NCBI RefSeq assembly: GCF_024129855.1 | Contig: NZ_JAMXXC010000018.1 | Coordinates: forward strand, 1 to 40,000 | Direction of reading: 5' to 3' | DNA length: 40,000 bases | Source of the DNA: Acinetobacter lwoffii | GTDB taxonomy: Bacteria; Pseudomonadota; Gammaproteobacteria; Pseudomonadales; Moraxellaceae | Shown: piece after piece, positions 1-40,000 of the stretch | Numbering within the stretch: the stretch's first letter is position 1 | Layout: every line of letters begins with the position of its first letter | The notes under the pieces: model-generated | Databases searched by the model: none | The model's input: only the letters and a program-made list of their open reading frames with translations | What the model was told of the DNA's origin: nothing | Made by a program: the position numbers and the translations under genes

Positions 1-25
1 GATTCTGAGATAAATTCATAAAAAA

Positions 26-51
26 AGAGCGTATTTACATACGCTCTTTTT
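26..51 (+). terminator. Rho-independent terminator of a + strand gene ending at or before the window start
   Basis: Hairpin AGAGCGTA (26-33) / TACGCTCT (40-47) with a 6-nt loop, followed by a T-run (47-51). In-frame stops lie at 11-13 and 19-21 just upstream. Confidence 0.5.
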
Positions 52-552
52 ACAGCATTTTAACTTTTTTTGCTTAACTGACTGGCATTACCTATATCAG
101 GGGCTTTTTTCTTTGTCATGATTTGAAACAATAAGGTACAAATAAAAACTGTTTTGGAGCAGGCAAAGTCATAATAATGGATCGAAGACGGTTATTTTTT
201 ATCCACTTATGATGATCAATCTTCAGCCTCGTTCAATTTTGCCCTCTGGTCTGCTTTGCAGCCCTGATATGGCGCCCTCTATTCAACACAGGAAAGTGAT
301 TGAATACGCTTTGTCGATAACACATAAAATTATAAAAACAACTTCAGCTTTAACCTTCTTTGCCTCGCATGCTGCTGATAGATATCCGGTCAGACCGACT
401 GATCCATCAACTACTGGCACATCCCGACTCTTCACTCATGATCATTTGAGTCATCACTCTGAGTCTGCATGTCCAAGGATTGGAAAGCGTTCTATTTTAG
501 CACCTTCCCTTTCTCCGGATTTTGCACACTTGGCTGTTTAAGGAGTAGACCC

Positions 553-882
553 ATGACTACGATTCAGTACCAAGAAAGTTTTTCCCACGGTTATACCCCC
601 TCAGAAATTATGGACGATCGTTCATTTGACTTGATCCACTTTGCAGAAGCCTGTGGACAAAGCCCGGAATGGGTCATGCAGTTAATTGAACATGGAATTT
701 TACCAAATCGTTCTACAACCCCGACCAGCACTTTCCTCGGTGAAGATATCTCGCGTGCACAACGCGCCTATCGCCTGCAACGCGATTTTGATGCCTCATT
801 TAGCGCCGTTGCCATGATGCTGGACCTCATTGATGAAGTGCAGGAGTTACGCCGCGAGGTCAAACATTTGCACTTCAAGTAA
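553..882 (+). CDS. cbpM: MerR-like HTH chaperone-modulator protein (CbpM family)
   Basis: ATG at 553 is preceded by AAGGAG (540-545). The product MTTIQYQ... has the CbpM pattern: HTH-like FAEACGQSPEWVMQLIEHGILP, then RAQRAYRLQRDFDASFSAVAMMLDLIDEVQELRRE, parallel to E. coli CbpM as recalled. The track start at 469 is probably too far upstream. Confidence 0.6.
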   Translation: MTTIQYQESFSHGYTPSEIMDDRSFDLIHFAEACGQSPEWVMQLIEHGILPNRSTTPTSTFLGEDISRAQRAYRLQRDFDASFSAVAMMLDLIDEVQELRREVKHLHFK

Positions 883-891
883 ATCCTTTTC

Positions 892-932
892 ATGTTCTGT
901 CGATCTGCATTTTTCAGTGCAGATCAGAACAT
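892..932 (+). terminator. Stem-loop terminator after the cbpM-like gene
   Basis: ATGTTCT (892-898) and GATCTGCA (902-909) pair with TGCAGATC (918-925) and AGAACAT (926-932). There is a 3-nt bulge, and a T-rich tract follows. Confidence 0.5.
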
Positions 933-1007
933 ATTTATATTTAATTTTATGATTAGAGTATAAGAATCCCTATGAAAACCAAAGATTGCAATAAGAAAAT
1001 CAAATAC

Positions 1008-1235
1008 ATGTTTCCCGAATACCGCGACTTGATTGTGCAACTTCGCGAGGAAAATCCCTATTTTGCCAAGTTATTCGAGGAACATAACGAGTTGGACAAA
1101 GAAATCAGCCAGCTTGAACTTGATCCAGTCAATCATATCAACAATGATATTGAGGCGATCAAGCGTAAAAAACTGAAATTAAAAGATGAAATTTATCGTT
1201 TGTTAAAAAGCTCTGAAGCAGATCCCTTAACCTGA
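1008..1235 (+). CDS. DUF465 / YdcH-like small protein
   Basis: From the ATG at 1008 the product starts MFPEYRDLIVQLREENPYFAKLFEEHNELDKEI. This is nearly the same N-terminus as E. coli YdcH (MFPEYRDLISRLK...) as recalled. It is 75 aa, and the ORF-track start at 972 is probably upstream of the true start. Confidence 0.7.
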   Translation: MFPEYRDLIVQLREENPYFAKLFEEHNELDKEISQLELDPVNHINNDIEAIKRKKLKLKDEIYRLLKSSEADPLT

Positions 1236-1280
1236 GATCAACTGAACACCACATTCAGACCAATACTGAAGCATAAAAAA

Positions 1281-1330
1281 AGCCCTGAGCCAGCCAAAAT
1301 AAACACTTTGATCAAGCTCAGGGCTTTTTT
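1281..1330. terminator. Bidirectional terminator between the DUF465 gene (+) and pnp (-)
   Basis: AGCCCTGAGC (1281-1290) pairs with GCTCAGGGCT (1316-1325). It is flanked by an A-run (1274-1280) and a T-run (1326-1330). A second small hairpin, TTCACATG/CATGTGAA, sits at 1338-1361 right after the pnp stop. Confidence 0.6.
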
Positions 1331-1373
1331 ATTGTTATTCACATGAGTTTTCCCATGTGAATATTTTTAAGAA

Positions 1374-3467
1374 TTAAACTTGTTCGATGTCTTTCATCGT
1401 TAATTTAATACGGCCACGGTTATCAACATCCGCAACCTGTACTTTTACTTCCTGACCTTCTTTCAATACATCTGCCACGTTCGCAATGCGTTCGTTTGAG
1501 ATTTGAGAGATGTGAAGTAAGCCATCAGTACCTGGCAGGATATTTACGAACGCACCGAATTCAACAATACGAATCACTTTACCTGTATAAATTGTACCTG
1601 GCTCGATTTCAGCCGTAAGTGCCTGAATCTTGGCAACTGCAGCTTGCGCAGCCGCTTTAGTTTCACCAAATACGCGAACTGTACCGTTATCTTCGATATC
1701 AATCGCCGCTTTAGTTTCTTCAGTAATTGCACGAATGGTCGCGCCGCCTTTACCGATCACATCACGGATTTTATCCGGGTTGATGTTGATCACCTGGAAG
1801 GTCGGTGCGTGCATCGAAATTTCAGGACGCGCACGTGAAATCACCTGGTTCATCTCATTCAAGATGTGCATACGACCCGCATAAGCCTGGTTCAATGCAG
1901 ATTCCATGATCTCTTCAGTGATACCTTCGATCTTGATGTCCATTTGTAGCGCAGTAATACCGTTTGCAGAACCCGCTACTTTAAAGTCCATGTCGCCCAA
2001 GTGATCTTCATCACCCAAGATGTCAGAAAGAACTGCGAAACGCTCGCCTTCTTTCACAAGACCCATCGCGATACCCGCAACTGGTGCTTTCAATGGAACA
2101 CCAGCATCCATCAATGATAATGAAGCACCACATACAGACGCCATTGAAGACGAACCGTTAGATTCAGTGATGTCAGATACGATACGGATCACGTACGGGA
2201 AGCGGTCAGCCGCAGGAAGTACAGCCTGAACACCACGACGTGCCAGACGACCATGACCGATTTCACGACGTTTAGGACCAGATTCACGACCCGTTTCACC
2301 TACAGAGTATGCAGGGAAGTTGTAATGCAACATGAAGTTGTCAGTTTTGGTACCTGCAAGGGTATCCACCATCAACGCATCACGTGTATTACCCAAAGTC
2401 GTTGTGACCAAGGCCTGAGTTTCACCACGTGTGAACAATGCAGAACCGTGAGCACGATCCAATACGCCTACTTGTACGTCGATTGCACGAACAGTTTTGG
2501 TATCACGACCATCGATACGTGGCTTACCAGACAGGATGTTGTCACGTACAGTACGGTATTTAAGGTCTTCGAACAGCTCATTTACTTCTTCTGCAATCCC
2601 CGTTTCGTCATTTTCAGGAACGAACTGTGCCACTGCTTCTGCATAAAGCGCGTCAAGTGCCGCATAACGGTCTTGCTTAACTGCAATCGTGTAAGCTTCA
2701 GAGATTTTCGCTTCGAATGCTTCTTTCAATTTACCAAGAAGTTCTTCGTTTTTAACTGGAGCAACCCAAGTTGACTCAACCGCGCCTGCAGCTGCAGCAA
2801 ATTCTTTGATCGCCTGGATCGCAATTTGCATTTCGTCATGACCGAACAATACAGCGCCCAGCATTTGGTCTTCTGAAAGCTCTTTCGCTTCAGATTCAAC
2901 CATCAGTACTGCAGATTCCGTACCTGCAACGACAAGATCAAGATCAGACTCTTTAAGTTGTTCAAGGTTTGGGTTCAGGATGTATTCACCGTTGATTAAA
3001 CCAACGCGCGCGCCACCAATCGGACCACGGAAAGGTGTACCAGCGATAGACAATGCAGCTGAAGTACCTAACATTGCAGCAATGTCAGCATCCATGGTTT
3101 TGTCAGAAGAAATCACAGTGGCTGTTACTTGAATTTCGTTGAAGTAACCTTCTGGGAACAACGGACGAATTGGACGATCGATTAAACGAGAGATTAAAGT
3201 TTCAGCTTCAGACTGACGGCCTTCACGCTTGCCATAACCACCCGGGATACGACCAGCAGCATATTGCTTTTCTTGATAGTTTACAGTCAATGGGAAGAAG
3301 TCTTGACCTGCTTTTGCTTTAGGTTGTGCCACAACAGCAACAAGTACTTGTACGCCGCCCATGGTGATCACAACAGTGTTTGCCTGACGTGCAACACGAC
3401 CTGTTTCCAGGATAACGTTGTGCTGACCGAATTGGAATTCTTTACGAATAATATTAAACATTGACAT
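1374..3467 (-). CDS. pnp: Polynucleotide phosphorylase / polyribonucleotide nucleotidyltransferase
   Basis: 697 aa. It has two RNase PH-like domains ([15 protein letters not shown]), a KH domain ([16 protein letters not shown]) and a C-terminal S1 domain ([28 protein letters not shown]). The rpsO-pnp linkage is the classic arrangement. Confidence 0.97.
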
Positions 3468-3597
3468 GTTTTATTTTTTCCTAGTTCTTGTGAACAATTA
3501 TTCTAGTGGAGACCCCTAAGGTTTGGCATTCATGACCATATGGACGAGTAAATGACAAAGCTTAGAAGCCGACCTCACCAGATTAAATACTATTTTT

Positions 3598-3631
3598 AAA
3601 CACAAAGAAGGAGCGAAACATTCGCCCCTTC
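3598..3631 (-). terminator. rpsO terminator / pnp-leader hairpin
   Basis: The minus strand reads GAAGGGGCGAA-TGT-TTCGCTCCTTC followed by TTTGTGTTT. It lies about 90 nt downstream of the rpsO stop, within the 254 bp rpsO-pnp spacer. Confidence 0.55.
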
Positions 3632-3721
3632 CACTGGCTCAGCGCAAAGCTAAGCCGACTTTAGTTTTCAGTAATACAGCACAAAGCATGCAATACACCC
3701 GAAAATAAAGTTTAAATCGAA

Positions 3722-3991
3722 TTAACGACGTAAACCTAAAGCACCGATCAATGCTACATAACGACCGTGGTCTTTACCGTTAAGGTAGTCAAGTAGTTTA
3801 CGACGTTGGTTAACCATACGGATTAGACCGCGACGGCTATGGTGGTCGTGTTTGTGCTCTTTGAAGTGACCTTGTAAGTCATTGATTTGAGCAGTTAAAA
3901 GAGCTACTTGAACTTCTGGTGAACCAGTGTCGTTTTCAGCGCGAGCGAATTTAGCCATGATCTCTGCGCGATCTGCGTTAGTTAAAGCCAT
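3722..3991 (-). CDS. rpsO: 30S ribosomal protein S15
   Basis: 89 aa from the internal ATG at 3991 ([17 protein letters not shown]...[29 protein letters not shown]). The track ORF extends 19 codons too far upstream. Confidence 0.95.
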
Positions 3992-4314
3992 TCGATTTCT
4001 CCGAGATGCTTGTATATTTTGATAAAAATCAAAGTGATGAGAATTCAAAACCTTGACTGCCGTGCATCACTACAGCAAGTTGCATATTTTAAGGGAAAAC
4101 GCATCAAATTGCAAAAATAGATCCAGATTTTTGCATGGTTTTGGTTGCTCATTGATACAGCTCAGATCCGATGACTCTTGTTCCTTAAAGATTCAGGTTT
4201 TGCATTATTTTAATGAAATAAATCCAGAATAAATTAAATATAGAAACTCCTTTGAAAAGCCCGCAAACCCTTTAGCTCGCTTGAATCTTCAGCTACTCCC
4301 CATAGAAAATGGAT

Positions 4315-4345
4315 AAAAAAAAGCCCGAGTAAACTCGGGCTTTTT
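4315..4345 (-). terminator. Strong rho-independent terminator (minus-strand orientation favoured)
   Basis: GCCCGAG (4323-4329) pairs with CTCGGGC (4334-4340) around a 4-nt loop. Eight Ts follow on the minus strand (A-run 4315-4322 on +), against five Ts on the plus strand. Confidence 0.7.
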
Positions 4346-4480
4346 GGCGCTGTAGTTCTTTCTCTTATCATTATTATTTATTGTATTATTATGGCGTTTT
4401 ACGCTTATTATTATTTTCAAACATCCTGTTGAAAAATCATCTTCCTTGTGTGGTAGATTTTGCCATATTCCCACCAGACA
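4346..4480 (-). ncRNA. Candidate small RNA (module A) ending at the 4315-4345 terminator
   Basis: The segment has no convincing ORF and ends in a strong terminator. It shares the motifs ATAATAATG and AACTACAG with module B. The 5' end is undetermined. Confidence 0.25.
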
Positions 4481-4667
4481 ACTAGAGGTATTTGCCTCAT
4501 TTTGCTGTAAGCCATTTCGTACATCACAGGGTGAAAATTTGCATAATGTTACACAGCTCTCGTTTTATTTAACGCTATTTACTTAAGTTTACTGGCTAGA
4601 GTTGAAAATTATTGCTAAGAAATTAGGATAAAAATCCAGCAAGCTTCCTATAAAAAAATCAGGATAT

Positions 4668-4704
4668 AAAAAAGCCTTGTAGTCTCTCCCAAAACTACAA
4701 GGCT
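4668..4704 (-). terminator. Rho-independent terminator (minus strand only)
   Basis: AGCCTTGTAGT (4673-4683) pairs with ACTACAAGGCT (4694-4704) around a 10-nt loop. Six Ts follow on the minus strand and there is no T-run on the plus strand. It lies about 180 nt downstream of the recD stop. Confidence 0.7.
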
Positions 4705-4885
4705 TAGCGGCTGTAAGTTTCCTCTTTCACTTACTTCACTGTAAGTTCGCTGTCTACCGACATTATTATTATCATTATGCGATTATGCTCAACTTTCCGT
4801 GTTGAGTTATTTTGTAGAACAAATCTTCTCAAAAACCGAGCAAAAGCTCTATGCGTCAATTTCCTGAATCCTTGTAAGCTTTTAC
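4705..4885 (-). ncRNA. Candidate recD 3'UTR-derived or independent small RNA (module B)
   Basis: A 180-nt non-coding stretch runs between the recD stop and the 4668-4704 terminator. It contains a CTCAAC/GTTGAG hairpin, CATAAT/ATAATAATG repeats and two copies of AACTTACAG. Confidence 0.2.
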
Positions 4886-6691
4886 CTACAAGATTTGATT
4901 ATTTTTGCCAATTAAATTACTAGATTGTTCAATGATTTTTTGGCTCAAACCACTTTTCCGGGTAGTTCTAACACAAAGTGCTTGTGTAAAAGCATCATAA
5001 TCTACCAATAAACTGACCACTTTTTTGGCTCGAGTAATTGCAGTATAAATCAACTCTTTGCTCAATAAATTTTTTGCATATTGATCCAGCACCACTGCCG
5101 TATGGGAAAATTCTGAACCTTGAGATTTATGAATGGTCAGCGCAAAAGCGGTTTCAATACTTTTAGGTAAACGGGTGGCTAATACCCATTTTTCCAGACT
5201 CGGGAAATACACTTCAAACTGGCGTTGACCAGATTGCTCACGTAAAAAACAGATACCAATATCACCATTGGACAGGCCCAACTGATAGTCGTTATAGCTC
5301 ATCATGACGGGTCGTCCGACATACCAGTCGCCCTGTTTCAACTGACCTTGGGCTGCTAAAAAACGTTGTTCAATCTGTAGATTGATCTTGAGCAGCCCCA
5401 GATCACCAGAACGGATTGCCGTTAAAATACGGTAATCATCAAAAGTTTTGACCACCTGTTGCACATAGTGTTCAAAATCAGCTGAGTTTCGTTCTGTTTT
5501 TATGGCCTGTACATAAGCCTGATAACCATACATCAGCTGGTCATAATACTGATTCAAATTATGCGCGGTCTGTTCGGCACCAGCGAGCAGGTATTGTAAC
5601 TGCAACTGGTCGATCTTCACCTGATCCAAATCGATCGCCTGTAACTCACTGGCTGCCACAATCTGCTGCTCAAATTTCTGCAAGACGTGAGAAGGCTGAT
5701 GATTCTGCTGGATAAACTCCGCCATTGCGCCAATCCTGGCTCCAGGCGCAAAACGCCGCGTGGTGATTAAATTGACCCGGTTATCTTCCAGAGTCGCTAC
5801 TTGCTGTAAATCTGCCAATACCGTTCCCACATCCACAGAGGCCAGCTGATCTGCATCACCGAGTAAAATCAGCCGTGCATGAGACGGTACGGAGGCCAGT
5901 AACATCTGTGACAGGTTTAAATCCAGCATCGAGGCTTCGTCGACCACGATCACATCATAAGGCAGAGGCTGCTTGGCATGAAAGCGTGGCTGTCCGCGAG
6001 TGCCCAGACCCAATAAGCGATGCAGGGTGACCGGTTGTAACTGTTTTAATTGTTCTAGCTCAAACTCTTGTAACGCTTCACTATGCAAGGCTTTTTGCAG
6101 TGCTTCTTTCATGCGCTGTGCGGCCTTTCCGGTAGGTGCTGCCATGGCAATCCGGATATTTGGCAAGGCTTCATGCAGGACCGCAATCATATGCGCCAAG
6201 GTATAGGTTTTACCGGTACCCGGACCGCCGCTAATAATATTCAGCGCCTGCCGCGCAACCATTTCCAGTGCCAATTTTTGCTGTGGATCTGACAATAAAT
6301 TGCGATCACGTTCGGATAAATCAATAGCGGCAACCGGTTGGGCTTTAATCCGAGCAATATGTGAGGCTACTGCCTGTTCCAGTTGCCAATAGCGGTACAG
6401 ATATAAATGCTGATCTGCACAAATAAATGGTGCAATTCCTGTACTTTGCTGACGGCGATCTAGAACCAGATTATGTAATAGGGCAACCTGCTGAGGATCA
6501 ACTTCGATACAGCTATCCCCTGCCTGTATCGCCTCAAGCAGTTGCTGAATCAAGAATTTTGCTGCCGGATCAAATGTAGCCGTACTAAACGGCGGCTGAC
6601 ACAGATAGTCAATCCAGGCCATTAAATTGGAGTCTTGCTGCGACACGTGATTCTGCTCATTTTCCACACAGTTATCCTCAAAGTTATCCAC
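4886..6691 (-). CDS. recD: Exodeoxyribonuclease V alpha subunit (RecD helicase)
   Basis: 601 aa with SF1 motifs: Walker A GGPGTGKT, motif II VVDEASMLD, LLGDADQLASV, TIHKSQGSEF and YTAITRAKK. It lies directly downstream of recB. Confidence 0.93.
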   Translation of the reverse strand: MDNFEDNCVENEQNHVSQQDSNLMAWIDYLCQPPFSTATFDPAAKFLIQQLLEAIQAGDSCIEVDPQQVALLHNLVLDRRQQSTGIAPFICADQHLYLYRYWQLEQAVASHIARIKAQPVAAIDLSERDRNLLSDPQQKLALEMVARQALNIISGGPGTGKTYTLAHMIAVLHEALPNIRIAMAAPTGKAAQRMKEALQKALHSEALQEFELEQLKQLQPVTLHRLLGLGTRGQPRFHAKQPLPYDVIVVDEASMLDLNLSQMLLASVPSHARLILLGDADQLASVDVGTVLADLQQVATLEDNRVNLITTRRFAPGARIGAMAEFIQQNHQPSHVLQKFEQQIVAASELQAIDLDQVKIDQLQLQYLLAGAEQTAHNLNQYYDQLMYGYQAYVQAIKTERNSADFEHYVQQVVKTFDDYRILTAIRSGDLGLLKINLQIEQRFLAAQGQLKQGDWYVGRPVMMSYNDYQLGLSNGDIGICFLREQSGQRQFEVYFPSLEKWVLATRLPKSIETAFALTIHKSQGSEFSHTAVVLDQYAKNLLSKELIYTAITRAKKVVSLLVDYDAFTQALCVRTTRKSGLSQKIIEQSSNLIGKNNQIL

Positions 6692-6738
6692 AGGATAATT
6701 TTCTGTTTAATCTCTATATATTTTATAAAACTGCAAAA

Positions 6739-9700
6739 TCATGCTGATTTTTTCTGCTCAAAATAGCCCAGTATTTGATCCAGTTTTTCTATGAATTCCA
6801 GGCTCGGTTGCCAATGATAAGCCCCTTGCTGGACCTGTCCATTCATCCCGCGCAAATACAAATAGGTTGCGCCGCCCAAATGCTGTGTGATCGAATAACC
6901 CTGCATATTGGCACTCAGATAACGATGCAGCGCCACCAGATACAAAGCGGCCTGCAACCAGTAACTGGACTGGCTCATATTCTGCTGAATCGCCTCAGCA
7001 CTATAGTGCTGCTGATCAGGGCCGAGGAAGTTACTTTTATAATCGGCAATATGGTAGCGCTGGCCATCGAAATACACCAGATCGATGGAACCGGTCAGAT
7101 ATCGCGCCGATTTGGCCTCATTAAAATCGCTCATGACTATGTCATGTCCGAGAAAAAGCTGATGGATTTGCCGAATCTGCAAAGGGGCATCGGTCAAGGA
7201 CAGATAAAAAGGAAATTCTGACAGATACTGTTTAGCCTCCAGCTGCGCCAAAGCAAAATCTACCTGAATCGGAGTGGCCAGAATGTCATGTACCCAGTCA
7301 TGCATCAGGTTCAGCAAAATATCTTCTGTAATCTCGTCCAACAAGCCATCAAAAGCAGTCTGGAAAATACTGTCCACATTCAGCGATTCAGTGCTTGCAG
7401 AGCGTGTGAGCTGGGCCACTTCCTGTTCAAAAAACTGGATAAAGGAGTCATCCTCCAGCCCATCGAAATACACCTGAAACTGACCTAAAAATTCTAGCAG
7501 ACCCGAACGATCGAGCTGTTGTGCCGAGTGAAACAGCTGCTGCCATTGCTGGCGATAAGCTTTGCTTTGGTCATGCAGGCGAATTCCGGTCAATAACTTA
7601 TAGTTCAGGCTGGACAATACGCGCTGCATACTATGACGCAATTCCTCTGCTTTGAAATCTGCCTGAGCTGTGGCCTGAAACAGGGTTCGCAGATTCACCA
7701 CAGCAGCCTGATAATGCAGGGAAAAGGCCTGTTCCAGCACACTACGTATATGAAAAGCCTGTTCAAATTTTTCTTTCAGTTCCTGCCAGATTTGCGGTGC
7801 GGTATTTTTAAAACGGCGCCGGATTTCCAGATTCCAGTAACTGCTGTCCTGAAAATCAATATGTTCAAAAATGCTGTGCAAGAATGTTCCGGCTACGGTG
7901 CCTTTAGGAAAATTCAGCCTAATCCAGTCTAGGGGCACAGCTGCTGGCTGTTCTTCCAGACCGGTAAAATGAATTTCATCGGCAGCACTGTCGGGCTGTT
8001 CATAAGCCGTGACCAGATCGTCCTGCAAGATATGTCCATGTAGCTGATGCTGTGACAAAGCCGTAAAACTGGTTTTGGTTCGCGGATAAAACTGCCGCTC
8101 TGGCAAAGGTTGCGCCCGCATGTCGACCTGATGATGGTTCGACTGCTCGACCAGGCGCGGTGGCTCCTGAGACAGAGGCGGCTCGACCAGACTTAGAGCA
8201 TGTTCGAAGATGGTATTTCCCTGACCACGCCAGAAGGCCAGCCCGGAATCGGACTGTGCGTTCTGATCCTGCAGCATGGCATATACCCGGTGACTGGCAC
8301 GGGTCAGCGCCACATACCAGAGCCGGTGGTTTTCGGCAGCATTACGCGCTGCATTCTGCAGAATCGCCTGCTCATGTAAATTCTTATGATTGACTGCAAT
8401 CACCCGGGATTGTTCCAGGATGTTGTCCTGTTCAGGCGCAGACAGGGAAAAATTCAGATTGCCTTTATTCACATCAAAAGCAGCATCTGCTCCCAATAAA
8501 AACACCACTTTAAATTCCAGCCCTTTGGAGGCATGAATGGTCATCAGCTGCACCCCATGATCCCCAGACAGCTTGCGTTCTTTTTCGCTGTCCTTGCCTG
8601 AAGGTGACTGAAGCTGGCGCAAATACCAGTGATAGAGTTTTTGCGCCCCCTGATAATATTCACTCTGCTGGCTCAGCATCTCGGTCAGATGGCGCAGATT
8701 GACCACCACCCGCTCATTGTCCAGACTTTGACTGGCCACCAGATTGGTCCAGACCTGAAACAGGTTCAGTGCATAATTCCAGGCGGTCAAAAAGCCTTTC
8801 TCAAACCACATTTCCCGAATTATATCCAGATCCGCAATATAGCGACTGAGGCCTTCACTCTGGCTTTGCAAATCAATCAGTTTTTTCAGATTGAAGCCCA
8901 GCAGACGGGTTAGTAAAGCCCGCTTGACCTTGGCCTCATTGAAAGGATCCATAATCGCCGTCAATACGGCCGCGACATCCTGAGCGATGGGACTGGCAAA
9001 CACGCTCTGTTTGGATTCTTTATAGGAGGGAATGCCCATACGCTGCAGACGCTGCTTCACCTGTTCCAGAGCAAAATGCCCAAATCCCAACACGGCAATA
9101 TCATCTGCGCTCAGGCTTTGCTGATGCTCTTGCTGCTGAAAGTACAGTTGCTGCTGGGCAGACTGATTCAGCAATGCACGGATTTTCCAGGCCACCTGGT
9201 CTGCCTCTAGGTCCGATTCACCTAGCTGAATCCATCGTAAAGGCTGCGGGTTGATCCTGCCCATATCGACCAGATCTGGATGCGGGCGACTACCGGCCTG
9301 AATCAAGGTGTACTGCACCTGTTCACCAAAATCCATTTGCCGCTGGAACAGCGCATCAACCACTTCTACGAGTGGTTTGACTGACCGATGGTTCTGCATC
9401 AGGGTATATTCGCGGCCCTGCTTGTGGCGTACGTCAGCGTGTGCCTTGTTATAAGTCAGCATGTCGCCGCCGCGGAAACCGTAAATTGCCTGTTTCGGAT
9501 CACCGACCATAATCATGCAACCGGACTGCACCCGGTTGGCATCACGCCAGATCTTGGCCAGCAGATCATCCTGATCCTGATTGGTGTCCTGAAATTCATC
9601 GACCAGAATCAGCGGATAACGTGCCTGTACAAACTGGGCAAAACGCTGTCCCTGCTGGCCTTGCAATGCTTCCGCCAATGTACGGATTTGCTGGGAAAAA

Positions 9701-10863
9701 GTGGTTTCACCCTGCTGCTGCAAGGTTTGTGGCAAACGGGTCTGCACACTTTGAATAATATGAAATTCCAGATAGGTCGTAAGCTGTTGCAGCTGCTCAT
9801 CCAGATACTGTTTGACCTCACACAGCGCATCAATTGCCACGATCAGACTATGTTGCAAAATCAGCTGCTGCTCTGCATCCGGACAGCTTTTGTTAAAGAC
9901 CTGAGTGGTCGGCTGGAAATCGGTTTTCTTGCGGCGCAAATGGCACAGATTCAGTAAAATAGGCTGCAATTCAGCATCAAAGAAACTCATTGTTCCTTGA
10001 GTTTTCAGGGCTGCGCTCCAGGTCATAAAGTTTTCACAAATTTCGGTTAACTTGGTCAAAAAACTCTTGTGAAAATACTTCGGACTTTCCTGACAATAAC
10101 GCCGCATGACGGCAAGATCATGGTCCTGAATATTCACTAATTGACTGATGCAGGCTTCCAATTTGTTCAGGTCACATTCAGCCGGTTCGATCTTCCGAAA
10201 ATGCTGCTTGCTGAAATTCAGGGCATCACGCACCAGCCCGGTATAATGCTCCACCGGTTTCAGCAGATTCTGGACATACAGATGATTGACCATATATTGT
10301 GGCTGTTGCTGAATCCAGTCACGCAGCACATCATGAATCAGCTGCTGGATATACAGATCCTGATCTTCGGTCAGTTCTGCACGTTCAATCTTGCCACTTT
10401 CAAATGCAAATTCACGTAACAGTTTCTGGCTAAAGCTGTCCAGGGTGCCGACAAACAGTTCGTCCAGCTGGTTCAGCACCAGACGTAAACGGCGACGGGC
10501 ATAATCCAGCCGTGAACCATAATCTTTCAGCACCTGCTGAAATAAAGGATCGGTTTCATTCTGGATTTTTGCTGTGATTTCAACTGAATTGAGCTGCTGA
10601 TGACGCTGGATATAAGCCAGCGTTTCCTCGACGCGAAGCCGTACCCGGTTTTTCAGTTCGGCCGTGGCCTTACGGGTAAATGTCGTCGCAATCACCTGAT
10701 GCGGATAATACTGGTCCAGAAAAATCCGCACCATCAGGCTGGAGAGCGTATAGGTCTTGCCGGTTCCTGCAGAGGCTTCAATCCAGTGCAGGCCACGGAA
10801 TTTCATGTCTTGAATCGGATTGGTGGAAATGGCTTTTTGCATCTGCTGCTTTAATAAAGTCAT
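6739..10863 (-). CDS. recB: Exodeoxyribonuclease V beta subunit (RecB helicase-nuclease)
   Basis: 1374 aa. Helicase motifs: ASAGTGKT, LVDEFQDT, GDPKQAIYGFRGGD, NHRS, TIHASKGLEF and VALTRA. The C-terminal PD-(D/E)xK nuclease motif is GSIDLVY...IADYKSN. It is longer than E. coli RecB (1180 aa). Confidence 0.95.
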   Translation of the reverse strand: MTLLKQQMQKAISTNPIQDMKFRGLHWIEASAGTGKTYTLSSLMVRIFLDQYYPHQVIATTFTRKATAELKNRVRLRVEETLAYIQRHQQLNSVEITAKIQNETDPLFQQVLKDYGSRLDYARRRLRLVLNQLDELFVGTLDSFSQKLLREFAFESGKIERAELTEDQDLYIQQLIHDVLRDWIQQQPQYMVNHLYVQNLLKPVEHYTGLVRDALNFSKQHFRKIEPAECDLNKLEACISQLVNIQDHDLAVMRRYCQESPKYFHKSFLTKLTEICENFMTWSAALKTQGTMSFFDAELQPILLNLCHLRRKKTDFQPTTQVFNKSCPDAEQQLILQHSLIVAIDALCEVKQYLDEQLQQLTTYLEFHIIQSVQTRLPQTLQQQGETTFSQQIRTLAEALQGQQGQRFAQFVQARYPLILVDEFQDTNQDQDDLLAKIWRDANRVQSGCMIMVGDPKQAIYGFRGGDMLTYNKAHADVRHKQGREYTLMQNHRSVKPLVEVVDALFQRQMDFGEQVQYTLIQAGSRPHPDLVDMGRINPQPLRWIQLGESDLEADQVAWKIRALLNQSAQQQLYFQQQEHQQSLSADDIAVLGFGHFALEQVKQRLQRMGIPSYKESKQSVFASPIAQDVAAVLTAIMDPFNEAKVKRALLTRLLGFNLKKLIDLQSQSEGLSRYIADLDIIREMWFEKGFLTAWNYALNLFQVWTNLVASQSLDNERVVVNLRHLTEMLSQQSEYYQGAQKLYHWYLRQLQSPSGKDSEKERKLSGDHGVQLMTIHASKGLEFKVVFLLGADAAFDVNKGNLNFSLSAPEQDNILEQSRVIAVNHKNLHEQAILQNAARNAAENHRLWYVALTRASHRVYAMLQDQNAQSDSGLAFWRGQGNTIFEHALSLVEPPLSQEPPRLVEQSNHHQVDMRAQPLPERQFYPRTKTSFTALSQHQLHGHILQDDLVTAYEQPDSAADEIHFTGLEEQPAAVPLDWIRLNFPKGTVAGTFLHSIFEHIDFQDSSYWNLEIRRRFKNTAPQIWQELKEKFEQAFHIRSVLEQAFSLHYQAAVVNLRTLFQATAQADFKAEELRHSMQRVLSSLNYKLLTGIRLHDQSKAYRQQWQQLFHSAQQLDRSGLLEFLGQFQVYFDGLEDDSFIQFFEQEVAQLTRSASTESLNVDSIFQTAFDGLLDEITEDILLNLMHDWVHDILATPIQVDFALAQLEAKQYLSEFPFYLSLTDAPLQIRQIHQLFLGHDIVMSDFNEAKSARYLTGSIDLVYFDGQRYHIADYKSNFLGPDQQHYSAEAIQQNMSQSSYWLQAALYLVALHRYLSANMQGYSITQHLGGATYLYLRGMNGQVQQGAYHWQPSLEFIEKLDQILGYFEQKKSA

Positions 10864-10867
10864 ACGG

Positions 10868-13800
10868 CTATTTCACCCACTCCAGATGTTGATGAATCGG
10901 CGCATACAGGCCATGAGCAAAATCATGGCAGCAATTTTGCAAGGCCAGATCCGGATCCTGATCCTGCAAAATAAATTGCCAGTCTTGATGCAGCAGACTG
11001 GATTCATCCGAAGCCAAAGGTTTGGCACTCTCATAGCTGTTGTTCCATGCCTTTAGCAATTCCGGCATTTCCACAATAGTCATTTTGCCATGTTCATTCT
11101 CGGCCCACTGCCACTCTTTTTTCATCAGTAATTCTGCCGGCAAGACCAGCGGCTGCTGTTGACCAATTTCCCAGGCCGTTAACCAGAGCTTCAAATACTC
11201 ATGTGCCTTGCTCGAACTCAAGCCAGAAAACTTCAGGGTTTTATTACTGAAAATGACAATGCGCTCCAGTTCTGGTGAGCGTGCATCGTCATTCAAGTAA
11301 GCCAGCCATAGCAGATACTCCAGCCAGATCTGGGCACGGCGTTTTTCCGAGGCCGAAGAGGATTGCATACTCAGCCAGTAGCTGCTGTGTGGAACCTGAG
11401 GCACGTTTATATGAATGATCAGTTCAGGACTGAACTGCAGGGATTGTTGGGTGACTGGCGTCAGTTCTTTGCCCAACTGTAGCAAACGTTCTTGCAATAA
11501 CTGCTGTTCCTGCTGGCTGCCCAGCCAGGTGGCTTGCTGGGTTTTGCCCACCGGCAAACGGTCTAGCATCAGGTTTGGCTCAATCTCCTGCTCTTGTTGT
11601 AACAGGAAATCCCGCACCTGATACTGTTCCAGCTTGTTCAATAATAAGGGTTCCCGGGAACTCGGCAAATCGGCATAGCGAATCGTGGAAACCCCGACAC
11701 TTTTCAGGAATAGACGTGCCGGGAAAATCATATCGCGGATCCATTCATCACCTTTGAGTACCCGGATTTCTTTTTGTTCTAGTGCCGGATAATGTGCATT
11801 AATCCAGCTGCTGCGTTTGCCTTCGGCGCTGCGGATATATTCTGCCACTGCAAACCACTGATCCTGATAACGTGGTGTCTGCATATCTGCGAATCCGGCT
11901 GGATCAAAAGGCTGCAAGGGATGTACATGATAAAGCTGCTGGATATGTTGAGCGACCGATAGACCATGAATATCCACCATCGGATCGACTTCGGCATCCG
12001 GCTGTTCAGACTGGCAGATCAGCGCGATATGCTGAACCAGTTCCTGCAAGGCAGTGGATGGATCACGAGCCTCACCATCCTCCAGATCAAAGCCATTATA
12101 GAACAGCCATAGATTTTCCTGTGCCAGCAGCAAGGCATCCAGAAAGGCGCCCTGCTCGTCATCCAGACGGGAACGGTCACCGAGTTGCGGCTTCAGGCTG
12201 CGCATCAGGTCAAACGGAACCTGTTGATTACGGCTCGGAAATTTACCGCTATCCAGATTCAGCATCACCACCAGTTTATAAGGCAATGGCCGGATCTGAC
12301 CAATCTGGCTAAAAGTAATCTGTCCGGTCGGTTCGGCCTGATCCAGCTGCATCTCCAGGGTATTCTGAATTTCTTCCAGCACATAAGGCAGAGGCAGACT
12401 GAGTGCCACCAGTTCCTGACTGGCATGCGGATCATCCTGGTCATGATAATCGGCCAAGGTCAGCATCCGCATTTGCTTGTCGATAATCTCGGCAACGGTT
12501 TTGAGCGATTCCACGCCAGCATCACGGAACTCGTTCAGATCGGCGCGCAGATATTCCAGCCAGGTTTTGACTGGCGTGCGCTGTCCGGTTTCATGCAAAG
12601 TCAGCCAGTCACGGCGCTCTACCAGATCCTGATAAATCCGGATCAGGGTGGATATCAAGGGAAAATCACTGGTCAGAACCTTGGCATAACTCAAGGTGTC
12701 CTGAAACAGGGTATGTTCAGGAATCGCCAGACCCAACGCCAGACGGTCCAGCGCGAATTTAAAGCTAAACCGGTAATCCTCATCGCCTGCGCTCAGACTT
12801 TGCTGTAAATGCTGCTGGTCCAATCCACGCTTGAAGCCAGCATCTGTCAGCAATTGTAACATCCGCTCTACCTGACTATAGTCCAGACCATAATACTGCT
12901 GGGTCGCATTCAGGCTGAGCCAGTCGGCAAAGTCCTCAATACTGAAACGGCGCCGTACCCACTGAATCCGGCCCAGTACCGCGCGCCAGGCATTGCTGAC
13001 ATCCAGACGCGACACCCCGGCAATCTGGATCGGTAAATATAGGTTATCTTTTTGCAGGCGTTTGCTGCCGGTTTCGCGCTCACGCGGTGGTGGCGCAAAG
13101 ACACTGCGAATTGTTGGTTCGAGTTCTTTCAGACTTGGCGTCAACACCAGAATATCACTGGGCTGACGCGGCGCTTCTTCATTGCCTTGAGCCAGCCAGT
13201 GAATCAGTTGTTCTTTGAGAACTTCCAGCTGACGTAATGAAGAATGACAGACATGAATCTGTACCGAATCATCATCAGGGCTTAAAGCATATTGATGCTG
13301 CTCGGGCTCGAGCAAATACAGGATATCCGACTGGATTTTGGCCAGCAGCCTGTCCTGATATTCATCCACAAAGACATCGGCCCAGAGACCCTCTTCCCCC
13401 GAAGACAGTTTAGAGAGTAGAGAAAAATGATCCCGTGCCTGCTTGCCGAATCGGGTCAGGAGCGGATGCCGCGATTCCCGGTCTTCGGCATTAAAGTTCA
13501 GCTGCTTGATCCTGAAATCTTTTATTTCCGCATCATTCGGTTTACGTTGACGGGTTTTTTCAAAACGCTGAATAAAGCGCTCTTCCCGCTGCAAATCAAA
13601 TCTGGCTTTCCAGTCCGGATCGACACTGTCGGCCCAGTATTCCTGCGAGGGGTTGAAGTGAAAAATATAGATATCAATGTACTGGCCCAGACGGCGTAAA
13701 AAATCCAGCTGGCTCGGTGGCAATTCTAACAGGCTAAACACCACAATCTGTGCCGGCAGTCGTTTCAGAGCTTGGGCCCGGGTCTCTGCATTTTCCAGCC

Positions 13801-14572
13801 GATCCCAATACAGGCGTTCAATCTCCAGGATTTTGGCATAGTCATCCTGAAATACATGCTGCCACAACCAGCGTTGCCAGGCTTCCAGTTCACGCGCCTG
13901 AATCTTGACAAAATCCGCCACCTGCATCTCATGGCCATTTTCATCTTTGGGGCTATAGATCATCTGTTCGATATCAAGCGCAATATCCTGTCCCCAGGCC
14001 TCGAGCCAGTTACTCGGACAACTGCAGTTGTTTGGAGGACAGTTACGCGCGCAATAACCGCGATAATCCATATAATGACTGAACAAACGTGACACCTGCT
14101 CCGCCACCCAGTATAGCATGCTCTGTTTTTTCAGCTGTTTTTCTGTGCCCTGTTCCAGCCGGTCGGCACTGTCATAAATCCGCTTCACAATGGAATACAG
14201 TGGATGATCGACATCTAAAGGAATCTGTTCAGGCAGAATGCATTTTCGCAGCGCCTGAAACACGCGCCATTTGATGATAATACGCGGAATATTGGCTTCA
14301 CGGACCTGCTCTACTTCTTTGGGAGCATTCAATACCCACTGATAAGAGGTCCATTGAAAGGCGCGAATCCGGTGATGAAACTGGGTATTGGCGCTAATGC
14401 CTTTTTTCTCGGCAATTTTCTGGGTCAGCCAAGTTTCTACAGCCGGAGATGGCACAATAAAATGCCGGGTTTGTAACACCTCAAATGGATTCCGGGCAGT
14501 CTGGTTGACAATACGCAGCATACTATCCAAAAGCACATCAATACGTTGACTCTGAATAACATGGATGGCCAT
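10868..14572 (-). CDS. recC: Exodeoxyribonuclease V gamma subunit (RecC)
   Basis: 1234 aa. The N-terminus MAIHVIQSQRIDVLL parallels E. coli RecC MLRVYHSNRLDVL. Its stop lies 4 nt before the recB start, giving the canonical recC-recB-recD order. Confidence 0.9.
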   Translation of the reverse strand: MAIHVIQSQRIDVLLDSMLRIVNQTARNPFEVLQTRHFIVPSPAVETWLTQKIAEKKGISANTQFHHRIRAFQWTSYQWVLNAPKEVEQVREANIPRIIIKWRVFQALRKCILPEQIPLDVDHPLYSIVKRIYDSADRLEQGTEKQLKKQSMLYWVAEQVSRLFSHYMDYRGYCARNCPPNNCSCPSNWLEAWGQDIALDIEQMIYSPKDENGHEMQVADFVKIQARELEAWQRWLWQHVFQDDYAKILEIERLYWDRLENAETRAQALKRLPAQIVVFSLLELPPSQLDFLRRLGQYIDIYIFHFNPSQEYWADSVDPDWKARFDLQREERFIQRFEKTRQRKPNDAEIKDFRIKQLNFNAEDRESRHPLLTRFGKQARDHFSLLSKLSSGEEGLWADVFVDEYQDRLLAKIQSDILYLLEPEQHQYALSPDDDSVQIHVCHSSLRQLEVLKEQLIHWLAQGNEEAPRQPSDILVLTPSLKELEPTIRSVFAPPPRERETGSKRLQKDNLYLPIQIAGVSRLDVSNAWRAVLGRIQWVRRRFSIEDFADWLSLNATQQYYGLDYSQVERMLQLLTDAGFKRGLDQQHLQQSLSAGDEDYRFSFKFALDRLALGLAIPEHTLFQDTLSYAKVLTSDFPLISTLIRIYQDLVERRDWLTLHETGQRTPVKTWLEYLRADLNEFRDAGVESLKTVAEIIDKQMRMLTLADYHDQDDPHASQELVALSLPLPYVLEEIQNTLEMQLDQAEPTGQITFSQIGQIRPLPYKLVVMLNLDSGKFPSRNQQVPFDLMRSLKPQLGDRSRLDDEQGAFLDALLLAQENLWLFYNGFDLEDGEARDPSTALQELVQHIALICQSEQPDAEVDPMVDIHGLSVAQHIQQLYHVHPLQPFDPAGFADMQTPRYQDQWFAVAEYIRSAEGKRSSWINAHYPALEQKEIRVLKGDEWIRDMIFPARLFLKSVGVSTIRYADLPSSREPLLLNKLEQYQVRDFLLQQEQEIEPNLMLDRLPVGKTQQATWLGSQQEQQLLQERLLQLGKELTPVTQQSLQFSPELIIHINVPQVPHSSYWLSMQSSSASEKRRAQIWLEYLLWLAYLNDDARSPELERIVIFSNKTLKFSGLSSSKAHEYLKLWLTAWEIGQQQPLVLPAELLMKKEWQWAENEHGKMTIVEMPELLKAWNNSYESAKPLASDESSLLHQDWQFILQDQDPDLALQNCCHDFAHGLYAPIHQHLEWVK

Positions 14573-14693
14573 TGGTTCCCCTGAACTGCTGAATGTGGTT
14601 CTTACTACAAAACGATAAAGATTATTTACTATACATCCCGAACGCGCTATGACACTTTAAAACCACACTTCAGTCGAAAAATTTCTTTGAAAA

Positions 14694-14712
14694 AAGCATC
14701 TTAAAGATGCTT
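14694..14712. promoter_or_regulatory. Perfect 19-bp palindrome (candidate operator) in the recC / DUF697 divergent region
   Basis: AAGCATCTT-A-AAGATGCTT has 9-bp perfect arms. It lies about 37 nt upstream of the ATG at 14749 and has no flanking T-run, so it does not look like a terminator. Confidence 0.3.
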
Positions 14713-14748
14713 GAATAGAAAAAACAACATAGAGCTTAGGTAGTGCCC

Positions 14749-15249
14749 ATGAAATTAGATAAAATTCCTGAACGTCTCGATCCGAGCCTAGATTTAGAAC
14801 AAATCCGCGACGAATGCCTGGAACTCACCAAAAAACGCGCCTACTATTCTGCTGGTGCTGCCGTGATTCCGGTACCTTTTATGGACGTGGTCATTGATGT
14901 CGGCATCTTGTCGCAATTGATTCCCGAGATCAATGCCCGCTTCGGCCTGTCCCCTGAGCAGATCAGTGTCTACGATCCGAAAACCCGTCAGATTCACTGG
15001 CAAGAGCTGCGTAAACGTGGCGTAGAATTTTCCGGTCTGGTGGTCGCACGTACGGCAGTTAAAAAATCTTTGAACAATGTTGCAGCGAAAGTGATGATAA
15101 AGCAAGTCACAAAATTCATTCCGCTGGGTGGTCAGCTGGTGGCCGCAAGTCTGGGTTATTTTGTCATGAAAAAAATTGCCGATGCTCATGTGCAAGACTG
15201 CTATCGCACCGCTAAAAGTATTCAGCAAAAACAGGTCGCCCAAGGTTAA
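14749..15249 (+). CDS. DUF697-like conserved hypothetical protein
   Basis: About 166 aa. The segment YYSAGAAVIPVPFMDVVIDVGILSQLIPEINARFGLS fits the DUF697 signature (A-x-P-x-P-x-x-D...Q...I...G). The start could be the ATG at 14749 or the GTG at 14743. Confidence 0.5.
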   Translation: MKLDKIPERLDPSLDLEQIRDECLELTKKRAYYSAGAAVIPVPFMDVVIDVGILSQLIPEINARFGLSPEQISVYDPKTRQIHWQELRKRGVEFSGLVVARTAVKKSLNNVAAKVMIKQVTKFIPLGGQLVAASLGYFVMKKIADAHVQDCYRTAKSIQQKQVAQG

Positions 15250-15303
15250 TCCTGTTTAAGCTAAATATTTTTAAACTGTTTAAAATTCTCTACTTCAGGC
15301 AGA

Positions 15304-16722
15304 TTATTCTGCCTGAAGTTGTTTTAAAATAGCCTTTAGTACTTCGACCCGTGCGGTATGTTTATCATCAGACGCGATAATGTGCCAAGGCGCTTCCTCA
15401 GTCGAAGTATGTTCAAACATATCGGCTGCCGCTTTCAGATAATCATCCCAGCGTTCCCGGTTACGCCAGTCTTCTTCAGTAATTTTAAAACGCTTATGTG
15501 GTGTATCTTCACGCGCCTTGAACCGTGCTGCCTGTTCCTCTTTAGAAATGGCCAGCCAGATTTTCACAATCACCGTTTGATGCTTGACCAGGCTCTGTTC
15601 AAAACGGTTAATTTCCGCATAAGCTCGCTGCCATTCTACCGGACTAGAAAACCCTTCTACCCGTTCTACCAATACCCGACCATACCAGGAACGGTCAAAA
15701 ATGCAGATATCATCATCGGTTTGCAGCTTGGTCCAGAAGCGCCATAAATAAGGACGGCTCAGCTCATATTTTTCTGGTGCGGCAATGGTATGAATTTCAT
15801 ATTCACGTGGATCCAGTTTTTTGACAATCCGCTTGATCGCGCCGCCCTTGCCAGCAGCATCCATGCCCTCAAACAGAATTACCACATTACGCGAATCGGA
15901 ACGCATGGCTTTGGCGACCTTCGCGGTTAATTTTTTTAGTTCCGGTTTGTAATCTTCTGGCTGGGCTTGAGTCTTGGAAGGATGTTTTAACTGCTCGGGA
16001 ATCTTGGCCTGTTTCCATCTTCCCTTGGCTCTGGCGGGATGATCCGGACAATGTTTCAAGGCACTCAGGATATACTGGGCAAATTGCTGGTCGCGCTGCT
16101 GCTCATCTTCGCCATCAATAATGAACCAGTCCTCGGTAAAGCGCTGACGCAGGCGCTGCAAGGTGTCATATTCTTTGCGATTGCGCCAGTCCAGACCATG
16201 CAGTTGATGCCAGTGAGTTTCACTCGGATCCATGGCATCCAGACGTTTTTGCAAGACTTTCCAGGACAGGTCAAACCAGACCTTGATCACATCGACATGG
16301 TTATTTTTCAGGTCCTGTTCAAAGGCCTGCATCTCTTGCAGATATTCATCAAACTGTGCATCACTCAGCGGGCTTTCAGCTTGCATGGCACTGCCAAGCA
16401 GATCACTGTACCAGTTACCAAACAGCACCATGATCTGGCCTTCGGCAGGAATAAAACGTGCATAAGGTTGCCACAAGGTCTGCTTCGGGCCGGCTAGCTG
16501 AGGCTTATCGGCTTTCACACGCAAATAGCGCGGATCGACCCATTCACGTAGCTGTTTGACCGCTTCACCCTTGCCGGCCAGCTCAATGCCATTCACCAGA
16601 ATCACCAGACTTTTGGCATTTTTCTGGCCCCGGGTCTTTTTTAAATTATATTGGGCATCAATCAGCTCGACAGACAGCTGATCTTCATCCATTAACTGAA
16701 ATTGTGGCTGTTCCATACGCAT
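15304..16722 (-). CDS. pap: Polyphosphate:AMP phosphotransferase (two-domain PPK2 family)
   Basis: About 472 aa with two tandem PPK2 domains (GIELAGKGEAVKQLREWVDPR and GMDAAGKGGAIKRIVKKLDPREY). It is near-collinear with the 475-aa A. johnsonii 210A PAP as I recall it. The start is ambiguous: TTG 16728, ATG 16722 or ATG 16716. Confidence 0.85.
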   Translation of the reverse strand: MRMEQPQFQLMDEDQLSVELIDAQYNLKKTRGQKNAKSLVILVNGIELAGKGEAVKQLREWVDPRYLRVKADKPQLAGPKQTLWQPYARFIPAEGQIMVLFGNWYSDLLGSAMQAESPLSDAQFDEYLQEMQAFEQDLKNNHVDVIKVWFDLSWKVLQKRLDAMDPSETHWHQLHGLDWRNRKEYDTLQRLRQRFTEDWFIIDGEDEQQRDQQFAQYILSALKHCPDHPARAKGRWKQAKIPEQLKHPSKTQAQPEDYKPELKKLTAKVAKAMRSDSRNVVILFEGMDAAGKGGAIKRIVKKLDPREYEIHTIAAPEKYELSRPYLWRFWTKLQTDDDICIFDRSWYGRVLVERVEGFSSPVEWQRAYAEINRFEQSLVKHQTVIVKIWLAISKEEQAARFKAREDTPHKRFKITEEDWRNRERWDDYLKAAADMFEHTSTEEAPWHIIASDDKHTARVEVLKAILKQLQAE

Positions 16723-16927
16723 CTTCAACCCTGATCTTTTATTCTGTCTGCAGTATAGCGAGGAGTTTCAGCCCAAAAATAGCTCTAGCAACGTTTTTCA
16801 CACGATTAAATTGGCTATTTAAACAACAGATTGACATACAAATGCCCGATCTCTGTTCAATTTGTCATAGCAGGATTGTCCGGCAGCCTCTAAGATTCTT
16901 GCATCCTCCAATCATAATTGAAGCCTC

Positions 16928-17632
16928 ATGTCCAAACTTGCCGTACTCGATGATCTTTTAGCGCATTATTATCAACTGGCTTATCACACCCGGCCTGACA
17001 TTCTAAGCCGTTTAGAGGATGTGCAAGCCTGGCAGAAAGTCCGCATGCAGCGCACCCATCGCGCCCATTTTGCTGAAAAACAAAACCTGTTGATGTCCGA
17101 GTATTTCCTGAACCGTCTCTACGGCGGCGCTGACTTTGATGCGCTGGCAGAACAGATTGCCCGGCTGATGAAATATGCGCATAAAGCAGAAAAAGTTATT
17201 CCGGAAAATGCCATTAAAACCGGCACCTCAGGTGTAGAGCTGGCTATTTTGGCGGTACAGCTCGATGAACAGGTCGCGATTCAGTTATTACAGGATTATC
17301 ATCCACATGAACCGCTGACTGACGAGATGATGCGCCTGACCTATTTGAAGCTGGATCAGGGTGAAGCACGCCTAAAACAGCTGGCTCTGCTGGATCAGCT
17401 CGGTATGAGTCTGGATAAATATATGCGTTCATTTGTGGTCTATACCGCCTTTAAAATGTGTAAGGGCGCAGCGAATAAATATAACTTTCAGGTAATGTAT
17501 GAATTTATGCAGGATGGTTTTCTGGCCATGAAGCCACTCAAATCGGCAGAAAAATTTGTACGCGCGTTCACGGCAACCGAACGCCAGATTATCGATAAAG
17601 TACATTCTGGCGATCCGCTACCGTTTCAGTAA
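16928..17632 (+). CDS. Conserved hypothetical protein (possibly the FFLEELY-motif family)
   Basis: 234 aa, clean ORF with genome-typical composition. The motif SEYFLNRLYGG resembles the FFLEELY motif. The family assignment rests on memory only. Confidence 0.35.
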   Translation: MSKLAVLDDLLAHYYQLAYHTRPDILSRLEDVQAWQKVRMQRTHRAHFAEKQNLLMSEYFLNRLYGGADFDALAEQIARLMKYAHKAEKVIPENAIKTGTSGVELAILAVQLDEQVAIQLLQDYHPHEPLTDEMMRLTYLKLDQGEARLKQLALLDQLGMSLDKYMRSFVVYTAFKMCKGAANKYNFQVMYEFMQDGFLAMKPLKSAEKFVRAFTATERQIIDKVHSGDPLPFQ

Positions 17633-17778
17633 ATACCCGATGAGTATTTCTGCCAAGCGTGAATTTTTCTGTATATTATTCATAACAATTGCATCATGAT
17701 TGCTGAATAAGCCTTTAGAATCTGTCATGATGCAGACAATGCAAGATTAACCCGATTGATATGTTAGGAGTGACTCCA

Positions 17779-18723
17779 ATGTCGAATGAAAATACAACGC
17801 CTACCCCTACCCCCGAGTCGGCACAACAGACAGACAAAGTGAGCCCATTCTTAACTGAACCCCTTCCACAAGGCACCCCGCAAGGTCAGCAACAATCTTT
17901 AGAACAACGTCTGACTGACACGCCTGTGACGGGTACTGTGCCTAAATACAATCTGCCACGCGGTGCCAATACAGGCAACGTCGGCTCAACCACGCACTTT
18001 GGCTATCAAACTGTCAACAGCGAAGAAAAAGCCCAGAAAGTCGCAGAAGTGTTCCACTCGGTGGCGAGCAAATACGACATCATGAATGATCTGATGTCTT
18101 TTGGTATTCATCGCCTGTGGAAGCGTTTTGCAATCAATATGTCAGGTGTACGCCGTGGCCAGCATGTGCTGGATATCGCGGGTGGTACTGGCGACTTGGC
18201 TAAAGTCTTTAGCCGCGAAGTGGGCCCGACGGGTCATGTGGTACTGTCTGATATTAACGAATCCATGCTGAATGTCGGTCGTGACCGTCTGATTGATGCG
18301 GGCTGTACCAATGTTGATTTCGTTCTGGCCAATGCCGAAACCTTAGAACCATTTGCAGACAACAGCTTTGACCTTTTGACGATTTCTTTCGGTCTGCGTA
18401 ACGTGACCGATAAAGATGCGGCACTGGCTGCGATGTACCGCGTCCTTAAGCCAGGTGGCCGTTTACTGGTTCTAGAATTTTCTAAACCAGTGTTTGAGCC
18501 ATTCTCTAAGCTGTATGACCTTTATTCGTTCACGGCATTGCCAATCATGGGTAAAATCATTGCCAATGATGCAGAAAGCTATAAATACCTAGCTGAATCG
18601 ATCCGTATGCATCCAGATCAGCGCACCCTGAAAGGCATGATGGAAAATGCTGGCTTCCAGAATTGTGACTATCACAACCTGACTGGCGGGATTGTTGCGG
18701 TTCACCGCGGTTTCAAACTTTAA
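17779..18723 (+). CDS. ubiE: Ubiquinone/menaquinone biosynthesis C-methyltransferase UbiE
   Basis: ATG at 17779 follows AGGAG. The core TTHFGYQTV...[26 protein letters not shown]...LDIAGGTGD matches E. coli UbiE. About 63 aa of P/T/Q-rich N-terminal extension precedes it. Confidence 0.92.
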
Positions 18724-18735
18724 GGTTCCTTGCCT

Positions 18736-19413
18736 ATGTGGTCAATTCTGGCACTCGGTGCTGTTGAACGCGTGATTCATCATGTGATTGATCTGGACGC
18801 CATTACCCGCATCCAGCTGAATGCCCTATCCGGTAAAATGCTGCGGGTGGTGATCGCCTCGCCACAGCTTTCGGTCGATGTGTTTTTTGATGAGGGCAAA
18901 GTTCGTCTGGAGCCAACGGCAACCGGTCATACCGAAACACCTTCGGTCTTTGAACAGCGTCCATTTGACGCAAGTTCCGCGACAGTCCTTGAAGCGACCG
19001 CAACCTTGCAGGTCAGCAATGTGGTGGAATTACTCAAGCTGCTGCTTTCCGATGAAGTCGGCAATATTCCATTGCAAGGCGACTACAAGTTATTGCAGGA
19101 AATCCAGCGCATCATGCAACAGGCAGAATTAGATCTGGCGGCGCACTTAAGCCCCTGGATTGGCCCGACACTGGCACATGAAATTGGTAAATTGCAACTG
19201 CTGCCCAAGCAGCTAAAACGCACCCTGCAAAGTCAATTATTTTTTGCCGAAGATGCCTTAAAAGAAGACAGCGGTCTGTTTGCCCCCCGCTGGCAAATGG
19301 ATGACCTGAATCAGGACACCCGTATCCTGAATCAAAATTTAGATCGGGTTGAAGCAAAAATCCATCAGCTTCAGGCTCAAATTGATGCCTCCAACAATTC
19401 TACTCAAGACTAG
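18736..19413 (+). CDS. ubiJ: Ubiquinone biosynthesis accessory factor UbiJ (SCP2 domain)
   Basis: About 225 aa, positioned between ubiE and ubiB as in the conserved ubiE-ubiJ-ubiB operon. The N-terminal half is SCP2-like and the C-terminus is coiled. Confidence 0.75.
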   Translation: MWSILALGAVERVIHHVIDLDAITRIQLNALSGKMLRVVIASPQLSVDVFFDEGKVRLEPTATGHTETPSVFEQRPFDASSATVLEATATLQVSNVVELLKLLLSDEVGNIPLQGDYKLLQEIQRIMQQAELDLAAHLSPWIGPTLAHEIGKLQLLPKQLKRTLQSQLFFAEDALKEDSGLFAPRWQMDDLNQDTRILNQNLDRVEAKIHQLQAQIDASNNSTQD

Positions 19414-19425
19414 GTACACAGCTTT

Positions 19426-21045
19426 ATGATTCCGCATGTTTCACGTTTACTCGAACTTTGGCGCATCGCCGCGCACTATCGACTCGACACGTTGTTTCCT
19501 GCGGAAGAATTACCAGAAAAATCCCGGCATGTGCTGTCCCTCATCCGGATGCATCCGGCTGCCTGGTCCAGTCGTGAACGTAAAAATCCGCTCAAGCTGA
19601 AACTGGCTTTAGAAGAAATGGGGCCGTTGGCGATTAAGCTTGGTCAGCTGCTCTCAACCCGTCGTGACCTGATTCCACCTGAAGTTTTACAGCAACTGGT
19701 CTTGCTACAAGACCGGGTCAAGCCGTTTGATAATGACGTAGCCAAGATGCGCATTCAGGAATCCCTGAAAGCTGATGTAAATACCCTATTCGCGCGTTTC
19801 GATACCCAGCCACTGGCTGCAGCTTCGATTGCTCAGGTGCATACGGCTGCCCTGCATGATGGCCGTGAAGTGGTGGTTAAAGTCACCCGCCCGAATATTC
19901 GCCAGCAGATTTTGCAGGATTTTGAAATTCTGGAATGGCTCGGTCAATTTCTGGAAAAACGTCTGGAAGCAGCACGTGCCCTACATTTATCAGAAATCAT
20001 TCAGGACTATCGCCAGATCATTCTGAATGAGCTGGATCTGACGCTGGAAGCAGACAATACCCGCCGTATGCGCCATCACTTTACCGGCTCGAGCATGATG
20101 TATGTGCCGGAAATTTATATGGACAGCAAAGACGTGCTGGTAGCCGAGCGCATTACCGGGGTGCCGATTTCAGATATCGCGACCTTTGACCGGCTGGGCA
20201 TGGATCGTGCCGATCTGGCGCGTAAAGGCCTGACCATCTTCTTTACTCAGGTCTTCCGCGATAACTTCTTCCATGCCGATATGCATCCGGGAAATGTCTT
20301 TGTAGAAACCATCAATCCGGCCAATCCGCGTTTTATTGCGCTGGACTGCGCGATTATGGGCGAACTGTCCAAACACGACCAGATGACCGTAGCACGCATG
20401 CTACTAGCGGTCATGAACAGCGACTTTATGCAGCTGATTCAGGTGGTGCATCAGGCTGGCTGGATTCCACCGGGGACTGATCAGGATGCTTTGGCACGTG
20501 AAATGCGCCGCAGTGTGGGGCCGATGGTGTCCAAACCGATGCATGAATTGGACTTTGCCGGCATTCTGATTGAAGTGATGGATATCGCGCGTCGTTTCCA
20601 TCTGGAAATTCCCCCTCAATTGATGCTACTGCTAAAAACTTTGGTGCATGTCGAAGGTTTGGGAACCGACCTGTATCCTGAACTGGATATCTGGAGTCTG
20701 GCCAAACCGATCCTAACGGACTGGATCAAGGCCCAGATGAATCCGCAAAAGAACCTGAAAGAACTGGGACAGAAAATTCCGGATCTGCTTTTAGGGGCAC
20801 AGGATTTACCGACCCTGATGATCGACAGCTTAAACGGTTTAAAAAACCAGTCGGCCTGGCATGCCAAACAGCTCAATGAATTACAAAGTATGCGCCTGCA
20901 AATGGAACATCAGCAAAAGCGTAGCTGGATGTTCGGCAGTGTCATGGCCATTCTGCTGGCAATTGCGATTATTTCACCATGGTTTGTGTCGGTGATTCTG
21001 ATTGTGTTGGCAAGTGTGCTTGCCGTCTGGCGAATTGCGAAATAA
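19426..21045 (+). CDS. ubiB: Ubiquinone biosynthesis regulatory kinase-like protein UbiB (ABC1/ADCK family)
   Basis: 539 aa with AAASIAQVH, VVVKVTRP and FHADMHPGN motifs and a C-terminal TM segment. Operon context supports the call. Confidence 0.92.
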   Translation: MIPHVSRLLELWRIAAHYRLDTLFPAEELPEKSRHVLSLIRMHPAAWSSRERKNPLKLKLALEEMGPLAIKLGQLLSTRRDLIPPEVLQQLVLLQDRVKPFDNDVAKMRIQESLKADVNTLFARFDTQPLAAASIAQVHTAALHDGREVVVKVTRPNIRQQILQDFEILEWLGQFLEKRLEAARALHLSEIIQDYRQIILNELDLTLEADNTRRMRHHFTGSSMMYVPEIYMDSKDVLVAERITGVPISDIATFDRLGMDRADLARKGLTIFFTQVFRDNFFHADMHPGNVFVETINPANPRFIALDCAIMGELSKHDQMTVARMLLAVMNSDFMQLIQVVHQAGWIPPGTDQDALAREMRRSVGPMVSKPMHELDFAGILIEVMDIARRFHLEIPPQLMLLLKTLVHVEGLGTDLYPELDIWSLAKPILTDWIKAQMNPQKNLKELGQKIPDLLLGAQDLPTLMIDSLNGLKNQSAWHAKQLNELQSMRLQMEHQQKRSWMFGSVMAILLAIAIISPWFVSVILIVLASVLAVWRIAK

Positions 21046-21064
21046 GCGATTTACATATGCAAAA

Positions 21065-21090
21065 AGCCTGAATAGTCTCAGGCTTTTTTA
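21065..21090 (+). terminator. ubiB operon terminator
   Basis: AGCCTGA (21065-71) pairs with TCAGGCT (21078-84), followed by TTTTTT. Confidence 0.7.
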
Positions 21091-21200
21091 TGTCTTAAAG
21101 ATGAGGATGACTTCAAAGTCACCTTAGGACATATCTTGCCATTGGGTCTTTAAACCTATCGCTTAAAATAAGCACACATTTGGCTAGTATAGGTTCAACC

Positions 21201-22280
21201 ATGGTACAGATTTTAAAAAAACGTGCGCCTGCGCTGACGATTCGTGCTGGCCATCTGGCACGTGAGCTGATTCTGGAACAAGGTTTGCAACCCGAACAGG
21301 TCGATATCGTGCCCGGTGCGGCAGGCGGCCCCAAAGGCATCGGGATCCAAGGACTGGATCAGGCGATTTTTGGTGAGTTTTTTCCACGTGCACCTCAGCG
21401 TAGAACTTTGGTGGGTTCTTCGATTGGCAGCTGGCGTTTTGCCAGTATGGCTGCACATGGAGTTCAACAGGGAACCGAACGTTTGGGTGAGCTGTATACC
21501 AACCTCTATTTTCATAAAAAAATGACCCGTCAGGATGTCAGCGAAGTTTGCCGTGGCATGCTGCTGGATCTGGTACAAGGCAAAGAAAACGATCTAGTCA
21601 ATCATCCAGATTATCATCTCGCAGTCATTTCAATTAAAGCCCAACACATTTTCCAGAGTGACAAGGCATTGCCGTTGTTGGCTTCTGTGGCTGGAATTCT
21701 TGGAACGACCGCAGTCGCGCGCCGGCACAGCCGTCATTTCATGCAACGTGTAATCAGCCAGCCCAATATCGGTGAACAGTTTAAAATCGCTGAAGATGGA
21801 TTTACCACGCATTATCATGCACTAACCGAACAGAGTGTGTTGTCCTGGTTGATGGCTTCAGCGTCTATTCCCGGGGTGATGGCAGCGGTGAACAATATTC
21901 CGGATGCGCCGCAGGGTTATTATCGCGATGGTGGCCTGATTGACTATCACATTGACCTGCCCTTTCAGAGCAAAGGTATTGTGCTGTATCCACATTTTAC
22001 CGATAGCATTACCCCCGGCTGGTTTGACAAGTTATTTAAACGTACCTCAAATCCGGAAAATCAGGCACGAACTTTGCTGCTTTCTCCATCGCAGCAATAT
22101 CTGCAAAGTTTGCCTTTGGGTCGTTTGCCTGACCGTAAAGACTTTAACTTAAAAGGTTTGGACCAGGCCCAACGCATTCAGCTCTGGAAGCAATGTATTG
22201 CGGAAAGTCAGCGTCTGGGCGATGAATTTCTGGAACTGGTCGAGAAGCAGAATTTTGCTGAGGTAATGCAGACCTTGTAA
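21201..22280 (+). CDS. Patatin-like phospholipase family protein
   Basis: About 359 aa. It has the oxyanion region PGAAGGPKG, the nucleophile elbow GSSIGS (G-x-S-x-G) and the catalytic Asp context YRDGGLIDY. The ATG at 21201 is preferred over the TTG at 21180. Confidence 0.8.
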   Translation: MVQILKKRAPALTIRAGHLARELILEQGLQPEQVDIVPGAAGGPKGIGIQGLDQAIFGEFFPRAPQRRTLVGSSIGSWRFASMAAHGVQQGTERLGELYTNLYFHKKMTRQDVSEVCRGMLLDLVQGKENDLVNHPDYHLAVISIKAQHIFQSDKALPLLASVAGILGTTAVARRHSRHFMQRVISQPNIGEQFKIAEDGFTTHYHALTEQSVLSWLMASASIPGVMAAVNNIPDAPQGYYRDGGLIDYHIDLPFQSKGIVLYPHFTDSITPGWFDKLFKRTSNPENQARTLLLSPSQQYLQSLPLGRLPDRKDFNLKGLDQAQRIQLWKQCIAESQRLGDEFLELVEKQNFAEVMQTL

Positions 22281-22340
22281 TTGGCCGTAGCTGCCCGATT
22301 ATTTGTATAATTGCTTTAATTTTGTGAACTGTTGAGATTT

Positions 22341-22658
22341 ATGCAGAAGTTTTTAGTTGTCCTGCAATACCTGTGTCTGGCCTTTGCCATTTATCTGATT
22401 TATAGCGTCAGCATGTCGCTGTATAGCCAGGATTTTGTCCTGATGGAACTGGTCGCTGATATCGGTACGATTCTGATTTGTATCGACCTGGCGGTGTTTT
22501 TATTTACCAGTAAAGGTAAGCCCGGCATTAGCATGGAAGAATATGCAAAAAGACTGGAACAGCCACCGTCTAAGCTGGTCTATGTGACACGAAAATTGGG
22601 GCATCTCGGTATTTTGCTGATTATCACCAGCTGGGTTGTGCCGATGATTAACTCATAA
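22341..22658 (+). CDS. Small integral membrane protein (hypothetical)
   Basis: About 105 aa with three hydrophobic helices. A strong terminator follows. Confidence 0.5.
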   Translation: MQKFLVVLQYLCLAFAIYLIYSVSMSLYSQDFVLMELVADIGTILICIDLAVFLFTSKGKPGISMEEYAKRLEQPPSKLVYVTRKLGHLGILLIITSWVVPMINS

Positions 22659-22666
22659 ATATCCAA

Positions 22667-22695
22667 TAAAAAACCTCCCAATTGGGAGGTTTTTT
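22667..22695. terminator. Bidirectional terminator (left boundary of the AT-rich islet)
   Basis: The perfect palindrome CCTCCCAATTGGGAGG (22674-22689) is flanked by A7 upstream and T6 downstream. It serves the convergent + gene (stop 22658) and the minus-strand rexB-like gene (stop 22699). Confidence 0.8.
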
Positions 22696-22698
22696 ACT

Positions 22699-23145
22699 TT
22701 AGGGTTTTCTAAGAACTTTCATACCCGTCCATAAACTAGATAGCGCTTGTATTAAACTAGCGATAAAGAAAAACATTACAAATCGTATCAACCACTTTGT
22801 TACTTCAATATTACTAATAGTTGCTATTAGTAAAACTGAAGTAACACACACTAAAATCAAATATAAAATAGCTAAAAACCAACTACTTAAATAATACTCA
22901 CCAAAATCTTGAAGATAGTTTTTTGCAGCAATTTTTTCTAATCCATACACAATAGTAGAAATAGTCGCTACTATTCCAAACATTGCTATAGAATATGCAA
23001 GTAAAGCAATTCCTAAATCTTTCTTATTAATATAAAAGGAAAATATAAAATAGTTTTTAAGTACATAGTAATAAAATACTTGGCTAACTATTCCAATGAT
23101 CAAGGGAATCGAATTCAAGCAAAGAATGATTTTCCAGTTGTTCAT
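22699..23145 (-). CDS. rexB: RexB-like four-TM membrane protein (candidate ion-channel effector of a Rex-type exclusion system)
   Basis: 148 aa against 144 aa for lambda RexB. Four hydrophobic helices fall at about residues 4-29, 44-69, 87-110 and 118-139. KDLGIALLAYSIAMFGIVATISTIVYG aligns with lambda RexB DGLGATLSSYAGTMIAILIAALTFLIG (recalled) at a +2 offset. The SD-like TAGGGGGT lies 7 nt upstream of the ATG. Confidence 0.7.
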   Translation of the reverse strand: MNNWKIILCLNSIPLIIGIVSQVFYYYVLKNYFIFSFYINKKDLGIALLAYSIAMFGIVATISTIVYGLEKIAAKNYLQDFGEYYLSSWFLAILYLILVCVTSVLLIATISNIEVTKWLIRFVMFFFIASLIQALSSLWTGMKVLRKP

Positions 23146-24010
23146 AATTCAACCCCCTATAATCTCTGATCCGTTCCTGAATAACAGAATTAGTGTCTAG
23201 ACTAACTTGCATATGTTCAGCAATTGACATATCAGACTCAGCATCACAACCTTCTGACAATAAACCATCTTTTGAATAATAAAAATTTGTGAGTTGATCT
23301 TCTAAATGAGCTCGAGCACGTAAAGTAACTTTTTCTAATTCATTATCAGGTACTCGATCTATAGATTTTAGAATTGTTTTGTTAATTGATTTACCTCTCT
23401 TTGGTTTAATAATTACTTCTAATCCTGCAATATCTTCAAAATCAATTACTTTACTTTCACCGTTAAAGGCATTCAATAAATTTTTAACAAAAGGCCCATA
23501 AGCTACTTGAAATGACGTTCTACCAATAAAATCTAGTTTGGCAGCTTCTGCCCTACTAATTTGCGTTTTAACAGGAATGAGTTTAAAAGATAAATCCCTA
23601 ATTTTCATCCTCTTCAGCAATTGCTCAATGTAAAATACAAAAGCTGTAGGAGTAGGTGATAAAACTCTCGAACCAAATGCAAAAATTGGAAATTTATCAT
23701 TCATATATATGTAAGATGCAAACCCCATACTTTCATTTGCTGCCAATTTATTAGTTAAATCTGTAGCAGAAAATACACTTCGTTTTTCTTCAACAGCTTT
23801 TACAATTTCCTGATTTTTAGTTTGTACAAATAGATAAAAGTCCTTTTTTAATTTTATTAAGTAAAGCTTTTCATCATTATATGTAATATCTGTTACATAG
23901 GGATAGGCAATTTTATTAGTGCTATTTTCAATAATTTTTGAAATATTGAAATCATAAACATCAGCTGTATTAACATTATGAAAATTATACATGTAATAAT
24001 TTATACGCAT
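23084..24010 (-). CDS. rexA: RexA-like protein (candidate sensor/activator of a Rex-type exclusion system)
   Basis: 308 aa against 279 aa for lambda RexA. Motifs are collinear with recalled lambda RexA: ESMGFASY/ESLGFPSF, DFIGRTSFQV/HFIGRTTVKV, LEVIIKPKRGKSINK/LDIVIKPKFKRDIKK, TLRARAHLEDQLTNFYYSKDGLLS/SLRAKDEAGDILTEHYLSEKGHLS and IAEHM/IAEEM. Offsets rise smoothly from +7 to +12. Confidence 0.75.
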   Translation of the reverse strand: MRINYYMYNFHNVNTADVYDFNISKIIENSTNKIAYPYVTDITYNDEKLYLIKLKKDFYLFVQTKNQEIVKAVEEKRSVFSATDLTNKLAANESMGFASYIYMNDKFPIFAFGSRVLSPTPTAFVFYIEQLLKRMKIRDLSFKLIPVKTQISRAEAAKLDFIGRTSFQVAYGPFVKNLLNAFNGESKVIDFEDIAGLEVIIKPKRGKSINKTILKSIDRVPDNELEKVTLRARAHLEDQLTNFYYSKDGLLSEGCDAESDMSIAEHMQVSLDTNSVIQERIRDYRGLNYEQLENHSLLEFDSLDHWNS

Positions 24011-24025
24011 TTTACCCCCTAGAAA

Positions 24026-24056
24026 TATAAAAAGAGCCTTGCGGCTCCTTTTATAT
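24026..24056 (-). terminator. tex terminator (right boundary of the islet)
   Basis: The minus strand reads AAAAGGAGCC-GCAA-GGCTCTTTTT followed by ATATTT. The loop is a GNRA-type tetraloop. The G.U pair forms only in the minus-strand RNA. It sits 30 nt after the tex stop and 16 nt before the rexA-like ATG. Confidence 0.65.
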
Positions 24057-24085
24057 TAGATTAATTTTCCAACAAACTCATCAGT

Positions 24086-26440
24086 TTATTTAGAACCTTT
24101 AATCCCTGCTTGCAATAACAATGCACCCAAACCACCAATTTTTTGCTCTTGTGGTTTAGCCGCTTGAGGTTTCTTACCCTGAGGGCGATCACCTTGCGGA
24201 CGTCCTTGCTGTGGACGTTTACCCTGAGGCTTACGTTCACCACGTGGCTCATTGTTCTCGCGACGTGGCTGACGTGGTGCTTTCGCCGGCGCTTCAGAAC
24301 CTTCAGGACGCATCGACAGATTCACGCGGTTACGTTCAGCATCCACATTCAAAACACGGACTTGTACGATTTGACCCGGTTTCACCACTTTATGCGGATC
24401 AGCGACGAATTCATTGGCAAGTTCAGAAATATGTACCAAACCATCTTGATGCACGCCCACATCGACAAATGCACCGAAGTTAGTCACGTTAGTGACTACA
24501 CCTTCCAGTTGCATGCCTTCAGACAATTGCGCAACTTCAGTAATGTCATCACGGAATTTAGCAGTGCGGAATTCTGGACGCGGGTCACGGCCCGGTTTTT
24601 CCAGTTCAGCCAATACGTCTTGAATCGTCGGCAGACCAAATTTCTCGTCTGCAAATTCTTCTGCATTCACTTGGCGAATGATTTCAGTATTGCCAATGAT
24701 GTCTTTTACAGTCGTTGCTTTTGCTTCAACAATTTTGCTCACCAAAGCATATGACTCAGGGTGAACTGCAGACGCATCCAGTGGTTCTGTACCATCTTGA
24801 ATACGCAAGAAGCCCGCAGCCTGCTCAAAAGTACGCTCGCCTAAACGTGGTACTTTTTTCAAAGACTGACGATTGTCAAAACGACCATTTTCCTTACGGA
24901 ATTCCACAATTTGCTGTGCGATCGATTTATTCAGACCCGCGATATAACCCAGAATTGCTGCTGATGCAGTATTTACATCCACACCCACTGAGTTCACACA
25001 GTCTTCAACGACCGCTTCAAGGGTTTTCGCCAGACCGGTCTGGTTCACGTCATGTTGATACTGACCCACACCAATCGATTTCGGATCGATTTTCACCAGT
25101 TCTGCTAGTGGATCTTGTAAACGGCGTGCAATCGATACCGCACCACGAATAGATACATCTAGTTCAGGCAGTTCCTGTGAAGCTAGTTCAGATGCTGAAT
25201 ACACCGATGCACCTGCTTCAGATACAGAAACACGCGTCATTTTCAGATCACTGTTCGCAGCCATCATTTCAGCAACTAAAGCTTCAGTTTCACGGCTTGC
25301 AGTACCATTACCAATCGCGATCAGGTCAACATTGAACTCGCGGCATAAACGCGCCAGCTCGGCCAGTGAACCTTCTTTATCGTCTTTTGGTGCAAATGGA
25401 TAAATCGTGCTGTATGCAAGAACATCACCAGACTCGTTCACTACCGCCAGTTTCACACCGGTACGGATACCCGGGTCCACGCCCAAAGTGGTACGTGCGC
25501 CTGCAGGTGCAGAAAGCAGTAAATGACGCAGGTTTTCAGCAAAGACGTTCATCGCTTCTGTTTCAGCAGCCAGACGTTTTTCAGTCAGCAATGAATGTTC
25601 GATCGTTGGACGAACTTTACCGAGCCAAAATAGTTTTGCAGTTTGCTTCAAGAAATCCTGACGCGCTTGTGGCTGAACAGTTTCAAGATTGTATTCAGTT
25701 TCAATACGCGCCAATGGAGCATCATCTTCGCCATCAACTTTCAGGCCTAAAACGTTTTCCTGACGGCCACGCAGCATCGCCAATAAACGATGTGAAGGCA
25801 CTTTGTTCAAGTTTTCAGAGAAATCGAAATAATCACGGAATTTTTTACCGACTTCTTTTTTCTCATCACTTGCAACTAAACTTTTCAGCACGGCAGTTTT
25901 TGCAAATGTCGCTTTAAGTTCAGTGGTCAGTGCGATATTTTGTGCCCAGTCATCAATCAGGATGTGCTGGATCGCATCAAGCTGGCTTTCAGTATCTGGA
26001 TAATCTTCATGGCTAAAGCCCGCCAAAGCTTCAGCTGGATCAACAGCTTCATTAAAGATTTTTTCAGCAATCGGGCCCAGACCAGCTTCTTTGGCCTTAA
26101 ATGATTTACTGGTACGTTTTGGACGGTACGGCGCGTAAATTTCTTCTAATGCATTTTTGGTTTCGGCGGCATTCACACGCGCCAATAAATCATCAGATAA
26201 TTTATCTTGTTCTTTGAGTGATTCAATCACCTTTTCACGGCGCTCATACAAATCACGCAAGTATGATAAACGCGTATCGAGTTGACGTAGTTGCGTATCG
26301 TCTAAGCCTTGCGTTACTTCTTTACGGTAACGTGCAATAAAAGGAACACTGGCACCTTCATCAATAAGCTTGATGGCAGCCTCAACTTGATTTGGACGTA
26401 CGGCAAGTTCTTTTGCCAACTGCTGAACTAAGTCAGTCAT
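24086..26440 (-). CDS. tex: Transcription accessory protein Tex (S1 RNA-binding domain protein)
   Basis: About 784 aa. The N-terminal Tex/HTH region (IARYRKEVTQGLDD), YqgF-like and HhH regions are present, plus a C-terminal S1 domain (GMQLEGVVTNVTNFGAFVDVGVHQDGLVHISEL) and a basic P/Q/K-rich tail. The ATG at 26440 is preferred to the GTG at 26455. Confidence 0.92.
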   Translation of the reverse strand: MTDLVQQLAKELAVRPNQVEAAIKLIDEGASVPFIARYRKEVTQGLDDTQLRQLDTRLSYLRDLYERREKVIESLKEQDKLSDDLLARVNAAETKNALEEIYAPYRPKRTSKSFKAKEAGLGPIAEKIFNEAVDPAEALAGFSHEDYPDTESQLDAIQHILIDDWAQNIALTTELKATFAKTAVLKSLVASDEKKEVGKKFRDYFDFSENLNKVPSHRLLAMLRGRQENVLGLKVDGEDDAPLARIETEYNLETVQPQARQDFLKQTAKLFWLGKVRPTIEHSLLTEKRLAAETEAMNVFAENLRHLLLSAPAGARTTLGVDPGIRTGVKLAVVNESGDVLAYSTIYPFAPKDDKEGSLAELARLCREFNVDLIAIGNGTASRETEALVAEMMAANSDLKMTRVSVSEAGASVYSASELASQELPELDVSIRGAVSIARRLQDPLAELVKIDPKSIGVGQYQHDVNQTGLAKTLEAVVEDCVNSVGVDVNTASAAILGYIAGLNKSIAQQIVEFRKENGRFDNRQSLKKVPRLGERTFEQAAGFLRIQDGTEPLDASAVHPESYALVSKIVEAKATTVKDIIGNTEIIRQVNAEEFADEKFGLPTIQDVLAELEKPGRDPRPEFRTAKFRDDITEVAQLSEGMQLEGVVTNVTNFGAFVDVGVHQDGLVHISELANEFVADPHKVVKPGQIVQVRVLNVDAERNRVNLSMRPEGSEAPAKAPRQPRRENNEPRGERKPQGKRPQQGRPQGDRPQGKKPQAAKPQEQKIGGLGALLLQAGIKGSK

Positions 26441-26775
26441 CGTGTTTGATCCCACAAGGATAAGTACTAAATGGCATGATTATAAAGACCGGGTCCATAA
26501 AATCCACCATTGTTTTTATTAATTTATCTCATCTTTGTATTATGAAGTGCCACAGTTTTCAGCTTTTCCCGATAAAGTTTGTATGAACTTTGCTTTTTAT
26601 TCAGCTTAAAATCATATTTTTTGCTCATTTAGATGTATATATTTGGTATCTATGTCTTGATTTTAACTGCAATATTTGGTGCTTTAGAGCATAGTCAATT
26701 AATATCAATGAATCGTATACTCAAAGCCTATTTGATTTTTGTTTATGATGACAATAAAGAATAAAGGAGCATCTC

Positions 26776-27540
26776 ATGAGTTTAGTTGTACCTGCTGAAA
26801 AAGCCGATGCCGTACATACCGAAACGGACCGGGTCGAACGGATCCTGGTGGTTGATGATGATGTTCGTCTGCGTACCTTATTACAGCGTTTTCTCGAAGA
26901 TAAAGGCTTTGTGGTCAAAACTGCACATGACGCCACGCAGATGGATCGACTTTTACAGCGGGAACTGTTTTCTCTGATCGTGCTCGACTTTATGCTTCCG
27001 GTCGAAGATGGCTTGAGTATCTGTCGTCGTTTACGCCAATCCAATATCGATACGCCTATCATTATGCTCACCGCTCGTGGTAGCGACTCGGATCGTATTG
27101 CCGGTTTAGAAGCAGGTGCCGACGATTACTTGCCTAAACCGTTTAACCCGAATGAACTCTTGGCACGTATTCGTGCGGTATTACGTCGTCAGGTACGTGA
27201 AGTGCCGGGTGCACCAAGCCAGCAGATGGAAGTAGTTTCTTTTGGTCCCTGGTCACTGGATTTGTCTACCCGCACCCTGACCCGTGAAGGCCAAGTGGTA
27301 ACACTCACTACCGGTGAGTTTGCGGTACTGAAAGCACTGGTGCAGCATCCACGCGAACCATTAACCCGCGACAAGCTGATGAATCTGGCGCGTGGCCGTG
27401 AATGGGGTGCCATGGAACGTTCAATTGATGTCCAGGTGTCACGCTTACGCCGTTTAGTGGAAGAAAACCCAGCGCGTGCACGTTATATCCAGACCGTATG
27501 GGGTGTGGGTTATGTCTTTGTTCCAGATGGTGCTGAATAA
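26776..27540 (+). CDS. ompR: Two-component response regulator OmpR
   Basis: 254 aa with a receiver domain (RILVVDDDVRLR...LDFMLP) and a winged-helix C-terminus (IQTVWGVGYVFVP). AAGGAG lies upstream of the ATG. Confidence 0.9.
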   Translation: MSLVVPAEKADAVHTETDRVERILVVDDDVRLRTLLQRFLEDKGFVVKTAHDATQMDRLLQRELFSLIVLDFMLPVEDGLSICRRLRQSNIDTPIIMLTARGSDSDRIAGLEAGADDYLPKPFNPNELLARIRAVLRRQVREVPGAPSQQMEVVSFGPWSLDLSTRTLTREGQVVTLTTGEFAVLKALVQHPREPLTRDKLMNLARGREWGAMERSIDVQVSRLRRLVEENPARARYIQTVWGVGYVFVPDGAE

Positions 27541-27800
27541 AGGAAAAATTATAGGATAAAGATTACCCCAGTCTATTGTCCCTAAAAGTCATTCGCTGCT
27601 GTTTGAGCCTCCCTTCTTTAAAGGCTCGTATACAAATGCGCGAGTTCAGCGAATGGCAAAGTTTTTACTTGCGTAACAGTGTTACTCATTTTTTCAAAAA
27701 AAGTAACACAACAAGCTCCTTCCATCGAAGGTTCAAGCAGTAAGATTCCATTACAAATATTATTACTGCTCAATTTGGAAAATGCCTACAGGGAGCTGGT

Positions 27801-29261
27801 GTGAAACTCGACCCCATCGATCCACAAAAATTTACCGATTTTGTCAGCTACTCGGAAAAGAAACGTACCCGCTGGGAACGCTTTCTCGACAAGATCAAAC
27901 CGCGTTCTGCTGCCATGCGTACCACGGTACTGGTGGTTTTCGTGGTCTGTTTCAGCCTGTTCATGTCCTTATGGTTCTTTTGGCGTACCCTGTTTTTACC
28001 TGAAATCCAGCAACATGCGCGTTATCTGGCCATGGAACTGGAAATTCTCAACAATCCCGATCTGCGCCTGTATCACAAACAGCAAGAAGTGGATATCGAT
28101 GACTGGCTGAAAAACCGGGTCGGCATTGAATACGTGACTAATCCAGCAGAATATCCCACTGTCCGTGAAAAGCTGATTGCAGAATTTTTTACCCGGCAGA
28201 TCGAAACCAAACTGGCCAAAGAGTTACGTATCGAACAAGCCACAGTCTATTTCCAGTTTAAGCCGAGTCCACGTATCTGGATCCAGACCCCTGAAATGAA
28301 TGGCCACTGGGTACAGGAACCTTTAAAGACTTATGCCAATTATAGCAATGAACTGATTTTGGGCTGGTTGCTTGGCACGCCGATTATTGTCGGCATCATT
28401 ATTTTGACCTTGGTGCGTCAGCTCAACCGTCCTTTACGCCGTTTGCAGAATGCCGCCAACAGTTATAGCCGAATCGGCTCAGCACCCTATCTAGATACCA
28501 ATCATGGTCCACTGGAAATCCGTCAGGTCAATCATGCCTTTAATCAGATGATTTATACGCTGGACCAGACCGAGCGGGAACGCCGAATCATGCTGGCCGG
28601 CATTTCACATGACTTGCGCACGCCCTTAACCCGAATCCGCCTCAGTGCCGAAATGATGCCAGATGAAGACTTTCTCAAAGAAGGCCTGATTTATGATGTC
28701 GAAGATATGGACGCGATTCTGGATCAGTTCATTTCCTATATGCGCGACGGTTCCGATGAAGAACCGCAGGACACCAATGTCAATGTACTGCTACAGGAAC
28801 TGGTCAAGCAGTTTAAACCGCTAGATATCCGTTTCACCCCACAAGATATACCGACCATTCAGGCACGTAGCATGTCGCTAAAAAGACTGATTGGCAATCT
28901 GATCAACAACTCAAAACGCTATGGTTCAGAACCAATTGAGCTTTCTGCGCATGTTGAAGAAGATCAACTGTTGATTTGTGTCGCAGACCATGGCGAAGGC
29001 ATTCCGGAAGATCAGATTGAAGCCTTGATGCAGCCTTTTGTTCGGGGCAATTCGGCACGAACAGTACAAGGCAGTGGCTTAGGGCTGGCCATTGTTAAAC
29101 GGATTGTCGATATTCACCATGGTCAATTACGTATCCATAATAGTCCTGAAGGTGGGCTGGAAGCTATCATTTCACTACCCGTGAATCAGGCGAACCCAGA
29201 GACACTTCCCCCAGCCACTACACTCGATAAAATTCGCCAAACTTTGACTGATCACTTTTAA
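27801..29261 (+). CDS. envZ: Osmosensor histidine kinase EnvZ
   Basis: The H-box is ISHDLRTPLTRIRL, with N/G boxes NLINNSKRYG, DHGEGIP and GSGLGLAIV and two TM segments. The start is uncertain: GTG 27801 (GGGAG only 3 nt upstream) or ATG 27915 (MRTTVLVV...). Confidence 0.85.
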   Translation: MKLDPIDPQKFTDFVSYSEKKRTRWERFLDKIKPRSAAMRTTVLVVFVVCFSLFMSLWFFWRTLFLPEIQQHARYLAMELEILNNPDLRLYHKQQEVDIDDWLKNRVGIEYVTNPAEYPTVREKLIAEFFTRQIETKLAKELRIEQATVYFQFKPSPRIWIQTPEMNGHWVQEPLKTYANYSNELILGWLLGTPIIVGIIILTLVRQLNRPLRRLQNAANSYSRIGSAPYLDTNHGPLEIRQVNHAFNQMIYTLDQTERERRIMLAGISHDLRTPLTRIRLSAEMMPDEDFLKEGLIYDVEDMDAILDQFISYMRDGSDEEPQDTNVNVLLQELVKQFKPLDIRFTPQDIPTIQARSMSLKRLIGNLINNSKRYGSEPIELSAHVEEDQLLICVADHGEGIPEDQIEALMQPFVRGNSARTVQGSGLGLAIVKRIVDIHHGQLRIHNSPEGGLEAIISLPVNQANPETLPPATTLDKIRQTLTDHF

Positions 29262-29466
29262 TAAGTGATCATTAATTCAACAAATGACTTTTTAGTTTTT
29301 CTATACAATTCATTTTATAGTTCACGAATTCAATCATTTAAAAATCATCATTTTTTATTATACCTACATTTAGCTAAAAAATTAGACCTTAGCCTAACAC
29401 CTATGCACAATACATTTTTTGAGCGGTACAATCCGTATCATAGTTTAAGAATTAATGAGAGTTAAA

Positions 29467-30984
29467 ATGTCTTTAGATCGTATCCGTTTAGCCTCCCTAC
29501 ACAACAAAGTCATCAGCCCTGAACAAGCGGCTGAATTCATCCAAGATGGCATGACTGTGGGTATGAGTGGCTTTACTCGCGCTGGTGAAGCGAAGGCGGT
29601 TCCTTTAGCTTTGGTTCAACAGGCAAAAGCAAATCCATTAAAGATCACGTTAATTACTGGTGCATCACTAGGGAACGATCTAGACAAACAACTGACTGAA
29701 GCTGGTGTATTGGCACGTCGTTTACCGTTCCAGGTAGACAATACTTTACGTAAAGCGATCAACAACGGCGAAGTGATGTTCATTGACCAGCACTTGTCTG
29801 AAACTGTTGAGCAAATGCGTAACCTGCAGTTGAAAAAACCAGACGTTGCGATCATCGAAGCTGTAGCGATTACTGAAGATGGCGGCATCATTCCAACAAC
29901 ATCTGTTGGTAACTCTGCAAGCTTTGCGATTTTTGCTGAAAAAGTGATTGTAGAAATCAATACCAACTTAAGCCCGGCATTTGAAGGCTTGCACGATATC
30001 TACATCCCGACCTATCGTCCAACGCGTCAACCGATTCCATTGACTCAAGTTGATGAGCGTATCGGCACGCATGCGATCAATATCGATCCATCTAAAATTG
30101 TTGGCATTGTATTTAACAGCGAATTGCACGACTCTCCATCTACTGTAACCGCACCAGATGATGAGACTCAAAGCATTGCCAACCATTTGATCGCTTTCTT
30201 TGAAAAAGAAGTAGCTGAAGACCGTCTACCGAAAAACCTCGGACCTCTTCAAGCAGGGATCGGTTCAATTGCAAATGCGGTATTGACGGGTTTGAAAGAT
30301 TCAAACTTCGAAGACTTGATCATGTACTCAGAAGTTCTGCAAGACTGTACTTTTGAATTGATCGATGCCGGTAAAATGAAGTTTGCTTCAGGTTCTTCAA
30401 TTACCCTTTCTGCTAAGTACGGCGAGAAAGTATTTAACAACCTTGAGCAATACAAAGACAAACTGGTATTACGTCCACAGGAAATTTCAAACCATCCTGA
30501 ACTGGTACGCCGTTTAGGTATTATCGGCATCAACACTGCACTTGAGTTTGATATTTACGGTAACGTGAACTCAACTCATGTATGTGGTACCAAAATGATG
30601 AATGGTATTGGTGGTTCAGGTGACTTCGCACGTAATGCCCACTTAGCGATCTTCGTAACCAAATCAATCGCGAAAGGTGGCGACATCTCTTCTGTAGTGC
30701 CGTTTGCTTCACATATCGACCATGCAGAACATGATGTTGATATCCTGGTAACTGAACAAGGTCTTGCGGATCTTCGTGGTTTGGCACCGCGTGAGCGTGC
30801 ACGTGCAGTGATTGATAACTGTGCGCACCCAATGTACCGCGATGCGTTGAATGATTACTTTGACCGTGCATGTGCAAAAGGGGGCCATACGCCTCATCTT
30901 CTTCGTGAGGCGCTTTCTTGGCACTCAAACTTCGAAGAAAATGGTCACATGCTTGCTGTTGAAGCTGCAGTAAAAACTGCATAA
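29467..30984 (+). CDS. Acetyl-CoA hydrolase/transferase family protein (succinyl-CoA:acetate CoA-transferase type)
   Basis: About 505 aa. It has GMSGFTRAGEAKAVP, the SEVLQD catalytic-Glu context and MNGIGGSGDFARNA, which are typical of AarC/Cat1-type CoA-transferases. The ATG at 29467 follows GAGAG. Confidence 0.85.
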   Translation: MSLDRIRLASLHNKVISPEQAAEFIQDGMTVGMSGFTRAGEAKAVPLALVQQAKANPLKITLITGASLGNDLDKQLTEAGVLARRLPFQVDNTLRKAINNGEVMFIDQHLSETVEQMRNLQLKKPDVAIIEAVAITEDGGIIPTTSVGNSASFAIFAEKVIVEINTNLSPAFEGLHDIYIPTYRPTRQPIPLTQVDERIGTHAINIDPSKIVGIVFNSELHDSPSTVTAPDDETQSIANHLIAFFEKEVAEDRLPKNLGPLQAGIGSIANAVLTGLKDSNFEDLIMYSEVLQDCTFELIDAGKMKFASGSSITLSAKYGEKVFNNLEQYKDKLVLRPQEISNHPELVRRLGIIGINTALEFDIYGNVNSTHVCGTKMMNGIGGSGDFARNAHLAIFVTKSIAKGGDISSVVPFASHIDHAEHDVDILVTEQGLADLRGLAPRERARAVIDNCAHPMYRDALNDYFDRACAKGGHTPHLLREALSWHSNFEENGHMLAVEAAVKTA

Positions 30985-30995
30985 TCGACTGCATT

Positions 30996-31024
30996 CAAAA
31001 AACGCCCTACGGGGCGTTTTTTTA
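30996..31024 (+). terminator. Terminator of the CoA-transferase gene
   Basis: AACGCCC (31001-07) pairs with GGGCGTT (31012-18) around a 4-nt loop, followed by a T-run to 31023. Confidence 0.75.
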
Positions 31025-31216
31025 TGGCATTTTTATATTTTTTTTGAATAGTCAGAACCTGATTATATTAAGAAAGCCACCTGGCTATCGCCTGCTCTTT
31101 CTTCTTTTATTTATCCTGCCGATCTGCTGTAGAAATACACTTCTGATGCTCAGGGGCTTTAAATTCTGATTCTTCACCCTCATACTTGAACACAAGAGCA
31201 AAATTAGAGACATGAC

Positions 31217-31909
31217 ATGCGCGTAGATATCTGGTCAGATGTGGTTTGCCCCTTCTGCTATATTGGTAAAAAACGTTTAGAAGCTGCGGCAGAAGAAGCA
31301 GGTATTGAGCTTGAAGTGCATTGGCACAGTTTCCAGCTCGATCCTGAAGCACCGGTACGTCAGGAAATTTCTAACTCTGAGCGTCTGGCGCAAAAATATG
31401 GCCGTACTGTGGCTGAAGTCGAAGAAATGCAGCGCAATATTGCTGAAATGGCCAAAGCCGAAGGTATCGAATTTAACTGGGAAGGTGCCAATTCAGGCAA
31501 TACCTTTAATGCGCATCGCCTGATTCACCTGGCGCAAAGCAAGGGTCTGGGCAATGAAGCACAGGAAGCATTCTTCTATAGTTATATGACCCAAGGTCTG
31601 GCGATTGGAGAACGTGAAACGCTGGAAGATGTCGCAGCGCGTATCGGCCTCAATCCGGTCGAAGTCGATGATCTGTTGGATTCGGAGGAATATGCTGATT
31701 TCGTCAAATTCGATCAGGAAGTGGCACACGAACAACTCAAAGTGACTGGTGTGCCTTTCTTTGTTTTTGATCAACGTGTGGCATTGGCAGGCGCGCAGCC
31801 TAAAGAAGTTTTCCTGCAAGTATTTGAAAAAGCGCTCGATACATCAACCAACAGTCAGGCAGCACAGTGCTCAACAGAAACGTGTGACACGCCAGACCAA
31901 GCTAAATAA
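31217..31909 (+). CDS. DsbA/FrnE-like thiol:disulfide oxidoreductase
   Basis: 230 aa. The N-terminus MRVDIWSDVVCPFCYIGKKRLE carries a CPFC active site, and GVPFFVF lies near the C-terminus. Confidence 0.8.
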   Translation: MRVDIWSDVVCPFCYIGKKRLEAAAEEAGIELEVHWHSFQLDPEAPVRQEISNSERLAQKYGRTVAEVEEMQRNIAEMAKAEGIEFNWEGANSGNTFNAHRLIHLAQSKGLGNEAQEAFFYSYMTQGLAIGERETLEDVAARIGLNPVEVDDLLDSEEYADFVKFDQEVAHEQLKVTGVPFFVFDQRVALAGAQPKEVFLQVFEKALDTSTNSQAAQCSTETCDTPDQAK

Positions 31910-31922
31910 AACAACGTTCAAT

Positions 31923-31953
31923 AAAAAAAACCCCATTTTAAATGGGGTTTTTT
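31923..31953. terminator. Bidirectional terminator between the dsbA-like gene (+) and dodecin (-)
   Basis: The sequence is A8-CCCCAT-TTTAA-ATGGGG-T6 (31923-31953). Confidence 0.75.
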
Positions 31954-31976
31954 ATTTGTTATTGAATGGTATTCGC

Positions 31977-32177
31977 TTAATCAACCAGAAAACTAATTTT
32001 TAAATTGACACGATATTCCGTGATTTTATTTTCTTTAATGACAACCTTCTGTTCATTGATCCAAGCACCTTGTACATTTTTGACCGTTTCTGTGACTTTT
32101 TGAATCCCCGTTTGAATCGCATCTTCAAAGCTTTTATTGCTGCTTGAATTGACTTCTACCACTTTTGCAATTGCCAT
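31977..32177 (-). CDS. Dodecin family flavin-binding protein
   Basis: 66 aa from the ATG at 32177 (GAGAG upstream): MAIAKVVEVNSSSNKSFEDAIQTGIQKVTETVKNVQGAWINEQKVVIKENKITEYRVNLKISF. The first 49 codons of the track ORF are probably not translated. Confidence 0.75.
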   Translation of the reverse strand: MAIAKVVEVNSSSNKSFEDAIQTGIQKVTETVKNVQGAWINEQKVVIKENKITEYRVNLKISFLVD

Positions 32178-32547
32178 AATAAAACTCTCAGCATGAAAAT
32201 GAATGGAATTCCATCTTAGTCCATTCTCAGAAGATTGCAGCAGCCCGTAAACAAGCGATAGCAAAAACTTACATGGATTGAACAAAGCTCGAAATTCAAT
32301 CTTAAATTGGCAGATCAAAAACACATCGCCGCTTGTTTTGGCACTTGATCAAGTCCAGATTCTCATCACTAAAGTAAAGCATAAAGTCCTGTAAAATCAT
32401 AAAAATCCAACTAGAGAAAATATACTAATTTATTGTTTTATAGAGTAATTTATTTAAAATTTACTGCCTGAATTTGCCAAATCTATCATTTTCTATTAAG
32501 TCTTATTTGCTATTATTTCACCCGAATTAAGTTTAAATATTCTCCTC

Positions 32548-32565
32548 TGTTCAAATTATTGAACA
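32548..32565. promoter_or_regulatory. Inverted repeat TGTTCAA-ATTA-TTGAACA (candidate operator)
   Basis: 7-bp perfect arms with a 4-bp spacer, lying 22 nt upstream of the small-ORF ATG at 32588. Confidence 0.3.
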
Positions 32566-32587
32566 CTCTGATATTAAAAGTCATCCT

Positions 32588-32755
32588 ATGAATGCTCTTA
32601 AATTTGCTTTCGCAGCAACCGTTATGGCTTTTTCTGTTCAAGCGTCTGCACAAATGGCGCAAGTGGTTCATCTGCCAGACTTTCCAGCGACTAAAGCACC
32701 TGCTGAAACAGTAAATGCAGATGCTGCGACTGTAGTAACTGAAAAAACAGCTTAA
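32588..32755 (+). CDS. Small secreted protein (55 aa; below the ORF-track cut-off)
   Basis: Hand translation gives MNALKFAFAATVMAFSVQASA|QMAQVVHLPDFPATKAPAETVNADAATVVTEKTA*. The signal peptide is classical, with an A-x-A site. A strong + strand terminator follows at 32778-32807, but the SD is weak. Confidence 0.5.
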   Translation: MNALKFAFAATVMAFSVQASAQMAQVVHLPDFPATKAPAETVNADAATVVTEKTA

Positions 32756-32777
32756 TGCAAAGCTGTTTTTCATTAAA

Positions 32778-32807
32778 ACAGGCTGATTGATTCAGCCTGT
32801 TCTTTTT
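32778..32807 (+). terminator. Terminator after the small secreted-protein ORF
   Basis: ACAGGCTGA (32778-86) pairs with TCAGCCTGT (32792-800), followed by TCTTTTT. Confidence 0.75.
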
Positions 32808-33008
32808 GATCATATTGAACACATTCAGTGTGAAAGATGCACGACTCTAAAAAATATCGACTATTTCCCGCTCTAGTTTTTTCTATTGATTTTTATCACT
32901 TTTAATTAAAAAATTTGTTTATAAAACACTCAAAATAGATCACTATTTTATGTGATCTCTGCTTATAATTGCAGCAATATAAATAGATTAATGATAAGAA
33001 AATTTTTT

Positions 33009-33188
33009 ATGCATGAACTTCAGGCATTGGTACAGGGCAAAATTCCGCCTCAGTCAGTTTCTATTGATTATTTAATTGAAATGGCAGAAAGCTATACAGA
33101 CTCGAATTCTGCTGAATACAGACTGGTCGAGCTGGCGGTTAACATTTTACTGGCACAAACCCTGGATAAAGCACTGAAACATCTCTAG
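33009..33188 (+). CDS. Small helical hypothetical protein (59 aa)
   Basis: MHELQALVQGKIPPQSVSIDYLIEMAESYTDSNSAEYRLVELAVNILLAQTLDKALKHL. Its stop lies 11 nt before the next gene, which suggests an operon. The start is ambiguous (32952, 32991 or 33009). Confidence 0.4.
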   Translation: MHELQALVQGKIPPQSVSIDYLIEMAESYTDSNSAEYRLVELAVNILLAQTLDKALKHL

Positions 33189-33199
33189 AGATCAAAAAA

Positions 33200-34600
33200 A
33201 TGAATGCTTTAGAAAAAGCACACTTAATTAAAGAACTACATGGACTGGCGCAGCAACTGGAGCATAAAGTCCTGCCTTTCTATGAAATTGCCCGTTCTAA
33301 AAAAAGGATACGCGATATTTTTAATCTGTGTGATGAGCCTATTTTCAAAACCCAGATTTCAGCATTTAAAGCCCGCACTCAGCCTGAACTTGTTGCTTAC
33401 CAATTTTCTGCTGACACGTCTTATCATCTGAGCTTTCGTGGCTATTTCACCGAAATCTTGGCGCTGGAACAAGCATTGTCTGCCCATCCGGATTCAGGCT
33501 GGGCAGTTTTACATCATCCTGAACGTGGCTGGCAAATCTGGCTGATGCCCGCTCCCCAAGCTCCTGCCCTGCACAGCCAATGGGCTGAATTGCAACACTG
33601 CTATATCTGGCTGTTGCAACAACAGCAACGATTTTCTTGCCTGAAACAGGATCCACCCTTGATCGTTCCAGCCTTATCCTTACACGAAGCTGAAACCAGC
33701 TGCAATTCTATGGAAACAACCAAATATCATCGGGGACGGCCGCGCGCAAGAATTCATGCACTAGAATTAAATCGCTTAGATGAGTCAACCAATCAAATAC
33801 TAACTGAACCCAAGGAACTAAATCCTCCACTAAAAGCTGAAACGACAATTCAGCAAGAACAGATCACAGTCTCCGAATTGATTCAATTCCCTGTACAGAT
33901 CCAACTGGGCAAACTAAACGCTCATGTACACCCTTTAGGTTTAGAAGAAACTAATATCCAGCGGCTCTGTGCTTTAGAACTAGAATCCGATGTCGAACAA
34001 CACCCTGTTTATCTGGATATTGTCTTATATTATGCGGCAGAAGATAACTGGCAGGCACGTCAGGTTTATTTGGTTGAGCAATTGAATCTGCAAGGTCAGT
34101 TTGTTAAATATCTGATGCTCTTAGGGGTACCGAGTCAGTTGCAGGCTCACTATTGTATTCAACATTGGCTGACCCATCATCAACATCAGGCTGCTGCGAT
34201 TAAATCACTGGCGTGGTCTGTTATAAGCACCAGGTTCATGCAACTCGAGTTTTTTTCAACGGCTTACTTGCAGCAGGCTGAAACAGTCTGGACACAGCCA
34301 GATTACCATCCATTTATACCCGCACAGTCCATTCAAAAGCAGAAATTTATCTCGTTTAAAGAAGCTGCTGCGGATTTTTCTACCCCAGTGCTTTTGCTAC
34401 AGGAACATCAAAAAATCCGAGTGATTCATGGTGAAAAACGCATCTCTCTCGCAGAGGATGAGCTGGCCTATCCATACATCTTGCTGCAACGCGACAAACA
34501 GCTAAATTGGCAGAATATTCACAATATTATTTTAACAATGCCACAACCCATTCGGGTATTAGAGCTTTATCGGGAAATTCAGGCTCAAATGATTGAATAA
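33200..34600 (+). CDS. Hypothetical protein, 466 aa, Q/H-rich, with an AT-hook-like RGRP motif
   Basis: A long clean ORF with genome-typical GC (48% on line 33241-33300). I recognise no family. KYHRGRPRARIH sits at residues 175-186. Confidence 0.55.
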   Translation: MNALEKAHLIKELHGLAQQLEHKVLPFYEIARSKKRIRDIFNLCDEPIFKTQISAFKARTQPELVAYQFSADTSYHLSFRGYFTEILALEQALSAHPDSGWAVLHHPERGWQIWLMPAPQAPALHSQWAELQHCYIWLLQQQQRFSCLKQDPPLIVPALSLHEAETSCNSMETTKYHRGRPRARIHALELNRLDESTNQILTEPKELNPPLKAETTIQQEQITVSELIQFPVQIQLGKLNAHVHPLGLEETNIQRLCALELESDVEQHPVYLDIVLYYAAEDNWQARQVYLVEQLNLQGQFVKYLMLLGVPSQLQAHYCIQHWLTHHQHQAAAIKSLAWSVISTRFMQLEFFSTAYLQQAETVWTQPDYHPFIPAQSIQKQKFISFKEAAADFSTPVLLLQEHQKIRVIHGEKRISLAEDELAYPYILLQRDKQLNWQNIHNIILTMPQPIRVLELYREIQAQMIE

Positions 34601-34692
34601 TTGCTGTTATTTTGTAGCTTTAACTTGCTTTTTAAGGCCGTTTTTTAGAAAACTACAGCTGAATATAAGAATACAAGAGCAACAAATATCTC

Positions 34693-35802
34693 ATGCAAAT
34701 AAACAGGATTACTCAAATTTTACTGCTCTCTCTGGGCTTAGGAATGAGTGGTAGCATGTCTTGGGCAAATTCAGTCACAGCTGCTCCTGCCAGTCCAACA
34801 AATACAGAGCCAAGCCGATCAGGCTTGCTGGATCAGATTCCACGTTTGATCGATGCAACACCCACCGTTTTGCCGGAGCAATCAAGTGTCGCCATCGTTC
34901 CATCCACGCTAGAGACAGAAAATTATTCATGGGCGGATCAAAAGCAGAAAGGCCTCCGCGAATGGGCCGATCGTACTGCGCATAAAATTGATAACTGGTT
35001 TGGTGAAACCGATCCAGATCAGCCAGCTGCAGCCACATTACGGATCATTTTAGATAATCGCTGGGATGAATATGAAGGCTATGAGATTAAACCCCGAATC
35101 CGCGGCAAGATCAAACTTCCAACCTTGGAACAAAAGCTGAGTGTGGTTTTTGGTGATGACAGTCTGGACAATGAATTAGACAGCAATGTCGCGATTACCA
35201 ATGAAAATCCTGCCACTTCCGGAGATAAACGTCTGGATACTAAACGTGCACGTGAAGATAACAGCTCTTTTGCCTTACGTTGGTCTGAATGGTCAGATCG
35301 TATTCCTTTCGAAACCGATCTGGATCTGGGCTTACGTTCTGGCGATGATATTTATCTGCGTGTCAAAGCCAGTAAGGACTGGACACTAGAAAATGACTAC
35401 TCTTTTCATGCCGAACAGATTTATCGCTATGGCATTCAAAGTGAAAACTATTTACGGACCAACTTGGAACTAATCCACGCCCGTCCCAATCAGGCCTTTT
35501 TCTCCAATCAGCTCAGTCTGACTTATGCAGATGATCAAGACGACGATCTGACCTGGGACAACTACACCTTTAGGCAACATCAGTTTTTTCAGGACAACCG
35601 TTTTAGTTACGGCATTTATACCGGTGGTTATCTGAACGATAAGGATCTGCGTCTTAATCGCTGGGGCCCCTATGTGTCGTGGAGACAACCTTTTTTACGT
35701 GAATGGTTTTTTGTCCAGACCGACCTGAACTATTTGAATGATCATCGCGAAGATCGTGATCACTATGTCGGAGCTTTGGTGCGTTTAGAAGCGTTATTTT
35801 AA
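34693..35802 (+). CDS. Putative outer-membrane beta-barrel protein (hypothetical)
   Basis: The signal peptide is MQINRITQILLLSLGLGMSGSMSWA. An S/P/T-rich linker follows, and the C-terminal half has alternating amphipathic strands. The C-terminus ...LVRLEALF ends in an aromatic residue, which is an OMP-like signature. Confidence 0.45.
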   Translation: MQINRITQILLLSLGLGMSGSMSWANSVTAAPASPTNTEPSRSGLLDQIPRLIDATPTVLPEQSSVAIVPSTLETENYSWADQKQKGLREWADRTAHKIDNWFGETDPDQPAAATLRIILDNRWDEYEGYEIKPRIRGKIKLPTLEQKLSVVFGDDSLDNELDSNVAITNENPATSGDKRLDTKRAREDNSSFALRWSEWSDRIPFETDLDLGLRSGDDIYLRVKASKDWTLENDYSFHAEQIYRYGIQSENYLRTNLELIHARPNQAFFSNQLSLTYADDQDDDLTWDNYTFRQHQFFQDNRFSYGIYTGGYLNDKDLRLNRWGPYVSWRQPFLREWFFVQTDLNYLNDHREDRDHYVGALVRLEALF

Positions 35803-35825
35803 ACTGACTGATACGAGAAAATAAT

Positions 35826-35852
35826 AAAAGCCCATCATTCATGGGCTTTTTT
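35826..35852. terminator. Bidirectional terminator
   Basis: AGCCCAT (35829-35) pairs with ATGGGCT (35841-47), with an A-run before and a T-run after. It lies between convergent genes. Confidence 0.7.
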
Positions 35853-35889
35853 CAATATTACTGAGGCAATCAGCGTGGCAAGTATTAGC

Positions 35890-36153
35890 TTAGCTGGTTT
35901 TATTCAAGATAATACGATCACTGCGTAGCACACGTTTTTGCTGCAATGAGGGTTGTTCCATCACTGGCATATTGAAGCGAATATGATCGCTACGTTGTAC
36001 ACGTTTCGGTTTTGTTACGTTTACTTTTGCTGTTTTATAAAAGCTAATGCGATCTGTGCGTACCACTTTTTCTGCAGCAGGTGCCGCTAGACTAAACTGG
36101 CTCATCGACATCAGGATTACAGCGCCCATACTGATCATCAGCTTAGATTTCAT
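35890..36153 (-). CDS. Small secreted protein with three K-x-V-x-R-[ST]-D-[RH]-I repeats
   Basis: 87 aa with the signal peptide MKSKLMISMGAVILMSMSQFSLA|AP. The mature part holds KVVRTDRISF, KRVQRSDHIRF and KRVLRSDRIIL at a spacing of about 22 aa. Confidence 0.5.
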   Translation of the reverse strand: MKSKLMISMGAVILMSMSQFSLAAPAAEKVVRTDRISFYKTAKVNVTKPKRVQRSDHIRFNMPVMEQPSLQQKRVLRSDRIILNKTS

Positions 36154-36301
36154 AACATTCTCTCTCTTTGCTTAATGATCGCAATTATAAATTAAAAATT
36201 AATTAATAATCTAAAATATAGATTTATGATTCGAAGGTATTTTTTTATTCTCTCTATCGTTTTTCCAGATCATTTCTAGAAATGAAAAATGAAGCAGGCA
36301 T

Positions 36302-36327
36302 AAAAAATCCCTCCGAAGAGGGATTTT
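36302..36327 (-). terminator. htpG terminator
   Basis: The minus strand reads ATCCCTC-TTCG-GAGGGAT followed by T6, about 20 nt after the htpG stop. Confidence 0.75.
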
Positions 36328-36347
36328 CTCATTCAATACATCAGCAC

Positions 36348-38267
36348 TTAAGCAAGCAGCAAACTATTAATTCGCTTGACATATTCAGCAGGATTTTCTG
36401 GTAATCCACCTTCTGCAATCACTGCCTGGTCAAAGATCACATTGGCCAGATCATCAAACTGCGCCGAGCCATCCAGTTTTTTCACCAACGGATGTTCCGG
36501 GTTGATTTCCAAAATCGGCTTGATATCCGGCACAGGCTGACCTGCATCTTTCAGCATACGAACCAGCTGTGGAGACAATTCACCTTCTCCAGTCACCAGA
36601 CAAGCCGGAGAATCGACCAGACGCGTCGTCACCCGCACTTCTTTGGTCTTGTCTTTTAATGAATCCGTCAACTTATCCACCACCGGTTTAAACTGGGCTG
36701 CGGCTTCTTCAAGGGCTTTCTTCTCTTCGGCATCCTGAAGGTCACCTAAGTCAACTGCACCTTTCGACACGTTTTGCAAAGGCGTACCATCGAACTCATT
36801 CACGAAGTTCATCGCCCATTCATCCACGCGTTCAGTCATCAACAGAACTTCAATGCCTTTTTTCTTGAACAGTTCCAGTTGCGGTGAATTTTTCGCAGCA
36901 TTCAGACTATCTGCAGTCACATAATAAATGGCTTTCTGCCCATCTTTCATACGTGCTTTATAGTCTGCCAATGATGTGCTGACTTCATCATTGGTCGACG
37001 TCGCATAACGCAGCAGTTTTAAGATACGTTCACGGTTACTGAAATCTTCGCCCAGACCTTCTTTCAATACTGAAGCAAATTCCTGATAGAAGGTCTTGAA
37101 ATTTGCCTGATCTTTTTCATCTTCAGATTTAGCCAGATTATCCAAAATGGTCAGGATACGGCGGGTATTGCCTTCACGGATGGTTTTTACATCACGACTT
37201 TCTTGCAGTAATTCACGGCTCACGTTCAATGGCAGATCGGCACTGTCCACCACACCTTGCACAAAGCGCAGGTAGTTTGGAATCAGGTTATCCGCATCAT
37301 CCATAATGAACACACGTTTCACATACAGTTTGATACCCGCTTTGGATTCACGGGTGAAAATGTCATGTGGCGCTTTGCTTGGAATATATAACAACTGGGT
37401 ATATTCAGTACTGCCTTCAACGCGGTTATGCGCCCAAGCCAATGGCGCTGCGAAATCATGGCTCAGGTTCTTGTAGAACTCGACATACTGCTCTTCAGTA
37501 ATTTCCGACTTGTTACGAGTCCATAATGCGCTGGCCGAGTTAATGGCTTCCCACTCATCGATTTTGACATATTGGCCACCTTTAGACGTTTCACCTTCAG
37601 CCGCTTCTTCTTCCTGCCAGACTTCTTTTTGCATTTGGATTGGCAGGCTGATGTGGTCTGAATATTTATTGATAATCTGCTTCACTTTATAGCTTTGCAA
37701 ATAATCCAGCGCATCGTCACGCAGATGCAGAATAATATCTGTACCACGGCCTTCTTTGCTGATCTGTTCAACTTCGAACTCACCGGTTCCGCCACTAATC
37801 CAGCGTACGCCTTCAGAGACATCTGTGCCGGCACGACGCGATTCTACCGTAATCTTGTCAGCGACAATAAAGCCGGAGTAAAAACCGACACCAAACTGGC
37901 CAATCAACTGGGCATCGGCTTTTTGATCGCCGGTCAGTTTGGACATAAAATCTTTGGTGCCTGATTTGGCAATAGTCCCTAAATTATCAATGGCTTCCTG
38001 TTCGCTTAAGCCAATCCCGTTGTCTGAAATGGTAATGGTTTTATTGTCTGCATCCAGACTGACACGAACGCGCAGATCCGGATCATTTTCATAAAATTCG
38101 GGATGGTTAATCCCTTCAAAACGTAATTTGTCGCATGCATCTGAGGCATTCGAGATCAATTCGCGTAGGAAAATTTCAGGGTTTGAATAAAGCGAATGGG
38201 TCACGAGATGTAGTAACTGAGCCACTTCAGCCTGGAAACTATGTTTTTGTGCGCTAGACTCGCTCAT
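36348..38267 (-). CDS. htpG: Molecular chaperone HtpG (Hsp90)
   Basis: 639 aa with [26 protein letters not shown] and LNVSRELLQ. Confidence 0.97.
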
Positions 38268-38313
38268 TAATCACTCCTTTTATTTTAAATACAGGTCAAT
38301 ACTGTTGCCTATA

Positions 38314-38342
38314 TGAATGGAGTGAGTTACTAAATTTTCAAT
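38314..38342 (-). promoter_or_regulatory. Sigma-32 (heat-shock) type promoter candidate for htpG
   Basis: The minus strand reads ATTGAAA-N13-CTCCATTCA, against the consensus CTTGAAA-N13-15-CCCCATnT. The -10 element ends about 50 nt upstream of the htpG ATG. Confidence 0.4.
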
Positions 38343-38430
38343 AGCCAGTTGTATATTTTTTCTCAAGATATTTTATAAAGGATCTCTTGATCTAAAATGA
38401 CTTGGATTTGTAAAGGCTTAGGTTTAAGTC

Positions 38431-38775
38431 CTAATAAGGCCCAAGCTTATAAATACGTTGAAATTGCAGGTCTATTTGCTGCTGGCGCATATTATAAACC
38501 TGACTCAGACAAGACACAGATTCCTGACAGCGGTCACGAAACTGTAGCCATTTCACCTGATCGCGCTGGATCACCGAGCGGGTTCCCATAGGCACCATAC
38601 GGCGCAAAATATGATAGCTGGTGCTCATCTTGACATCGGCATCATTGAGCAGACGATGTTCACAAATCGCTTTCTCTGTCACGGTTTCAGTTTTCTGACA
38701 ATCAAAACTCGCCGCATAGGCAGACCCTGCCAGCAGGCTGAAGAAGATTAAAATACCTTGGTTTAAAAACCTCAT
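38431..38775 (-). CDS. LprI/DUF1311 family periplasmic protein (lysozyme-inhibitor-like)
   Basis: 114 aa with a signal peptide (...LLAGSAYA). It follows the DUF1311 pattern C-x-K...ICEHRLLNDADVKMSTSY...QVKWLQFRDRC. Confidence 0.65.
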   Translation of the reverse strand: MRFLNQGILIFFSLLAGSAYAASFDCQKTETVTEKAICEHRLLNDADVKMSTSYHILRRMVPMGTRSVIQRDQVKWLQFRDRCQESVSCLSQVYNMRQQQIDLQFQRIYKLGPY

Positions 38776-38899
38776 GCTGATCTTCCTTATTATTCAATTA
38801 TTAAGTCGTATTCAATTAATATTTACTTTATTCATTTTAATATAGTTGAACATTGCCGATCTGCTCAATTTCAATAAGTTATAAATCGTTGTTATTTTG

Positions 38900-38932
38900 A
38901 AAAAAAAGCCTCATTCAAGATGAGACTTTTTT
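38900..38932 (-). terminator. ompW terminator
   Basis: The minus strand reads AGTCTCAT-CTTGA-ATGAGGCT with one G.U pair, followed by T8. Confidence 0.65.
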
Positions 38933-38950
38933 GTTGAGCAAGGTTAGAAT

Positions 38951-39541
38951 TTAGAACTTGTAGCTATAACCGATCGTGTAAACCCAAGGATCAATATCGA
39001 AATCAAATTTAGTATTATTGGCATCATCTAAAGTCACTTCAGGACTCAAATCTGCATAGCGCACGTCAGCAAATACTCCCCAGTTTTTGGCATCTGCTGG
39101 CTGATAATTAAAGCCGATCTGACCTGCTACACCAAATGCTTCTTTCACATCTTTAGCCAGACCTTCTTCATCCCAAGCAATAAAAGCTGTGCCACCTACA
39201 CCAATATATGGCGTAAAGCGTGTTGCGTTTTTAAAGTGATATTTAGCAGTAATTGTGGGTGGCAGATGTTTGATCTTAGCCACCTTACCCACACCTTGAA
39301 GAGAGATGTCGTGATTGAATGGTGTGGCTAATAAAAGTTCTGCAGAGATATTGTCATTAAAAAAGTATTCAACCGATGGCGTAAAACCATATTCTTGATC
39401 CGCTTCTACGACTAAACCTGGTGCAATTTCAGTGTCACTTGATGGTGCTAAAGAACTGGCACCAACTTTCACCTGCCATTGACCTGCCATCGCAGATGCA
39501 GAAAGACCCATTAATGCAATTAGAGCGACTTGCTTTAACAT
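38951..39541 (-). CDS. ompW: Outer membrane protein OmpW
   Basis: About 196 aa from the ATG at 39541 (MLKQVALIALMGLSASAMA|GQWQVKVG...). It has the OmpW-family beta-barrel pattern and ends ...YTIGYSYKF. Confidence 0.88.
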   Translation of the reverse strand: MLKQVALIALMGLSASAMAGQWQVKVGASSLAPSSDTEIAPGLVVEADQEYGFTPSVEYFFNDNISAELLLATPFNHDISLQGVGKVAKIKHLPPTITAKYHFKNATRFTPYIGVGGTAFIAWDEEGLAKDVKEAFGVAGQIGFNYQPADAKNWGVFADVRYADLSPEVTLDDANNTKFDFDIDPWVYTIGYSYKF

Positions 39542-39834
39542 TTTAAAATACCCCACAGGAAGAATAATTATTGAGAAAATAAATCTTAATTAATAATAAA
39601 CACGAGGGAAAATAATATGCAATAAGGATTATAAAACTAATTTTTAATTATTATTTAATGTATTGATTTTAATAAATATTTATTTTAAATTGACCAGATT
39701 GGTTGGTTTTAAATACTAAGCAAATTAATCAGATAAATATGGTTTTATTCAGAGTAAAATAATCAGGTTTATATTAATTTCTATTTAAACATATATTTTA
39801 AATACATCTTATTATTTATTTTAAATCCAGATAA

Positions 39835-39862
39835 ATCTGCTCCAATAGATATCGGAGCAGAT
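39835..39862 (-). terminator. Possible terminator of the partial gene at the window end
   Basis: ATCTGCTCC (39835-43) pairs with GGAGCAGAT (39854-62) around a 10-nt loop. Only a weak T-rich tail follows on the minus strand. Confidence 0.35.
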
Positions 39863-39872
39863 TGAAATTGAC

Positions 39873-40000
39873 TTACAGAACCATGGCTGCAATCCAGCCA
39901 AAAATCATCAACGGAATATTAAAGTGAATGAAGGTTGGAATCACACTATCCTTCATATGATCATGCTGACCATCCATATTCAGACCAGAAGTTGGGCCTA
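39873..40000 (-). CDS. 3' end of a membrane (transporter-like) protein, partial
   Basis: Hand translation of the minus strand gives ...[41 protein letters not shown] with the stop at 39873-39875. The C-terminus is hydrophobic. I could not assign a family. Confidence 0.35.

What the first reader, a model, noticed from the sequence alone, without database searches (positions are those of the whole stretch)
22699..24010. Prophage-independent RexA/RexB-like two-gene module: candidate abortive-infection / phage-exclusion system
Two minus-strand genes encode a 308-aa soluble protein and a 148-aa protein with four hydrophobic helices. Lambda RexA (279 aa) and RexB (144 aa, 4 TM) have the same order and near-identical sizes. 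Compared with the lambda sequences as I recall them, the large protein matches collinearly along its whole length: ESMGF/ESLGF, FIGRT/FIGRT, VIIKPK/IVIKPK, LRAR/LRAK, YYSKDGLLS/YLSEKGHLS and IAEHM/IAEEM, with offsets drifting smoothly from +7 to +12. The small protein matches RexB around TM2 (DLGIALLAYSIAMFGIVATISTIVYG vs GLGATLSSYAGTMIAILIAALTFLIG). In lambda, rexAB is co-transcribed with cI inside the immunity region. Here I saw no repressor, cro, integrase or any other phage gene anywhere in the 40 kb, and the neighbours are tex and core metabolic genes. A free-standing chromosomal Rex-type module in this lineage would be a defence cassette whose trigger and regulation must differ from the lambda paradigm.
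Basis: partly seen in the sequence, partly recalled or inferred. Interest (0 to 1): 0.85.

Follow-up and report, generated by a model that had tools for sequence, protein, structure and literature searches.

The report
Free-standing RexAB phage-exclusion cassette in Acinetobacter
A 1.4-kb, low-GC two-gene insert just downstream of the housekeeping gene tex encodes true relatives of phage lambda's RexA/RexB abortive-infection proteins with no prophage around them; it is a well-supported but unsurprising new member of a known defence family.

Summary
ORF 23084-24010(-) is a RexA-family protein: Pfam PF15969 171.7 bits (cutoff 25), 29% identity to lambda RexA, and a predicted fold that best matches the lambda RexA crystal structure 8TWQ. 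ORF 22699-23145(-) is a four-helix membrane protein. Its link to lambda RexB is remote but real: it misses Pfam RexB, hits PADLOC RexB at 4e-6, and scores hhalign 96% with clean shuffle controls. The pair lies in a 1,390-bp, 29%-GC insert (22696-24085) that replaces 21 bp of the spacer found in a near-identical strain without it. The 40 kb holds no phage gene, integrase or tRNA. The same tex-rexA-rexB arrangement occurs in at least three other Acinetobacter lineages, with purifying selection and a recombination tract covering exactly rexA. Related cassettes sit on small Acinetobacter plasmids and next to restriction-modification systems, and none is found in sequenced phages. The most likely function is RexA-sensed, RexB-executed membrane depolarisation that aborts infection; this is inferred by homology and not shown. 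Non-prophage Rex homologues are already mentioned in the literature and existing HMMs detect this one, so novelty is modest. How the cassette is transcribed and what triggers it are unknown.

The parts
22696..24085 (-). Inserted cassette (1,390 bp, 29% GC against 44.5% for the window). It replaces the 21-bp spacer TAAATTAAAGATATCTGAAAA of the empty site.
   Evidence: Flanks are 99.1% and 98.6% identical to empty-site contig L016, and homology breaks at 22695 and 24086. No terminal repeats or target-site duplication were found.
23084..24010 (-). rexA-like gene, 308 aa: cytoplasmic RexA/RdgC-fold protein, the putative infection sensor and DNA binder. The last ~30 aa are a clade-specific tail ending in a near-invariant Trp306 that lambda RexA lacks.
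   Evidence: Pfam PF15969 171.7 bits; PADLOC RexA 5.9e-42; PHROG 12654; 8TWQ 2.2e-16; AlphaFold model pLDDT 75 with best PDB match 8TWQ, then RdgC. R231/R233 align with lambda R219/K221 (PMC11077077). The tail is seen. dN/dS is 0.09-0.13.
22699..23145 (-). rexB-like gene, 148 aa: four-helix inner-membrane protein, the putative depolarising effector.
   Evidence: PADLOC RexB 4e-6. All 11 partner proteins of diverse RexA genes hit PADLOC RexB. hhalign against the lambda RexB family gives 96.3%, E 1.8e-9, and reversed or shuffled controls give 0.4% or less. Four hydrophobic segments and four helices in the AlphaFold model. dN/dS is 0.06-0.11. Pfam RexB PF15968 does not hit.
23084..23145 (-). 62-nt overlap of the rexA 3' end with the rexB 5' end. 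The rexB Shine-Dalgarno AGGGGG lies at 23158-23153, which suggests translational coupling.
   Evidence: An overlap is also present in the A. pittii, plasmid, Desulfuromonadaceae, Rifleibacterium and Methylovulum loci. The two Shine-Dalgarno contexts are near-duplicates (repeat D8).
24011..24085 (-). 75-bp leader carried by the cassette between the tex stop codon and the rexA start codon. It contains a conserved A/T-rich block with a -10-like TAATAT (24058-24053), a 15-bp hairpin, and the rexA Shine-Dalgarno AGGGGG (24020-24015).
   Evidence: the leader is conserved in four lineages. No canonical sigma-70 site was found on this strand.
24024..24057 (-). Terminator-like hairpin (15-bp stem, GCAA loop, followed by a U-run). 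It replaces the native tex terminator and lies immediately before the rexA ribosome-binding site.
   Evidence: Folding gives -19 kcal/mol, z = -4.6. It is inverted repeat I6. Compensatory changes keep it in L022 (GAGTC/GACTC, -21.1 kcal/mol).
22665..22698 (.). Pre-existing bidirectional intrinsic terminator of the tex / 105-aa-gene convergent pair. It is retained and now ends the rexB transcript 3 nt after the rexB stop codon.
   Evidence: -21.4 kcal/mol. The identical sequence is present in empty-site contigs L016 and L017.
24086..26455 (-). tex (transcription accessory protein), the conserved upstream same-strand neighbour in all four Acinetobacter lineages. It is not part of the cassette.
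   Evidence: Pfam Tex domains; synteny.

Best explanation
This is a horizontally exchanged, prophage-independent member of the RexAB abortive-infection family in an Acinetobacter chromosome (probably A. schindleri).

Shown:
- rexA encodes a RexA/RdgC-fold protein that keeps the two basic residues lambda RexA needs for DNA binding.
- rexB encodes a four-helix membrane protein remotely homologous to lambda RexB.
- The genes overlap by 62 nt and are under purifying selection.
- The pair, with a 75-bp leader, is a 1.39-kb low-GC insert at the 3' end of tex. A near-identical strain lacks it. It is present at the same site in other Acinetobacter species, and one recombination tract has swapped rexA alone.

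Inferred by homology with lambda Rex and P. putida RexABpp:
- During phage infection RexA is activated, possibly by a phage protein or a replication or recombination DNA-protein intermediate.
- Activated RexA engages RexB, which permeabilises or depolarises the inner membrane. ATP falls, growth stops, and the infection aborts.

Inferred from anatomy:
- Expression does not depend on a phage repressor promoter.
- Transcripts must either read through the conserved hairpin downstream of tex or start at a weak promoter whose -10 lies in the 5' arm of that hairpin.
- Either route would give low constitutive levels, with the RexA:RexB ratio set by translational coupling.
For: - RexA membership.
- RexB homology. 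Topology.
- Conserved two-gene architecture across phyla.
- Insert boundaries and empty site.
- No phage genes or tRNA.
- Same site in A. amyesii, A. towneri and a fourth lineage.
- Purifying selection and the rexA-only recombination tract (dS 0.146 against 1.08 for tex and 1.46 for rexB).
- No relative in Acinetobacter phages, but relatives on nine Acinetobacter plasmids.
- Neighbouring restriction-modification systems in other loci.
- Mechanism of characterised relatives: PMC12894663 and PMC11077077.
Against: - No experiment exists for this clade, so defence, depolarisation and the trigger are all inferred.
- RexB misses the curated Pfam RexB model, and its sequence family is tiny (7 hits among 1.84 billion representatives).
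- The RexB AlphaFold model has low confidence (pLDDT 59).
- In lambda, DNA binding by RexA does not correlate simply with exclusion (PMC11077077).
- The Butters phage system shows that Rex-like pairs can have reversed roles, with RexA as effector and RexB as sequestrator (PMC12894663).
- No promoter was identified.
Confidence: 0.75

Rival explanations
1. The cassette is the last remnant of a decayed prophage (a 'grounded' moron) and not an independently mobile cassette.
For: Characterised Rex systems are all prophage-borne (PMC12894663), and the census finds RexAB mostly on prophages. The low GC marks foreign origin.
Against: The difference from the empty site is a clean 1,390-bp against 21-bp replacement, with no att-like repeats, integrase, tRNA or other phage gene. 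The same minimal two-gene unit sits at the same site in four lineages, on small plasmids, and beside restriction-modification systems. No sequenced phage carries this clade.
Confidence: 0.07
2. The pair has a non-defence cellular role. RexA might act as an RdgC-like DNA-binding or recombination modulator. RexB might act as a ClpXP/ClpAP inhibitor or modulator of energy metabolism, for example stabilising antitoxins or plasmids. Any phage exclusion would then be a side effect.
For: RexA shares the RdgC fold. Lambda RexB inhibits Clp proteolysis and both proteins interact with NADH dehydrogenase, and Adams et al. openly question whether exclusion is the true function. Orphan RexA genes without RexB exist in Acinetobacter core regions. 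Cassettes occur on small plasmids.
Against: The cassette is strain-variable, has low GC, shows allele mosaicism, and co-localises with restriction-modification systems in other genomes. That is the signature of accessory defence cargo, not of a cellular function. In every tested RexA-plus-4TM pair both genes gave phage defence (PMC12894663; Sucellos in 10.1101/2024.07.02.601686).
Confidence: 0.1
3. It is a Rex-like system with reversed logic, as in mycobacteriophage Butters. The soluble RexA-like protein would be the toxic effector, and the membrane protein would sequester it until infection.
For: This is described for Butters gp30/gp31 (PMC12894663). The clade-specific conserved C-terminal Trp tail of RexA, encoded in the overlap with rexB, could be a docking element. 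Orphan RexA genes persist on their own.
Against: Sequence and fold are closer to lambda RexA than to the actinophage proteins. In lambda, P. putida, Sbash and CarolAnn, RexB is the effector. Orphan RexA genes retained in core regions argue that RexA alone is not toxic.
Confidence: 0.08

Closest known systems
Bacteriophage lambda RexA/RexB (Pfam PF15969/PF15968; the 'Rex' system of PADLOC and DefenseFinder; RexA structure PDB 8TWQ)
   Same: Same gene order and strand. Sizes are nearly the same (308/148 aa against 279/144 aa). RexA is homologous along its whole length (29% identity; fold match E 4.9e-15), and the DNA-contact residues R219/K221 are conserved. RexB has four collinear hydrophobic helices and profile-level homology.
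   Different: It is not in a prophage immunity region, so there is no cI, PRM or cro. The genes overlap by 62 nt, whereas in lambda they are separated by 15 nt. RexA has an extra ~30-aa C-terminal tail with a conserved Trp. RexB falls outside Pfam RexB. The cassette sits behind tex, preceded by a terminator-like hairpin.
Pseudomonas putida prophage P1 RexABpp (PP_5643/PP_5644; PMC12894663)
   Same: It is a RexA-fold DNA-binding protein paired with a 4-TM membrane effector whose homology to lambda RexB is hard to detect by sequence. Defence needs both genes. RexA overexpression triggers RexB-dependent membrane damage and growth arrest, which gives the best mechanistic template.
   Different: RexABpp is in a cryptic prophage downstream of a CI-like repressor. 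Its RexA is detectable only by HHpred, whereas the window protein passes Pfam directly.
Sucellos (SclA/SclB), a RexAB-like cassette from the Vibrio cholerae chromosomal integron (10.1101/2024.07.02.601686)
   Same: It is a two-gene Rex-like module tested outside a prophage, and both genes are required for defence. This is a precedent for Rex-type modules as free-standing cargo.
   Different: Sucellos resembles RexAB only structurally and does not match the Pfam domain. It is carried as an integron cassette, and elsewhere it is mostly found in prophages. The window cassette has no attC site or integron context.
Actinobacteriophage Rex-like pairs (Sbash gp30/31, CarolAnn gp44/43, Butters gp30/31)
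   Same: Each pairs a soluble protein with a membrane protein and excludes heterotypic phages. The RexA-like proteins dimerise and bind DNA (PMC11077077).
   Different: They are prophage-encoded next to repressors and have no sequence similarity detectable here. Butters has the effector and sequestrator roles reversed (PMC12894663).
RdgC (recombination-associated DNA-binding protein; PDB 2OWL)
   Same: It is the second-best structural match of the RexA model (Foldseek E 7e-4), as published for lambda RexA.
   Different: It has no membrane partner, is a housekeeping gene, shares 8% identity, and is not a defence protein.

Membership tests
RexAB (lambda-type Rex abortive-infection system) | Large protein belongs to the RexA family (Pfam PF15969 above the gathering score) | tested here: met
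   171.7 bits against a cutoff of 25, E 2.4e-50, covering profile positions 1-234 of 235. PADLOC RexA 5.9e-42.
RexAB (lambda-type Rex abortive-infection system) | RexA two-domain fold as in crystal structure 8TWQ | tested here: met
   The AlphaFold model (pLDDT 75) has 8TWQ as its best PDB hit: E 4.9e-15, probability 1.00, TM 0.46-0.50. The high rmsd is consistent with a different domain orientation. RdgC comes next.
RexAB (lambda-type Rex abortive-infection system) | Basic residues required for lambda RexA DNA binding and exclusion (R219, K221) | tested here: met
   They align with R231 and R233. The positions are K or R in all 17 aligned homologues. The residue roles come from PMC11077077.
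RexAB (lambda-type Rex abortive-infection system) | Small protein belongs to the curated RexB family (Pfam PF15968) | tested here: not met
   There is no hit at E <= 1. The lambda RexB control scores 305 bits, and other non-lambda partners also fail.
RexAB (lambda-type Rex abortive-infection system) | Small protein is homologous to RexB at profile level | tested here: met
   PADLOC RexB 4e-6 over 113 of 148 residues, and 11 of 11 partner proteins hit. hhalign gives 96.3%, E 1.8e-9 over 129 columns. Reversed and column-shuffled controls give probability 0.4% or less.
RexAB (lambda-type Rex abortive-infection system) | RexB is a ~145-aa protein with four transmembrane helices | tested here: met
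   Kyte-Doolittle segments at 6-24, 44-67, 85-110 and 119-140 are collinear with lambda RexB. The AlphaFold model has helices at 4-32, 36-73, 77-107 and 113-146 (low pLDDT). No dedicated topology predictor was available.
RexAB (lambda-type Rex abortive-infection system) | rexA immediately upstream of rexB on the same strand | tested here: met
   The arrangement is conserved in all paired homologous loci examined.
RexAB (lambda-type Rex abortive-infection system) | Located in a prophage immunity region and co-transcribed with the cI repressor | tested here: not met
   There is no repressor, cro, integrase or other phage gene in 40 kb. The cassette is a clean indel relative to the empty site. 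This feature describes the lambda context and not the protein family.
RexAB (lambda-type Rex abortive-infection system) | Excludes phages through RexA-activated, RexB-dependent membrane depolarisation and ATP loss | not testable with these tools
   This requires plating, membrane-potential and ATP assays.
RexAB (lambda-type Rex abortive-infection system) | RexA forms homodimers and binds DNA non-specifically | not tested
   No multimer prediction or biochemistry was available. Only conservation of the contact residues was checked.

The most novel reading that the evidence does not exclude
Acinetobacter may carry a distinct, non-phage lineage of Rex modules that moves by homologous recombination among a tex-adjacent chromosomal slot, small plasmids and defence islands. 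In this reading, the sensor gene rexA plus its leader is exchanged between species independently of the effector rexB. A clade-specific C-terminal Trp tail, encoded in the rexA/rexB overlap, would couple sensor to effector. Expression would be gated by a conserved terminator-like hairpin placed directly in front of the rexA ribosome-binding site. If true, this would show that exclusion, and not control of the lysogeny switch, is the selected function of Rex-type proteins. It would also give a repressor-free model for finding the long-unknown Rex trigger.
Probability: 0.3. Interest if true: 0.55.

Novelty: new member of a known kind. Interest (0 to 1): 0.35.

Why it matters
Lambda Rex is the oldest known abortive-infection system, yet its trigger and even its 'true' function are still debated. 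One reason is that RexA also tunes the lambda CI/Cro switch. A Rex pair that is kept under purifying selection with no prophage, repressor or switch to modulate argues that the pair has a selectable function of its own. That function is most plausibly exclusion. The cassette offers a simpler genetic background for finding the trigger, using Acinetobacter phages, escape mutants, and natural RexA allele swaps on a constant RexB. It also exposes a practical blind spot. The Pfam RexB model misses this whole RexB clade, so censuses that require Pfam RexA plus Pfam RexB will under-count non-prophage Rex systems and overstate their prophage association. Beyond that, the finding is an expected kind of result, because defence genes commonly move among prophages, plasmids and islands.

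Tried and rejected
- A genome-collection scan with the 17-sequence RexA alignment failed because it had no conserved block. A narrower alignment returned only six loci, so no broad census was possible.
- The look-up of the flanking ORF using its TTG start found nothing. The ATG start at 22341 gave the empty-site contigs.
- The exhaustive HMM search with the RexB profile did not reach lambda RexB and found only 7 relatives. Homology had to be established by profile-profile comparison with controls.
- The RexB AlphaFold model was too uncertain (pLDDT 59) for a fold search, so none was run.
- Searches for transposon-like terminal repeats or target-site duplications at the insert ends found nothing.
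- A sigma-70 consensus scan found no promoter on the coding strand. The -10-like TAATAT in the leader is my own reading and is weak, with a 3/6 -35 element.
- The tRNA scan was negative.
- Pairwise BLASTP of RexB against lambda RexB is not significant (E 1.5).
- The prophage-remnant, transposon and integron-cassette explanations were considered and rejected for lack of any associated gene or repeat.
Full report
**1. The observation.**
One is 23084-24010 (308 aa) and the other is 22699-23145 (148 aa), and they overlap by 62 nt. Each is preceded by an AGGGGG Shine-Dalgarno sequence in a near-duplicate context (repeat D8). GC falls to 29% across them, against 44.5% for the window. GC3 is 18-24%, against 36-44% in the neighbours. 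The lambda rex region was fetched as a reference: RexA is 279 aa and RexB 144 aa, in the same order. The recalled RexB TM2 pairing is the segment aligned by BLASTP and by hhalign.

**2. Identity of the large protein.**
It is a RexA-family protein by every test:
- Pfam PF15969: 171.7 bits against a gathering score of 25 (E 2.4e-50, full profile length).
- PADLOC RexA: 5.9e-42.
- PHROG 12654 'RexA-like exclusion protein': 3.6e-25.
- Lambda RexA crystal-structure sequence 8TWQ: 2.2e-16.
- BLASTP against lambda RexA: 29% identity, E 3e-21.

An AlphaFold model (pLDDT 75) has 8TWQ as its best PDB match (Foldseek E 4.9e-15). E. coli RdgC comes next (7e-4), which is the relationship published for lambda RexA (PMC11077077). 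Lambda residues R219 and K221 are needed for DNA binding and for T4rII exclusion (PMC11077077). They align with R231 and R233 and are K or R throughout the family alignment. One difference stands out. The window protein and its non-lambda relatives carry a C-terminal tail of about 30 aa with a near-invariant Trp (W306). Lambda RexA lacks this tail, and here it is encoded in the overlap with rexB.

**3. Identity of the small protein.**
This is the weaker link, so it was tested more carefully.
- *Negative or weak results.* Pairwise BLASTP against lambda RexB is not significant (24% identity, E 1.5). The curated Pfam RexB model (PF15968) does not hit it, although lambda RexB scores 305 bits as a control. 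An exhaustive HMM search with a profile of its close relatives found only 7 proteins among 1.84 billion cluster representatives. At the sequence level the clade is small and isolated.
- *Positive results.* The PADLOC RexB model hits it (4e-6 over 113 residues). I extracted the ORFs that follow and overlap rexA in diverse loci: A. pittii, A. tianfuensis, a Lysobacterales MAG, Desulfuromonadaceae, Rifleibacterium and Methylovulum. All encode proteins of about 140-160 aa with four hydrophobic segments, and all 11 hit PADLOC RexB (best 8.3e-17). A profile of these partners aligned with a profile of lambda-type RexB proteins gives hhalign probability 96.3% and E 1.8e-9 over 129 columns.
- *Controls.* Membrane proteins can produce composition-driven matches, so I ran controls. 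Reversed and column-shuffled profiles give probability 0.4% or less and scores of 14 or less, against 56-60 for the real pair. Swapping the halves of one profile moves the match with the half.
- *Topology.* Hydropathy gives four segments collinear with lambda RexB, with basic residues clustered in the same loops. A low-confidence AlphaFold model (pLDDT 59) shows four long helices.

I conclude that the small protein is a remote but genuine RexB homologue.

**4. Context: not in a prophage.**
The window's ORFs of 100 aa or more encode the following:
- a MerR-type regulator, PNPase, S15 and RecD/RecB/RecC;
- PPK2, DUF8198, UbiE and UbiB;
- a patatin-like protein, a 105-aa membrane protein and Tex;
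- an OmpR-type two-component pair, acetyl-CoA hydrolase, DsbA and dodecin;
- HtpG, an LprI-like protein and OmpW;
- a few ORFs with no hits.

None is a repressor, Cro, integrase or other recognisable phage gene, although the LprI-like ORF hits PHROGs of unknown function. None of the ORFs scanned against PADLOC hits a defence model, except housekeeping recD, which hits helicase models. There is no tRNA. The exact RexB sequence is annotated in Acinetobacter schindleri.

A look-up of the flanking 105-aa protein found contigs from near-identical strains in which that gene is followed by tex after only 58 bp (L016, L017). Alignment shows 99.1% and 98.6% identity in the flanks, with homology breaking at 22695 and at 24086. 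The cassette is therefore a 1,390-bp segment (22696-24085) that replaces a 21-bp spacer. No direct or inverted repeats mark its ends. The native bidirectional terminator (22665-22698) is retained and now lies 3 nt after the rexB stop codon.

**5. The same slot in other species, with signs of exchange.**
tex-rexA-rexB occurs in the same orientation in A. amyesii (L002), A. towneri (L018) and a fourth lineage (L022-L025). The gene beyond rexB differs between these loci (SulP/carbonic anhydrase, the 105-aa gene, or an AraC regulator).
- *Selection.* Both genes are under purifying selection: dN/dS is 0.09-0.13 for rexA, 0.06-0.11 for rexB and 0.05 for tex.
- *Divergence is uneven.* Against A. towneri, tex is 82% identical at the nucleotide level, rexA 95.8% and rexB 80%. 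In 100-nt bins, identity is 0.92-0.99 from 24100 to 23101, which is the leader plus rexA, and 0.70-0.87 on both sides, the low end being one low-complexity bin in the tex 3' end. Synonymous divergence tells the same story: dS is 0.146 for rexA, against 1.08 for tex and 1.46 for rexB. This is a recent inter-species recombination tract covering just the sensor gene.
- *Fourth lineage.* Against L022, Tex is 89% identical as protein but RexA only 46%.

This mix of strain-variable presence, low GC and mosaic alleles is typical of accessory defence genes. The mechanism of movement is inferred. With no recombinase or repeats, homologous recombination through conserved flanks in a naturally transformable genus is the simplest explanation.

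**6. Other homes of the clade.**
- *Phages.* tblastn against 50,697 phage records finds only 17 hits, all 31.5% identical or less. Sixteen are lambda or lambda-like records matching at 28.0-28.8%, and the best hit is an unannotated Salmonella phage. None comes from an Acinetobacter phage.
- *Plasmids.* Nine small Acinetobacter plasmids (8-30 kb) carry a full-length RexA at 32-33% identity. In the two inspected, an overlapping 158-aa partner with the same RexB-like sequence is absent from the plasmid gene tables.
- *Islands and chromosomes.* In A. pittii the pair sits in an AlpA/YqaJ/DUF932 island directly upstream of a type I restriction-modification system. Another homologue follows a BglII/MT-A70 restriction-modification pair, and another lies among housekeeping genes.
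- *Orphans.* An orphan RexA with no RexB is widespread at a core site next to gatCAB-mreBCD.

**7. Expression anatomy (partly inferred).**
The cassette brings a 75-bp leader (24011-24085) that is conserved in all four tex-site lineages. The leader contains a 15-bp hairpin followed by a U-run (24024-57; -19 kcal/mol, z = -4.6). This is about as stable as the native terminator (-21.4 kcal/mol). In L022 the hairpin is kept by compensatory changes. Its U-tract runs into the rexA Shine-Dalgarno sequence. No canonical sigma-70 promoter lies on this strand.

Any rexAB transcript must therefore take one of two routes. It could read through this hairpin from tex. Or it could start at a weak promoter whose conserved -10-like hexamer (TAATAT, 24058-24053; TAAAGT or TAAAAT in the other lineages) lies at the 5' edge of the stem, so that the nascent RNA lacks the full stem. 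That second route is my reading of the sequence and not a tool result. Either route would give low constitutive expression, which is what a potentially toxic pair requires. The 62-nt overlap would couple RexB translation to RexA. This is relevant because Rex activity in lambda and P. putida is sensitive to the RexA:RexB ratio (PMC12894663). None of this has been shown experimentally.

**8. Mechanism.**
By homology with lambda Rex and P. putida RexABpp, the most likely function is abortive infection or growth arrest. In that model, RexA is activated during infection and engages RexB, which depolarises or permeabilises the membrane. The steps shown here are homology, architecture, selection and mobility. 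The trigger, the RexA-RexB contact and the membrane effect are inferred. I considered three rivals and judge each unlikely, for the reasons given under rival explanations:
- a decayed-prophage remnant;
- a non-defence cellular role;
- Butters-type reversed logic.

**9. Comparison with what is known, and novelty.**
The system is a member of the RexAB family. It passes the RexA criteria outright and the RexB criteria at the remote-homology level. It fails only the narrow Pfam RexB model and the lambda-specific context feature. It differs from lambda in five ways: it has no repressor linkage, the genes overlap, RexA has a Trp tail, the RexB clade is divergent, and a hairpin-gated leader sits behind tex.

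The 'free-standing' aspect is real but not new in principle:
- Adams et al. note RexA homologues outside prophages.
- The DefenseFinder census says RexAB is mostly, not exclusively, on prophages, and it relied on Pfam models that would miss this RexB.
- A RexAB-like integron cassette (Sucellos) has been validated.
- According to Rosendahl et al., only five Rex-like systems have been characterised, all prophage-borne.

No characterised example of this clade turned up in the literature searches I ran. I classify the finding as a new member of a known kind and score interest at 0.35.

Noticed in passing
window 22798-22846 (rexB nt 300-348, codons 100-116): A 23-nt inverted repeat lies inside the rexB coding sequence. 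It folds at -24 kcal/mol, against a mean of -4.7 for 49-nt windows of the cassette. It is partly retained in the A. amyesii (-14.4) and A. towneri (-11.8) alleles and lost in the divergent L022 allele. Its function is unknown; it could be an internal RNA structure or processing site.
   Followed up: partly
L003-L006, gene at 10001-10945 (protein P0026, 314 aa): An orphan RexA ('putative exclusion protein', PADLOC RexA 2.6e-42) has no RexB ORF downstream. It sits between an EamA transporter and a NYN/OST-HTH gene, next to gatCAB-mreBCD, and occurs on many Acinetobacter contigs. Its retention at a core site suggests a RexB-independent role.
   Followed up: partly
window 33200-34600 and 34693-35802 (+), with a low-GC stretch at 32000-33000: Two adjacent ORFs (466 and 369 aa) have no Pfam, PHROG or PADLOC hit. 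They lie downstream of a 33%-GC segment that follows dodecin. This may be another accessory insert.
   Followed up: partly
window 4000-5000 and 39000-40000: Two further low-GC stretches (about 35%). One lies between rpsO and recD and the other beyond ompW. Neither was examined for small genes.
   Followed up: no
L007/L008 1-20933 (A. pittii): A mobile island has the order DUF932, YqaJ, Gp3-like, AlpA, methyltransferase, RexA, RexB, type I hsdMSR, Ymh. It is a Rex pair embedded in a defence island of a P4-like or satellite-like element.
   Followed up: partly
L026 5845-6321 and L027 4845-5321 (Acinetobacter plasmids p1_010005 and pAJ14): RexB-like 158-aa ORFs overlap the 3' end of the plasmid rexA genes but are missing from the plasmid gene tables. 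The neighbouring divergent operon encodes a MarR regulator, a hypothetical protein and a Ser/Thr phosphatase-like protein in both plasmids.
   Followed up: partly
window 22332-22658 (+): The 108-aa ORF listed with a TTG start is more likely a 105-aa protein starting at the ATG at 22341. Only that form is on record in public assemblies, and the A. amyesii orthologue is 104 aa. It is a small protein with three hydrophobic segments and unknown function, convergent with rexB.
   Followed up: yes
P0006 (214 aa), P0007 (178 aa), P0012 (214 aa): Some database entries for close RexA relatives are truncated or fused: 69% or 57% coverage at 97-100% identity, and one protein that matches both the RexA C-terminus and RexB. 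These could be pseudogenised copies in some strains or assembly artefacts.
   Followed up: no
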